A DNA stretch of 64,000 bases, taken from assembly GCA_010093605.1 (NCBI GenBank), contig MU004187.1, forward strand, positions 1 to 64,000, given 5' to 3'. The notes under the pieces are model-generated. The model was not told where the DNA came from. It did not search any database and was given only the letters and a program-made list of their open reading frames with translations. Source of the DNA: Lophium mytilinum. Lineage: Eukaryota. The position numbers and the translations under genes were made by a program. Positions 1 through 64,000 of this stretch are shown in pieces; positions within the stretch are counted from its first letter, which is position 1, and the number at the start of each line of letters is the position of its first letter.

Positions 1-95
1 CCTAACCCTAACCCTAACCCTAACCCTAACCCTAACCCTAACCCTAACCCTAACCCTAACCCTAACCCTAACCCTAACCCTAACCCTAACCCTAA
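1..95 (+). repeat. Telomeric repeat (CCCTAA)n, chromosome end
   Basis: About 16 perfect CCCTAA units from base 1, followed by variant GCCTAA/CCTAAG sequence. Confidence 0.98.
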
Positions 96-3000
96 GCCTA
101 AGCTCTATACTAGAAACTAATCTAGCACTATATAGCCTTGCTAAACTTAATAATATTCTTAATAATGCGTAGATAGCTACTTTTACCGCTAATATATTTA
201 CTATTAACCCTTCTAACTACTAAAAGTTCTTTAAGAAGATAAATTAACCTCTAATTACTAATAAAGAGATTAAGAAGTTACTTTCTAATTAGCTGCACTA
301 TATAGTAGACGCATAGAATCCTTATAAAGTAAATAAGCTTCTACCCTATTAATTAATAGACTATATAATTAACGTCCTCCCTAACTTAAAGCTACCTGCC
401 TGTAAAGTATATAGCCTTTTAAAAGATTAAGTAGCTATTATTAAAGCCTTTATTAATAAAATGCGCGTAAAAGATTTTATCTAACTAAGCTCCTTCTTAT
501 ATACTATACTAACTCTAGTTATAAAGAAACTAGAAGAAGGGCTCTATATTTATATTAATTACTATAGCCTTAATAAGATTAGTATTAAAAGCTATAATAT
601 ACTACTACTTATAAAGGATACTCTTATACTATTAGCTAAAGCTAAATACTATATAAAACTAGATATTATTAGCGCATTTAACGCCCTCTATATTAAAGAA
701 GGTAATAAATATAAAATAGCTTTTCTAACTTATTAGGGGCTATTTAAATTTATAGTCCTCCCGTTTAGCTTATATAATGCACCTAGTTTCTTTTAAGTAT
801 ATATTAATAATACCTTATAAAAATACCTTAATAATTTCTATACTATATATATAGATAATATCTTAATATATAGTAATATACTAGAGAAATATAAGGCGCA
901 CGTTCTTATAGTTATAATAAAACTTTATAATATAGGCCTATTTCTTAACATCTATAAATATAAATTTACTGTTAATAAAGTTAAATATCTTAGTATACTT
1001 ATTAGTATTAATAGAGTCTAAATAGATCTAGTAAAGGTCTAAATAGTACTAGACTAGCTAACGCTATAAAACCTTAAGAATGTATAGGCGTTTCTTAGTT
1101 TCTATAATTTCTATTAATACTTTATAGCTAACTACTCCGCGTTTATAGCTCTACTAATAACGCTAACCTTAGCCGTATAAAAAGGCTTTAAATTTCTATA
1201 GTTAGATAATAGTAATAAAGCTAAGGCTTTTTATAATATTAAGAAATATTTCTATATAGCTCTATAGCTTATACTATAGAACCCGGACTATAATACTTAG
1301 ATTAAGTATAATTCTTTAGATTATACTATAGCTACTATAATATTACAAGTCTAGCCTAATAGAACGCTTTACCTAGTCGCCTTTATATTATAATAGATAA
1401 TACTATAATAGATTAATTATACTATCTATAATAAGAAGCTTCTTACTATAGTACTTATATTTAAAGAATAGAGGCTAGAGCTTACTAAATAAGGCTAAGA
1501 GTGCAATAGCCCGGTTAATATTATCTTAAATTATAAAAACCTCTAGATATTTATAACCTCTAAACGGCTTAACTAATAATAAGCCTAATAGGCTAAATTT
1601 TTTACTAAGTTTAACTTTAAGATTACCTATAAGCTAGGCAAGTAAAATAAAAAACCTAACTTACTAACTTAATAACTAGGTAATAAACTAGCTCTAGGAG
1701 ATAACTAATATAAATATTAAGAGTAAGTTATACTAAAACTAAGTAACTATAAACTAGAAATATACTACGCTATTAAGCTTACGCATATTTTTACTAATAT
1801 ACTTAAATATACTTCTATTAAGCTAGTATAGATAATATATAACTTTAGTAAATTTAATTATTTAGAAGATAATAGTATCTAGCTAGTAGTTACGCGCATA
1901 TACTCTCTACCTACTATTCTAGATAAGCTAGATAATTCTAGACTATACATTTATATAAGAGGCCGCCCTAGAAAGATAACTAAAGCTCCTTAACTAGTAG
2001 CTATACTAGATAAGATAAATAACTCTAGCCCAGCTCGCCTATAAGAACGCCCTAAGAAGAATAAGATAACTCTAGTAGATAAGCTATATAATTCTACTAT
2101 TAAGAAACTACCTATAGATAATAAGCTAAATAATTTATCTAAAATAGTTCTTATAGGTAATTAAATTCTTTAAAGAATCTAAAAGTACTTTAAAGGTAAC
2201 CCTATTATAAAAGCTATTAAATACACTAAATACTGTAACTAATAATAACTACCTGCGCAGTTCTATTAAGATTATTATTTATAAATAGAACTAGGCAACT
2301 ATAAAGTTATTAATAACCTTCTCTATATCTATAAGTAGCTCTATATTCTAAATATTAAATAACTACGTACTTATATTATCTAATCTATATATAAACCTAA
2401 GCCCGCTAAATATACTAGAATAATATTAATCTATATATAACTATATAAGTACTATTACTAGCTATAAATAACCTCTTATATAGACTAATATATTAGCGCC
2501 TATCTAGCCTATAAAAGATCTAAGTACTTCTAAGAAGAAAAATAAGAACTACTCCGCCCGTTATCTATTCTAGATTAGTATTAGCACTATATTTCTATTA
2601 ACTTTATTACCCCTCTACCTATCTATAAATAATAGGGCTATAAACTTAAATATATTATAGTTATTATTAATTAGTTCTCTAAGAAGAGAAAGTTTATTAC
2701 TATAGATTCTATAAAAGCTAAGGACGTCGCCTAAGCATTTATTAAATAGATATAGTAAGAAGAAGAATACCTATACTTAATTATTTCTAATTAAGGCCCT
2801 TAATTTATTTCCCACTTCTAGAAGTAGCTATGCGCCCGAGTAGAAATAAAACTAAAACTATCTACTATATTCTACCTAGAGACTAATAGTTAAATGGAAA
2901 TTACTAATATAGCTCTTAAATAGTACCTACGCGCATATATTAACTATAAATAAGATAATTAGGCTAACCTTCTACCTATTACTAAGTTTAAAGCAAATTT

Positions 3001-4315
3001 AGATAAAATAACTACTAGCATCTCTCCTTTTATTATAATAAAAGGGTATAATCTACGCTCTAGTCTTAAACTAGCTAATAACTCTATAGTTAAAGGACTA
3101 TAGAAGCCTCTTAGAGAGAAGGCTAACGCGCTTACTAAGTAATTAAATAACCTCCGCCTCTTTCTCTATAATAAATTAATTTAGGTATAAGCTAGATAGG
3201 AAGAGTTTACTAACTATAAGCGGAAACTAGCTACTAAATTTAAAGTAGGTAACTAAGTTATATTAAATGCGCGCAATATTAAAACTAGGCGCCTAAATAA
3301 ATTACTAGACTATAAATAGCTTAGTCTATTTAAAGTTACTAGAGTTATTAATAATACTACCTATAAGCTATCTCTTCTATATACTATAAAGGGAGTATTT
3401 AACGCCTTCTATCTATAGCTACTTTATTACATTATGCATAAGCCGTTAGAAGGCTAGATTTAGAAAGAACCTAGACCCGTTAAAATTAATAAGGAAGGCT
3501 ATAAGTAATAGAACGTTAATAAAATTATTAACTTATATATTAATAAGGCTATGCTTAACCTAGCTATAAACTAAAAAGGCTTACTTTAGTATAAGATTCT
3601 TTATACTAGTTACCCTAAGTAGAACACTAATCCTTAATAGAAATCCTATACTAGTATTACTAATTACTGTAATATTATTATAGACTATTACTACGCCTAC
3701 CTAAAAGTAAAAGAACTCTATAAGTTTTTTTAGAAGCCTAAATATTAGAAGCTACTACTTACCCTAATTATAATAACGCTCTATAGATAACGCCTATCCC
3801 CTACCTTACTAACTTAACTAGCACCGGCCGGCTAAGCTATTACTAATTTATTAGATAACGCTGCACCGCATAGACTACGCAATAAAGCTTAGTAACGCAC
3901 GTAAGATTAACTATATTACTAACCTTATATTTAAGGCTTAGTAAGCGCCTATAACTTAGAAGAATAATAAGGCCCTTTATATAATATTAAGATTATTACT
4001 TAACTAATTAATTAAAGAAGGACTACTCTATAGTAAGTATATATACTAGAATAGAAAGGCTGCATATATATAGCTTTCTTTTAGAGGGGGGTAGTATTAT
4101 AGCTATAATATAACCCTTATTATAATATACTTCTATTATAAGTAATAGCGTTATATAGCCTCTATTACGTATTACTATTATATAACCTTACTTAGCGCTA
4201 GCCTTACCTACCTCTTAGCCGGCGCTCCGCGCCCTACTTTTTCTTCTTATAGCTACTTTATTATATACTTAATACTATCTAGTTTTCTATTATAATTCTA
4301 TATTATACTATAATA
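96..4315 (+). mobile_element. RIP-degenerated Ty3/gypsy (chromovirus-like) LTR retrotransposon, 5'-truncated at the telomere
   Basis: Reversing C>T/G>A changes recovers RT motifs (VKKPGGGLRICVDY ~520-565; CTAYMDDILIYS ~838-875), RNase H [13 protein letters not shown] (~1415-1452), integrase (DFIT ~2600; LSTxFHPETDGQ ~2858-2895) and a chromodomain-like tail (~3500-3700). Polypurine tract AGAGGGGGGTAG at 4083-4094. Confidence 0.9.
4095..4315 (+). repeat. 3' LTR of gypsy relic 1
   Basis: Starts immediately after the PPT with TATTAT (RIPed TGTyAC) and ends ATAATA (RIPed GTrACA). Last 35 nt are identical to the end of the second element's LTR. Confidence 0.7.
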
Positions 4316-4797
4316 GTAGAATTATTAAATATAAAAGAACTCTAAGATAACTTTTTATTTCTTTATCTAACTCTCTTCTCTTTCTTCTAATAATAAAAGA
4401 TAAGAGCTCTTTTACCTTAAGTAATTATTCTAATAATTTCTTGCGCTTTTAGAGTGCAGAAATCTACTATAAAGAGTGGAAGACCTAAGAGAAGTAAAAC
4501 TAAACCTAGAGAGTATAAGTTAAAGAAGTAAATTTACTATTTTCTATTAACTTTTTTAACTTTCCCTTTAATATAAACCCTTTTATATACTCTCTAATAT
4601 ACTAATCTTTTTTTAAGAAGGGTTAAGACGCTAGAAAGGATTTCCATAAATTTAGAAGTTTAATTGCAAATTCTAGGTAAATGCTATGCTAGAGAAATTC
4701 GCAATTTAGAAGTAAGTAAGTACTTATCTTTTAACCCTTTTTTACCTTTTATATTAGGCTAATTTATACTTTAATTAGAGCTTCTAACTGCTGCTAC

Positions 4798-5382
4798 NNN
4801 NNNNNNNNNNNNNNNNNNNNNNNNNNNNNNNNNNNNNNNNNNNNNNNNNNNNNNNNNNNNNNNNNNNNNNNNNNNNNNNNNNNNNNNNNNNNNNNNNNNN
4901 NNNNNNNNNNNNNNNNNNNNNNNNNNNNNNNNNNNNNNNNNNNNNNNNNNNNNNNNNNNNNNNNNNNNNNNNNNNNNNNNNNNNNNNNNNNNNNNNNNNN
5001 NNNNNNNNNNNNNNNNNNNNNNNNNNNNNNNNNNNNNNNNNNNNNNNNNNNNNNNNNNNNNNNNNNNNNNNNNNNNNNNNNNNNNNNNNNNNNNNNNNNN
5101 NNNNNNNNNNNNNNNNNNNNNNNNNNNNNNNNNNNNNNNNNNNNNNNNNNNNNNNNNNNNNNNNNNNNNNNNNNNNNNNNNNNNNNNNNNNNNNNNNNNN
5201 NNNNNNNNNNNNNNNNNNNNNNNNNNNNNNNNNNNNNNNNNNNNNNNNNNNNNNNNNNNNNNNNNNNNNNNNNNNNNNNNNNNNNNNNNNNNNNNNNNNN
5301 NNNNNNNNNNNNNNNNNNNNNNNNNNNNNNNNNNNNNNNNNNNNNNNNNNNNNNNNNNNNNNNNNNNNNNNNNNNNNNNNNN
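4798..5382. other. Assembly gap (585 N)
   Basis: Run of N. Confidence 1.
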
Positions 5383-8300
5383 ATATATATTACTAAGCTA
5401 GAATAGAAATTTAAAAGGGTTATTTTTATTATTACCTTTAAAGAGTAGTAAGCCTTAGTATTAAAGTATATATTATATTAGCTTTCTAAGATCTCTTATA
5501 TCTAGTTTAATACTATATATATACTATACTAGTAATTATATCTAAAATATACTAGTAAGGTACTATTACCTATATATAATCTTATAGAATAGATATTTAT
5601 TATAAATATTATATACTTACTATAGATACTTAATATATTCTAGATATATTCTAGAGATAATCTAGATATAATATATTATATATAGTAGTAGTTTAAAATA
5701 CTAGTATAAGGGGTAATTACTATAGTATCTACTATTAGCTATATTTAATACTTTCTAAGGTATCTATATATATATATATATTATTTTAGTAATATTATAT
5801 TTTTTATATTTTTTCTCTATTCTATACAAAATTCTACTATATTAGGAATTAAAAATAATTTAAAACGCTTTAGTTTAGCTATTATTTTGCTTTTAATTAG
5901 AAATCGCGGCGTTAAAATAAGGTTTTAGCACTAAAATAAGCTCTAATTTAACGTCCCTGCTATATAAAATAAGCTTACTAAAGCTACTTTAAGTAGCTTA
6001 GTAAAATATTTACTAAATCTTATAAAAAATTTTTTACTATAACTATGCTTTTACGCTCGTTAATATGCTTTTAAAATTGCTTAATTATTTTTAGTAATAG
6101 TTATTACTTTTAATTTTTAAGTAATCTAGTATATACTATATTAAGAAACTAAGTTAAATATTAGATATCTAATAGTTAAAATAGTACTAGTAGTAATAAT
6201 ATAGACACTTTATTATAAAATAGTACTTCTATATACTATAACTACTATAACTTACTATATTTATCTATTTTATTAGGTAAAGTATTAAACTATTTTTTTA
6301 AAGGGGTTTAATATATAATTATTATTAAGTAGTATAGCTTAGCTTCTATATAAATCTAAATAGACTATATTTACTTAGTATATCTAGTATTAGCCTAGCG
6401 CTATTATAGTATATACTAGTACTACTTAAAATATTTTAAGTATTATTAGTATATATAAAAATAAATATATATATTTAATATTTAAATAGCCTAACCCTTA
6501 TTAAATTAGCGTCCCTATATAAAATATACGCTAGTAATACTAAATTATATAGAGAACTTTTAGAAACTAACCCTTTTTATTACTACCGTTATTTACTACT
6601 ATTATTTACTACCGTTACCTAATAACACTAGTAATAATATTATTACTAGCTACCGTTATTATTATAGTTAGGCCCTAATAACGCGGAAGACTCCCCTTAG
6701 CTTAATTATAATAGTAAGCCTCTTCTACCTAAACTAGTTCTACTAGATAAGCTACTAGTATATAATATTTAATTTATCTCTATATATATCTATTCTATTA
6801 TAGCTAAATATAATAAAGATATAGTTATAACTATTAGTTTATAAGACTTTAAGTAACTAGATTAACTATAGAATATAGATAAGCAACATATATATAGATA
6901 ATAGGTAGTAAACCTAGTAGATATTACTACTAAGAACTACCGCTAGTTTAAAGAGAAAATAACTAAATTACTATATACTAAGGACTAGCTATAATAGAAG
7001 GTTTCTTTCTTTTTCTACTAGATTTTAGATATATTTAATTTATAAGTAGCTAATAAGCTACCTCTATATAGGCCTAGTATTAATTATACTATTAATTTTA
7101 AAGACCCTAATATAAAACTACTAGTCCTATATTAGTATAGCCTTTTCTATAATAAATTATAGGCTGTTAAAGCCTATATTAATAAAATACTAGGTAAAAG
7201 CTTTATCTATTTTAGTATATTACTCTTTATAGCGCTAGTTATTATTATCTATAAACTAGATAGAGGACTCCGCATCTATATTAACTACTACTTACTAAAT
7301 AATATTATAGTTAAGAATAGAAACGCCTCTTCTCTTTTATATAATATAATTATGCAACTTTATAAAGCTAAAATATACTCTATCTTTAATATTATTATAG
7401 CCTTTAATAACATCTATATTAAAGATAGTAATTAATCTAAAATAGCTTTCTATATCTAATATAGTATCTTTAAGTTTAATATTATACCTTTTAGCTTATA
7501 TAATGCTCCTAGAATATTCTAATTCTTTATTAATTCTATACTCTACCTATATCTAGATATCTACTATATAGCCTATATAGATAATATTCTTATTTATAGT
7601 AATAATAAAGAGAACTATAAGAGAAACTATATAAATATTCTTATAGCCCTGCATAATATAGAACTCTTTCTTAATATTAATAAATACTACTTTTTAGTTA
7701 AACGCGTTAAGTATCTTAGACTTATTATTATATCTAATAGTATAGAAATAGACCTAAATAAAGTTAGTACTATCTAAAACTAGAAAATACTATATAATAT
7801 TAAGAATATATAATTATTTCTTAGTTTCTATAACTTCTATTAGTAATTTATTACTAGTTATTTATAGATTACCGCCCTACTAACTAAGCTTACTAAAAAA
7901 ATAATAAAATAAGATAATTTTCCCTTACTTACTAATAGTCTAGTAGTATAAGCCTTTAAGAAGCTTAAAGCCTTATTTCTATCCGCACTAGTTCTAGCCT
8001 ACTTTAATCTAGATCTAGACTATATACTAGAGACTAATACCTTAGATTATATTATAGCCGCAATCTTCTCTTAATAAGGCCTAGATAGAATTCTCCGCCC
8101 TATTACCTTTCTATTTAAGAAGATAACTCTAGCAGAATATAACTATAAAATATATAATAAAGAGTTACTTACTATTATCCGCGCCTTTAAAGAATAGCGC
8201 CCTAAACTTACTAGTATTATTAACTCTATACTTATATAAATAGACTATAAGAACCTAGAATACTTTATATCTTTTAAATAGTTAAATTACTAATAAGCCC

Positions 8301-10713
8301 GTTAGGCTAAGTATCTTTCTTAATTTAACTTTATCCTAAACTAGCAACTAGATAAGTAGTTAACTAAGTCTAATAGCCTTACTTATAGGCCTAGTAATAT
8401 TCTAGATAATTTAAATAACTCTAGAACTATATATTAAATATAGATAGTATTAAAAAAAAGAAACCTACTAGAAGAAATATACTAAGCCCTATAGCTTACT
8501 AGTATACTTCTTAATAAATAGAAAGTATCTATTATTTAGCTTACTAAGCTAATATATAAAGTTATAGAATAGTACTCTATAAATATTCTATATATTATTC
8601 TAGTAGCTAATAGAATAAGAGAAATAAAGAAGTGCTTAACTAAGGTTATAGCTAATTATAGTAAGTTAGATAAAGATCTATAGAACGCTACCTCTAATAT
8701 TATTATACCTACTATACCTTAGCCTACGCCCATAGCTACTAATAATCCACCTAGCGAAGAAGCGCTAAAAGTATCTAAACCTAGTAATAAGTTAGATAAG
8801 AACTTACTAAAGAACTATACTAATAATACTACTATCTAGTAGATTAATTAAGTTTATATAGAGAATAATATCCTCTAGCATATTATACACGCTAAGGAAA
8901 CTAGTAAATAATAGATTCTACTTAAACTTATTTAAAAGTAAGGTATTAAGATTAAGCTTAGTAACTATAAAATCTATAAAAATAGACTATTTATTAATAG
9001 TTATCTATATATTCTATATAATATAAAGCTCTATATATAATTAATTAAAAAAGCCTATAACTCTCTTTCTAGAGGCTATACTAGAAGAAACTCCCTCTAT
9101 TATTACCTCTTATTCTAGTACTGCTAGCTAGAAATTATAAACTCTATTACTATATATATTAATACCTACCTTATATATAGATGTATAAAGGTCTATAAGA
9201 ATAGTAAATATAGCTTACTTAAGCTACTCCCTATTCTAAATTAATACTAGATAGATATCTCTATTAATTTTATTACTAAGCTGCCCCCTTATACTATTAA
9301 GGGCCGCATATACTAATATAATAGTAGTTATTAATTAACTTTCTAAAAAATATAAATTTATTTCTCTAGACTCTATAGAGCTAGAAGACGTTATATAGGC
9401 CTTTATTAATTAGATTTAGTATAAAGAAGGCTATCTAGACTATATTATATTTAACTATAGTATATAGTTTATATTCTTCTTTTAGAAGTACCTATATAAA
9501 TATATAGAAACGCATCTAAAGCTATCTACTATAGCCTATCTAGAAACTAATAGATAGACTAAAATTATTAACGCAGGTTTAAAGTAGTACCTGCGCGTAT
9601 ATATCTATTACCTATAAGATAACTAGATAAACTTAGTTATATTTACTAAATTTAAGGCTAATACTAATATTAATTAGTCTACTAGTATATTACTATTTAA
9701 GGCTACTAAAGGCTATATACTTTATAGTAGCTTAGAGCTATTATTATAAGAAGTTATTATTCTAGGCCCTAAATAATATAGAGTTAACGCAGCTAAGAAA
9801 CTTATTACCTATATTTATAATCTATAAGAGTTTCTTAAAGAAGAGCTCTATTAGAATTAATCTAAGATAAAGAAACTAGCTAATTAAAATTGGCTACCTA
9901 CCCCTAAATTTAAGGTTAATAATATAGTTATACTTAATACTAAGAATATCTATACTATATAGCTAAGTAAGTCTCTTAACTATAAGAATCTTAGTCTATT
10001 TTATATAATACGGGTTATTAATAATATAGCCTATAAGCTAGAACTTTCTAAGTCTATAAAAGAAATCTTTCTAGTATTCTATCTATAGTTACTCTATTAA
10101 ATTAATAAAAATCCTTCCCTTCTAGAATAATATCTAGAACCCCTACCTGCACTTAAGATAGAAGATAATAGCTTTATAGGGGAATACTATATTAATAAAA
10201 TACTAGACTCCCACTTTAATAGCTAACGCCTTAATTTCTATATAGGTAAGAAGCCTTACTTAATCTATAAGATAGCCTAGACTAGATATAATAATACCCG
10301 GCCTAAATAGAAGCTCTATTAGAATACTAATAGCTATAATAAACTCCTTATAGAATACTATATAAAGTATAGCCTTAAGCTAGAATTTTATTTAATATTT
10401 AGTATATCTAAATAGAAGGTTGCGAAAATAATAGGTAAGAGTATAAGTACTACTATAGTAATAGTAGATCTATAGAATATTCTTAGTACTAGCCTAAGTA
10501 AGTATAAATAGTAATTTTATTAGGTAGCTAAGTTATCTTATAAGAAGGCTATTCTATATAGGTAACCTAAAGTAGAACTCTAATAGATAGAAGCTAATAA
10601 TAGACCTTAGATTAATTTATATAGTCTACTAGTAGCGCTTAAGAATAACTATAAGTATAAATATAAGAGTAAATATAATAGAAATAATAAATATAGTATA
10701 ACTATAGATAATA

Positions 10714-11560
10714 GAGGCTAGTACTAGTACCCCCCCTAATTAGTATAAGTATACCCCCTTTTTAGTATATATATACCCCCCATCTTATCTAGTCTTCTAA
10801 TTAGCCCGGAGGGGTCCTCTAAGGCCTCTAATTTACTTACTTTAGTTGCTTACTAACTCTAAATATAGCGTAGCTATAAATTATAACCTTATTCTTATTC
10901 TTATCTATAGAGGACTATATTCTATAGTATTAAAATAGCGCTTATTTTAAGCCTTAGCTAGCTCTTTAGCCTTAGCTAGCTCCTTAGCCTTAGGTAGCGC
11001 TAGTACTACTTTCTTATAAGAAGCCGCTGCTTTCTAATTAGAAGCTTTAATATTAGATAGTATTATATAATTAGTTTATAGAGGGGTTAATAGATTAGAA
11101 TAGCTAGAGAAGCGTAGTAGTAATATAGGGGGGCTAGGTTTAATATAGAGAGGCTATAATAAGGTAAGAATTTAACTATTTTAGTATACTTATAGGTATA
11201 TAGATATATAGATAGTAATATAATAGCCTATATATACTATAGAAAATAGAAAGTATATATAGTAAATAGGTATACTATATAGCCTTACTATAAGTAGCCT
11301 TATATATAGTCTTATATATAGCTTATATATAGCCTTATCTATAGCCTTATCTATAGCCTTACGCGCAGCTAAGTATAGGCTATTAGAAATAGTAAGAATA
11401 TATAATAAAATAGAAAGGCTATATAGCCTTACTATAAAGTACTAGAGTAATATTCTAAGCCCTCCGGGCTAATTAGAAGACTAGATAAGATAGAGGGTAT
11501 ATATACACTAAAAAGGGGGTATACTTATACTAATTAGAAGGGGTACTAGTACTAGCCCTC
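10714..11560. mobile_element. Non-autonomous Mutator-like (MULE) DNA element nested in the 3' region of gypsy relic 2
   Basis: ~100-bp terminal inverted repeats (10714-10813 vs 11460-11560; termini GAGG...CCTC) flanked by an exact 9-bp direct repeat TAGATAATA (10705-10713 and 11561-11569). Confidence 0.85.
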
Positions 11561-11696
11561 TAGATAATAGTAAGTATATAAATAGAAGAGCTATATAAGC
11601 GGCTTAATATAGATAAAATAGAAAGAATAGAATAGATAGAGGAGCTATAGTATATTATAAGCCTTATAGAACTTTAGCTTTTAAAGGGGGGGGTAG

Positions 11697-11952
11697 TATT
11701 ATAGTATAAACCTAGAATTATAATAATTATATACTAAGGTTATATATAGCCCCTTATATAACCTAAGTAAGATACTAGTCTAAGGCGCTAGGCTATAGCA
11801 TATATACTAGCCTTAAACTATAACCTCTTAAGAGCTTCTAGCTCTCTCTCTTCTTCTTAGCTTAGATTTTTATAATAGTTAATACACCTTATTACTTATA
11901 TTATACTAGCCCTCTATAGTTTTCTATTATAATTCTATATTATACTATAATA
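11697..11952 (+). repeat. 3' LTR of gypsy relic 2
   Basis: Follows the PPT; TATTAT...ATAATA termini; shares its 35-nt end with the LTR at 4095-4315. Confidence 0.7.
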
Positions 11953-12639
11953 ATAATTCTACTTTTTATTTAATATATCTATATACTTTATAGCCTATAA
12001 TATATATTTATACTTATCTATCTTACTATAGTAGCTTTAGTAACTATCTACTATAGTACTTTTTTATTTTTTTTAGATACCTCTAGATTATCTAAGTAAA
12101 TAGTAATCTTTTTAGTATCTTTCTCTATAAGTTTTTATAGCTTTTTTCTTATTTTAAAAGTATTTTAATTAGTAAATATATAATATTAATTTAACTATAG
12201 AATATAGAGTTAGTATACTTTAGAAATACTAGTAATAGTATAGATATTAGCTAAATTTAGCTAATAATTTAAATATTAGGTAGTTACTTTAGTAGTAAAT
12301 ATAGCTAATTAAGATAAAGTAAAAAAAATCTTTAAACCTTTAACTTTATAAACTAATTCTAGTAGAAAACTAAAGTACTTTACTTAGAATTTATATATAG
12401 CTAGATTTTTCTAAAGGTATACTATATCTTATACTTTAAATAAGAGTATAAGTATTTCTATACTCTTCTATTATATATTAATATTCTCTAACTTTAGTAT
12501 ATATATACCTCTATTATCTAATCTTTTAATTAGCTAGAATAGCTTAAACTTTTATTTAGAGCTCTAGTAGCTAGCTACTTAGCTTAAAGAAGAGTATTAT
12601 AGAATAGTAGTAGTACTATAAAAGGTAGTATAGTAGTCT

Positions 12640-13159
12640 AAAAGCGCCTATTCTAAGCCTTAGCCTTAGCCTTAGCTTACTTCTTAGCCTTAGGCAGCGC
12701 TAGCGCAGCTTTCTTATAAAGAGCTCTAATATTAGATAGTATTATATAAGAAGAATAGCTAGTAGAGTATAGTAGTAATATAGGGGAGGCTAGATTTAAT
12801 ATAGAGAGGCTATAATAAGATAAGAATTTAACTATTTTAGTATACTTATAGATATATAAATATATAAATAGTAATATAATAGCCTATATATACTATAGAA
12901 AATAGAAAGTATATATAGTAAAATAGATATACTATATAGCCTTATATATAGCCTTATATATAGCCTTATATATAGATTATATATATAGCCTTATTTATAG
13001 CCTTAATAGGCTACTAGAAATAGTAAGAATATATAATAAAATAGTAGTAATTTAAGCCCTCTAAACTAATTAAAAGATTAAATAAAAGAAGGGTATATAT
13101 CTACTAATATTAAAGGGTATTAATATATAATAGAAGGGTATAGAAATACTTATACCCTT
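12640..13159. mobile_element. Second, diverged copy of the right half of the MULE-like element
   Basis: 12640-13045 aligns as a direct repeat to ~10935-11415. 13052-13110 is a transition-diverged version of the right TIR (AAGCCCTC...CTAATTA...GGGTATATAT). Confidence 0.75.
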
Positions 13160-13577
13160 AAATAAGTAGAATTAGTTAATAAATAGTAGTATTATAAGTA
13201 TTATTTTAATTTAGGGGGTATTATTTTAGTAGGGTGCGCACGGTGCCGCACTCTGCCTTATTCCGATCCCTTATTTCGGCGCCGAAGAGCGAGGCTAGCG
13301 CTGAGCCTAGTTATGTGACGGTAATTACGTGCTAGAGGGCACGTCACGCCGTTGCGTGTGTTAGGAACTTTTCGCGATAGAAGTCGCGTTACGGCCAGAC
13401 AGTAACATGTAAGGCAATTGCCGCCTGGTTGCGGTCCTTGGGCGGCTTCAGCTGAATTTCAGCCGCACCTCTTGGCAGGAGTCGTAAATCTACAAAAGGC
13501 GCAGACTGCCTCACCCTGCACCAATCTTCTCCTTTACCGGGTACGGCGTATAAAGTGCATTGAATCCGATCGTCAAA

Positions 13578-16387
13578 ATGAGGTTTTTCATGTTTGGACC
13601 CAGCTATGATGCCTGGGCATTGGGCAACGAGTTGTGGACCGCATGGAGCGATAATCTCGATCCTAGACTCAAGAAGCTTTTTGAAGGCGCCGAGCTCAGC
13701 GGCGACACCATTGATTGGGTTTCGACCGCCACCGATGGCAAGATCTACATGCCTTTCTTTCCGAAGGTTCTGGGTTATGGTGGTCTTTACGTGAACAAAT
13801 CTAACGGTGCAACTTCCGGTGAGCTCCCTCCAGAACGACAAGATTTCAGTCACAGCTTACCAGTTCCAGTTTACAGAACTCTGGATCCCACCCTTTTAGC
13901 GGATACGCAACCTGTTAGATTGAACAACTGGGGTTTGCAGACTCGAACTGTCGAACATATCAGCTTCTCCTCCGGTGGAGGCTGGGTTGTGGCATACAGC
14001 GACGGTACACTGCGAGTCTCCTCTACCGGAACTTTCCCAGACGCGTTTCACAACAGCCTCAAGGGGCTCTTGAAAACAAGAGGATGTATGGATCCGCAGG
14101 AGACCACGATCAAATATGTCTTCTTTGGAGCGGGCGATACTCTCGTGGTCCAGATGAAGAATGGGCCGGTCAAGATGTTCGGAATCCCATCTGGTCTGGA
14201 AGATGCTATTGTTGAGGCTAATGGGCGGGAGCAAATGCTTACAAAGAGCACGGTTCTCTGCCCGTGGGATTCACGCTTCTACTTTGCACATTTCCAGTCT
14301 TGGAACCATTGGTCCATGCCATCAGAGCATTATGCATGGGACATATGGCCGAACGGTCGGCTTTCCGACATTGTCCTGCGAGAAGTACTAGAGTGGCAAG
14401 TACCGGCCTCCTTTGACGCAGTAGTGCCATTCAATCAGCCTCCGCCGCCTCTTGGACAATCGAACGGTTTAACACCGACCGCCGCTTCCCAGCCAAAGCC
14501 AACCGATGTGCCCAAATCCAAACCACCCACGGCCGCTCCGCCAAAACCGACTGTACCGGCCGCAAAGGATAGTAACCCATTCAGAAACGCAGCCACCAAG
14601 AACAACCCAACACTGAATCCCAGATCTGTTTTCTCTAAGGAGGAAATTCAAGATTTTGAAAACGTATTCCGCCAGGGGGAGACCGATGGTTCGGGGAAAA
14701 TGAACGCTGACAACGCAGTCCAGTTTCTTTCCAGTTGTGCTGAGAGTATTGGAGGGGTAACCAGCAACATGCTTGGACAACTATGGGATAAGGTGGACAA
14801 GGACAATAGTGGTGATCTGGATTTCGAGGAGTTCCTGCATGCAATGGCACTACTGGGGAACCTAACAGATGGAAGAACCTTGGACGACGACATCATGCCT
14901 TCTGAAGCCTTTAAAACTGAAGAGAACCTAACCAACCTGCCCATAGATCCACCTCCTGCCTACAGTAGCTCCATACCTTCAACGACCGACGACGCCACGA
15001 GCCGTGCCCCTGTGGCCACCCGAGAGGTCAACAACATCCTGATCTGCGATATCTGCTGCTCTACAATCACCGATCTGGCTTACTCCTGCAACCAATGCAA
15101 CGACTGGGACATGTGCCAAAGATGCCACGACAGCGGCAAAATCTGTCCCGATGCGCACGCTCTTACCCTCACCAAGATCCAGCTGGGAGCCGACCTAGAG
15201 GACGCGCTCAGTGGCATGAACCTCAATGGCAAAAAACAGGGCCAAACGAATCCCAAGAATTGCGGTGGGAAAAATGGCGACAGTTCCAACCGAGAAAACG
15301 ACGATGCGCAGCTCAAGGACTCTCTTATGGCGTCCGTCATCACAGAGAAGCCAAACGTCAGATGGGACGATGTCGCTGGTCTGGAAGCCGCGAAACAGGA
15401 ACTTCGCAGTGCAGCGGTATTGCCAATCAAATTCCCCGAGCTGTTCAGCGGCCAGCGCAAGCAAAGGCGTGGAATGTTGTTGTACGGGCCACCTGGGACG
15501 GGCAAGAGTTTCCTAGCCAAGGCCATCGCCACGGAGGTGGAGTCGACGCTCTTCAGCATCTCGGCCAGCGATGTGACGTCTAAGTGGCTCGGTGACAGCG
15601 AAAGGTAAGCTTGCGGTCCAGCAGCAGCGAGACAGTTGACGCCCACTAACTCCTTCCTCAGACTCATCAAGCAACTGTTCAAGCTCGCCCGCGAAAAAAA
15701 GCCGTCCATTATCTTCATCGACGAAATCGACGCACTTTGCGGCTCCCGCGACGCACCGGGCGCAAACCCGCTGACGCTGGGCCTCAAGACAGAGTTGCTC
15801 GTGCAGATGGACGGCGTGGGCAATGACAACGAGGGCGTGCTGCTGCTCGGCGCGACGAACCTGCCGTGGACGCTGGATCCCGCGGTGCGGCGCCGCTTCC
15901 AGCGCAAGATCCACATTCCGCTGCCGGACGAGAAGGCGCGCCGGCAGCTGTTCAAGATCAGCGCGGAGAAGATGGAGGTTCCGCTGGGCAAGACGGACTA
16001 CATTGAGCTGGCGAGCATGACGGATGGGTTTTCAGGGAGCGATATTAGCAATGCGTTGCAGGATGCGCTTGATGTGCCGATCAAGAGAGTGCAAAATGCG
16101 GGCTTTTACCGGAAGGTGAGTGGTGTGAAGCCCGCCAGACGTTTTTCCGCTAACGACTGTACCAGGTGCAAGAGGAAGGAAAGGGACTGTTCATGCCATG
16201 CGAGGAGAGCGACGGAGGTGCAATCAAAATGACATTCATCGATGTGCCGAGAGGAATGCTCAAAGCGCCAGTGGTTCGAAGAGAGGACATATTTGCAGTT
16301 CTCCGGGACGTTAAGGCTTCGGTAAGCCAGGAGGAGATCAAGAAGTGCATGGAATGGACTGAGCAATTCGGATTAGAAGGCGCCTAA
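13578..16387 (+). CDS. Chimeric Vps4-family AAA+ ATPase (N-terminal repeat domain + EH domain + ZZ zinc finger + Vps4 AAA/Vps4_C); introns 15605-15661 and 16116-16165
   Basis: [14 protein letters not shown], Walker A GPPGTGKS, pore loop SKWLG, Walker [23 protein letters not shown] and C-terminal [10 protein letters not shown] typical of Vps4. EF-hand pair with [21 protein letters not shown]; CxxC..CxxCxDWDMCxxC..H ZZ pattern. GT-AG introns with branch sites restore the frame. Confidence 0.9.
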
Positions 16388-16791
16388 AGGTTAAAGATAA
16401 TATTCGTCCTAAGATTATTTAATTAGCTTCTTTTAAGTATTACACTAGGCTTCTAGTATATGCAAGAAGCAGAACAAGCTTGACTGACAGTCAGCGGGCG
16501 ACCGGAGAGCGGATTTGGAATCTCAGGATCAATTGCAGACATCCCTCGGGGGGGGCCTGTTCCTAAAGATTATCCATCGGCATTACGATCGCTCTTAGGC
16601 TTAGTCTAGGAGGCGAGTAACAACAAGTTAGGCAAACCTTCTACTCTTAGCACAGCCCAATTCCCAAACCGCAATCTTACGATGACACTTTGATGTTCCA
16701 GCACAGACTCCCAAACACCACTTTCCCTACTGCGTCTCTCAGCAACTTCGCCCATTCTTTGCCCGTAGCCATAACCTTAATATCTACTTTC

Positions 16792-17937
16792 CTATTCTAC
16801 CTCCTCGGCGTGGGTTGCCGGTAGTTCATGCATTGAATGGTAGCCCACAGGATGCGTGAAGATCTCATGCACAGGTGACGACGCCAACTGGGGCATCTCG
16901 CTATTGTTACCTTGGCTCGATCTGTCCACGAAGCCTGAGCCGGCATTTTGAAGGCGTCTCCGTCGGCGGGAGCGGAAGAAGAAGAAAAAGACTGTTGCAA
17001 TGCCGGCGAGGGCGGCGAGAGGGATCGCCACGCCCAGGCCTACCTTTGCGCCGGTGGAGAGTCCAGACTTTGGAGAGCTAGAAGGTTTGGATGAAGCAGT
17101 TGGAGTCGGCGTGGAGGAAAGGGTTGGGCGTGGCGTGGATGAAACCGTTGGTGATGGTGTGCTTGGTATAGCTGTGAGCACCGCAACGTCCGAGTGTTGA
17201 TACCAGATGGGAACCCCATTTCCCCATACATATGACGCTGCCGGATACTCGCTCTTCGACACTGGCCCCGGAACCCAGCCCCTTGGGCCGTCAGCTCTGG
17301 GAACTATGTAGGAGACGACCTGGTTCGCGGTGATGGTGGAGCTGCACCAGTGATTGAAGTTCTGGTAGCTGTATCCGCTACTTTTGGATGAGCTTTGAGT
17401 AAGTGCCACTGTTGACCCAAGGGATATCTCACCTAGGGCAGCATAACGCGGCGGTGGTCTCAGAACCGATCGCTATCACAGTGGAGCCGGGGTAAAATGC
17501 GTCGGGATTGGGAATGGTTGAGGAAAAGGTTACCGCCTCGTAATAGCCGTATGGACAAATTGCAGGACTATCTTCAAGAGGTTAGTAGGAGTGCAAGGTC
17601 GGCTTACAGAAGTAAGAAGTCGCTTACAATAGTAGGAAGCCCAGTCTGCGCTCGTGCCTAAAAAGTAGGAGGTCAAATCGACACTTGTACCTAATTCTCT
17701 GGCTATTGAGGACGCAGGAGGATAGCAGGCCAAGTCTATGTAATTCGTCCCATAACCATATTGCATTATACCCTCGCCTGATGGATATACCAGTGTGAAC
17801 GTCTCCACGCAGGAGGCTGGGGGTACAAACAGTGTGGTGATAGGTCCGCGATTGTGCTGGGAAATGATGCTTTGGTCTGTTATTAATACTACGCTGTCGG
17901 TGGTCGCTGCCGCCGGCTGGGTTGTGATTGCCGCCAT
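16792..17937 (-). CDS. Ser/Thr-rich single-pass membrane protein (Mid2-like fungal family), 3 exons
   Basis: Spliced model gives CYPP..., YYYSPAICPYGY, ALCCPSGY, a Ser/Thr/Pro stalk and TM GLSTGAKVGLGVAIPLAALAGIATVFFFFF followed by RSRRRRR. First intron 17572-17627. Confidence 0.8.
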
Positions 17938-18485
17938 CCAGACGAGAAGATTCCGTAGCACGAGAATGAGGAAGAAAGAGAAGAGACGGCTCTGAGCATA
18001 CAAAAGCTGTCAGCAGCCGGGGGGAGAAGGCGTTCTTAGCATGTATATAGTGAAAGGTACCTAATATGAAGGGCAAGCTCTACCTTGGAGCGCCCATCCA
18101 TGTCGTTTTAGGCGGCGGCCCCCAAGCCTTGCAGGTTTGAGAGCCCATTTCAGACTTTCAGCTCTGACAGAAACGGGATCCGGGACTGCGGGAATCCGAC
18201 CCTGTACCATTGGTCGAATGTTGCACAGATGGGACTGGTGAACTGGTATTAGATTTGCTACATGATTACTAAGAGCGTTTTCATTGGATTGGGGCTCATT
18301 GAAGTGGAGCATTGGACGCCTGATTTAAGCTTCTGGGGGCGGGAATAAAACGCATGTGAGTAAATCAGGTGACGTGTAATGGGAGCGAGTTTTGGATGCG
18401 CCGATGGTCGGTTTGATGTGCCGATGGCGGTGTTGATATGTTTGAGTAGAGAAAGCGTGCATCCGCGTTGGGGCTCTTGGTGGTG

Positions 18486-18783
18486 GACAACGGAGACGTG
18501 CTCTGACCAACACGACATGTACCACCGGCTCTTAGGTGTTACATTGAGATTCCAAAATTAGACAACGGAAACGTTTTACAACCAACACAACATGTACCAC
18601 CGGCTCTTAGGTGTCACGTAGAGATTCCAAAATTAGACAATAGAAACGGTCTTCAACCAACACAGCATATACCACCGGCTCTTAGGTGTTATATAGAGAT
18701 TCCAAAATTAGACAACAGAAACGGTCTCCAACCAACACAGCATATACCACCGGCTTTTAGGTGTCACGTGGAGATTCTAAAAT
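18486..18783 (+). repeat. 75-bp tandem repeat, ~4 copies
   Basis: ACCAACAC..CAT.TACCACCGGCTCTTAGGTGT....GAGATTCCAAAATTAGACAA recurs at 18506, 18581, 18656 and 18731. Confidence 0.95.
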
Positions 18784-20324
18784 ACGGTGTCCTGGAAGGG
18801 ATGCTGGCTCCTCGGCTGCGAACTAAACGGGGCAGTACATTTTTGAGGCGCTGATCCGGCGATGAAGGACGTACAGGGCGCAGCGCCCGTTGAGAGGAGA
18901 TACAGAAGCAGGCAGAGATGGTGGCAGGCTGAAGATTCAGATGAGAAGCAAGAAAAGATGGAACTGGAAAGTTAAGAGAAGACAGAGCTTGAAGCTGCGA
19001 GAGGAAAAACACGGGAGATTGCGAGGAGTTTATAGAGAGGAAGACATTGTACTGCGCGTCCTCCATTCAAGACTTGGACGGCGAGCATCTTTACGAACAG
19101 CAGTCTATTACCTAGCCAAAAAGCGATTCAAAGGGCACCCGAGCTTCGAGTAGGAAGCCAGGTCGGTGGGAGGAGGCCGAGAGGATTAAGAAGGGTCACG
19201 CTGGGAATAGTGGTGGTGGTGGTCGTGGTGGTGGTGGAGTTGGCGGTTGCTTCCGAAACCCGGGCCGACCGACTCGCTGTTACAGCTATAAGGCTGTCTC
19301 TCACCATTCTGCCACTACATCTGGTGCGCCGGCTGGCGGTTGGAGACTCAAAGACGCCTTATAGCTCGCTCGGCAGCTCGCTCTGATTGTACTACCTTTG
19401 TTTGTAAACCTGCAGTCGCGGAGGTATTCAAGACCGGGCTGATGTGGATCGCGTTTCGGGATGAAACGCTGAGGTCCGATTTGTGGAAATTCTCCTCTGC
19501 GCTCCGGCCCGCCTTTCACTTGCACTTTCAATTTCAAACATAACAGACCGGGCGGAAAGCGACGAGAAAGAAAGCGGGCACGGCGGATGTTTAAGCGCAT
19601 GCAGTTGTCAGAGACATGCTTGAGCTCATCAGTTCGCAGAGTAGACGACTGTCGGAGAGTCAGTAATGATGGGCCTGGGCCCTGTCGGGTCCCTCACTCG
19701 AACACCCTGCACCGGAGATGAAGCGATCTGATAAGCCTTTGAAGAGTTCTTCTTATCTGCCAACCAAGCTTTAGGATCTGTATAGCCAAGCTGCATCAAG
19801 CTTCTCCAAGCACGAGACAACGTCGCGGAATCCAATGCTTAACGATTGATGGTAAATTCACATGAGCCCGTATGGTAAAGGAGATTTCGCCGGCGTAGAA
19901 TACTCTACTTCCAGTTCCTCCGCTCCCCTGATTTCCGCGACTCGTTCTCCCCGCGAATCTCGCTTTGCGTCCGCCTACGCGGCTCCGACGGCCGCCCACT
20001 CCACCTGTTGTTTCAAACCACGCAATAGCGGAATGTCGCTGTCGAGGCCAGACCCGTTTCGTTTTGCTGTCCGAAAACAAATGCCAACGCTGCCCTACGA
20101 GCCCTGCTTCTATGGTCCCATGGCGTGGTCTCGGAGATTTTCTACCGTCTCCCTGAGGGTACTTCTCAGCGACGAGGATCACGGCGGCATCATAGCAATA
20201 CATAAGACACTCGTCGCCGGCAGATAGTCCCAGCATCTCATCATTCATTCATTCGCTTCCCTTCTAACAGATACTCTCCTTTTCATTCTCTCTGTCTCTC
20301 ATTTCAACAAGCACAATCTTCAAC

Positions 20325-21483
20325 ATGCACTCCTTTGCTAAAGCAAGCGTCTTTCTGAGTGTCTGCAGCGCCCTGGTTGGCGCTGCCCCAGTCCCAACCC
20401 CAGCTTCAATCGAGGAGCGAGCTACCACTTGCACATTCACCTCAGCTGCTTCCGCTTCCGCTAGCAAGAAGTCCTGCACCAACATCGTCCTCAGCGGCAT
20501 CACCGTGCCAGCCGGCAAAACTTTGGATCTTACTGGCCTCAAAACGGGGACAACCGTATGTCCAAGTCAATCTATGGGAATGAGTCAACTAATCTCCATG
20601 ACAGGTCACTTTCGAAGGAACCACGACTTTTGGCTATGAAGAATGGAAAGGGCCATTGATCAGCGTTTCCGGAACCGACATCACGGTGAAAGGCGCGTCT
20701 GGCCATGTCATCGACGGCAACGGTGCTAAGTGGTGGGATGGCAAAGGAAGCAACAGCGGGAAGACCAAGCCCAAGTTCTTCTACGCTCACTCCCTCACCG
20801 ACTCTGTCATCACCGGCTTGAACGTCCTGAACACTCCGGTGCAAGGTTTCAGCATTGACGGAGCGTCCAACCTTACCCTCTCATCCATCACCATCGATAA
20901 CTCTGCTGGTGATTCCGAAGGCCACAATACCGACGCCTTCGATGTCGGCGATTCCGACACTGTCACCATCACCGGCGCTGTCGTCAAGAACCAAGACGAC
21001 TGCCTTGCCATCAATTCCGGCACCAACATCATCTTCGAGAACGGTTCATGCTCTGGTGGCCACGGCCTCTCCATTGGATCCGTGGGCGGCCGCTCCGACA
21101 ACACCGTCAAAGGCGTTACGATCAAGAACTCCAGCATCTCCAACTCCCAAAACGGCGTCCGCATCAAGACTATCTCTGGTGACACTGGTTCCGTCTCCGA
21201 CATCACCTACTCGGGCATCACGCTCTCTGGAATCACCAAGTACGGTATCGTCATCGAGCAAGACTATGAAAACGGCAGCCCAACTGGCACCCCAACCAGC
21301 GGTGTCCCCATCACCGGCCTTACTCTCACCGACGTCAAGGGAACCGTCTCCAGCAGTGCTACTGACATCTACGTCCTTTGCGCTTCTGGCGCCTGCTCTG
21401 ACTGGACCTGGTCCGGCGTCAGCGTCACTGGTGGCAAGAAGAGCTCTGCGTGCGAGCATGTCCCATCTGGTGCTTCTTGCTAG
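20325..21483 (+). CDS. Secreted endopolygalacturonase, GH28 (intron 20556-20604)
   Basis: Signal peptide and ER-ending propeptide; catalytic motifs NTD, QDD, GHG and RIKT; C-terminal cysteines. Confidence 0.97.
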
Positions 21484-21914
21484 ATGCCTCTTTTGAATGA
21501 GCGACAATCTAATGTTTTGAGTCGGACGATGGGCTGGCAACAATTTCACTGAATCTAGGCAGGCCTCGGGAGGAGACGAAGCGAGTTTACATTCTTTGTG
21601 CATAGTATTTCAAATAGCGATCACGTACAATATTATCTGGTCTTTACTACTCTATTGACGTTCGGCTGAGTCTTGGGAAACGCCTTCTCTTGCGGAACTC
21701 CGTCTTCGCAAGGGTTAGTGACCAATAATCCAGACATCGCTCAACTGCGCATGATGCAACTAATAGTAGATACTGCTTGTCCAACAAATGCGGCGCTGCA
21801 TTCTACCCCCGCAGCAAAACCTCTATTTGAGTACAGGGCTTTCAGAACCTTGTCCAATCTCGTGCGTACATAATGATGCAGTAAGCTCGTCGTTCCTCCC
21901 TCTCTACCCTCACC

Positions 21915-23733
21915 TCAAGCTACTGCAAATCGGCTCCTCAGCCTCAATGTCTTACCAAAAGAGTAGATCACATATATGCCTGCGCAGCAACCCGCACACA
22001 GTCCCCCTAGAAGACTAACCCCACCAGCAACACCCATGCCCAGAAACATTGGGCGCGAGTATAGAATTGCGGCCGCCGCAAACACACTCCTCGCGAAACC
22101 GTTGGCGGCGAACAGCGACCCGGCGTAGCGCGGGTAGGTGAAAGGCAAGTAGATGAACATGCATTGCGTGATGATGAAGACGCCAAACATACTAATCGCA
22201 ATGCCGACAAGGGAGATTATGAAGTGAAGGGATGGGCGGGATGTCCATGCTGCGGTGGTCAGCTTTGCATAAGAATGAGGTGAGTATTGGCGCACCGTAG
22301 ATGAAGAGGCCTGCAGGAATGAAGAAGGTCGCAATAAGTCCAGGCCGAAGTCTCGCTTCCGGTGGGATCTCGTGGCCTTCTGCTTCCGCTTTTGCGAAGG
22401 TCGGGTCGCTGATCCAGTAGAAATATGCACAGTATGCCGCGACCGCAACGAAAAGCCCCGCAAGCACAGCTAGAAACGCAAGGCCAAGTTGACTGAGATC
22501 GAAACCATAGATATCTTGATACACAAGTGGAAACGATTCGAAGAAGGAGTAGTATATCGCATAAATCAGTGCTGTGTAGAAGGTTGTGAAGAGCATAGCT
22601 GGGTCTTTAATGTTGATTTCCCACGGCTTGATGAGCGCCTGGGTGAGGATCTCGCGCGTCGCCATCTTCTCTTGGTGTATTTCGGACGTAGAACGCAGGT
22701 CGGCACGGCCAGTGAGGGTACGTAGGCGCCGAGCGCGTTGGAGAAGAATCTTGTCTGAGGAGGTTTCGGGAAGGGCGAGGAACATGAGGATGAAGACGGG
22801 GCCAGTGAACCAGAGGAGTTCCCAGGAGCTCCAGCGCCAGTTTTTGTATTGAACTGCGAAGCCGCCAACGAGAGGACCCAGCGCCTAGATGTGTCGAGTT
22901 AGTTGGTAGGCCCTGATGTAGTAGAGCAAAGAAGCGTTGCACATTGGCATTACTTCTAAAAAAGAAAAACTTACGGGCGCCAATGTCGCTCCACCACCCC
23001 ACAACGCGATTACATACGGCATCTCCCGCCCACCGTAGAAGTCCCCATAGCTAGCGCCCCCAGTTGCCAAGCATGGAGACCCAAAGAAGCCAAGAAGGAA
23101 ACGCAGCACCAGCAGTCCGGCAAAGTTGTCCACCAAGCTCGTCGGGACGCATAACACCACAAACAAAGCGTATGTAATCACGTATGGTGGATTTCGTCCG
23201 ATTGCTGGAACCTCTGAGAGTGGCGAAAATAGCATTGGCCCTACGCCGTATCCAATTACATACAACGAGAGACCTAATGCGGCGACAACTTCGCTGACGC
23301 CGTAGAGTGAGACGATAGCTGGTTCGCTGGCCGTATAGAGAGAAGAACCAATGTAGACGGACAATGTGTAGATGAGAATAAGGAATGAAGTCCATATCTT
23401 CTTCGCGGAGGACCAGTTGTGGGGGTTGGCAGGGTCGGTGTCGGTGTACCATGTTACGAGAGTGATGCCGTCGGAAGAACGATGAGCACAGGTCGTTTCG
23501 TCACTTTCCTGGTCCTCTGAAACATCCTTTGAATGCCGGGGATTGAATGTTCGATGACTTGCTTCCTGTCCAGGGTCTGCGCCGTAGCCTGATATGTCGA
23601 CGAATAGATTTGATTGAGTGTGCAACGCTGGGAGTATGAAGTCTTTGGTGTCTTCGGGGTAGGCGGCGACAGATCCACGCGTAACAAAGCGAAGGACCTG
23701 CCCTACGGCAGCGTCCCTGAAAATATCGCGCAT
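21915..23733 (-). CDS. MFS multidrug transporter, DHA1 family, 3 exons
   Basis: MRDIFRDAAVGQVLR start; WYTDTDPANPHNWS; GPMLFSPLSEVPAIGR; LRFLLGFFGSP; PPEARL. Confidence 0.93.
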
Positions 23734-24084
23734 GATGGACTATTAGGACTTGTGTAGGATTCTTGAAGAAGAGGAATAAATCGAGTGTGTGTGATATTCA
23801 AAGCTCCCCTGGGATGCAGCAGAAGACTTTGGCCTTATACATGTGCAGACCTTATAATTCGGGGTCTTGTACAGTTATCTTTCTATTGAGGTCCGTGTCA
23901 GCGCGCAAAGCTAATCCACTCTGTGAGGAGGCAAGGATGGGAGGTCGTGGCGTGGAAACTCGTCTGCTGAATTGGGTTAGCTTTGCGCGCACTCATGAAA
24001 CGAACATCACCAATGTTCCCGAATGCGTCTTGAGCTGGGCACTTCTACGAGCATTCGATCTAATTATGAAGGCCGTTGCACATC

Positions 24085-25908
24085 TCAGATCGGCTGGGTC
24101 AGCATTCCCGCCCAAATGAGGACGTGCCCTTGAGCAATATGCTGGGACGATAGCGTGGTCCATGGCTGCAAAGAATTAGTCGCGCTCGTTCTTCCATCGA
24201 CCTTCGCTATCCCAAAGACTCACGCTTGCAAGCTGATTGGCCTGCCCAATTCCCATCCCATGCCCAATCCACGAAAGCTCCTTTCGCATATGGGTACACA
24301 ATTCATGGGACACGATCGATGCATTGGCAACAACCCAAAGTGGATGAAGTAAAAGTAAGCCGCCCACTGGCCGCCCATCATACTTTGCTTCCCCACCAGT
24401 CTGAGCGCGTTGGACGTACTCACTCACGTCGTTCGTCAGGTGGTAAGGAATTGAGGCAGCAATGTCGTCGGCAAGCTGTTGAGCTTTGGGGTGTAGTTCG
24501 AAGCACACATCGCTTGGCTCGAGGTAATTCGAACATTTGACAATGATATCCAAGATCATCAGGTGCGTCTTCCGATAGGTGTTCCAGACCGCAGCAACGT
24601 ACACTGCATCCGTCAGGTCGTCAAGGTCATCCGCGAATAGCCAGACTCACGGTCGAAGTAGCTGTTAACGTCTCCTGGCCAGCCTGGAGATTTGGAAGAA
24701 TTCAATTGAGCTTCGCTGATGTTCCCGACCACCCGAGGTTCCCATTCTTTCGTCAACTTTGTGGGCCATGTAGAGATATGTCGCTCCAGATCTATCGCCT
24801 CTTGCCGCAGCGTCCGCACTTCTTCTAATTGACAGGACGGAGCAGCGAACAAGTCATTAGCCAAGTTGAATATAGGGTTGACTTTTATGAGGACGCTGTC
24901 CAGAGCCAAGACTGAGCGGTTGCGACTCGGTGCACAAAGCAGGCCAACATGTTTAGGTTGCTCGAGCGATATCAGCCGTGGTAAAAAGGTGCTACAAAGG
25001 TGGGAGAGCGCACACGTACTGGTAGAGAGTCCTGGAGCAGAAAGGCATTGCCGAGCTGAAACAATCGAGTGCCCGTGGAAAGGTCGAATGGGGAATCTTT
25101 CTTGGAGAGAATAGCGCCAACGCCTGAGACGTGAGCATTGTGCTGACTGGGGTCTGACTCGGTGCTGCTCACGATCTTTGCAGTTTAAGCCAATGACACG
25201 GTGAGCGCAGTGCGATACATTACGAACCTCATAGAGACCTAATAGAATCGCGGTTATCAAAACCTCTACCAAGTCAGACTCCGCCGCACGCATTAACCTC
25301 GACCGAAACGATTGGAGCAGATCTCCGTATTGCTGCTTAGTCCGGTACAGGATTTGCGGCCTGCGTAGTTTGTTCCCAGTCGTCGCGAGAGCTACGATCT
25401 TAGCTGCTTGGGCGATGTCGGAAGATTCCCCTGCGTGGTCGATCAAAGGTTTAAGGCCATCAAGGAAACCTCGTGAGATAGTTCTATCCGCCAACTCAAC
25501 ACAGTAACCGTCAAAGAACATCTCCAGCGCGTCCTTTTCTAAGCGCTCGTCATTGGGCTCGGGAATCACTGCTCCAGGTGGCGACATCGGTCTCTGTATT
25601 GTTATAGATGGGACTTCACTCAGCGCTGGAGGGCCGTAATTGCGGAACAAAACACCAGAGTTCTCCTGATAACCTAGGCAGACCCGGCCGGCCTTGATGC
25701 ATCGTTGGCAGTTCTATAGCCGTAAGAACTGTGGTCCATTTAAAGGGATTTGGGATAGATTGAGGTGAATTTACTCACTGGGCGGCTTTCATCGCACTGG
25801 GTGGTAGAACTACTTTAGCAAGAGTCATCCGCCTTGGTGTGGAGTTCCCACCTTCTTCCGCCTCTGCTTGCAAGTTGCGCATGCTCGGGAAGCTCCATAA
25901 TTTACCAT
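24085..25908 (-). CDS. Zn(II)2Cys6 transcription factor, multi-exon (18-nt microexon 25779-25796)
   Basis: MVNYGASRACATCKQRRKK|CDESRP|NCQRCIKAGRVCLGY; fungal TF body; spliced C-terminus GHVLIWAGMLTQPI*. Confidence 0.85.
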
Positions 25909-26508
25909 TGTGTATGCCTTTGAAGCTCTTCAATTGCTGCTGATTTCGCCGTCGTGATCGGTGAGCTAATGGAGAACGACGGCTGATGGGAAATCCAAGC
26001 ACCCCCTAGTTCCAAAGCTGGAGCCACTGAGTGCGCTAGGCATCGTCCCCACCTCGATCGAAGAGAGCAGAGAGGGTAGGCTAAAGCTGCAATGCGCTTA
26101 GTAGTGGGGCCCTGATTGCATGTTACCTTCTCTAGTGGACTGTCAGCTAACTGCTCCGCTTAAGCGTTCCACTACTTTCCTTCTTTCGCCTGACCTTACC
26201 AGTTCCGTCTCCACAACGTTCTAAAAATTCTCATATTACGCTCTCCTTCTGCTCCGTTTGTTCATGATGTTGTTCAGAAGCAGACCAAAAAGCGATACTG
26301 TCCTTACCTCGGCAATACAAAAGTATCCGGTGGTAAGATTGTCACGTGATATATGCAGCTCAATACTGGCCAGAATCTCTTTTCAATCTCTTCAAAGATA
26401 CCCAGTTCTTCTTTCTATTATCTTACAATGCGCTCGAATCCGTCATTTGCCGCGCCGAAGCAAGAATCGAAGCCATAATCATCAGACTAATGTAAAAAAT
26501 TCAAGTTC

Positions 26509-28161
26509 CTACCCTTCAACCCAGTTGCCGTGCAAGCCAGCCCTTAGACGTACAGGCAAATCAATAACTGCTTGCGGTTTCTCGAAGTCTCTAGTATCTA
26601 CAATATGCAACTCGCTGCCCATGGTAGCATAGTTATTGACGAGGGCCATGACCCAGCCGTCGCCTTCAGCTGTGTCTGCACCCTTCCTTGGAATGAAGAC
26701 GGGTTCCTGGACCAAATGTGTTCGGCCTGGGAAGTACTTGTAAATTTTCATACATTTGTAGTCAAGATGGCCCAAAGCGTTGTAAATCGGGTGTCCACCG
26801 CCCATTCTGGGCGCGATTGTGCCAAAGTCAGTTCCCAAATGCGGATCCATTAGATCGAAGAATGTATGCATATGTTTTGTTCCTAAGAATCTTTCGTCAA
26901 TGCGAGGAAACTCGCAGTCCTCTTTGCCGATGATTTGGGGCTCTGGGAGGTTGAGATCGGAAGAATGAGGATCGAAAGTGAAGCGGATGAGCTTTGCTGC
27001 GATGGTCTCGGGTTTGGGCGCATTGCCGTCGGCATCTGGCCACCAGAAGAATACATTCCTATCTGTGAGTGGCAGATCAAATACTAGGTTGCCCGATTCG
27101 TCTTCATATGCATTGACAGTATGACCTGGGAAAGCATTTGGCGCGCGAAACCATTTGACATCGGAGCCAGATGCACCACGGCGTGGGAGGACTCCGAGAT
27201 AGAATGGGCCGTTGGAGTCCCATTGCCAGTGCTCGCCGCCTTTCTTCATGCGTTCAAGGTCGCATGTTTGTGGGATGATAGGAAATAACACCTAAGTTGA
27301 TTAGTTCGTTTCTTTCAAGACATTCATTGGGACACGGGGACTTACCCAGTGCTTCGTAATGGCGAAATCATGAATCATTGCTACCACAGGTGCAACAAGC
27401 CAAACGGTTTCGGTGAGCTTTCCAGTAGAATCGACAGTAAAATAACACACATCCGGAGTACCATCACCTTTGGCTTCATAGCCGAAACAAAGAAGCTCGT
27501 CGCCATCGAGTTTTGGGTGAGCTGTAAAGGTCAAGCAGGGCAATTGGCCGTCAAAATCTTCTAAGCCGATGGTTTCAAGAGTCTCTGGGTCGAGAGAATA
27601 CGGAGGAGAATCTTCTTTGCAGGCAAGCAAACGGCCATTGAAGAACAAGACATTGGTATTAGCAGTGCTTCGAACCTTGAACTCCACAGCGTCGGTAAAC
27701 TTGTTGCGGTACTTGCCTATGAGGGAACTGTAAGAAAGCCTTCATGAAAGTGGATGGATATGGAAGCATCGTACCAAGCAAGGATCGCTTCGCTTCTCTT
27801 TCTTTAACAAACTTTTCGGTCCTAACGTATCTCTGCTTGAAATGGCAATGGCCGTCTTTGATTCGGAACGCGCTGATGTTACCGTCTCCATTGAACCACT
27901 ACATTGACTAAATCAGCCAATGGTGTTAAGCAAGGTGACGTCGCAACAGATTTTACGTACCGGGTCATTCTCGATGAATGGGGGCAGCTGCGGATCTGGC
28001 ATGACCCTGTAGAATGTGCCGTCGATTTCGAAAGGTATCTCACCACGGACTTCGAGATTATGGACCTCCCCTTCGAAACGACATGGCTTCATGAAGCCCG
28101 AGAATTGGGGGAGTTCGGGGAACGCGCTCCTGGGCTTTGTTGATCTGAAGTGGCCCGCCAT
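26509..28161 (-). CDS. Carotenoid-oxygenase-family stilbene (resveratrol/lignostilbene) cleavage dioxygenase, CAO-1/Rco1-like
   Basis: RFEGEV.NLEV.GEIP..I.GTFYRVMP, WFNGDG, FKVRSTANTN; four Fe-His motifs FTAHPK, MIHDF, FPGHTVN and GLHGNW; closely follows the recalled Neurospora CAO-1 sequence. Confidence 0.92.
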
Positions 28162-28354
28162 ATTGAAAGTGTCCAGTTATCGATTTCCGTCCCGACACCT
28201 TCGTTACAGAAGAAATGCGTGAAGTCAAATGGAATTGATGTATTACAAAGTTTGGTGGCGTGGGGCCACAAAGCCGCTAAATAGCCCATGGTGCCCCTGG
28301 CGCCCCTGGCAATACGAAACCGCGAGCGGAGGACGCCCGCCCGGAGGCGAAGAC

Positions 28355-28369
28355 CTTAACTCCCCGAAT
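28355..28369 (+). promoter_or_regulatory. Candidate cluster-specific element CTTAACTCCCCGAAT upstream of the stilbene oxygenase
   Basis: Exact 15-bp match at 39434-39448; 10-bp core in reverse orientation at 33285-33294. Confidence 0.55.
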
Positions 28370-28797
28370 CTGTTGCACCTCTCCGATTGGCCGAAAGCAT
28401 TTCGCTCTGGAGGATCACACCTTGCAATGACCGGCGGGCTGTAAATTAGCGAAGAGGGAACCGTACGCCGAGACGTTGCTGGAAAGCGTCTTCTTTAGGA
28501 GAGACATTGATTGAGAGGAGGAAGGAGTTTGAATGGCAATGGAGACAATGCACCAAGCCGGCTTCAAGTCTCTGCGTATTTGACACGCGAGACAACACAC
28601 TGTAGAGGAGTCAAGTGCTCGAGTTTTTCTTTCTTTTTACACTACTCAGCGAGTGTCCCTGTCCGCAGGTGTGGTGTTTATATCAAGGCCCGTTGCATTG
28701 CAAATAGTCACGAGCTTGACCAACTAGAATACTTCAAGCTTTTACATTTCTTCTCAAGCAGGAAGGTCTTCAACCAATGCCGCTAATCTAGTTCCCG

Positions 28798-30393
28798 TCA
28801 AGGATGCAGGATGATTGTTTTAGTTTGCAGGAATTCCTCGAACCCCCAGTGTGACCCAAATCGCCCCCATCCACTCTCCTTCCTGCCTCCGTGCGGTAAA
28901 CAAGCTTCATCATGCACAGTTGCCGAGTTGATATGAATAGCTCCCATATCAAGCTTTTTGGCGAGCTTCAAAGCCTTAAGGTAGTTGCGACTGAAGATAG
29001 CGCCCGATAACCCGTACGGAGAATGGTTCACCATCTGGACGGCCACGTCCTCCTCATCGAACACCCGTAAGCCCAGCAATGGCCCAAAGGCCTCTTGCTT
29101 CCAAAAGTCCATATCTGGCGTGACATCTTCGATGACGACTGACGGGCCGCAGGTCCCAACTTCCACAGCCGTCGTCGCGGCCCCTTTTTCCACTGCATTG
29201 CTGACGAGTGCATCAATTCTTGATCGGCTCTTTAGACTGATGACCTCTGTAACTTGCTGCAACACGGCGTTGGGCCGCTTTTGGTGTAGAATTGTCCGGA
29301 ACTGCTGCTCCACTGACTGTGCCACTAGGACCATATCTGTAGACATGCAAATTTGGCCAGACTATTGTTCTAAACCATCAGAGAGCCCACCTCCTAGAGG
29401 AATGTATCGACTTACATTCAGAAACGCCCCGAATAGTACCTGGTCCGCCGCCTTTGTGAGGTCCGCATCTTCAAGCACGATGGCGCAGTTTTTGCCTCCC
29501 AACTCCAGAAGTACGGGTTTGAGGTAAAATGCAGCTCGCTGGGCAACATGTTGACCGACGGCTGTGGAACCAGTGAAATTGCACTTCTGAACGGCTCTAT
29601 GAGATATTATGGCCTCGAAGCAACTAACAGCATCTTCCGGAGCGTGTTGGACGTAGTTGACCACTCCCGGAGGAAAGCCAGCATCCTGGAAGAGCTTCGC
29701 AAGCAGATAGTGGGTTCGAGGACTAATTTCAGAGCCCTACGTTGTGTCAATTGACATTACTCCAGCCGATCATAACTAACTTGGGAAATACGCACTTTGA
29801 GTATGACAGTATTTCCCGCGGCTACGGCTGCGGCAACAGCTCGAAGCCCGAGAATCAGTGGTGCGTTCCATGGCGCGATACCAAGCACGACACCAAATGG
29901 CTCTTTGACGACCACTGCATGTGCTTCTGTGTCCCTTATGATAGGAACTAGGCCAGACAAGATCCCAGAACTTGCTGTGGCGGCAACTTCTTCTGCTAGT
30001 GCGATCGAGTCGTTGACATTTATCTTCGCCCACAGGGCCGAACACAAGATTTCTTCTTGTATAAGCGTCTGTATCTCGTCCCTTTCATCCTGAAGAAGCT
30101 GCCGAAAACTCAGAATCAACGGTAATAGTGTGTGAAGTGCTGTACTTTACCTTTGCAAGGTTGTTAAATAGCCTGCGTCGCTCATACGGCGGCGAATCTC
30201 TACAAGTTGCAAATGCATTGGCGCATGACTCAACTGCTTGCATGCATAATGCTGGTGTTGCCCCTACTGCATAGACACTACGATTGCTACAATTGTCTGG
30301 GTTGGGTTTGAACAGCGGAGCAGATTCGTAGGTGGATTCGTCCAAGACGTCAAGACCATGAATGATCAGTGGAATGGTCGTGAAATTCGCCAT
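28798..30393 (-). CDS. Aromatic aldehyde dehydrogenase (vanillin/salicylaldehyde DH-like), multi-exon
   Basis: IAPWNAP, FTGST, ELGGKN, spliced N|SGQICMST (catalytic Cys), EAFGP, PHGGRKESGWGRFG. Confidence 0.93.
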
Positions 30394-30733
30394 GATTTAT
30401 CGTGTTGGTGGAAGTAATTGAATCGAAAGCTCATGGATTTGCTGGGTTGGGGATCGGTCTGCTAGAGCTCGTGAGTTATTGCTGTTATTTTATGCTTAAG
30501 GAGCCGCGATAGTGCATTACTAGGCATTTCACCATTTAGGAGCATTTTGTGCGGAATGGTTCCAATTGGCCTGCAACTCTCACGGGTGGGAAGCCGACGC
30601 CCGATGTATGGTGTATTCACCGGGCCCGACATCCCGGTGACCGCTACACTGTCTTGAAGCTATTCGAGGAACCCTAAAACCGACATCTGCCGGACCCTCA
30701 TTCCTACTTCCAGTTTTCATACCGCCTGCAAAC

Positions 30734-31675
30734 ATGCGAGTTGCGTGGACCCGATTGATTCGCTTTATCGCCACTGATGGCCGGCTTCTTCGCGGAGAGC
30801 CAATCCTGCCGGATCCAGATTTCGACCTGGGCACGACTACTGAACACAGCAAGCTACAGGCAAAAGTCATCATTGGAGAAGACCCTTACGACAACTCGGG
30901 GGTGACGAGAGTTTCTGATGAGATTGTCACCGTCAAAAAGCTTTTGGGACCACTCGCGCCAAATGACCTAGATATTTTACGCTGCGTAGGGCTCAATTAC
31001 GCCAAACATAGTAGGGAATGGTCTCTGCTGCTCCCCGTTATATCCTGCTAATGTTTCGAAGTCAAAGAAGCCGGTCGAACTCCGCCGCCTTTTCCATTCA
31101 TTTTCTTCAAGCCCACAACTTGCATCCACGATCATGGTGAAGATGTTATCATCCCTCAGATTGCTCAAGACGACCAGGCGGACTATGAGGGCGAGTTGGT
31201 CTTGGTGATTGGACAAGACGCAAAGGACGTCCCGCTCGAGCATGCTATGGATTATATTGCTGCTTATACGGCCGGCAACGACGTATCTTCGCGGAAACTG
31301 CAGCGCGACCCGAATCTGGCCGGCCGAGTTCCGCAATGGGGGTTTTCCAAAGGCTTCGACACGTTTGCTCCGCTCGGTCCTGCGCTCATTGCTTCTGAAC
31401 TGATTGGGGACCCGAAGGAACTCTTGTTGCAGACAATCGTGGATGGGGAAGTGAGACAGAAAGAATACATTAGCGACTTGCTCTTCGATTGTGCATATCT
31501 TGTGCATTATTTGTCTCAAGGTACAACGTTGCGCAAAGGATCAGTGATTATGACGGGAACTCCGGGCGGTGTGGGAGCTGGACTAAAGCCTCCAAAATAT
31601 CTCGTGCCAGGAACGGTCATGGAAATTTCGATAAGTAAGATTGGCACTCTCAGGAACGGGGTGAAGTTTGCATAG
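30734..31675 (+). CDS. Fumarylacetoacetate hydrolase (FAH) family protein, 1 intron
   Basis: CVGLNYAKH, FFKP, DYEGELVLVIG, GNDVSSR, KGFDTFAPLGP, MTGTPGGVG. Confidence 0.95.
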
Positions 31676-32000
31676 CAGGTTTTGACCATGGGTCTGCATT
31701 GAAAATCCAAGCAAAGCTCCGTCATCAAGACTTCTGCTCATTAAATTCACCTGCCCGTGCAAGAAAACTATTTCAGAACTGCCAACAGCAAACTCGCCTT
31801 TTTTGCGTTGAGATCAATGATTAATCCAAAGAAAGATTCATGATCATGTGGCTCGCGGAGAAAGTAGGAGGTAAGGCTTTCAAATCTTCGAGTCCGAGTC
31901 GCAGCAGATGTACATCAGCAAAGACGTGCAATGGAGAATTCGCCTACATATGCAAAAGAGACATTCGGTATCATCAACGCATATATTCCATAACCGACTA

Positions 32001-33113
32001 CTAAGACACTAACGATTCCAAATCTTGGCCGTTGTATCTGTAAAATCCAAGGGATTTGAGCATAGGCTCATCATGAACTCTGTATAGGTACACTGTCTCT
32101 CCATCACCCGCATGGTGTTGGTACTCATGCCACGACGGAATGCAGAAAGTGTCGTACTTCTTCCAGCTGAACTCTCTTCCATCGATCGTGGTTGTTCCGG
32201 AACCCTCAATCACGTGGAAGATTGACGAAGCCGTCTCTTGAATCTTCGGGGTTGACTTTCCTGGGGAGATGCGAGTAGCAGAAGTACCTAATGTGCGGCT
32301 TACTGGACTTTGTTAGTGTCAATCAAAGTAAGGCAACCATAAGTCTATGACGTACTTTCAGATCCATCTGCCTTGTAGTAGCCCTTCGTCGTACTCTCGC
32401 CGCTGCCAGCGTCGAGCTGGACCTTCATGCGGGTCCATGGGAAGACAAGTGGAGAAGCTGAAGTATCCACGTTTTTGGCCGGATACCGTGGGTCGGCATA
32501 ATGCTCTACAAAATGCACCGGGAAGTGTACAAAGCTTGGGAGATCCAAGCCATCGAGCCAAATCATGGGTCCAGAACCATCTTTGCCATGATCGTGCCAG
32601 TTCCAGGTCGGGGTCAAGATGACATCGCCGCGTTGCATCTGGATGCGCCGACCGTGCACAGCAGTGAAACCACCATTACCCTCGATGATGAAGCGACAGG
32701 CAAAGGCAGTGTGGCGATGAGCTGGCGCCGTCTCGTTGGGCATGACTAGTTGAAGCCCAGCGTAAATGGTATCGGTCGTATAAGGCGCTTCTGCGCATGT
32801 ATGAGCCTTCTGATATTTAGAGAAGGGGCTTCTTACCTCGAGAGGGATTTACAAGCATCAATACACGTCGTTCCGCTTGTTTCTCAGTGATAAGTTCGCC
32901 AGCTTGCAGCAGACTCGGTCGAATCTTCTCATATTCCCACACGTGGGGGTGGCATTTTGGATTCGGTAGAGGAGGATTAAGGCGTGCCATCTGTGCCCAT
33001 AGTGGCTTCGTGTGATAGTCTTCAGCAGCCTTCAGCAGGTTCTTCGTCAGTTGTTCTCGATCAACATGCGTCGAAATGCCATTTTGGCCACTAATAGTTG
33101 CAGTGGAGCTCAT
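32001..33113 (-). CDS. Gentisate 1,2-dioxygenase-like bicupin, 3 exons
   Basis: [60 protein letters not shown]. Confidence 0.92.
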
Positions 33114-33511
33114 AATGGTGTAGCTGGGATTGAGGGTGCGAAGGCCGCTGTCAGTCCTGTGTTTCGTCTTGTTCTATTTCTATGTTTTATTCTTTCGATC
33201 AACTCAAGTGGGAATTTTGATACGATTTCAACAATTGCATATTCAACTACAGGAAATGGGGCCAATGAGGGCTGGAGCATTCGCCGGGGAGTTAGGAGGG
33301 CCGAAGCTGCGGGGAGAGTGGAGACGGACGGGACGCGTAAGGTGGAAAGGGGTCGTCTATTTCCCCGCGCGCAACCCCCCGCAAAGCCCTGTTCCTCGAC
33401 TTTTTCTATCATCACCAAGCTCTCCGGCTACATTGGAGTCTAAGTCCCCGAAGGACTGCAAAGGGGGGATAGGTTCCGAGCTACGCTGACTCTGCTCCCT
33501 GCTCCCAAGAC

Positions 33512-36338
33512 ATGGCGTCGACCGATGCAGCGAGCAGAACGGGCGCCAGCATCTCCGCCAATCACGGCACAGATACAAGACCAGCAAAACGGAATAGGAT
33601 CACAATAGCTTGTACGTGGTGCAGGCAGCGCAAGTCCCGCGTAAGTCTGCTATTCTTTCTAGCCATCTGGCAGCGTTGAGACTACGCTCTAGAATAGTCG
33701 ACATTGTACTCTTTAAGCATGGCGCTTTGGGCTTTGGAATCAGCATTGCTGTATAAGATAATAAAGCGCGCATCTCATCCAACCTAAGTGCTAGCATATC
33801 CATCATAATCTTCAGCATGAAATACCCTCACCGTCTTTCATTGATTGCTAACAGTTCACGACTTTCAACAGTGTGACGGAGCAAGACCAAAATGTTCTAC
33901 ATGCCGCGACCACGGGTTTGACTGTACATACTTGAATTTAACATCGTTGACAAAAGCATCTGCATCCAGAGAGTCAGTTATTCCGTCGGAACTAGTACCC
34001 TCTTCTGGTTATATCTTACCCCTTGTAGGTATCTTGAAGCACTCGAGTCCCGCTTAGCCGCACTTGAAAGTTCAGTTGGAGGAATATCTAGTAGAGTGAC
34101 CCGCATTGAAGGGTCCAGAACCGATACTGTAGTCACAAATGAAAGCCCTAGCCAATCATTCTCGACTCATACTCCTCACCTTCTCGGTCTTCAGGATGAT
34201 GAGGGAACGATAGTTGAGGCCCAAGATTCTACTGATGGGATCGGCTCTGTCTCTTTCACTAAAGAGGAGGAATCTGGCTTCTTTGGTTAGGACACTATCA
34301 AAACGCGCTATGATTGCTGACGACTGACTGGTACAGGACCATCGTCCAACATATCTTTTACCCGGCAGATTGTTCGCACGACAACCGCAATTCTCAAAAC
34401 TACCGCATCGGCTGTAAGTCCAGCTTCGTCGAGCGATGCCGCCCTTCAGAGTCACCTTCTTCATGTGTCCCGTCCACCGTCTCCTGTATCAAATCGGTTC
34501 AAGGACTCATACAACATCGCAATCGGCACAGAACCCTTTGTCCTCCCACAGGAGGATGAAACTGTGCAAATGATAGAGCGATTCTTCAGCACAACGGGCG
34601 TTCTATTTCCATATATCGACGAGGAGGCTTTCCTGAACACGTATCAGGACCTCACATCTACAAACATTCGGACAGTACGGAGGTCATGGCTTGGTCTATT
34701 GAACATGGTGCTTGCCATGTCGACGAGTGCCAGTCAAGGAAACGGACTGACGCCAGCTGAGCGAGCTGCCAAATCCGACATATTTTTTCGTCGGGCTTTG
34801 GCACTCTGCGAGAAACAAATTCGCCACGGAACAAGCTTAGAAGTTGGTATGTCTGGGTGCATGAATTCCCAAAACGGCAGCGACGCTAATTTCTCATAAG
34901 TCCAGTTGCTGCTCTTGATGAGTCAGTATTTGCAAGGCACTGAACGCTCCATTGAGACTTGGAACATCCACGGCCTCACTGTAAAATCTGCATATCAGCT
35001 TGGTCTTCACTCACGAGATGCGCTCAAACAGTACCCACCGTTAGAAAGGGAGATCCGCAAGAGAACTTGGTTCGGCTGCGTTGTATTAGATCGGCAAGTT
35101 ATTTTCACTCTGACAGAGCCTCATCATCTTACCAGCAACAGTACCTTAAGTATGACCATGGGTCGCCCAGCTTCCATCCCTGAGAACTATGTCAAATTGG
35201 ACCTCCCATGTTCTTTCAAAAGCATCCTCCCTGCCGCTGTGAACTGCCACCAGAGCTCGGTCGACGAACATAGTGTTGAATTTTACACCGGAACAATGTA
35301 GGAATCTCTCATTAAGACCTACCTCCATGCTGCTCACGCCAAGATAGAACACTCTATAAAATCATGGGCGAGATCGTCGACGTTCTTTACGGAAGTAACT
35401 TGGGCTGTGGAGTACCTGATAATGTGTTCGACATTGCTTCGCATTTACTGCAATTTGAACAAAAGTTTCTCACCTGGCAGCAGTCCTTACCAGCAGCTAT
35501 GTCGCTGGTTGAGCCGGAAACTCTCCACTCCGAAGCAGACGACCAAGGCACTCTCAGGTTCCGAGTCATCCTTACTCTACGTTTCTTGAATCTTCGGATT
35601 CTAACGCACCGTCCGTTACTCTCAAAATACCTCGAATCGATACGTAGCGCACATTCCGCCTCTCAACAATTACATTTGTTAAAGCAAGTGGGCACAAATA
35701 GCGTGCGGACTTGTGCCCAATCCGCAATCGCTATAATTAAGCTGATGCAACAGGTGCTGATTCCTACAAGCCCTCCTCGACATGTGCTGGGTGCTTGGTG
35801 GTTTTCCCTTTACTACGGTAAGTTATGTCACCTGCATACACCGTCCTTTCGTTCTCTGCTCATAAGGACAGCGTTCAATGCCGCTCTCGTAATATTCTCC
35901 ACACTTCTTGTACAGCACCAAGCAAGTATCTATAATCATTCCCTGGCACTCGAGGATATCGGCCTGTCGATGGATTCTCTCCACCAAGCAATCGAGTGCC
36001 TGAAGCTGTTGTTCAAGGGGAATAGAATGACGGAGAAATGCGTCCGATATACTACGTCCCTCGCTCATATGCTGTCATTGATCCGTAAGTCATGCTAGCA
36101 TCTCATGTCAACAAGCACTAGTTGACACCCAGTCTTAGACCGCCCAGCAGGCGCTCCTGAATTAAGCTTGGGTAGCTTCTCAGCCGACCCACTCGGGCAT
36201 TTTCCATCGCGGCGAACGCCAAATGTTGGGCAGTCGCATGACTTATTTGATTTCATCGATTCGACAGACGCGCACATGGGCATGAGTTTGGACGATCTCT
36301 TGGGCACTTCAGACTTCAACTTCGTGTCTTCTAATTAG
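33512..36338 (+). CDS. Zn(II)2Cys6 transcription factor with Fungal_trans domain, multi-exon
   Basis: KRNRITIACTWCRQRKSR|CDGARPKCSTCRDHGFDCTY; AYQLGLH...EREIRKRTWFGCVVLDR; GAWWFSLYY. Confidence 0.9.
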
Positions 36339-36498
36339 CGTTGGGCTTGCTAAGGATAATAATCGTGTCAAGAAGAGGCAGCGGGGAAACATCTTATATA
36401 GAAACGATGTCCGTTCCCGTGCGTTATAATTCGTGTGCTCGCGAGTGACTATATGAGAAGGGTTATTGGTGTAGACTAGTGCCTTGATCCCTCTCTTG

Positions 36499-38261
36499 TC
36501 ATCCCGCTCGAATGATCAAATCCCGAACAGCTTCGTTCCATGCCTCTTCCATCCTTTTCTCAGCATCGTGTCCATATGCCCACCATTGTGTGACTGGATC
36601 GCTCCATTGATTTGCACTCTTGGTAAACGGAGAACCTACAACCTCGGCGGCCATAGAAGCATCTCTCGCTCTTTGCTCTGGGCCGTCCGCAAAGTGCCAA
36701 ATCAGTCCGTTTACCGTGCTAGCATTCTGCATGTCGCTGCTTCTCTTGATACGTTCCTTTTCAAATGCTCGCATCGCGAATGGGAGTTCTTCGAGAGTAG
36801 AGATACAATTCAGGACGACAGCAAGGGCGGCACTATCTTCGACGGCCATGGCGGCACCTTGTGACATGTAAGGCAGCATAGCATGAGCAGCATCGCCGAG
36901 GATTACCAATTTTGCTGAGGGTGAAGTCCAAGAATTTAGCTGTTTTCCGACTTTCAATGGCCATTTTACGGATTCATCGATCAGGGAGATGATCTTGGTC
37001 AACCTGAGAAAGCTTGATCAGCTAGTTAGGTAATAATCTGAGTTCATGATATCTACTTACTGAGGATCCCATCCGCTGAATTCTTTTTGAATGTGTTCTT
37101 TCGCAAACCTTTCGGTCCAGGTCGCCGGTTCAGAGTGGTCAATGTGGGATAAAACCATGTTGAATGAGTCTCCTCCGGCGATTGTATATGTCATTACATG
37201 TCTGTCCTCGCCAATCCTACGCAGCTTGTTATCAGGCTTTGTGATTCTTATAAGAGACCTCAACGGTGACTTTGGGTGAAACTGTGGCATACCAGACGTT
37301 CAGCGAAGGTTTCTCTAGAATCCAGGCAATTTCAGGATCTTTTTGCATCTTTTGGACGTCGACTGTTGCTCGATATGCAGCGAAGCCATTGAACTGAGGA
37401 TCTTGACAAAGATTTGGGTGGATAGCTTTTCGTGCCCTCGATTTAATTCCTGAATGGTCAGATGAGCCGTTGAAAATGCTGTAGATACCGGACTGCAAGG
37501 CACTCTTCAACTTACCATCAGCGGCAACCACCAAGTCTCCTTGGATAACGGAGCCATTTTCCAGCACAATTGTTGAATGCTCTTCATGATACTGAACGAC
37601 CCTAGACTCTAATTCCACCAATACACCTAAGTCTAACGCTCGTTGGTGCAGAGCTTCATGAACGTGAGCGCGATGGACCACGTAATAAGGTACCTCGAAA
37701 TCTTCTTGAAACGACTTCCCGAGAGCGGTATAACCTATGGTTTGGCCGTTTTCCCACCTTCGAAAGTTGATGCCCTCTGGTTTGACTGCCAGTTTTTCCA
37801 AATACTCAAAAACTCCCCATCGGTGGAGCAATCGTCCGGAATTTGGAGGGATCTGAATCCCTGCTCCGACCTATTTGAATGCATGAATTGGCGTCCGCTT
37901 TCGAGAAATCATAGGAGGTGGGACCTACTTCTCCAAGCTTTGATGACTGCTCCAGTACTCGCACCGAGTGTCCTCTTCGAGCTAGAGCGATTGCAAGAGA
38001 AAGCCCGCCAAGTCCTGCTCCGACAATAACGATGTTCAATCTGAGGCGTGCTGGTGTTGGATGACTGGAAGAGAGCGATTCTTGCGGCGAAGTTACTCTG
38101 TCTTTCAGATTCTGAAGGAATCGTAACGACTGAGATGGATACGAAATTGTCAGACTTGGCTGGGAGTGACGTGCGATAGCCTGCTGACTTCTTTTGGGAC
38201 CATTAATGGCAGGCGCAGGGCCATACATCATGGACGTATGTTCTTCCTCTGCCTGAAGCAT
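36499..38261 (-). CDS. FAD-dependent monooxygenase (salicylate hydroxylase / 3-hydroxybenzoate 6-hydroxylase-like), multi-exon; start uncertain
   Basis: IVGAGLGGL FAD-binding motif, EVGAGIQIPPNS (spliced), VAADG|IKS, LGDAAHAMLPYMSQGAAMAVED. Confidence 0.9.
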
Positions 38262-38679
38262 AGCGGCTGGCGTCAGTCCCAAATGGCTTGCTCGAGGGGA
38301 GTGTTTGATTGGGATCGTGCAAGAAGTGAAGAGGTGCAAAGTGCGTCATCGAATCTGAAGAAATATAGATAGCAGTATCATCAATCTATGGCTGGCTCAG
38401 GATACATCTGAGCTTGTTCACGCGCCGCTAGCAGTGCGCCAGCGGGGAGGAAGGACAATGTGCTAGTCCTCCCAGCCGCAGATCCCGCAGCCGCGGAAGC
38501 AAGCCCCCGAAATACATCCACTCCGTCCAAAGAAGGCTTCAAACTAATACGTTGCTGTGATATTCTAGATTGTATTATCAGCTTGCGTCATATGCTAAGC
38601 GATTTGCTTGTAAACTTCAGAAGAGTGGAAGTCTCTGTCAAATTGCTTGCGAATCTGATACATAAAGTCGATGAAACAG

Positions 38680-39158
38680 CTATGAAATCTCGTAGACGTC
38701 GATTATAACGCGTTTTGGAAGCTTTGGAGGACGAAGATCTCCAGGAAAACAAGTACTGTTCAACCAATCTACTGGTCCAGGGGCAACTTCGAATCTCGGA
38801 AATGTCTTTGTGTACCACGCCGCGCCCCCATCCTTCATTGACGCCTTTGACGGGTCGTCTTCAAATACCTCCCACATCGTCTCCTGACTTGCTCTGCCGT
38901 ATCGTTCGCTGGTCACGTTGACGAGAGTCCCAGCTTCAGCTTCGATTGTGTACTTGGCAAAAACGTCGACCACACCATCTGCTCTAGCAGCGTTCCAATC
39001 CCCCCACGCGAGAGAATCTTCCCTTTAGTTTTGGGTCCATCGGATCGCCTCCCAGTGATCGGGATAAACCTTCTTTCACCCGCAGCAGTTTTGCCAAATT
39101 GATGGGGAGGAGCTAGATCGACACGTAAAGTGAAAGCGTATTCAAGCCTTAGCGTCAT
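38680..39158 (-). pseudogene. DUF3237/UPF0311-family gene with a 1-bp frameshift (or sequencing error)
   Basis: ERRFIPITG...GKIL in one frame and DWNAARADGVV...KYTIE...PRFEV...WLN in another. A G6 run at 39000-39005 needs 7 G to join the two frames. Confidence 0.75.
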
Positions 39159-39433
39159 GACTGCTGGTAGTTTTTCGGCGCAGAAGGTGTGGCCAAAGTT
39201 AGGGTTCTGTTTGTAATGCTCGAAAGTGTAATAGTGAGAGTCAGTGCGATGATATAGCGTGGTACATTGGTCAGTATTATATTCATGCGGCCTAGCCTGC
39301 TCATCATCAGTGTCAGCCTGGGTGAGTCGGATCGATAGGTCTTGACTCAGTAGACAGTATGAATGGATGATCTAATCTCGAGTTCGAATGGGCCGTCACC
39401 GGCTGGCGCGAAATGCCGATGTTTCGTGTGACT

Positions 39434-39448
39434 CTTAACTCCCCGAAT
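39434..39448 (+). promoter_or_regulatory. Second copy of CTTAACTCCCCGAAT in the DUF3237/MFS divergent promoter
   Basis: Identical to 28355-28369; an adjacent partial copy CTCCCCGAA at ~39458. Confidence 0.55.
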
Positions 39449-39780
39449 TCCTCCAATCTCCCCGAACCCCCTGGGGAGAAGCGAGTACTAGTGCTCCAGC
39501 TCCAATAGCAATCCTAGCGTTGCTATCCCCTGGAATGGCCAAAAGCCACGCAAGCCTTCTCCACATGAAAAGCTGGGGAATGAGGAGAAGAAAGCTAAAC
39601 ATGCTGCGTTTTCAGTGCGAGCGAGTTATTCCTTTTTGGTCGAGTTATCGGAGCGGGAGATATCAGCGGCAAATGTAGATCATGCATTGTAAGTATAAAT
39701 CTTTAATGTCACTTTTTGCATCTCCTCTGATTTACAGCCGTTTCTTCCCAATCCCTGCTAGATTCATCATACCTCCGAAG

Positions 39781-41566
39781 ATGTTGACGACTGACTCCAA
39801 CAAAGCCACCGAAATACGGCAGGCCGCCGCCAAACACCATGGTTTACCTCTCCTTCCACGTCCCACCGATGACGAGAGAGATCCCCTGCGATGGCCTCGA
39901 AGTCTGAAGCTAGCTGCACTTATTGCAACAGCCTTTGTCAACTTCACGGCCAATTTTGCTGGCGCGGGACTTTCGGTTGCATCTCCAGTGTTACAAGCGC
40001 AATTCCACAAAACACCAAATCAGGTCAACAGTCTGCTGACCGTGAGTCTTACTTCAGCGCATTGAATGTGTTTCAGCTCTAACTACCCCCTTAGTTCAAC
40101 TTCCTGCTTCTCGGAGTTGGAAACCTCTTCTGGGTACCGCTTGGCGTCAAGTTTGGCAAACGAGCATCGCTTCTCATCTCCACCTTGATACTCTTTGCTG
40201 TACTCGTTTGGACCGCAAAGGAAACAGCATTCGCTGGCTTGTTAGCTGCAAGATGCTTGTCAGGTTTTGCATCAGCGGCCGGAGAAGTGAGAGTTTCCGG
40301 TATAGACATGCCGCAAAGCTGACTCCATCGCAGAGTATTGTCCCCAGCATTGTCACCGACATCTTCTTTCTTCACGAACATGCCGCTATGATGTCTTGGT
40401 AAGTTGTTTGGCTCCAACTTAGTGCGACAACCACTGATCAATGCTCAAGGTATACAATCCTCGTCTCCAGTGCTACGGCGATTGGTCCCCTCGTGGCATC
40501 GTTTATCGTACAATATAGCCGTGGTGGATGGGTTGATTACGTATGGGTTTGTGCCGCGCTTGCTGGTGCGAACACCGTGGCGATCTACTTCTTATATCCA
40601 GAGTCCAACTTCAACAGACCGAAAGAACCGCTACATCGCGTCTCGGTAACAGGTGAGGACGCAGACAAAGTCCAGGTTGTGAAAACGGAAACCATTTCTC
40701 GCCATCGTGTTAGCGTGGTATCCAAGTCTTGGTTCAGTATCTGGACGAGCGTATTCACCATCAATCGTGAAATCAATATATTGGAGGTGGCATTGCGTCC
40801 ATTAAAGATGCTTCTTCGGCCAAGTGTTCTCCTAGCTACATTCATCTATGGAACCAGTCTTGCATCTCAGATTATTCTCATGTAAGCTGATCTGGATGAT
40901 TATGCGGTAAGACGGGCGCTGACGGCTGCAGATTCGCATTCCCAAGTTTGCTCCTTGCGCCGCCGTATCTATTTTCTAGTAGTCAGGTCGGACTCATGCA
41001 GATTGCGGCGATAATTGGGTTCTCGATTGGCTGCTTTGCTGGCGGTTATATTGCTGATATCATCACCGCAGTAGTGATCAGAAGGCAGACGGGTAATGTG
41101 TATCCGGAGCAACGGCTGGTAGCGCTCATTCCTGGTTGTCTGGTCGCCCCAGCTGGATGCATTCTTATCGCTTTCGCCTGCTCTGACAAGTTGCACTGGG
41201 TTGCGATCGCATTTGGATTTGGCATGGGTACGTATCAATCCGGTCGCCTTAGGCCTCGGCCACTCTAATTTGCTCGCAGTTTCATTCGGGACGATATACG
41301 CTCCCAATATTGCCATTACTTACGTCGTCGAGTGCTATCCTAGAGTTGTTGCAGAGTGTCTAGTTGCGATAAATGTCTTCAAGAATCTTGTCGCATTCCT
41401 GTTTCTGTATACTGCTGTGGACTGGGTTGCTTCAAGCGGTTGGACTCAGGTATACATGATTATGTTCATGCTAGTTTCGCTCAGCATGCTTTTGGCCATT
41501 CCGTTCTACTTCTTTGGGCCGAAGTGGAGAGGACAGGTTGACATATCCAACGTGAGTGAGGAGTGA
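39781..41566 (+). CDS. MFS transporter (HOL1-like), multi-exon
   Basis: PRPTDDERDPLRWP; GNLFWVPLGVKFGKR; DIFFLHEH; PEQRL; TYVVECYP. Confidence 0.9.
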
Positions 41567-42092
41567 AGGATTCCGAGATTCTCAAGATCTTGAATTATAT
41601 CTTTCCGTATCTTGAATAATATCGCATATTTACATATATATTACCTTCTGCTCAGAGGTCCTTGTGGAGTCATCTTGATAAGAAGTCATCTTTCAGTCTC
41701 GGTCGTCTCATGTCGTCGCACGGCGCTGTTTCGCACTGCCATATTGCGGTGTATCCCCAAGCCTGAGCTTGCTTTTGGACAGACGGTGATCAATGACGGT
41801 GCATGCACGAGCGATGCAATGGGCTCCTTGAACGGCCTGGACGAAGACTAGCGCAATGACTGAGGCAAAAGAATCAAGCGTAACATCAAATTTTCAGCGT
41901 GATGAGGGCAGGACTATGCTGAAGGATACCACTGTTCAGAATAGCCTCATGTGTTGGAGACACATCTTCAAGAACATGACGATAGTGACAAGACACAGTT
42001 TCGATTCCATATGTTCAGTGGGCGTATTAAACCCCAAAGAGCCTTGCTCACGCGCAAGAAAATCTTTTTGAAGTTGCCAAACGTTTGAAAGC

Positions 42093-42524
42093 CTAATTCT
42101 CCTTATACGCCGCCTGAACCTGCACCTCCACTAACGCCTCGTCAGGAAACAGCGCCAGCACGCAAATCGCGGCCCAAGCCGGCTTGTTCTTCCCAAAGAA
42201 TCTTCTCGCTAGTGACGCAAGCTGCTGCTGCTGCTCCTTCGTCAACTTTCCTACATGGAAACTCGTCATGTTGAATACGCCCGCCCAGAGCTCCTCGGGG
42301 TCTTTGATGTGAGGTGAGGCGGCGGCGAGCGAGCGCTGGATGTTGGTGAGGGACTTTTCGAACTGTTCGGCGTGCGTACCCCATTGAGGAGAATGGTTGT
42401 CGGCAATCTGCCCGCTGGTGGCAACTATGCGGCAGCCTGGGGGAAAGGAGGCGGCGGCGGAGATGTTGAAGACGTTGCCTAGAACTTCGTAGCCGGGGTA
42501 GTCATGGTTGGATATTGCGGACAT
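42093..42524 (-). CDS. YjgF/YER057c/UK114 (Rid) family protein, Trp-type lacking the catalytic Arg
   Basis: SGQIA, QFEKSLTNI, PAWAAICVLALFPDEALVEVQVQA. Confidence 0.85.
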   Translation of the reverse strand: MSAISNHDYPGYEVLGNVFNISAAASFPPGCRIVATSGQIADNHSPQWGTHAEQFEKSLTNIQRSLAAASPHIKDPEELWAGVFNMTSFHVGKLTKEQQQQLASLARRFFGKNKPAWAAICVLALFPDEALVEVQVQAAYKEN

Positions 42525-43198
42525 CGTTCACCCCTTGATGCTGGAAGTTTTGTCGCGGTTCTAGGAGCTACTGGGAGAGTAGTGAAGGATTTGGAGAGAT
42601 TGAAGCGAATAGACGAGGAAGATGATGGGAAGGACTAAACTGGAGCGTGGTGGAAGTGGTTGATATATTTCATATGGCACTATCTTCTGGCTCATGCGCA
42701 CTTGCTTTTACGAATCCTAGAGAAAACACATTCTCAGCACTTAGGGCCTATAAATATATCTATCTCGGCAGAAAAGTAAAAGATGTGTTGCAGTAGGAAA
42801 GCATCTACAACGAGGGATGATGGACCGGATCGAGGTTAGCGGCAGTCTAACCGCCTTAGGGCAATATCTGAGCAATACCTCCTCAACTATGCGCGTCGAT
42901 AAGCACCATGTCGTCCATGCATGTCGAAGCAGCTCGTGTTATCGCATCCAGGATGGCGGCCCAAGTCTGCTGGGGGTACATGCGGGAGTCTCAATGCGGC
43001 CAACGGGTTAGAAAACTGTCTCCAGCATCAAGGCAGTTGGGTGCGGAGTAAGTATTTGGACGACGTCTTCTCATACGCCTTCTTAGACAGCATACAGCAT
43101 CTACAACTGAGCCAATATATCAACTCACAACCGCTTCATTTTCTCTTTCGATCATCGAATTCTTCTCTCTCCACCGTCCCATATCATCAATCGTCAGT

Positions 43199-44193
43199 AT
43201 GCCCGGCACGAAAAACGCCCCCCACCTCACCAGCCTCCCCTCCGGCACTCCAATCCCAGACATCCTCTCCATTCTATACCGCGATGGAGCCGTCCGCGTC
43301 ACTTCCCTCATTTCCCCCGACCAGATCACTCAAGTCGCAGCAGAGCTCAAACCCCACATGGACGCCGACTACAACAGCGGCCTCAACGTCTTCGCCAAGC
43401 AAACAAAAACGGTATGCGGCCTTGCGGGGAAGTCTTCGACTGTGGCCACCGCAATCCTCCAGCAGCCGACGATTCGCGCGTTGGTAGACGACGCCCTGAC
43501 CGTGACGACGGAGAGCTGGTGGGGGGACAGCAGGAACACCTGCGTGAGCCCGCCGCTACTTAGTAGCTGTTTTGCAGTACGTGTGGGACCCGGGAGTGCG
43601 AGGCAGGGCCTACATCGCGATGATCAGGACCATCACGCTACGCATCGGAACGCGGATCCAAGGGAGACGACGAAGCTGGGATGTATCGTTGCGAGTAAGT
43701 GAGCTGGCGAGCTAGCGAACCACTGACTAGCAATCGTTGTGAACGACGAAGCTATAGTCTAAAAGAACTGAAAAGACTAAGCTTTATCGCAGTATCAAAA
43801 GTCACGAAGGAAAATGGCGCTACCGAAGTCGTCCCCCGCTCACACATCTGGGACGATGCCCGCAAGCCCGTCTACCCCGACGAAGTGACCTATGCCGAGA
43901 TGGAGCCTGGTGACGCCGTTTTCATCCTGGGCAACTGCTATCATGCGGCCGGCGCAAATGTGACTGAGGATTCGTTCCGCAGCGTCATCGTGACTCTCTT
44001 TTGCAAGGGCGTTTATCGGAGCGAGGAGAATCAGTTCCTCGCTGTGGACCGCGAGACTGCGAAGAAGCTACCGTATGATGTGCAGGATTTGATCGGATGG
44101 AAGGCGTCTGCACCGTTCTGTGGTTGGCATGATTTGAGCAATCCGAGTGATCTGATTCGGGAGGATGTGGGAATCAATAAGGATCTTTTCTGA
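43199..44193 (+). CDS. PhyH-family Fe(II)/2-oxoglutarate dioxygenase (intron 43695-43792)
   Basis: LYRDGAV, VGPGSARQGLHRDD (HxD), TKENGATEVVPRSH, YHAAGAN, RSEENQFL. Confidence 0.92.
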
Positions 44194-44672
44194 CCTAAAG
44201 AAGCAAATTTGCAGTTTAGCTCTCCGAGTAATCAACTTCTTCTCTATATGTTTGTGTGCTTGGATGAAATCCTTCAACACGTAAGGATCGCGCAAAGCCA
44301 TCATCAGGGCCTCTCGGTATCTACCTTCGATCTGCATGTTCTCTTCTCCATCAAACTTCTACATCCTTTCCACGCCCTAACGTATCTCGCTATCTTGGGG
44401 CCTACTCGAGTTTCTTCCGATAAGTTTTAGCTACTTTTAGTAAAAGGCATACGGATTAGACCGCTTCATAGAGCTTTTAGAGGTTGTGTGATGTGGTCGT
44501 TGGTACACCACGTAAGACTCCGAAAGAAAATCTGTGCAAATTCAAGACTCATAGTGTGCGATGCTGCTGTAGTGTTATCACGACTCGGAAGACCCTCACA
44601 AGAGTGCAAGAAACCAGTTGCGGTGTAGATGTTCCTGGTCCCTAAATCAAAGTCCCCAATCTCCTTTTGACC

Positions 44673-46503
44673 CTATTTCGCCAGACCCATATTCCCTTTC
44701 CTCTCCACGTCTAACCCTTCCCCTCCCCTCATCGCCAGCGCCTCCTCAATCCCCTCAATGTGAATCTCAGGCCCCACGAAACTCTTTCTCTTCCCACCAA
44801 ACCACGCACCCGCAACAATCGCCACAATCCCCGCAACCACCACGCTCACATAATTCATTGTTTGGGGTGTTGTAGGGGTGAAGACGGGGAAGCAAAACAG
44901 CACAGTATATAGCGACACCCAGGCGACGCTAAACGCGTTGCACAGCGGGCCAAAAACGGGCCCCAGACTGAAGTGGCGCGTGGACGGAAGGAGGGATCGT
45001 CCGCGAAGGAGCAAAATGCCTTGCGGGGCGGCGTAGGTTACGTTGAGGGAAAGGATGGACATGGAGATGAAGGAGTTGAAGGCGGTCGTGCTGCCGACAT
45101 AGATCGCTCCATAGAGAATGATGGCCACGGCGCAAATCGCGGTGGCGTTGATCGGGACAGCGAAAGTTGTGTTCACGCGAGCGAAAGTGGGAGAGAAAGG
45201 GAGCCCGTTGTCGCGCGCGAAAGCCCAGGCGAGGCGTCCAGTCGTCGCAATGCAGGAGATGACAGCTCCGAAGTAGATCCACAGGTACCAGCACATGAAG
45301 AAAGTGGCTGCGGAGTGATTGTTGAGGGCTTGGGAGTAGACGGTCAAGATGGGCAATGCGGAGGCTGAGACAGCGGTGAGGTCGGTGGTGCTGAACATGA
45401 AGGCGATGGTCCAAAGAAAGGAGGTAACGATGCCGATGATCATGGTGTACAGAATGACGCGGGGAATGTTGCGGCCAGGGTCGGGTAGTTCCTATAGCAG
45501 TCTTCGTCAGCAGTCTGAGAGGTTTGATATGGAAGACTTGAAAGCTTACCTCTGCCATATGCGTTCCTGCGTCTGTGGCAACGAAGGTGTACATGGCTTG
45601 CCCAACGCCAAGCATAAAGGCCATCCCATTGCTCCATCCAGTCTGATTAACGTACTCGGTGAACACGACACGAGATGACTGTCTTCCGTGAGAGACCGCC
45701 AGACATGTGATGAAGAAGACGCAGAAAGCCGTGATGTTGCAGATGAAGAAAGCAATTTCGCCCTTCGGAATCGCTCGTGGAAGGAAGCAGACTATGGCGG
45801 TTGACAGTATCATGACGAGAACGTACACTAGGTAGACCTGCCATTGTGTTGCGACGTAGGTGGGGTTGAAGAAAGTTGCCAGGTTTCCGATCATTTGAGC
45901 TGCTTCATGTCAATTTGACATTGCAGTGGGGAGACGAGAGATTCTTACCGCAGAATATACTTGCAGATGCTGTAGTCAGGCACCAAGCAATAACGCTCAG
46001 CCAACCCATAATGAAAGCCGCAACGGCGCGATGTTTCTCTGACGACACCATGTAGGCGAAATGATACTGGCCTCCACTAGAAGGATATGCAGACGCCAAC
46101 TCAGCTAGCCCAGCATCTATTGAAAAGTCAGGATACCAAATCATCTTCCTATCCAACCCGAAACATACTGATGAGCGAGCAGGCAACGGCAGCAACAAGG
46201 AGGCCAAAGAAGACACCCGGGCCACCCCCGCAAAGAAGAGGTGTGATGAAGACTACACCGATGCATCAATTAGCCCCCAGATCGGTAAAGGTGGTTGAAT
46301 CACTCACCAGCAGAGTATCCGATCCATGAGTTCGTAATACTGAAGGCCAGCGAGAGCATGGCAAGCGTGGAAAACTGTCGTGGCAGCTCTCCCTTGTGGC
46401 CTTGCGCCCTGAGCAGCAGTTCATCGGCAGAGATTACTTCTTCAGACATGATGGAGGTTACTACATGTCCGTCTCCTGGCTTGGATCCTACGGTCGTCGC
46501 CAT
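44673..46503 (-). CDS. APC-superfamily amino acid/choline/GABA permease, multi-exon
   Basis: QGHKGELPRQFS, LAELASAYPSSGGQYH, THMAEE, RLAWAFARDNGLPFS, MNYVSVV. Confidence 0.93.
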
Positions 46504-47468
46504 ACGTCAGACTACAAAGTGTCGTATCTTGTGATAGTCGGTAACGGTCCCTCAAGAAGGCCTTCGCTGGCCAGAGACTGCTGTGCGCGCAAGAAAATTG
46601 AGAACAATAGCTTAGCGCATAGCAAAAGTCCGATTAAATAGTCAAGGTATGGACAAGATGAAAGGTAGAATAGGTCTTAATAGTCCATCGAAAGATGAAG
46701 TAGACTTCGAAACTCAATGCGAAGTCACCCCTCGCGTCTTAAGTATCTCCACACCCCAGATCTATGATAGACAGATCTGCCAATTGGTGCATTCGATAAG
46801 CCAGGGACAAGAAAGCTTGGGGATTTTGGTGGTAGATGTGGGTGAGTAGATTGACAGGAACCGCCAGGGCGATTTTACCAGCCACCTGCATGCGATGCCC
46901 CCACAGCTCAGACTACTTCCCGACATAGCCAGGTGATAAGGCCTGCATGGCAATCTATTCCACCGGCATTTCTGAGGGTATGCACCCCGAGTTCACGGGT
47001 GGCTGCAAGTCGCGGAGAGGTAGCCGCTGGTACGAAGTAGTTTCGGCACACCAGCTTATCTGTATACCAGATGCCGTTAGCACTCCCGAGTACGTGGTCG
47101 GCCCGTCTGCCCCAGTTACATCCCGGCAGTTCCACGGGATGAACGTTCCCTGATAATGCGGGAAGGAGGATGGATACTGAAGGCACTTCAATCGGCTGCG
47201 AGGTGCCGAAGGCATTGCTAGTTCTGGTCGCACACATCGAAGTACCCGCCAGAAGAGTGAGTGTCTGATTGGCTGTGCTTTGTTTGAATGTCGTGAACGT
47301 TGAATATACTTCTAACACCCTCTTCGTCCCTTTTCCCTACGCCTTGATTTCGTCACTTCTTGCAGACTCATAAGCGTACTTGATGAGTTTTAGGTTTACA
47401 TACCCTATTTCGCCATCATATATTGTCAAGAGACCTGATTTTAACTCTCAAGACTCAAGCTCACGAAA

Positions 47469-49367
47469 ATGGACCGCTTCACTTCCCTCGCCTCCCGCGA
47501 ATTCGACTACATAATTTGCGGCGGTGGCACCTCTGGCAGCCTGCTTGCCTCTCGTCTCTCTAAAATCCCTAACATCACCATACTCCTCATCGAAGCAGGC
47601 CGCGACTCTAGCATCGCATCTGACGTGCTCGTCCCAGGAAAGTACATCTCACAGCTCTCCGAAGACCACGATGGGCTCTGGGAGATGCCCACGGTACCTC
47701 AAGAGCAACTCAACGGCCGCAGTCTCACTTTTCTTCGAGGGAAACAGATCGGTGGGAGTAGTGCGGTCAACTACATGGCTCTAGCAAGAGGTCCAGCAGC
47801 TGACTACGATGAGTGGGCGAAGCTGACCGGTGATGAAGGGTGGAAGTGGGACAACGTGCTTCCGTTGATGAAAGGCCTGGAAAACTTTGATCCTCGGGTT
47901 CCGGAGGGATATGAGAAATTCGCGGTGCCAGATCCTGGCAGCCATGGCGCTGGAGGGCCGCTAGCAATTTCGTTCGGGGAGCAGATGGTCCCTGGTGTTG
48001 AAACATTTATTGATGCCTGTAAGGAGAAGGGTATCCAGTTGTGCTTGGACAATAACGCCGGAGATCCGGTTGGAGTGGGGCTGGCACATTTTAACGTTGG
48101 AAACGGGCAGAGGAGTTATGCTGCGAATGCGTTCTTGGGGGCTGAGGTGCGCAGAAAGGCGAAAGGACTGACAGTACTTACAAGGACGGTTTGTGATAAA
48201 ATCCTTTTTGAGGGCAAAAAGGCGACAGGAGTGGAGTTGTTTCATGTACCAACAGGAGAAAAAGGTACGCGCGTGAAAGACGTCGACTTCCGTTTCAAAC
48301 AACTAATATAGGGACTAGTACGTGTGGACTGCAGACAGGAAATCATCCTCGCCGCTGGTGCGTTTGGTTCGCCGCAGTTACTCATGCTTTCTGGCGTTGG
48401 GCCTCGACATCACCTGGAGAGCCACGGAATACCCGTAGTGGCGGACGTTCTGGGTCTGTAACTCGCCATACCCACCCCAGAAGTACACGGCTGACGGTTT
48501 GCAGGAGTGGGCCAAAACGCTTTAGACCACTCCGTCGTAACGATCGAATACAAGGTCCGCAGCGACCTGCCTGATCATAACAGGCTATTCATAAACCCGC
48601 TCCTCCTCGCTGAAGCTGAAGCTCGGTATTCCAAAGATCGAACCGGCCCTCTCGCCGTCTTCGGCACCAGCGGTACTGTCGCGTTCCCGAAAATCAAGCA
48701 GCTCTACGAGTCGAGAGAGTTTCATGCCCTCGATACTCCGACCCAAGCATATCTCCTAGAGAAGACAAGGCCATCTGCAGAGATCTGGCTGGCTGCGGGT
48801 CCTTCTTTTTATGCCAATAAAGCGCACCCGAACGAGTCGTTCGTTACCCATGAGCTATTGCTCCAGAACAACCTATCGAAGGGAACGGTGTCTCTAAGAT
48901 CGAGTAACCCAAGAGACCTGCCGGTGATAGACCCAAAGTTTCTAGATCATCCGTTCGATCGACGAATCGCGATTGAGACCGTTAAAGAAGCGGTACGAAT
49001 CGCTCAGGCTACTGCGTATGATACGGTCATCGAAAAGATGGTCCACGGGCCTGGCAAGCAGTCCAAAGTCGCAAACATTGACGTAGACGATGAGGTCGTC
49101 CTTAATTTTGTACGAGAGAACCTTGGCCAAGGTTATCATACCATGGCCACCTGCAGGATGGGCACCAAGCATGATCCCTTAGCTGTAGTTGATTCGGAAT
49201 TCCATGTGGTAGGCGTTGAAGGCCTTCGTCTCGCTGATCTGTCGGTCTGCCCAGTCTTGACCTGCAATCATACCCAGATCAACGCATATTTGATTGGGGA
49301 AAAATGCGCGAAGATACTATTGGGGATGCATAGCTTTAGGCTGGAGACAGTAGAATCCAAGCTGTAG
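47469..49367 (+). CDS. GMC oxidoreductase (AA3_2-like, no signal peptide), 3 exons
   Basis: [49 protein letters not shown] and NHTQ (His/His catalytic pair). Confidence 0.95.
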
Positions 49368-49458
49368 AGTAAAACTGCTCGATACGATTTCGAATCCTGC
49401 AATGATAGCATTCTTTATCACACGGTTCGAATGAGCTCTGTCTTGACTTGGCATGTGA

Positions 49459-51324
49459 TCAGATCAATAGCAGATTCTCCGCATCAGTGCCATCCATTAG
49501 ATCCATATAGTTTGTCGGCCGATCCCCCGACCACACCTTCTCCAAAATTTTCATCGCACTCTCAACGTTTCGAAATCCTCCAGAGAGCTGCATCAGCCTA
49601 GCCCTCTCCCGTACCCAAGCCCTCTTACGATCGTCTTTAATCTCGAGTGCGGCATGAAATAAGGGCCATAGCAGCTGATCTGCATACCCAGTAGAGGGTT
49701 GGCATTGCTTCGCGTGGTAGAAGACGCTATGAGCTAGCCACTCGACCTCGTCCTCGTCGTCGCTAGAGTGGAATAGTCGAAGCATGTATAGAACAATAGC
49801 ATGTCGATAGGCCTCCGTCAAATGCAGCCATTGGGGACCACGATCCGTATGCATTTGACGGGTCAGCATTAGCTGTTTCAGATGGCTGACTTCTTCTAAG
49901 ATCTCTCGTGTGGGATGTCCGGGATCCTCTTGTTCTTTGTAGAGGTCGACAATCTTATGAACAATTTCAAACTGGTCGAGGGGACACGGGATCACGTCGT
50001 GGCTCCATTGCTGGCTTGAGTAGTATGTAAATGACTCTATGTCTTCAGTTGAGAAAACTGGTCTACGAGCGTGGGATGCTGCTGCCATTGTATCGAGCCT
50101 GTGACACTGAGTATTAAGAGCTAGAGGATTAGGATATGTCTCACCATGCTAGGCTTTGCTCAACGAAACTGTCAGGCGTTCGCTCAGCTCCTCGTAGTTC
50201 AATAAGTTTCTTCGCGCCCTGAAAATGAGTATCGAACTTGGCGACACCGCCGAGGCAGACCTGTCGTCCACTATTAGTGCTTGCACCAAGTGGAGAGAGT
50301 GGATTTATACATCAGTCATAGTCAGCATCAAAATTGTAGCAAGTGTGGCCGGATTCCTTGCTCTCTCCTCGCAATACAGATCTTCCTGTAACAAACTCAT
50401 AGCTTTTCCACGATACTTGAGGCTTTCATAGTGAAACATCTCATTCGACAGCCGCACATTGTAGTGACAGGCAGCCAGGGCCCCGCAGGCGTAAAGAAGT
50501 GTCTGAGATTGATGAGCCAGTGGTAAGATATACTCTCGATATGGATTCAAGATGGCGTTGTTATCCACACTCATCTTTGGAGCAACTTCCAGAAGGTGGT
50601 ATGAGAGAAGGAAACGCATATCGTGAGGGATGTTGAAGAAATCGAGAGGACGGGTAGGCGTTGCGACGCTGGCTAAAGAACTAGATTCAGCTTCCTCCTC
50701 TTCCAAACCCGATCCAAGAAGTAAGCTTGATGTTCTGATCGTGGGAAGGAGTATGGTATCAGCTCTATCCCCAATATAAGCGTCGTTGTGTTGCAATGTG
50801 GTTCCATAATCAAGATCATCTTCGAAAAGACCTGGCATCTGTGCGAAGTTCGTAAATTCTAGAACCGCGCTCCTTGTATTCGTTTGCGAGGCCTCGACGG
50901 ATGCCCTATCTATGCCCATACGATTCCACATGTAATAGTCCGTATTGGCTCCTGGAACGTCTTCGTCCATACTAAACGTGTTCGTGCTTGGATTCTCATC
51001 TCGCGATTCACAGAGGAGTGGAGTTTCGGGTTGCTCCAATGGACGTGAGGCGTCGAAAATCTCGTTCTGGGCTGATCTGTTCCTCTGGAGCTTACGTCTG
51101 GTACCTTTCGACTGCTTCTTTTGGTGTATAGCTGTATTCTCCATGACCGGTATCTGCCTCCCAGCATTCTTCCCTCTGCTAGCCAGCCCCGCCCACCGCA
51201 AGACATAGCCCTCGCATTCGATGCGCTTCTTCACGCAACTTCCACAGGCCGGTACCACTTTATCACACTTCCGGCCTTGTCGACGACACGTACGGCAAGC
51301 TGTTCCTCCATATCTCGTGGCCAT
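49459..51324 (-). CDS. Zn(II)2Cys6 transcription factor with Fungal_trans_2-like domain
   Basis: ACRTCRRQGRKCDKVVPACGSCVKKRIECEGY; NPYREYILPLA; LLWPLFHAA. Confidence 0.92.
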
Positions 51325-51688
51325 TGTATTGGTAGAGGTGCGGGGGTTGCGGAGGCCCTAGTCGGAAGTGGATGGGAGGAACAGCATCATATAGCTTCGT
51401 CAATAGTGATTCAGGCAATAGAGGGAGAGGATGGCAGTGACTGAACGGCCATAAGGTATTCGGAGGAGACATGTCGCTCTAAGTAGAGACGTGCTGAGCT
51501 GACGACGGCGCGAGATAGCTGTCCGAGGTGCATGCCAAAACGCCCCTAGAATGGCTTTGGTTAGGCTGCATCAACGCGACCATCTTAACCACCATCCTCT
51601 CCATCCTCCAGCCTTCTATCAATCTTCTTCTCGAGCTTCGCTTTATTGACTGCACTAAGTAAGGACATTCTTTCTACCTGGGGTACCA

Positions 51689-51953
51689 TCAAACACTCAA
51701 ACACTCAAACACTCAAACACTCAAACACTCAAACACTCAAACACTCAAACACTCAAACACTCAAACACTCAAACACTCAAACANNNNNNNNNNNNNNNNN
51801 NNNNNNNNNNNNNNNNNNNNNNNNNNNNNNNNNNNNNNNNNNNNNNNNNNNNNNNNNNAAACACTCAAACACTCAAACACTCAAACACTCAAACACTCAA
51901 ACACTCAAACACTCAAACACTCAAACACTCAAACACTCAAACACTCAAACACT
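51689..51953 (+). repeat. Octanucleotide microsatellite (TCAAACAC)n interrupted by a 75-N gap (51784-51858)
   Basis: Perfect 8-bp units on both sides of the gap. Confidence 0.98.
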
Positions 51954-52187
51954 GAGGCATTCAAGCACTAAAGCACCAAGCAACTCTACCTCTACTTCTT
52001 ACTGCTAAATCCGACTCGCAATGGGGCACCGCAGGAAGTTGCCGGGCAACATTAACAAGAAGCAGAAGAGTTTTCGTCTGCATTCGACCTTCGATGATGC
52101 TTTGATTCTAAATGACAGGCAAGCGGGCGTAGATTTCTCTAATCGTCGACCTCAATATCTCTCATCGGTTTCCTATCATGCCTCCAC

Positions 52188-53054
52188 TCAGAACGCGACC
52201 AACCCATCCTTCCCTACAATCTTCCCCACATCCGCATCCCTCTCCCCCTCGACCACACTCTTCAAGACCGCTCCCCCAAGACTCGCAGGCTGGGCTCCCA
52301 TCTCCCTAGCCTTCTCCGGTCCCATACCTCCCAGATTCGTTGCCAGCATCCCAGGGCCAACTCCCCACACCTTAACCCCATCACCTTTCAGCTTGTAGTT
52401 CCAGTCTAGCATCAGCATGTTGAGCGCCGTCTTGCTACACCGATAGCCGATGGTCTCGAAGGCCGTCTTCTTCGGCCATCCTACAGGCTGCGGCGGCGAG
52501 TACAGGTACCGGCCTTCGCTTGCCGCGATCAGTTGGGAGAGTCCCGCGACGAAGATGAGTCGAGGGTCTGCGGAGGCGAGGAGCAGTGGCATGAACGTAT
52601 ATGTCATGACCTGTGTACCAGCGACATTGACGTCGTAGGCTCTATTGAAGCAATCACGGACAGAGGTCTTGCCGGCGAGGAACTCAAGATCGAACGTCGC
52701 GCCTAGGAATGTCAGTTATCATCTGCATATAGATTGCGGAGGAAAGAGGTTAGTTGAAGAGTGCATACCAGCATTGTTCACCAAAGTGTCGAGCCGTCCT
52801 GGACTAGTCTTTACCTGCTCGAAAGCCTTCTCGATCGACTCGTCGCTCGTGAGGTCGAGCTGGACCGCTTCAACCACATTCGTCGACTCTGGGCATTCCT
52901 TCTTGAGCTCCTCGATCGCGAGTTTCGCTTTCTCCAGAGATCGACTGCCCATGATCACATGATGAGGCTTGTCGGATTGCAGCAACGCCTTGACAGTCTC
53001 GTAGCCAATGCCGCCGTTTCCACCAGTGACGAGGACGACTTTTGAAGACGACAT
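52188..53054 (-). CDS. Short-chain dehydrogenase/reductase (intron 52703-52768)
   Basis: TGGNGGIG, LVNNAG, VNVAG, YRCSK catalytic motif, PGMLAT. Confidence 0.93.
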
Positions 53055-53528
53055 GCTTGATTTTCGCTGAACGTTCGTTGAGTGGAAGTTTCTGGTAGAA
53101 AAGATTTTGAGTGATTTGGACAACTGAGTTGAGTAACCTGATTTAATGAACAACTTGATCAGGACAAAGACTGCCTTCTTATAAAACACTCACCTCTCAG
53201 TTGGCCTATGGGTCGGACATAGATGGTAGTCGCTAGTCGGATGAACATTATAGTAGTGTTGTTGACGGGGCGTGCAAAGATGATGTCGCTTCAACCAATA
53301 ACGACCCCACTCTCTGCGCCTAGCAGGCTTTCAAAAGAGCCTCCTGTGGCTACATATCGGATTTAAGAAGCCAGATCTCCCGAGGCTTGGTTAGACCAGA
53401 ATACACGATGAATGTTCACCTCTGATCGACGACGCTAAGCTGTTTTGGGATATACTCTGCGAGGACATCTCAGCTCCAATCAAAGCTAGAGCGGGAGCAC
53501 GACGGCTTTCGGAGCCAAGTGGGTCATC

Positions 53529-53813
53529 CTAACCTCGAGCTTCGGAGTTTAGCGCGTTGCAGAGGAAGGCGGAATTTTTGCTACATGGACAAAGAAAGAG
53601 ACGTGCGCATTTCATAGAGTGAGAACCGTGATTAGATAACACCAGATACAAGAAATTCGATGGTTCCCCGGCGAATCTAATGCGGTACGTGGAGGCACGA
53701 GAGGTAGATGCTTGATGACGAAACACGCAAGGTAGACGGAGACGACTGCATGCTACGCATGTTGGTTTCTGCTCATCGCAGCGCACTTTCCGTCGCCGAC
53801 AATTATCGCAGCC
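53529..53813 (-). pseudogene. Isolated Zn(II)2Cys6 DNA-binding exon (truncated TF or micro-protein)
   Basis: CDNCRRRKVRCDEQKPTCVACSRLRLPC preceded by a GCTGAT...TAG intron acceptor; no TF body before the SDR promoter. Confidence 0.65.
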
Positions 53814-56002
53814 TATGACAAGACCATCAGCTTAAGGTACTTACGAGTAGACGGCGTCGGAAGCGCCTATTGCCTCACGCGGCAACATGCAGGTTCAACG
53901 GTCCATTCGTGCTCAATCACTACGAATCATAATGAACTTTGTAGACAGATGCTATGCCTTCGGCCAAGGCAATCCAAGTCCGTAAGACTATGACTTGGCA
54001 TTTCTGGATCTGCGGAGATTTGGTCCTTTGTTTGCATGATGGCGTCCATTTCCCTCCCCTTCTGGCATACGAAATGGCCTCGCTGATCCACTAATAGGCG
54101 TTTCATGCGAGCTTTGGATCATCGCGAGTCTTGGCTCATCGCGCGCATTGCTGACCACAATTCTAGCGGCCTTGAAAGAGACTCACGGCTGACTCTCAGC
54201 CTTGCTACTCCAAACTCTTCTTTGCATCCCTAAGCTGTGAGATTGAAGAACTGATAAGTAGAGCAGACATTAGAGAAACAAGGAGATATGTACAGAGAGG
54301 TGTAGGGTGTTGAAGTACGAAGAGTTGAGCTGAAGATCCTCGCTTCGGCAAGACGTCGTCCCAGGGAACATCTGGCAGGCTGGGCACCAACCACCATCAC
54401 CATCACCATCACTATCACTATCACATGAGGATAGCCCTTTCGCACTCCTCTCTCATCTTTCTTGAAGGCAAGACCTACAATCTTTCTCCCGTACAGCTCC
54501 CCCTGTGGAACACTAGTATCAGATTGGTTTAAATCCCCAGGGACGTCACTTTGAGCCCCTCCAAACGAATAACATCCCCAATCGCGCTGAAAGAACCAGT
54601 GGGCCAGTTAAGTCCGGCCCATCATCTCCACTCTAACACAAGTCTACTTGCATGTTCTGCGTGAGCTAGACAGCCGGCTTTACCCTGCCGCGGGCAGCTC
54701 CTGGCAACATAGCAGAGATTCGGAGAGCAGCCAAGTCTCCATCTGTACAAGCATATGGTCGGAGAGAGTTTTATTATGAAATAACTAGCTTGTGAAGAGC
54801 GGGCTGGCATCGTCCAAGGCTCGACAACAACCAAGTCATGCGACCGCAAAGCGTCTACCCCCAAAAGCAGTGGAACGCTGAGTAGAATCATTCTGTCACC
54901 CAAGAAGTAGAGCTACACTTGTCCCCCTCCCTTGGTACCGCTTCGCACACCCAGAACTCAGTCCACAAGTTGAGTTTCGAGTAATGCGCTATCCAAGAGC
55001 TCGACTGGAGCGTTGTCCCATTCGCCTATCATTTCTACAAAGAAACACTCTACTTCTATCAGTCATTTTAAAGGATGAAAAACACATGCACACGTGTTTT
55101 AAGAAACACCCTCATTTGAGTCATTGCTTACACCATCAAAATCATACCTCTCGTTCTCTGATGCTGCGTTGTCAGCTGCACCTTCCTAGACTCTCATACT
55201 TACAGTGACAGGCCACAAGTCTGGGCACACTGGTACGCCACTGCTTGGGGTTACCCCACGGGGTTTGAAGACTCAAGGCGATGTCAAGCTACAAGCAGTG
55301 CAGATTGGACTGCTTCTTGACTAATTGCCTGCTCAGCAGCTAGGCTACTCCAAACAGTGGTGTTGGGTGGACAAACTGGAGCAAGACTGCAGCTGGTTAA
55401 AAGAGCCTCAGATACAAAGCTTTAGAGGTTCGAATTAGGCCAACGCTAAAAGCAAGCCAAACCATGGATCGAGGGGATACAGTTTCGTCATATTCGTCAA
55501 GTGTCCGCAGTCACGAGGGTCGAAAGATCTAGACCATCATCCTACCACCAAGCATCGCGGATGCCGAATCAGAGCCCCCAACATTACCTACGCTCGTTCA
55601 TCCTGCATCGTGAATACCTCTGTGTGACTCGGAGTATGGCTTTGTCAATCGCCATGCGCATTTACGATTCGACACTAAGTGGACATATATGGGGATGATC
55701 GGTCGCAGTCGTAATGCGGCTAGCACCTTCCCCACACGACCACGACTTCACCTGTTCAGGCCTGTAACTCACATGCCACTTTCTAACGCCGATGTTAGCT
55801 AGCAAGTCCCGAATCGATGGAGTTGCGATCTAGTCGAGAAGACCCACCATGAGACAAAGCCACGAGCTCCAGCGGTGCGCTGACAGCTCTCCCCACTTCA
55901 TCCAAAAGATGATACCTCCATACTTGCAGCTACGCATGGGAAAAAGCACCTTTGCAACTCCAGGAGAGCCGTATCCCTCATTTCTAATTCTATTCAGATG
56001 AG

Positions 56003-57375
56003 ATGCGCCCACCAGGGTCGGTGATATTCGCCGCCTCCGCTCCTTTCAGCTTCAAATGGCAAGTCATCGGGCCTGTTACAGCACTCAACGTGCTGGCTGT
56101 CGTTTTCGTTGCATTGAGATGGTATAGCCGTGTCTCTTTAACCCGGAAAGTGGGATTAGATGACTATATCATTACCTTCGCACTGGTAAACCTACTCCCA
56201 GAACCTCTTCAGGCGTAGACTGAACGATCAAGGCACTATCAATGTTAATGACCGCACTTATTATAACTGGTTAGTTCTCGAATCAAAGGTCGGCTACTCA
56301 ACACACCATACTCTAACACGATATACAGCGCTCTGTTTTGATCGGGGCAACATAGATTGGCATATAGACTGGCACGCGCTTGAAGACATAACAGTTGTAA
56401 GCCTTCAACTCCCCTTCCATACTTCTCCCACAAACAAGACACCAACTTACCTATCAGCTCGTCTACACCAACAACGCGCTCTACCAAACCGCCATAAACC
56501 TCATCAAATGCTCCATCGTCGTTCAATTCCTCCGCATCTTCACAGGGCCGGTCCCCACTCGCATCTGCCACGGCATCCTCCTCCTCCTCCTCATCGCCGC
56601 CTGCTGGGGCGTCTTCGGCGGCATCTTTCTTTGCATTCCGATCAGAAAATACTGGCACCCCGATTTCAAGGGCCACTGCATGAATTCCCACGCATACTGG
56701 TATTCCGCGGCTGGCCTGAACATCATGAATGACTTCATCGTGTGGCTCTTCCCAATGCCGTTTATAAAGCAGCTACGGTTACCCACAAGACAGAAGATAG
56801 GACTAGCGATAGTTTTTAGTCTAGGAGGACTGGTATGTATCATCAGCGTCCTCCGCATGCTCCTTGTCCGCATCGCTGTCATAAAAGGCGACCATATCCG
56901 TACGCCCCTTCACCGCTTCCATTCTCTCCTTAGTAGGCCCCTCCTCACCTCTCATCTAGAGTCTGGCAAAGAAGCCCTCCTCTGGTCCGCCCTTGAAGTC
57001 AACATTGCCATCGTCTGCGCGTGCATGATGGCGCTGAAGCCGCTTTTGGTGCACCTCTTTCCCCGCCTTATGGAGCCCAAAAAGCCGGCACCTCACAGCA
57101 TGATGCTGCCAATGCTGGATACCAGCTTCTGGGGCACGACAGTCACGACGTCGGCGCGGAGAAGTAGCACGTGCGTGGAGGCGCCCGAGGGGCCGTGGAT
57201 TAAGGTGGATACCGAGACGGTGGTAGGAGAGGAGAGGGTTGGGTTGGGGACCGAGGATGCTTCTGTGGGGTGTTCGGTCCAGGGGACAGGATATAGATTG
57301 GGGGAGGAGAGGATGGGGCATCCCTCGGAGGAATGGACGATGAACAGTAACAGTACAGAGAGGAGCCAGACCTAG
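56003..57375 (+). CDS. PTH11-like integral membrane protein (fungal rhodopsin domain, no CFEM), multi-exon
   Basis: ALRWYSR...GLDDY; FLCIPIRKYWHP...GHC; LRLPTRQKIGLAIVFSLG; WSALEVNIAIVCAC. Confidence 0.88.
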
Positions 57376-57496
57376 CTCAGCAGCGAACAACACCGCATAT
57401 TCTTTTCCCATCACCTGAGTAAACCTCATCTTCTTCCACTGTCGATAGACGAAATATCCGTGCAGAACCATGATTCAGCGTGAAATCGATATACCA

Positions 57497-58180
57497 TCAC
57501 CTCCCAAACACCCTCCTCCCGATCCCCAGCACCGGCACGACAACCACCCTCGCAAACCACGGCGTCGCCCACACGCTCCCCACCAGCCGCACCGGCAACA
57601 GCGCCTTCGTAATCGCGTACGCCGTCGCCACCTCGACCACCAGCCGAACCCCATTTCCATTTCCCCTTCTCTCATCCTGTACCGCCACCCCCTCCCTCGC
57701 ACGTTCCGCCGCAGCCACCTCCCCCTCCCTCTCCCCCTCCGTATCCTCAACCCATCCCTTTCGCCGGAAATACCGCCCAAACCTCTCAATGCCGCTCGCG
57801 ACCCACTCGCCCTCCACGATCGAGCTCGGCAGGTAGTTCGTGTAGTGAAACAGTGCCGTGAGCGCAAACAGCGGGACGATGGCGGTCAATTCGTGGAGGA
57901 GGAGAAATGCAGTAACGGTAGACGCGGGGGCGGAGGCGAGGGGGGTGGTGTAGGGGTGGAGGAAGCGGGGGACTGTGTGATTACTTGGTTAGCTATAGTT
58001 CGAGAGACAAGGGGCGGGGATATGTTGCATACGACGGGAGTTGATGCGGTCGATTCGAGATCTGGTGGGGGGAGGGGTGGAATTGGAGGCGTGTCGTGAA
58101 TGCGGAGAGGCGTGAGGGGTGCGGAGGTGCGGTCGGCGGAGGTGGTGGGCGAGACGACGGAGGAGGGTGAGACGTTTCAT
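57497..58180 (-). CDS. MRX11: Mrx11-like mitochondrial protein (FLILHELTA family), 1 intron
   Basis: Arg-rich presequence; AFLLLHELTAIVPL; ATAYAITKALLPVR..SVWATPWFAR. Confidence 0.85.
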
Positions 58181-58672
58181 TTTAAGGATTGTTCGGTAGA
58201 GGTCTGGAGGAGGTGGATCATGGTGCAGTATAGAAGAAACCTCGGGACGGAGACATGGTGGCTGTGGGACGGAGGTGGTGATGTCGGAGCGCAAGCTTCA
58301 TGACGAGGATATCGGGCATCTCGAGCATCACGTGCTACAAGCTATAGACGCATTGAGTTTAATCTACATCATCTTAAGCAAGCTCAGTACTCCCGCCCTA
58401 AGCTACAAATACGAATTATCATGATTCATGCCAGGGACGTGTCCGAGATTCACAGAAAAGGGCCGTCTGAAATGAATAGCACAGTACTGAAGGTCTATTC
58501 GCTCCAATGAACAGCCTCATACAAACACCCCTCTCATCCACCCTTCTCACCCATTTCTCTCGTTCCCCCATTATGGTACTCCCCACTCATATTCCTTGAC
58601 CGCTCGTACTATCGATATTCTTCTCTCCCTTCCCCATCAACGTGCCCTCAGATCCTCACTCCATCACTCCCT

Positions 58673-61074
58673 TCACTGCACTTGATTAACAATCTCGCTC
58701 GCCCTCGTCAGGCTCTCCACCATCTGCTGGCATTCCTTCCGCCTCCTGACCGTGTACTCGCTCTCCTTGAGCAGCTCATCAAACTCCTCCGTCTTGTACA
58801 TGTTCTCGAGCAACTCGCGCTGCATCTCCTCTTTCGTGAGCTGGACTAGGTTAAGCATGATGGCTTTGGGTACCATGTCGATCATTGTACGGCGAACGAT
58901 GTTGAAATAGGACGTTATGAGCAGCTCTGTGGAGGGTTGTTAGTGAGAAACGCGCGAAAACCTAGTCAAGTCCCAAAACACTCACTGATAACCTCAACCT
59001 CCTGCGTCTCCTTCTCGCTCAGCGTGCCACTCGCCTTAAGGGTCGAAGGCGGCGGTTCCATAGCCGCCATCTTCTTCTTGTTCTTGCTCGCGAAGAACGA
59101 ACCGAAGAAGCCCGAGTTGTCGTTACCATCCAGACTTGGACTGATGGACCGTGGTGGTACACTAGGTGGCAGGGGCTTTCCGGTTTTGGGATCGACTTGT
59201 TGAGGTTTCGAGGCGTTGTGACGTTCGTGGATGATAGCCATGGCCTGCTGGAAATGTTAGCGGGGATGTCCCAAGAATGAAAATATGTACAGGGGTGAAG
59301 AGGCTGTCGAACTGACCCTTGAGCCATTGATGAAATCAGGATGCCCTGTGTTGATATAGGTTGCCTCCATCGCGACCAGATCCTTAACAAGCTTGTTCGC
59401 TGGATCCATCGCCTTCTTGAAAAATGAAACAGCAACAGCATGGAACTTCTCCTTCAGCGCGGGGTACCTCCTGAACATGGGCTTAGTCAAAAGCTGGCCG
59501 AGGATACGGATTAACTCGTCGTAGACTAGCGACACACATTTCAAGCTGGGGTCTTCCAATCGCTTGATTTGCTGCTTGACAATGAGCTCGAAAGCGGTAG
59601 TACCGACGAATAGCGCTGGAGACGAGCCCGAGGAGTTGTAGAGAACGGTGCGGATATCGATGTCCTTGACTTGGTCGAAGGGGTCTACCGCCTTGACACC
59701 GTTGGCGTAGAGCTCGTGGTAAACGAAGCTGATTCTAGCACCACCCGATAGTTCTATGCTGGATAGTTCTTGATTATTGCCGTCAAGGACTGATCGGTAT
59801 TCGTTGGAGAACTCTGTAATCATGTTGAGGACGACATTTGAGTTATTGCCAAGAAGTGAATCTCCGAGAGAGAGCAGTTCCGCCTGGTATTTCTGCAACG
59901 AGGAAGCGATTCGGGCCTTGATGTCGGGAAGGGTTTGTTTGATGTGCATCATAAGAATCTTAAGCTTAGGGTTAGCGCTTGCCTTGTCCTCAGACAACCA
60001 GGGGACACCATACCAAGTTCAACTTTCGCGCAAGGTACGGGGTACCACAGTACGCTGCCTTGTTGCGGTACGCCTTGTGCGTCTCGAAGAATTGCCTCTC
60101 ATGCTCCAGCGCATACGAAATGGCCTTCTTGTTCTCGATGTCCCTCTGCCCTCGATTGACCACGGGAACGTAGCCTAGTCGTAGCGGAATGATTCGTCCA
60201 GCTAGAATATCCACAACATCGGTTCCGTCGTCCATCAAATCGACCTTGGTAAGAACGCCGATTGTCCTCTGCCCCTCAGGATCCACTTCGCGCGCCAGCT
60301 TCAGCCCATCCGAGTTTGCCAAATCCGTGTTTGCAGCAGTGACTGCTAGTATTATCGCGTTGGACTTGCTGATCTGCTTCAGCACCATGTCCTTGATCTG
60401 TCGCTCGATGTCCCGCGGCTGGTCTCCTACCGGCACTTTCGTCAAGCCTGGCAAATCCACTAGCGTCAGGGTGAGGACGTTCGGCGAGTATATCCGCAGG
60501 TTGATGGGCGCCGGCGAAATGCCCGCATTCCGCCCTGTCTTGGAGTCCGTCTCCCGCACAATTTCCTCCCGAATCTTGTTGAAGTCGTGGAACTTTTGGC
60601 CGGGGATGTGTAGGAACTCGCCCCACTCGTCGACATTCGACTCGGCGTCGGACGTCTTCATGTCCTCGGATATGCCATTTGCTTGCGGTTTGCTCGCCGG
60701 GGCGCGGTTTATCAGTTGTAGAATGAGCGGTCGTCGCGTTACTATGCCTGTTCCACGCGGTAGGCTAGAAGTCGTAGATGTCAGTTCTGTGCTATCTGGG
60801 AGCCTCCCAGGGATGAAGTCCTTACAAATCTCTCCCCACGATGTTCTCTAGCACGGAGCTCTTGCCACTGGATTGCGATCCTACGACGGCAATCTGGGGT
60901 AAATCTATGGGGTTTTGTACCTGCAGCAGGGGTCAGTAGGCTGCTGTGGGATATCGCATGCGCTGCAGGAGCGGTACGTACTCCGACGGTGGTGAAGACA
61001 TCCTGGAGCTTGTTGACGAGCGTAATAAGACCCGGATCATTGACGTTGATCGCGGTGGGGTTCACCGTCGCCAT
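58673..61074 (-). CDS. VPS1: Dynamin-like GTPase Vps1, multi-exon
   Basis: [53 protein letters not shown] insert, GED ending VNQVQ. Confidence 0.97.
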
Positions 61075-61565
61075 GGTGCCGTGTATGTATGGGGGATAAC
61101 TGCTGGTGTGGGCAGCTGGGGGTACAGATCTGAGCGCTGTCCCGCTTGTAAGGGCGTGTCTGAGAAATAGGCAGTCCTCAGACAGTGTTTCCCAGGGTCT
61201 TTCGGAAGGGTCTTTCAAGAATGTAGTTTGTGTTTGCGGGTGTCGAAGCGGCGAGTGTTGAGCTGGTCGGTGTTAGACGGGCAGCTGGCCCACTTGCAAT
61301 CGATGCGGCGTCACAAGCCAGCTCACGTGACGCAGAGTCGTGGCGCAGTCTCACATCTAATTCTGCAGCCTGAAGCCTCATCACTGGACGCGTACGCACT
61401 GGAAAGCCACCCAGTCTTCATTTGTACATACACGCAATCTAACCTGGCCTCTGTAGCTAAACTAGGAATTCGCTGCCTCCAAAGACTGCACTCCACATCC
61501 TCAATATTCGCTGCCTCCAAAGACTACACCCCACATCCTCAATATACAGCAGTTGAACAGCACAC

Positions 61566-63753
61566 CTACTCATCCGTCACCGCCGCGAACTTGTCCATCA
61601 TCTTCTGCATCATCGCCTCGTACTACCGTGTGTCAGCTGTGTACGCAGTGAAGTTAGACGCTCGTATCCACGTACCTTCTTGCCGACCTTCTCCTCGCCA
61701 TCACTAGGCAACTCGAATTTCATGCTGCGTAGTTCGCTCTGGATTTCCGACGTCGCGTCGCGGACCTTACCCCAGGTCTGACCTTGAGCAATCGCCTTCT
61801 GCGCCTCGTCGTGGAAACCCATCATGGCCTTCATCATCCATTCCGTCTTCCATAGCGGGCAGAACTGATCATAGTCACTGTAACCGTTCTGCTGCAAAAA
61901 ATCCTCCTTGATCAAGGTCGCAACATCCAGAGTGATCTTGTCAGGGTCGCCTAACGCAGATTTGCCCACGAGTTGTACGACCTGGTCCAAATCTTCCGAG
62001 GTGGTGAGAAGCTCCTTGATTCGATCACGCAGGCGCGGGAAGTCGGGGTTGTGTTTCGCGTAGTACTTGTCTAGCGGCGTCGTGTACTTGCTGTAGCTCA
62101 TGGACGTATTGACTGACGGGAAATGCTTTCTTTGGGCGAGCTTCTTGTCCAAGCCCCAGAAGACCTGTACAATACCTAGTGTGCTGCTAGTAACCGGATC
62201 CGAGAAATCACCACCGGGAGGGCTGACGGCACCAACGATGCTAACACTGCCCTTCCGATCGGGGCTTCCAAGTGCTGTGACTCTGCCAGCACGCTCGTAG
62301 AAGGACGCCAACTTGGCACCGAGGTAGGCGGGGAAACCTTGATCAGCAGGCATTTCTCCGAGACGACCAGAAATCTCTCGAAGCGCCTCAGCCCATCGCG
62401 AAGACGAGTCAGCCATCATGGCAACATCCTTACCCTGGTCACGGAAGTATTCAGCAACGGTGATACCGGTGTAGATGGAAGCCTCACGGGCAGCTACGGG
62501 CATGTTGGATGTGTTGGCAATAAGCGTAGTCCGCTTCATGATGGGTTCTTTTCGGCCGTCGATATCGATAGAAAGCTAGAACGTGATTAGAACTGCATGA
62601 TAGCGAGAAATTTTGACCTTACCTCAGGGAAATCCATCAACACTTCAGCCATCTCGTTACCTCGCTCTCCGCAACCAACGTAGACAATGATGTCCGAGTT
62701 GGAGAACTTGGACAAACTCTGACTAATGACCGTCTTGCCGCAGCCAAAAGCACCAGGGATACACACTGTACCGCCCTGAACGCTGGGGAAAAGGGCATCG
62801 AGAACTCGTTGGCCGACGACGAGGGGAGAGTCAGAGGACAGCTTCTCGGCCGTAGGGCGAGGCACACGGACAGGCCAGTTGTGCATCATGCTATATTCTG
62901 TCTTGACGCCATTGAACTCGAGCTCCAGAATCTTCGTGTCCACAGTGTAGCTACCCTTGTCCGCAAGGCGGGTGATCGTTCCCTTGGCTCGGGGAGGTAG
63001 GAGGATTTTGTGGTCGTTGAGGAGGCTGTTTTCCCAGACACTACCAAAGACATCACCACCAGTGATATGGTCTCCAACCTTGTATTTGCCAGGAGTGAAA
63101 TCCCACTTCTTCTCGCGGTCGAGCGACGGGATGTCGATACCTCGGGGAATATAGATGCTATTCGACTTGTCGGCGATGCTCTTGAGAGGACGTTGAATTC
63201 CGTCATAAATCGTTTCCATCAGACCAGGGCCAAGTTCGACGGATAGAGGCTTTCCGGATCGAGTAACGGGGTCACCAACAGTGACACCGGCTAGGATTCC
63301 AAGTCAGTTCATAGATCTATAGATGCGTGCGGTGAGGTCGTACCAGTCTCTTCGTAAACCTGGATCGTGGCTTTGTCCGCCTCAATTCGAATCACTTCTC
63401 CGACAAGATTGTCATGACCAACTCGAACCTGCTATGTTTTAGTACTGAGATAGTCCCTCATAGAGATGCTGCAACATACGAGCTCGTACATAGCACAACC
63501 AATCATGTCCTCGGCGACAATGACGGGGCTAGACGCTATCAGCAACCAACTCGACCCTTCTCAGGATATACGTACCCAGACACTGAGAACACCTTGCCTA
63601 TGAAGCTATTAGCTAGTGATTACCAGGATGTATCAATCGTATATACCGGTGTTCTCGTCATCAGCCGCATCCTTCTTACTCTGCACCCCGCCAAGTCAGC
63701 TATCATGCCCTCAAATTCAATCTTCTCGCCGGACTGAAGCTTACCGGAGCCAT
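61566..63753 (-). CDS. VMA1: V-type H+-ATPase catalytic subunit A, multi-exon, no intein
   Basis: [57 protein letters not shown]. Confidence 0.98.
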
Positions 63754-64000
63754 GGTGGGAGGTGTTAGAGCTTCCGGCGATGGGGGAGCTCCGACTACAA
63801 TGTTGGGAGGTGGGAGCAGTGGCGAGGGAGGAAGAGGTATTTCGAGGACCAGCTCTTCGGGCTGGGGAACTGCTACTGTGTGCGGGGCGGGACTGTGGGC
63901 GTTGCTCTTGCGAACAAGGTCGAGAAAGGAGGGTCGAACTTTCAGTCGCGGGCGCAGACCGAGCATACACAGCTCGAAGGGAGTACTTGGGGTGGAGGAG

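Follow-up and report, generated by a model that had tools for sequence, protein, structure and literature searches.

Canonical Vps4/SKD1 proteins are MIT-AAA-Vps4_C ATPases which disassemble ESCRT-III and are tied to it through the MIT domain. A gene situated 13.5 kb from the telomere in a window of Lophium mytilinum DNA (the whole stretch analysed, 64,000 nucleotides of contig MU004187.1) encodes a Vps4-type motor that lacks this domain. The locus is a real, expressed gene with one transcript, and its product is an 883 amino acid member of a Pezizomycotina-restricted family of Vps4 paralogs in which the AAA+ motor has been kept. The best overall explanation, considered to have an even chance of being correct, is that the motor of this paralog has been redirected. 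All of the features named in the original prediction, which had been made from the DNA sequence, are present at the positions given for them (Table 1).

The gene (13578-16387, + strand) consists of four exons with 883 codons, as defined by spliced RNA contigs. Two of these contigs, 3100 nt (100 % identical) and 2819 nt in length, each have all three GT..AG introns spliced out, and single splice joints were seen in two metatranscriptomes. The RNA depths are values per contig and do not rank expression, and the runs with small shares (X5-X10, X12-X18, X20-X24) were left out of the RNA evidence. One continuous ORF up to the AAA domain had been proposed. The region 13578-15608 is indeed open for 676 codons when unspliced, but an in-frame intron of 51 nt had been overlooked; its removal deletes 17 codons (residues 81-97 of the unspliced ORF), and its GT..AG boundaries are also present in the ortholog L001. 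The remaining two introns split the motor part of the gene.

Table 1. Features of the Vps4 paralog locus and its chromosomal setting (positions in the window; X, RNA run)
Feature	Position	Strand	Evidence or remark
Telomere repeat (CCCTAA)n	1..101		14 matches versus 0 expected; sequence read
AT-rich, gene-poor stretch, telomere to gene	102..13230		17-28 % GC to 12 kb versus ~50 % beyond; AT-rich to ~13.2 kb
Coding exon 1	13578..13818	+	Start ATG; residues 1-80, first part of N-domain; joint 13817/13869 (cut +1) in X3, X4, X11
N-domain, all-beta, propeller-like	13578..14429	+	No Pfam family; model pLDDT 88, pTM 0.85
Intron 1, 51 nt, in frame	13819..13869	+	GTGAGC..TTCCAG; spliced out in RNA contigs of three runs
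Coding exon 2	13870..15604	+	Remaining N-domain, linkers, NPF, EH, PPPAY, ZZ, start of AAA; RNA contigs, Pfam
Proline-rich linker	14430..14567	+	Sequence; SH3 domain occupies this place in some relatives
NPF motif	14574..14582	+	~20 residues upstream of EH domain
EH domain	14634..14879	+	PF12763; canonical EF-hand loop 14778-14852
PPPAY (PPxY) motif	14949..14963	+	Inside poorly conserved linker
ZZ zinc finger, p62/Nbr1 kind	15045..15158	+	Fold, sequence, Cys/His ligands
AAA+ cassette with lid	15303..16115	+	Split by intron 2; Pfam, structure matches, alignment
Walker A	15486-15509	+	Alignment
Pore loop 1, KWLGD	15582-15596	+	Alignment
Intron 2, 57 nt	15605..15661	+	X3, X4, X11
Coding exon 3	15662..16115	+	RNA contigs
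Walker B	15708-15731	+	Alignment
RRRF arginine fingers	15888-15899	+	Alignment
Intron 3, 50 nt	16116..16165	+	X3, X4, X19
Coding exon 4	16166..16387	+	Beta-domain and Vps4_C helix; end ..FGLEGA, stop TAA

The motor is complete. Pfam scores for the AAA family reached 46.9 bits for the unspliced ORF and 75.3 bits for the exon that follows; AAA_lid_3 was matched with 33.9 bits and Vps4_C (PF09336) with 66.2 bits (cut-off 21.3), while the Walker A and B motifs, sensor 1 (the GATN stretch), the arginine fingers and the tryptophan of pore loop 1 have all been kept. The beta-domain and C-terminus, which ends in FGLEGA, align with those of canonical Vps4, so that the intact Vps4 cassette with beta-domain and C-terminal FGxEG proposed from the sequence is confirmed. 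Exon 3 shares 57-59 % identity with canonical Vps4. Differences occur in the pore loops: relative to the canonical pore loop 1 (KWMGESE) the tryptophan is kept and methionine is replaced by leucine, at a position where family members variously have L, I, H, M, T, V, S, F or Y. Pore loop 2 reads EGESEASRRIKTE in all of the canonical Vps4 sequences compared and differs throughout the paralog family, as do the residues preceding Walker A. As pore loop 2 and the second residue of pore loop 1 differ, threading may differ from that in Vps4.

Phylogenetic comparison with canonical Vps4 supports the predicted position of the protein as a paralog in the Vps4 clade. Twenty-four family sequences fall on one side of a branch with support of 100/99, and eighteen canonical sequences group at 99/96; among proteins of solved structure the best matches are to Vps4 (170 bits, versus 140 for VCP-like ATPases). 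On this tree the protein is placed in a separate paralog clade rather than among the orthologs of canonical fungal Vps4. The family stem is long (0.51) and its end branches reach 0.7, compared to 0.01-0.13 for canonical Vps4. Branching within the family mostly follows taxonomy, and two of its subclades include sequences from the genus Monosporascus. The closest named relative is that of Monosporascus ibericus (P0203). Canonical Vps4 with a MIT domain (PF04212) was found in M. ibericus, Thermocarpiscus, Mollisia scopiformis and Mollisiaceae sp., the latter three of which have a family member and the canonical protein together.

The original prediction also knew of no described protein with this architecture. 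Literature searches for the EH/ZZ-AAA-Vps4_C architecture found no paper describing it, and the main text of the Monosporascus genome paper (PMC7407469) contains none of the terms Vps4, AAA, EF-hand, telomer or RIP. The protein is, however, not a one-off, as the family occurs in at least three classes of Pezizomycotina. Proteins combining EH, AAA and Vps4_C were found in Sordariomycetes and Leotiomycetes, with one Dothideomycete represented through a short form. Fourteen other records have full-length models (786-955 aa), and short forms of 287-457 aa without the N-terminal modules are annotated in several fungi. Annotation of these records goes no further than hypothetical, EF-hand or "Vps4" protein; among them are those of Neonectria ditissima (853 aa, 'Vps4'), Cosmosporella (877 aa), Madurella fahalii (786 aa, 'EF-hand domain-containing protein'), Sporothrix eucalyptigena (955 aa) and Cudoniella (786 aa). 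Databases already contain the family, with names that are uninformative or wrong, and it is uncharacterised. The middle modules (SH3, one or two ZZ, NPF and PPxY) are shuffled between members.

Ahead of the motor, the N-terminal region of ~290 amino acids that had been left unassigned remains without a Pfam match (residues 1-300; no family at E<=1). Its AlphaFold2 model consists entirely of beta strands (pLDDT 88), with residues 1-60 modelled as part of the domain at pLDDT 90-95. A Foldseek search against the PDB gave no row at E<=1e-3, and the best Z score of 6.6 in the fold comparison lies in a range common for unrelated models, with most of the listed matches being propellers or propeller-like beta folds. 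The ESM Atlas yielded Ascomycota clusters without names and a weak tectonin/propeller lead at 0.78. Matches to the N-domain form fifty-six clusters at 50 % identity; among the thirty-four that were scanned, twenty-nine carry EH or AAA and five gave no match, while families other than EH, SH3, ZZ and AAA-type are absent. Judged from these matches, the N-domain appears to be confined to the Vps4 paralog family. A divergent MIT domain at the N-terminus was also considered and is ruled out by the lack of a PF04212 match at E<=1 and by the all-beta model, in agreement with the predicted absence of MIT. The proline-rich linker follows; an SH3 domain lies between the N-domain and EH in relative P0154, and ahead of EH in P0144 and P0170.

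The EH domain passes the Pfam cut-off (PF12763; residues 353-434 of the unspliced ORF, 37.5 bits versus 22), as does the EF-hand within it (EF-hand_1; residues 401-425, 31.4 bits versus 25.4). The top Foldseek row for the region is an EH domain (E 7.7e-4), and fold comparison matched it to AtEH1/Pan1 EH2 (Z 10.9, rmsd 2.1, 84 residues aligned), ITSN1 EH1 (Z 10.7) and Eps15 EH1 (Z 10.2), although the EF-hand protein troponin C ties with these EH domains (Z 10.5). L399 and W403 are invariant among the relatives aligned; these are presumably the leucine and tryptophan positions of the NPF pocket, which is suggestive only. NPF and PPxY are both found where they had been predicted. NPF is kept in ten of twelve relatives, with the stretch missing in the other two, and PPAY likewise in ten of the twelve, being lost in P0007 and its stretch missing in P0013. 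The linkers around them are poorly conserved among these twelve relatives (mean identity 47-59 %, minima 6-27 %). The two motifs are not family features but limited to a subclade, with neither motif present in ten of the fourteen other full-length members, and an endocytic role may therefore hold for this subclade only. A predicted complex of the NPF linker (306-345) with the EH domain (346-445) scored 0.26 against a mark of 0.34, with the alignment unused and the controls not folded, and counts neither for nor against binding between the two. AlphaFold2 modelled the stretches around NPF and PPPAY with a pLDDT of only ~35-50, so that no docking can be read from its model of the middle region.

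The ZZ domains of p62/SQSTM1 and Schizosaccharomyces pombe Nbr1 are readers of N-termini and cargo. The ZZ finger predicted at ~15042-15165 falls short of the Pfam cut-off (PF00569; residues 489-519 of the unspliced ORF, 17.8 bits, E 0.003, cut-off 21.4), but is upheld by its fold, its zinc ligands and its sequence match to p62 and Nbr1; relatives P0158 (24.9 bits) and P0189 (29.2 bits) score above the cut-off. The ligands C169, C172, C183, C186, C192, C195 and H206 are nearly invariant. The domain is modelled at pLDDT ~92, and its fold matches the ZZ of p62 (Z 7.3, rmsd 1.4 A, 49 of 51 residues aligned) and of Nbr1 (Z 6.9), with sequence matches ranging from 2.6e-5 to 4e-4 (Nbr1 E 2.6e-5; p62 E 6.8e-5). 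In the sequence alignment, the aspartate of 'CDIC' and those of 'DWD' lie over p62 D129, D147 and D149, for each of which the text on p62 in PMC6197226 reports that it is needed for N-terminal arginine binding. An acidic pocket for a free N-terminus is accordingly predicted to be conserved. Where p62 has N132 and R139, this finger has Cys and Ala, so that its ligand need not be N-terminal arginine.

The ortholog L001 is 88 % identical, with the same introns and without gaps or stops. Comparison of the two shows that the gene is under purifying selection: dN/dS is 0.30 overall, with 0.056 for AAA plus lid, 0.21 for the ZZ finger, 0.40 for the N-domain and 0.53 for the EH domain, and exceeds 1 in no region. 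The N-terminal modules (0.4-0.7) evolve several times faster than the motor (0.06), which would also fit relaxed constraint. The telomere repeats at ~1-100 and the low-GC DNA extending up to the gene agree with its predicted subtelomeric placement. The L001 locus is likewise of subtelomeric type and AT-flanked, starting at the first base of its contig, while no telomere repeats were found in six related loci, L001 included. Subtelomeric placement is not a family property, because a 61 %-identical relative (L003) sits in ordinary gene-dense DNA. Neighbouring genes in the window (GH28, MFS, RPE65, aldehyde dehydrogenase and cupin) and around L003 (GH72, acyl-CoA thioesterase and SDR) have no member in common, and the neighbourhood gives no functional hint.

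Several other explanations of these data were weighed. Given that the short forms occur as annotated proteins in several fungi, two adjacent genes, one for an EH/ZZ protein and the other for a short Vps4 without MIT, might have been read as one. At this locus that is refuted by single spliced contigs which span from upstream of the ATG to past the stop codon, and which carry the domain junctions on one transcript rather than two; the frame runs without a stop codon from the ZZ finger into the AAA cassette, and the full-length models elsewhere point the same way, leaving this reading a negligible chance. A decaying or neutral VPS4 duplicate, which acquired exons of unrelated origin and serves no specific function, would be in keeping with the degraded AT-rich chromosome end that the gene adjoins, with the weaker constraint on its N-terminal modules and with relative P0007, which has lost PPxY and is divergent past the ZZ finger. 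It is largely refuted, and very improbable, in view of an 883-codon frame that is intact and correctly spliced in the RNA of two organisms, the low dN/dS of the motor and of the whole gene, and an N-domain, EH and AAA order that is kept even in relatives whose N-domains share as little as 21-30 % identity.

The paralog could also be an adaptor subunit, which co-assembles with canonical Vps4 (and Vta1) in mixed hexamers and brings ESCRT-III disassembly to sites marked by NPF proteins, Rsp5 or ligands of the N-domain. All of the Vps4 oligomerisation elements are kept (AAA interfaces, RRRF fingers, beta-domain and Vps4_C), exon 3 is close to canonical Vps4, and three species have both a family member and the canonical protein. 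The long stem and fast evolution of the family, and the differences in pore loop 2 and before Walker A throughout it, nevertheless make this reading quite unlikely. A slimmer chance is given to a fast-evolving accessory gene that acts in conflict or non-self recognition; its N-terminal modules, which are variable, would sense a foreign or altered protein while the motor executes the response. The AT-flanked subtelomeric position here and in L001 would fit such a gene, as would the patchy taxonomic distribution, the shuffled middle modules, the faster evolution of the N-terminal modules and the Monosporascus members in two subclades; against it, the Pfam scan found none of the domains that characterise fungal incompatibility or NLR systems, no region has a dN/dS above 1, the L003 relative resides in gene-dense DNA and the family tree is largely taxonomic.

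For the preferred reading, a redirected Vps4 paralog, the starting point is that MIT is replaced by a beta-rich domain, EH and a p62/Nbr1-type ZZ, to which the subclade adds the proline-rich linker, NPF and PPxY. The protein probably works as a hexameric translocase that has turned from ESCRT-III to other partners, recognised through EH and ZZ, its substrates being suggested by the domain families. The retargeted unfoldase acting on non-ESCRT-III substrates that was originally proposed is plausible from the domains. It would assemble into a Vps4-like hexamer and thread polypeptides through the pore, with clients or recruiting partners picked by three modules instead of by contacts of the MIT-MIM type with ESCRT-III. 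Endocytic-network proteins bearing NPF would be bound by the EH domain, a free N-terminus may be bound by the ZZ pocket, since three of the acidic pocket residues of p62 are kept, and the N-domain could contribute as the third recruiting module. PPxY may dock a Rsp5/Nedd4 ligase, and the protein's own NPF could bind a neighbouring EH domain and in this way assist self-assembly or autoinhibition. The most likely field would be endocytic or ubiquitin-dependent vacuolar sorting, in which the protein would remodel or extract other proteins, as an activity accessory to, and beside, canonical Vps4. In its boldest form, which is unlikely to hold in full, the proposal is that Pezizomycotina have a second Vps4-derived threading machine, independent of ESCRT-III, which takes clients through an N-terminus-reading ZZ, EH and a private propeller-like domain, and extracts or unfolds them at endocytic sites or on a ubiquitin/Rsp5 route to the vacuole; if true, AAA+ quality control in filamentous fungi would gain a new branch.

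The fusion of a Vps4 motor to EH, ZZ, SH3 and a private beta-rich domain in a conserved, expressed fungal lineage would represent a Vps4 engine redeployed, and a natural experiment in how an AAA+ translocase changes clients through a swap of its N-terminal adaptors. No family member occurs in a classic model fungus, which may be why the family is unstudied. Public records mis-annotate it as 'Vps4', 'EF-hand protein' or truncated hypothetical proteins, and can be corrected with the RNA-supported model.

Among known systems, canonical Vps4/SKD1 resembles the paralog in its single AAA cassette with lid, beta-domain insertion, Vps4_C helix, Walker A and B, sensor 1, RRRF and pore-loop-1 tryptophan, and differs in having a MIT domain where ~560 aa with the beta-rich domain, EH and ZZ are found here. 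With the EH domains of Eps15, intersectin, Pan1 and EHD1 it shares the Pfam EH match and a four-helix EF-hand pair with a canonical calcium loop (Z 9.7-10.9), but here one EH domain is fused to an AAA+ motor and has its own NPF 20 residues upstream. The ZZ finger is like those of p62/SQSTM1 and S. pombe Nbr1 in its fold, zinc ligands and equivalents of D129, D147 and D149, while it occurs here without a PB1, UBA or LIR context and scores below the Pfam cut-off. The unnamed EH(+ZZ/SH3)-AAA-Vps4_C family itself shares the N-domain, EH and AAA plus Vps4_C with this protein, with 62-72 % identity in exon 3. Within it, members from the Nectriaceae carry a pair of ZZ fingers and for the most part neither NPF nor PPxY (an NPF is present in Cosmosporella), those of the Sordariales have no ZZ, and some relatives have SH3 in place of the proline-rich linker found here.

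Contigs from four public sequencing runs were aligned to 13400–16500. The X3 contig (3100 nt, 100% identity) lacks all three GT..AG introns, the same three are missing from the X4 contig (2819 nt), which comes from another organism and differs at 179 letters, and the metatranscriptome contigs X11 and X19 show joints 1 and 2, and joint 3, respectively. X11 and X19 are recorded as RNA; for X3 and X4 this status is the tool's guess, and they are taken as transcripts because intron-less contigs are what a transcript yields. At window positions 14652–14655 the X4 contig has one base missing and one inserted three bases on, altering one codon and keeping the frame. The spliced reading frame comprises 883 codons with a single stop at its end. 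The original prediction of a continuous ORF up to the AAA domain holds in that 13578–15608 is an open, unspliced frame of 676 codons, but the in-frame 51-nt intron 1, with which residues 81–97 are spliced out, had gone unnoticed. The alternative of two separate genes is ruled out, since one transcript covers every domain and the domain junctions belong to a single spliced gene.

Coordinates of gene features, chromosome-end features and neighbouring genes in the window
Feature	Position	Strand	Basis or remark
Telomere repeat (CCCTAA)n	1 to about 100		14 matches to three-unit pattern, 0 expected
AT-rich block	about 100 to 13230		GC 17–28% up to 12 kb; AT-rich on to about 13.2 kb
Exon 1	13578–13818	+	spliced contigs
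Exon 2	13870–15604	+	spliced contigs
Exon 3	15662–16115	+	spliced contigs
Exon 4	16166–16387	+	spliced contigs
NPF motif	14574–14582	+	sequence read
PPPAY motif	14949–14963	+	sequence read
Cys-rich (ZZ) finger	15045–15158	+	sequence read
GH28 polygalacturonase	20602–21480	+	neighbour
MFS transporter	22195–23739	-	neighbour
RPE65-type carotenoid oxygenase	26512–27291	-	neighbour
Aldehyde dehydrogenase	28801–29361	-	neighbour
Cupin	32348–32848	-	neighbour

The complete Vps4 cassette anticipated from the sequence was recovered by Pfam and alignment, comprising AAA (46.9 and 75.3 bits), AAA_lid_3 (33.9 bits), the beta-domain, Vps4_C (66.2 bits; cut-off 21.3) and the characteristic C-terminus. Walker A (GPPGTGKS), Walker B (IIFIDEID) and the RRRF fingers are present, and exon 3 matches Vps4 best among solved structures (170 bits), followed by the VCP-like ATPases (140). 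An unrooted IQ-TREE phylogeny of the AAA-to-C-terminus part (45 rows, 323/731 columns) agrees with the assignment as a Vps4 paralog, with twenty-four rows of the family (proteins with N-domain, EH and AAA/Vps4_C) on one side of a branch supported at 100/99, eighteen canonical Pezizomycotina Vps4 rows apart (99/96), and three other Vps4-like rows, one from a rotifer, on the canonical side. Relative to a quick tree, P0025, whose C-terminus is aberrant, P0028, on a very long branch, and the truncated P0088, P0098, P0112 and P0136 were dropped, and canonical Vps4 of Monosporascus ibericus, Thermocarpiscus, Mollisia, Mollisiaceae, Neurospora, Xylaria, Diaporthe, Botrytis and Golovinomyces were added. 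Branches within the family are several times longer than those of canonical Vps4; being unrooted, the tree sets no age for the duplication. Monosporascus has a second, different family member, P0045 (312 aa, from Monosporascus sp. CRB-8-3), which lies outside the window's subclade and groups with Sordariales next to Podospora didyma (100/94), a placement that suggests two old paralogs or transfer.

For residues 1–300 Pfam gave no match at E<=1, and a Foldseek search with the N-domain model none at E<=1e-3. The AF2 model of residues 1–291 (55 aligned sequences; pLDDT 88, pTM 0.85) is nearly all beta, which rules out a MIT three-helix bundle and upholds the predicted absence of this domain. An exhaustive structure aligner reached a best Z of 6.6, with mostly beta-propellers (TolB, WD40, RCC1, GH43) among the rows listed; on this model the N-domain appears propeller-like, and no solved structure is clearly related to it.

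With the 676-aa ORF as query, a word-based search returned 18 proteins at E<=0.001, twelve of them close relatives (40–89% identity); the only one of these to bear a name is P0002, annotated as hypothetical in Monosporascus sp. 5C6A. The P0002 model (611 aa) lacks residues 74 to about 150 and stops soon after the intron-2 site; judged against the RNA-supported model it looks mis-annotated or shortened. NPF is retained in 10/12 close relatives (the stretch is absent from P0013 and P0010), as is PPAY (lost in P0007, stretch absent from P0013), and the surrounding linkers average 47–59% identity, with minima of 6–27%. Exhaustive HMMER searching with the N-domain gave 56 clusters at E<=1e-3 (37 at <=1e-10). 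Leaving out 18 shorter and four already known, the 34 new clusters of at least 291 aa were domain-scanned: 25 contained EH, 18 AAA, 29 one or both, four SH3 and two ZZ, five had no match, and none had an unrelated domain family. Among the best 120 of 1867 exon 3 matches, searched among longer proteins, at least 14 combine EH with AAA, two also with ZZ (Neonectria, Cosmosporella, Cylindrodendrum, Stylonectria, Madurella, Chaetomium, Thermocarpiscus, Mollisiaceae and Cudoniella); the listed matches include short forms from other fungi, one a Dothideomycete, and family proteins whose records read 'hypothetical', 'EF-hand domain-containing' or, in error, 'Vps4'. Sporothrix eucalyptigena and Acephala macrosclerotiorum were added from cluster look-ups. 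In a motif scan of 15 full-length members, Nectriaceae proteins carry a tandem pair of ZZ-like fingers, ZZ is absent from Sordariales and Leotiomycetes, NPF lies upstream of the AAA cassette in about 4–5/15 (named: window protein, P0027, P0031, P0038), and PPxY occurs only in the window protein, P0027 and P0165. Short members of 287–457 aa without the N-terminal modules (P0025, P0026, P0033, P0042, P0045–P0047, P0052, P0055, P0061) are dispersed across the family clade, and are either true short forms or gene models without upstream exons.

An orthologue with 88% identity lies at the metagenome locus L001; it shares all three introns and shows no gaps or stops. Nei-Gojobori dN/dS against it is 0.30 overall (dS 0.15); regional values, rough because they derive from a single pair and short regions, are 0.056 for AAA+lid, 0.14 for the beta-domain and C-terminus, 0.21 for ZZ, 0.40 for the N-domain, 0.53 for EH and 0.45–0.69 for the linkers. 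A neutral, decaying duplicate is largely excluded, and the gene is a real, expressed and constrained MIT-less Vps4 paralog. It could alternatively be a conflict-related accessory gene: it is the first gene in normal-GC DNA counted from the telomere, and the L001 gene is a normal-GC island flanked by AT-rich DNA, at a locus that begins at contig base 1. Neighbour genes are not the same between the window and related loci; the 61%-identical relative at L003 lies in ordinary gene-dense DNA. The about 13 kb of low-GC DNA behind the telomere (1–13230) is without long ORFs and looks like RIP-degraded repeats. The genes adjoining the paralog (20602–32848) are typical accessory or niche genes. Under a further rival reading, the paralog would join canonical Vps4 in shared assemblies and serve to target them. 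The MIT-bearing VPS4 expected alongside it was located among the relatives checked, in Monosporascus ibericus (P0203) as well as three species in which a family member occurs too. In Mollisia scopiformis, the family member P0042 and the canonical P0269 may share a scaffold, as both are listed with a longest contig of 1,327,714 bases.

The paralog belongs to a Pezizomycotina family combining a private beta-rich domain, EH and a Vps4 motor, to which ZZ, SH3, NPF and PPxY are added in some members but not in others. NPF motifs are bound by EH domains, and PPxY motifs by WW domains. By analogy, the Vps4-type motor would form a ring and thread polypeptides, with the EH domain docking NPF proteins, the ZZ pocket reading a free N-terminus and PPxY bringing in a ligase of the Rsp5 type; the NPF within the protein may itself be bound by a neighbouring EH domain. 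The interest is that the Vps4 engine would here have been retargeted in nature, with function predicted from domains. The supposition that no such protein had been described stands for the literature searched, where this architecture was not found, but not for databases, where records already exist under uninformative names.

Against known systems, pore loop 1 reads KWLGD, retaining the tryptophan of canonical KWMGE, whereas over the 13-residue pore loop 2 stretch, EGESEASRRIKTE in all canonical Vps4 rows shown, the window protein differs. NPF, PPPAY and the Cys-rich finger each lie where predicted. The EH-type EF-hand pair was likewise confirmed, EH (residues 353–434 of the unspliced ORF, 37.5 bits, cut-off 22) and EF-hand_1 (401–425, 31.4 bits, cut-off 25.4) both exceeding Pfam cut-offs. 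In the middle-region model (residues 322–545 of the unspliced ORF; pLDDT about 90 in EH, about 92 in the finger), the predicted EH fold resembles AtEH1/Pan1 (Z 10.9), ITSN1 (10.7), Eps15 (10.2) and EHD1 (9.8), although troponin C ties (10.5). The ZZ finger (489–519) falls under its Pfam cut-off (17.8 bits against 21.4), but its modelled fold matches ZZ of p62 (Z 7.3, rmsd 1.4 A, 49/51 residues) and Nbr1 (Z 6.9), and sequence comparison places it nearest, among solved structures, to Nbr1 of S. pombe (E 2.6e-5) and to human p62 (E 6.8e-5 or weaker). The finger retains no equivalents of p62 N132 and R139. In the sequence alignment, the Asp of CDIC and both Asp of DWD lie over p62 D129, D147 and D149, each of which is described in PMC6197226 as needed to bind N-terminal arginine.

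What the first reader, a model, noticed from the sequence alone, without database searches (positions are those of the whole stretch)
26509..38261. Apparently complete stilbene-to-central-metabolism cluster via a gentisate-type route
Seen contiguous: CAO-1-like oxygenase, aromatic ALDH, FAH hydrolase, gentisate-1,2-dioxygenase-like cupin, Zn2Cys6 TF and FAD hydroxylase, flanked by a second TF and two MFS genes. Established: CAO-1/Rco1 cleave resveratrol to 4-hydroxybenzaldehyde and 3,5-dihydroxybenzaldehyde. Inference: ALDH gives 3,5-dihydroxybenzoate; the monooxygenase hydroxylates para to a 3-OH to give a hydroxygentisate (2,3,5-trihydroxybenzoate); the cupin cleaves the ring; FAH hydrolyses the product. 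Similar gene groupings have been noted in comparative fungal genomics, but to my knowledge the fate of the resorcinol ring has not been shown biochemically.
Basis: partly seen in the sequence, partly recalled or inferred. Interest (0 to 1): 0.75.

Follow-up and report, generated by a model that had tools for sequence, protein, structure and literature searches.

The report
Fungal stilbene and gentisate-type degradation cluster
This is a real fungal gene cluster for breaking down plant stilbene defence compounds such as resveratrol, of a type already described by comparative genomics, whose later chemical steps are still unproven.

Summary
Six co-located genes lie at 26509-38261: a stilbene-cleaving oxygenase, an aromatic aldehyde dehydrogenase, an FAH-family hydrolase, a gentisate-1,2-dioxygenase-type bicupin, a Zn2Cys6 regulator and a group-A flavin hydroxylase. 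A second Zn2Cys6 gene and two MFS genes flank them, and an unmentioned DUF3237 gene sits among the flanks.

The cluster type is already published. It is the "GC cluster" (Greene 2014), "SCO cluster model 2" (Gluck-Thaler 2018) and the isomerase-less "gentisate-like cluster" (Martins 2021). This copy is a new member; its database twins are Lophium mytilinum proteins.

It is plausible but untested.
- **Hydroxylase:** its closest solved relatives are para-hydroxylating benzoate hydroxylases (PcMNX1, GsMNX1). One of them also makes gentisate from 3-hydroxybenzoate. It is far from classical salicylate hydroxylases.
- **Dioxygenase:** it keeps every carboxylate- and iron-binding residue I checked.
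- **Missing isomerase:** none is in the window. The hydroxygentisate cleavage product could tautomerise and would then need none (my inference).
- **Against plain gentisate:** A. terreus carries such a cluster and cannot grow on gentisate.

The other scan note on such a cluster concerns another genome. My literature searches found no biochemical proof of the downstream steps.

The parts
21915..23733 (-). MFS transporter 1 (flank), MFS_1 family, three exons
   Evidence: Pfam MFS_1 on two ORF pieces. Introns 22250-22295 and 22884-22973 are seen in RNA contigs.
24088..25713 (-). Second Zn2Cys6-type regulator (flank). The 5' exon or exons upstream of 25713 are not resolved.
   Evidence: An RNA contig shows introns 24166-24223, 24604-24650, 24961-25019 and 25176-25227. 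The spliced ORF of 470 aa opens with the C-terminal half of a Cys6 zinc cluster. No Pfam hit on the unspliced ORF. The first half of the zinc cluster was not found.
26509..28161 (-). Stilbene cleavage oxygenase (RPE65/CCO family, CAO-1-like), 492 aa, three introns (27292-27345, about 27716-27774, 27899-27960)
   Evidence: RPE65 pieces cover profile 2-468. Model. Two introns are seen in RNA contigs. N. crassa CAO1 (5u8x) scores E 4.9e-90 over 258 aa of the last exon. 8 of 8 SCO motifs are present (motifs).
28798..30393 (-). Aromatic-type aldehyde dehydrogenase, about 479-484 aa. The first (43-nt) intron and the N-terminus are uncertain.
   Evidence: Aldedh profile 57-461 lies on three pieces. 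Model. The best solved relatives are vanillin, salicylaldehyde, 4-hydroxybenzaldehyde and benzaldehyde dehydrogenases. The catalytic Cys motif is present.
30394..30733 (.). Divergent ALDH/FAH promoter holding a perfect 8-bp inverted repeat, TCACCGGG-N8-CCCGGTGA, at 30617-30640 (CGG-N10-CCG). It is a candidate Zn2Cys6 site, unproven.
   Evidence: The dyad screen was not statistically significant.
30734..31675 (+). FAH-family (FAHD-type) enzyme, 296 aa, one intron (31011-31061). Predicted acylpyruvate hydrolase.
   Evidence: FAA_hydrolase E 3.6e-57. Model. Metal motif DYEGEL. The best solved relative is 8sky at E 7.2e-38, followed by HpcE-type enzymes, a 2,4-diketo acid hydrolase and FAHD1 acylpyruvase. 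8sky is B. subtilis YisK, an oxaloacetate decarboxylase (search listing only).
32001..33113 (-). Gentisate-1,2-dioxygenase-type bicupin, 337 aa, two introns
   Evidence: Two Cupin_2 domains. It is identical to database protein P0121, with exon identities of 100, 100 and 98% by tblastn. E. coli GDO 2d40 scores E 1.8e-63. 11 of 11 checked active-site positions are conserved.
33512..36098 (+). Cluster Zn2Cys6 transcription factor, about 714 aa. The first intron (33641-33871) splits the zinc-cluster coding region.
   Evidence: Zn_clus and Fungal_trans hits. Frames and model. One RNA contig lies at 34601-34834.
36499..38261 (-). Group-A FAD monooxygenase of the MNX1/3HB6H kind (para-hydroxylating benzoate hydroxylase). 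The annotated start is at 38228.
   Evidence: FAD_binding_3 and Rossmann hits. Model. Database twin P0001. Against solved structures it scores 280 bits with 8gsm, 277 with 8x38 and 273 with 8r2t, but 116 with 3HB6H and 92 with NahG. Residue checks.
38680..39158 (-). DUF3237 protein, 149 aa. Probably a bystander.
   Evidence: Pfam DUF3237. Database twin P0241. Only 6 relatives were found in the length range searched.
39535..41566 (+). MFS transporter 2 (flank). The model is approximate.
   Evidence: Weak MFS_1 hits on three ORF pieces. Model.

Best explanation
**What it is.** This is a substrate-inducible catabolic gene cluster of the published fungal 'GC / SCO model 2 / gentisate-like' type. 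I put that membership at about 0.9.

**Proposed mechanism.**
1. The CAO-1-like oxygenase cleaves the central double bond of 4'-hydroxystilbenes (resveratrol, piceatannol, pterostilbene). It yields a 4-hydroxybenzaldehyde-type half and a 3,5-dihydroxybenzaldehyde-type half. This is shown for orthologues elsewhere and inferred here.
2. The aromatic ALDH oxidises the aldehydes to the acids (inferred).
3. The flavin monooxygenase hydroxylates para to the phenolic OH held by its conserved His. With 3,5-dihydroxybenzoate this gives 2,3,5-trihydroxybenzoate, and with 3-hydroxybenzoate it gives gentisate (inferred).
4. The GDO-type bicupin opens the ring between C1 and C2 (inferred).
5. The product of 2,3,5-trihydroxybenzoate would be 3-hydroxymaleylpyruvate. 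This can tautomerise to the symmetric 2,4,6-trioxoheptanedioate, so no cis-trans isomerase is needed. The FAH-family enzyme would split it into pyruvate and oxaloacetate. This step is my chemical inference and is untested.

The Zn2Cys6 factor presumably switches the genes on, and an MFS protein imports the substrate. The 4-hydroxy ring must be finished by pathways encoded elsewhere. The confidence figure is for the whole mechanism, including the resorcinol-ring route.
For: **Gene content and order:**

**SCO:** N. crassa CAO1 scores E 4.9e-90. Carotenoid oxygenases score 1e-11 or weaker. All 8 motifs listed for characterised fungal SCOs are present: four His, three Glu, YRN and KE for the 4'-OH, and EF for the 3/5-OH. 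MoSCO, the SCO of a model-2 cluster, cleaves pterostilbene, piceatannol and resveratrol but not isoeugenol or pinosylvin.

**ALDH:** its top solved relatives are all aromatic aldehyde dehydrogenases.

**FMO:**
- It scores 273-280 bits with PcMNX1, GsMNX1 and 8gsm.
- The equivalents of the PcMNX1 base His247 and the binding residues Tyr251, Gln79 and Tyr134 are conserved.
- PcMNX1 hydroxylates 3-hydroxybenzoate to gentisate and decarboxylates 4-hydroxy acids. The position attacked is therefore para to the bound OH.

**GDO:**
- The three iron-binding His and Arg127, His162, Gln108, Arg83 and Asp174 (numbering of the 2phd chain) are all conserved.
- These positions are invariant or nearly so in the 118 of 120 fungal homologues that passed a 290-400 aa length filter.
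- The ring-cleavage substrate should therefore still carry its carboxylate.

**No isomerase:** no GST- or GFA-type isomerase domain was found anywhere in the window.

**Literature against plain gentisate:** isomerase-less 'gentisate-like' clusters have an unknown role. A. terreus, which has one, cannot grow on gentisate, and its cluster is induced only late on salicylate.

**Conserved linkage:** FMO and GDO locus tags lie 1-2 apart in 11 species. The GDO groups with Pleosporales and M. oryzae MGG_10213, as in the published GC-MC type.
Against: - No substrate was tested, and nothing in the sequences singles out 3,5-dihydroxybenzoate.
- The GDO is indistinguishable from ordinary gentisate dioxygenases at all 11 positions checked. 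The same residues occur in all fungal clades, so a plain gentisate substrate is equally compatible.
- At the position where bacterial 3HB6H has Gln301 (mutating it to Pro brings decarboxylation), the FMO has Pro like the decarboxylating MNX1 enzymes. Pro was found in 107 of 120 homologues, with 13 unmatched by my pattern and no Gln. It may therefore decarboxylate 4-hydroxy acids.
- The closest solved relative of the FAH-family protein is an oxaloacetate decarboxylase, not a proven fumarylpyruvate hydrolase.
- SCO and ALDH are only variably present in published clusters of this type. The core can therefore work without stilbenes.
- No shared promoter motif reached significance.
Confidence: 0.5

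Rival explanations
1. The cluster is an ordinary 3-hydroxybenzoate/gentisate pathway. The FMO makes gentisate from 3-hydroxybenzoate and the GDO cleaves gentisate. Maleylpyruvate is then isomerised spontaneously or by an unlinked enzyme, or is hydrolysed directly. SCO and ALDH are a loosely attached feeder module or serve another purpose.
For: - The GDO has the full gentisate-dioxygenase residue set and no clade-specific change at the 11 checked positions.
- The related C. parapsilosis cluster (MNX2, GDX1, FPH1, HBT1, GTF1) does exactly this.
- PcMNX1 makes gentisate from 3-hydroxybenzoate.
- SCO and ALDH are only variably present in such clusters.
- Greene et al. assumed spontaneous isomerisation.
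Against: - A. terreus, which has an isomerase-less cluster, cannot grow on gentisate. The authors conclude that its cluster has another, unknown role.
- The C. parapsilosis cluster does contain a candidate isomerase, GFA1. None is found here.
- No common stilbene yields 3-hydroxybenzaldehyde on cleavage, so the tight SCO-ALDH linkage would go unexplained.
Confidence: 0.25
2. The FMO works as a decarboxylating 1-hydroxylase on the 4-hydroxy ring. It would turn 4-hydroxybenzoate, protocatechuate or vanillate into hydroquinone, hydroxyquinol or methoxyhydroquinone. The bicupin would cleave a hydroquinone-type product, with the ALDH and FAH enzymes acting on ring-fission products.
For: - The closest solved relatives of the FMO are all decarboxylating hydroxylases, at 273-280 bits.
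- The FMO has Pro at the switch position where the Q301P change gives 3HB6H decarboxylase activity.
- Every SCO product includes a 4-hydroxy ring.
Against: - The bicupin keeps the residues that bind the substrate carboxylate in GDO and SDO, namely Arg127 and His162 (their roles are recalled).
- The known fungal methoxyhydroquinone dioxygenase is homogentisate-dioxygenase-like, not GDO-like.
- The FMO has Trp, like 3HB6H, where the decarboxylases have Phe. Trp was found in 106 of 120 homologues.
- MoSCO does not cleave isoeugenol.
Confidence: 0.1
3. The cluster detoxifies the plant hormone salicylate by 5-hydroxylation to gentisate followed by ring cleavage.
For: Database names call many homologues 'salicylate hydroxylase'. 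Greene et al. discuss such clusters in endophytes and biotrophs.
Against: - The FMO is remote from NahG-type salicylate hydroxylases (82-92 bits).
- PcMNX1 shows no activity on 2-hydroxybenzoate.
- The A. terreus cluster is not induced early on salicylate, and the authors exclude that role.
Confidence: 0.05
4. The genes are neighbours by chance and do not form one pathway.
For: No co-expression data exist for this genome. No significant shared promoter motif was found.
Against: The FMO-GDO linkage recurs in 11 species across several fungal classes. Published analyses found more retained synteny than expected and co-diversification of the clustered genes.
Confidence: 0.03

Closest known systems
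Aspergillus fumigatus 'gentisate catabolism (GC)' cluster Afu4g01470-01560 (Greene et al. 2014, PMC3914699; passages and one section read)
   Same: The gene set is the same: stilbene dioxygenase, aldehyde dehydrogenase, salicylate-hydroxylase-like FMO, gentisate dioxygenase, fumarylpyruvate-hydrolase-like FAH, C6 transcription factor, MFS transporter and a flanking second C6 protein.
   Different: The gene order differs. By the GDO tree, this copy belongs to the Magnaporthe/Pleosporales (GC-MC) lineage rather than the Aspergillus/Penicillium (GC-E) lineage. Greene et al. found no ALDH in GC-MC clusters, whereas here the ALDH sits next to the SCO.
'SCO cluster model 2', e.g. Magnaporthe oryzae, with the characterised MoSCO (Gluck-Thaler, Vijayakumar and Slot 2018, bioRxiv 10.1101/343673; sections 15 and 21 and passages read; supplements closed)
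   Same: It has the five defining genes: sco, gdo, salicylate-hydroxylase-like FMO, fph and a Zn2Cys6 TF. The SCO motifs are identical in kind. The window's GDO groups near M. oryzae MGG_10213.
   Different: This copy adds an ALDH and is found in a Mytilinidiales-like Dothideomycete. I could not see their Figure S15, which shows the predicted downstream chemistry.
'Gentisate-like cluster' of Aspergillus terreus, ATEG_06711-06714 (Martins et al. 2021, PMC7842363; passages read; also FAMeDB 2026, PMC13094099)
   Same: FMO, GDO and hydrolase occur without a maleylpyruvate isomerase, and the role is acknowledged as unknown.
   Different: As described, the A. terreus cluster has four genes and no SCO or ALDH is mentioned. 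The window's cluster has both.
Candida parapsilosis gentisate-pathway cluster MNX2-HBT1-GDX1-FPH1-GFA1-GTF1 (Cillingova et al. 2022, PMC8929692; passages read)
   Same: It also combines a flavin hydroxylase, GDO, FAH-type hydrolase, MFS transporter and Zn2Cys6 regulator, and it lies in a subtelomeric setting.
   Different: It has a candidate glutathione-dependent isomerase (GFA1) and no SCO or ALDH. Its substrate is 3-hydroxybenzoate/gentisate. The Gtf1 motif GGAN7TCC occurs only twice in the promoters here and 15 times in the 50-kb background.
PcMNX1 (8x38), GsMNX1 (8r2t) and R. jostii 3HB6H (4bjz), group-A flavoprotein monooxygenases (JBC 2026, PMC13559804; passages read)
   Same: The fold family is the same, and so are the base His and the Tyr/Gln/Tyr that hold the carboxylate.
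   Different: The switch pair is Pro + Trp here. It is Pro + Phe in the decarboxylases and Gln + Trp in 3HB6H.
Neurospora crassa CAO-1 (5u8x), a stilbene-cleaving oxygenase
   Same: By my count of the alignment printed, 136 of 258 aligned residues of the last exon are identical. The iron and 4'-OH motifs are the same.
   Different: Whether CAO-1 lies in such a cluster was not checked here.

Membership tests
Fungal GC cluster / SCO cluster model 2 | Co-location of sco, gdo, salicylate-hydroxylase-like FMO, fumarylpyruvate-hydrolase-like FAH and a Zn2Cys6 TF | tested here: met
   All five lie within 11.8 kb.
Fungal GC cluster / SCO cluster model 2 | The clustered genes fall in the clades of other clustered copies (co-diversification) | tested here: met
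   In the GDO FastTree, the window sits in a 10-row set with Pleosporales (support 98), next to Thozetella, M. oryzae MGG_10213 and Lomentospora (supports 80-90). The FMO hit ranking follows the same order of taxa. This is FastTree only, with a midpoint root.
'Gentisate-like' (isomerase-less) cluster | No maleylpyruvate isomerase gene in the cluster | tested here: met
   No GST or GFA domain was found among 231 ORF pieces covering the window. The pieces were at least 70 aa in 22-44 kb and at least 85 aa elsewhere, so small exons could be missed.
Stilbene cleavage oxygenase (CAO-1 / NOV1 type) | Four iron-binding His, three second-shell Glu, YRN and KE motifs for the 4'-OH, and an EF motif | tested here: met
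   8 of 8 motifs were found, using the motif list.
Stilbene cleavage oxygenase (CAO-1 / NOV1 type) | Cleavage of 4'-hydroxystilbenes | not testable with these tools
   There is only homology to CAO1 and the published activity of MoSCO.
Gentisate 1,2-dioxygenase | Bicupin with three iron-binding His in the N-terminal cupin, plus Arg83, Gln108, Arg127, His162 and Asp174 (numbering of the 2phd chain) | tested here: met
   All are conserved in the alignment to 2phd and 2d40 and are invariant or nearly so in 118 fungal homologues. The residue roles are recalled from the SDO/GDO structure papers and were not read here.
Bacterial 3-hydroxybenzoate 6-hydroxylase (3HB6H) | Gln301, which orients 3-hydroxybenzoate | tested here: not met
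   This position is Pro in the window and in 107 of 120 homologues, with 13 unmatched and no Gln. I therefore do not file the FMO as a 3HB6H, although it may work like one.
Bacterial 3-hydroxybenzoate 6-hydroxylase (3HB6H) | His213 base, Tyr217, Gln49, Tyr105 and Trp362 | tested here: met
   All equivalents are present. Trp occurs in 106 of 120 homologues.
MNX1-type decarboxylating 4-hydroxybenzoate/vanillate 1-hydroxylase | Pro337 together with Phe395 (PcMNX1 numbering) | tested here: inconclusive
   Pro is present, but Phe is replaced by Trp. These enzymes are the best solved relatives at 273-280 bits.
NahG-type salicylate 1-hydroxylase | Close sequence similarity | tested here: not met
   6bz5 scores 92 bits and 5evy scores 82 bits, against 280 bits for the top hit.
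Fumarylpyruvate / acylpyruvate hydrolase (FAHD branch of the FAH family) | FAA_hydrolase domain with an acidic metal-binding triad | tested here: met
   Pfam E 3.6e-57 and the DYEGEL motif.
Fumarylpyruvate / acylpyruvate hydrolase (FAHD branch of the FAH family) | Hydrolase rather than decarboxylase or isomerase activity | not testable with these tools
   The solved relatives include a decarboxylase (YisK), isomerase/decarboxylases (HpcE), diketo-acid hydrolases and FAHD1.

The most novel reading that the evidence does not exclude
The isomerase-less 'gentisate-like' clusters of fungi are not gentisate pathways. They would be alpha-resorcylate (3,5-dihydroxybenzoate) pathways, running through 2,3,5-trihydroxybenzoate and a GDO-type cleavage to 3-hydroxymaleylpyruvate. 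That product tautomerises to the symmetric 2,4,6-trioxoheptanedioate, which one FAH-family enzyme splits into oxaloacetate and pyruvate.

This reading would explain three things at once: the missing isomerase, the failure of A. terreus to grow on gentisate, and the recurrent linkage to stilbene oxygenases. The Pro+Trp hydroxylase might also decarboxylate the 4-hydroxy half, so that one enzyme would serve both rings.
Probability: 0.3. Interest if true: 0.65.

Novelty: new member of a known kind. Interest (0 to 1): 0.4.

Why it matters
Stilbenes such as resveratrol, pinosylvin relatives and piceatannol are major antifungal defences of conifers, grapevine and grasses. Fungi that can consume them gain access to protected tissue.

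The first cleavage step is known. What happens to the resorcinol half is not established in any fungus in the literature I could search. Recent papers (2021, 2026) still call the role of the isomerase-less 'gentisate-like' cluster unknown.

This window gives a compact, apparently intact copy in a relative of a conifer-wood saprobe; that habitat is recalled, not checked here. It includes the aldehyde dehydrogenase that links the cleavage step to the ring-opening module. It therefore makes a precise three-enzyme hypothesis directly testable in vitro. As a cluster type it is not new.

Tried and rejected
- **Own genome:** none is held for this window. Paralogues and a possible canonical gentisate cluster elsewhere could not be sought.
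- **Expression:** no RNA holder was listed on record. One coded run, guessed to be RNA, held 7% of the sampled words. Laid on 22000-41999, it gave spliced contigs over MFS1, the second TF and parts of the SCO, plus one piece of the TF. Nothing covered the ALDH, FAH, GDO or FMO genes. The uncovered parts say nothing about expression.
- **Shared promoter motif:** I screened all 3-mer/gap/3-mer dyads over four core promoters. The best was CGG-N9-CCC, with 6 sites against 0.8 expected. Given the number of dyads tried this is not significant, and the sites share no longer consensus. CGG-N10-CCG occurs in two promoters only. The C. parapsilosis Gtf1 motif GGAN7TCC occurs twice.
- **DUF3237 as a missing pathway enzyme:** only 6 relatives were found, in a search limited to 62-200 residues. 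The Mytilinidion copy lies on a contig of different length from that species' nearest FMO homologue. No case could be made.
- **GDO residues that would mark a hydroxygentisate enzyme:** none were found among the 11 known positions. The only near-fixed difference of this clade close to the active site is Cys124, where 100 of 104 other sequences have Met.
- **A fungal 3HB6H anchor (C. parapsilosis Mnx2):** its sequence could not be obtained with the tools. The decisive comparison of the Pro/Trp signature was therefore not made.
- **Literature searches that found nothing relevant:** the 3,5-dihydroxybenzoate / 2,3,5-trihydroxybenzoate phrase search (0 papers) and the vanillate 1-hydroxylase search (off-target). 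One search failed on term syntax.
- **First gene-model enumeration:** it was unusably verbose and was replaced by a ranked version.

Full report
**1. What is in the sequence**

The window is eukaryotic: its genes are interrupted by short GT..AG introns. I scanned stop-to-stop ORF pieces of 22-44 kb against Pfam. The scan found the following, in order:
- MFS_1 (22195-23739, -)
- RPE65 in four pieces covering profile 2-468 (26512-28176, -)
- Aldedh in three pieces (28801-30146, -)
- FAA_hydrolase (31052-31672, +)
- two Cupin_2 domains (32004-32848, -)
- Zn_clus plus Fungal_trans (33845-35298, +)
- FAD_binding_3 with a Rossmann N-terminus (36502-38345, -)
- DUF3237 (38683-39371, -)
- weak MFS_1 (40095-41265, +)
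- RidA and PhyH further on

I built gene models with a splice-site enumerator and checked them against database twins and RNA contigs.

| Gene | Coordinates | Strand | Length |
|---|---|---|---|
| SCO | 26509-28161 | - | 492 aa |
| ALDH | 28798-30393 | - | about 480 aa |
| FAH-family | 30734-31675 | + | 296 aa |
| GDO | 32001-33113 | - | 337 aa |
| Zn2Cys6 TF | 33512-36098 | + | about 714 aa |
| FMO | 36499-38228 or 38261 | - | not settled |

The 366-aa ORF upstream that had no Pfam hit is part of a spliced gene. Four introns are seen in an RNA contig. The one addition is the DUF3237 gene between the FMO and the second MFS gene.

**2. Source**

The best database proteins for the FMO, the GDO and the DUF3237 gene are all named Lophium mytilinum. 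All three lie on a contig of 2,251,244 bases. By tblastn the GDO exons are 100, 100 and 98% identical, and the first FMO exon is 100% identical. The window is thus from that species or a near-identical strain (Mytilinidiales, Dothideomycetes).

The annotated FMO model omits 12 residues. These align to a 12-residue insertion in all three best solved structures, and the DNA encodes them in frame. It is probably a splice-model error.

**3. The enzymes**

*SCO.* The last exon (260 aa) matches N. crassa CAO1 at E 4.9e-90. By my count of the printed alignment, 136 of 258 residues are identical. Lignostilbene dioxygenases score 1e-37 to 1e-48, and carotenoid oxygenases score 1e-11 or weaker. All eight motifs that Gluck-Thaler et al. 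list for characterised SCOs are present. Two of its three introns are seen in RNA contigs.

*ALDH.* The top solved relatives are vanillin, salicylaldehyde, 4-hydroxybenzaldehyde and benzaldehyde dehydrogenases.

*GDO.* E. coli GDO scores E 1.8e-63. Eleven positions were checked, using the numbering of chain 2phd: the iron ligands His119, His121 and His160, and Arg83, Val/Ala85, Tyr/Trp104, Gly106, Gln108, Arg127, His162 and Asp174. All carry the residues of true gentisate dioxygenases. They are invariant or nearly so in the 118 of 120 fungal homologues that passed a 290-400 aa length filter. The roles of these residues are recalled, not read here.

*FAH-family.* The closest solved structure is 8sky (E 7.2e-38). 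Next come HpcE-type isomerase/decarboxylases, a 2,4-diketo acid hydrolase and the FAHD1 acylpyruvase. Maleylpyruvate hydrolase is much weaker at 4.5e-16. By a search listing, 8sky is B. subtilis YisK, an oxaloacetate decarboxylase.

*FMO.* Using the database twin, 8gsm scores 280 bits, PcMNX1 (8x38) 277 and GsMNX1 (8r2t) 273. Bacterial 3HB6H scores 116 and NahG-type salicylate hydroxylases 82-92. I read passages of the 2026 JBC paper on PcMNX1. It reports three things:
- These enzymes hold the phenolic OH with a His base and the carboxylate with Tyr/Gln/Tyr.
- PcMNX1 decarboxylates 4-hydroxy acids but hydroxylates 3-hydroxybenzoate to gentisate.
- Gln301 of 3HB6H (Pro337 in PcMNX1) and Trp362 (Phe395) steer the outcome. 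The Q301P change gives decarboxylase activity.

The PDB chain numbers are the paper's numbers plus 3. In the window the His, Tyr, Gln and Tyr are conserved, and the switch pair is Pro plus Trp.

Among the 120 listed homologues:

| Residue at the switch positions | Homologues (of 120) |
|---|---|
| Pro (13 unmatched by my pattern, none with Gln) | 107 |
| Trp | 106 |
| Pro and Trp together | 98 |

The clustered FMOs therefore form their own Pro+Trp type, between the two characterised types.

**4. No isomerase**

Across 231 ORF pieces of the whole window, no GST- or GFA-type domain appeared.

**5. What is already known**

Greene et al. 2014 described this gene set as the 'gentisate catabolism (GC) cluster', with A. 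fumigatus Afu4g01470-01560 as the type. They found 23 clusters in 214 genomes and proposed horizontal transfer between Magnaporthe relatives and Pleosporineae. They already suggested that the stilbene dioxygenase plus aldehyde dehydrogenase complete a path from stilbenes to the citric acid cycle, helped by relaxed GDO specificity.

Gluck-Thaler et al. 2018 called it 'SCO cluster model 2' and found 35 clusters in 550 fungi. They showed that MoSCO, from such a cluster, cleaves pterostilbene, piceatannol and resveratrol but not isoeugenol or pinosylvin. They left the downstream steps to future work.

Martins et al. 2021 named the isomerase-less form the 'gentisate-like cluster'. They reported that A. 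terreus, which has one, does not grow on gentisate and induces the cluster only late on salicylate. They concluded that its role is unknown. FAMeDB (2026) still says that functional validation is pending.

A 2025 review of A. niger aromatic metabolism mentions neither stilbenes nor 3,5-dihydroxybenzoate. My searches for resveratrol, dihydroxybenzaldehyde and gentisate in fungi, and for trihydroxybenzoate and gentisate, found no biochemical study of the resorcinol ring. The library is mostly open-access papers, so this is not proof of absence.

**5a. Conservation seen here**

Locus tags of FMO and GDO homologues lie 1-2 apart in 11 species: Ascochyta lentis, Boeremia exigua, Kalmusia sp., Scytalidium lignicola, Cudoniella acicularis, Pseudogymnoascus sp., Trichoderma semiorbis, Fusarium nematophilum, Stylonectria norvegica, Aspergillus nanangensis and Neoarthrinium moseri. 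In one species (Curvularia kusanoi) the tags are 104 apart. The other hits have non-positional tags or occur in only one of the two lists. This was matched by eye, not counted systematically.

In a FastTree of the 118 GDO homologues the window sits with nine Pleosporales sequences (support 98). Thozetella, M. oryzae MGG_10213 and Lomentospora lie next to that group (supports 80-90). Other Dothideomycetes that I recall as close kin of Lophium (Glonium, Cenococcum, Lepidopterella) fall in a second clade, together with second copies from Kalmusia and Paraphaeosphaeria. This matches the published GC-MC lineage and extends it to a Mytilinidiales-like fungus. Greene et al. found no ALDH in GC-MC clusters, yet here it is adjacent to the SCO.

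**6. How it most likely works**

*Shown elsewhere:* SCOs of this kind cleave 4'-hydroxystilbenes into a 4-hydroxybenzaldehyde-type half and a 3,5-disubstituted benzaldehyde half.

*Inferred:*
- The ALDH makes the acids.
- The FMO hydroxylates para to the OH held by its His.
- The GDO needs the carboxylate.

Of the two acids from resveratrol, only 3,5-dihydroxybenzoate can give a 2-hydroxybenzoate with a para OH, namely 2,3,5-trihydroxybenzoate.

*My added chemical inference:* C1-C2 cleavage of that compound gives 3-hydroxymaleylpyruvate. This is the enol of the symmetric 2,4,6-trioxoheptanedioate. It has no fixed double bond, so no isomerase is needed. An acylpyruvate hydrolase would yield pyruvate plus oxaloacetate. 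That would account for the missing isomerase and for the A. terreus phenotype.

None of this is tested. The GDO sequence does not distinguish gentisate from hydroxygentisate. The Pro at the switch position leaves decarboxylation of 4-hydroxy acids open.

**7. Rivals**

| Reading | Weight |
|---|---|
| Ordinary 3-hydroxybenzoate/gentisate pathway with an optional SCO/ALDH feeder | 0.25 |
| Decarboxylating route on the 4-hydroxy ring with hydroquinone-type cleavage | 0.10 |
| Salicylate detoxification | 0.05 |
| Chance neighbours | 0.03 |

The evidence for and against each is given in the Rival explanations section.

**8. Verdict**

The cluster type is already known and this is a new member, so novelty is low. 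It bears on an acknowledged open question and is directly testable with three recombinant enzymes. Interest 0.4.

Noticed in passing
window 1-13500: An AT-rich block (GC 17-34% against about 50% in the rest) with a run of N at 4798-5382 and almost no long ORFs. It looks like a RIP-type or repeat-rich region. The catabolic cluster starts about 8 kb beyond its edge.
   Followed up: no
window 37871-37928 and database protein P0001: The public gene model of the FMO skips 12 residues just after the GxGxxG motif. All three best solved structures have those residues, and the DNA encodes them in frame. It is probably an annotation splice error. Conversely, my own model missed an in-frame intron inside the AADG/IKSRAR region, which the public model has.
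   Followed up: partly
window 32740 region (GDO residue 124): The residue just before the carboxylate-binding Arg is Cys in all 14 sequences of the window's GDO clade. It is Met in 100 and Leu in 4 of the other 104 fungal homologues. The significance is unknown.
   Followed up: partly
window 30617-30640 and 38494: A perfect 8-bp inverted repeat, TCACCGGG-N8-CCCGGTGA (CGG-N10-CCG), lies in the divergent ALDH/FAH promoter. A second CGG-N10-CCG lies in the FMO promoter. They are candidate Zn2Cys6 sites but are not statistically supported.
   Followed up: partly
window 38680-39158: A DUF3237 gene (149 aa) lies between the FMO and the second MFS gene. Only 6 relatives were found, the closest in Lophium and Mytilinidion. 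Its function is unknown.
   Followed up: partly
window 22000-25713: One RNA contig of 3674 bases runs across both the MFS gene and the second Zn2Cys6 gene, which lie on the same strand. This means either overlapping transcripts or read-through. A contig does not prove a single transcript.
   Followed up: no
window 42096-53189: Beyond the cluster lie RidA (42096-42527, -), a PhyH-type dioxygenase (43052-44190, +), an amino-acid permease (44676-46252, -), a GMC oxidoreductase (47445-49364, +), another Zn2Cys6 factor (49462-51357, -) and an SDR (52191-53189, -). They may form a second small catabolic group.
   Followed up: no
window 20602-21480: A GH28 polygalacturonase gene (E 1.8e-117) lies just upstream of the flanking MFS gene.
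   Followed up: no
database protein P0111: The same species has a second FMO of this family (494 aa, 50% identical over the exon used) on another contig of 2,850,822 bases. It may belong to a second, perhaps canonical, gentisate cluster.
   Followed up: no
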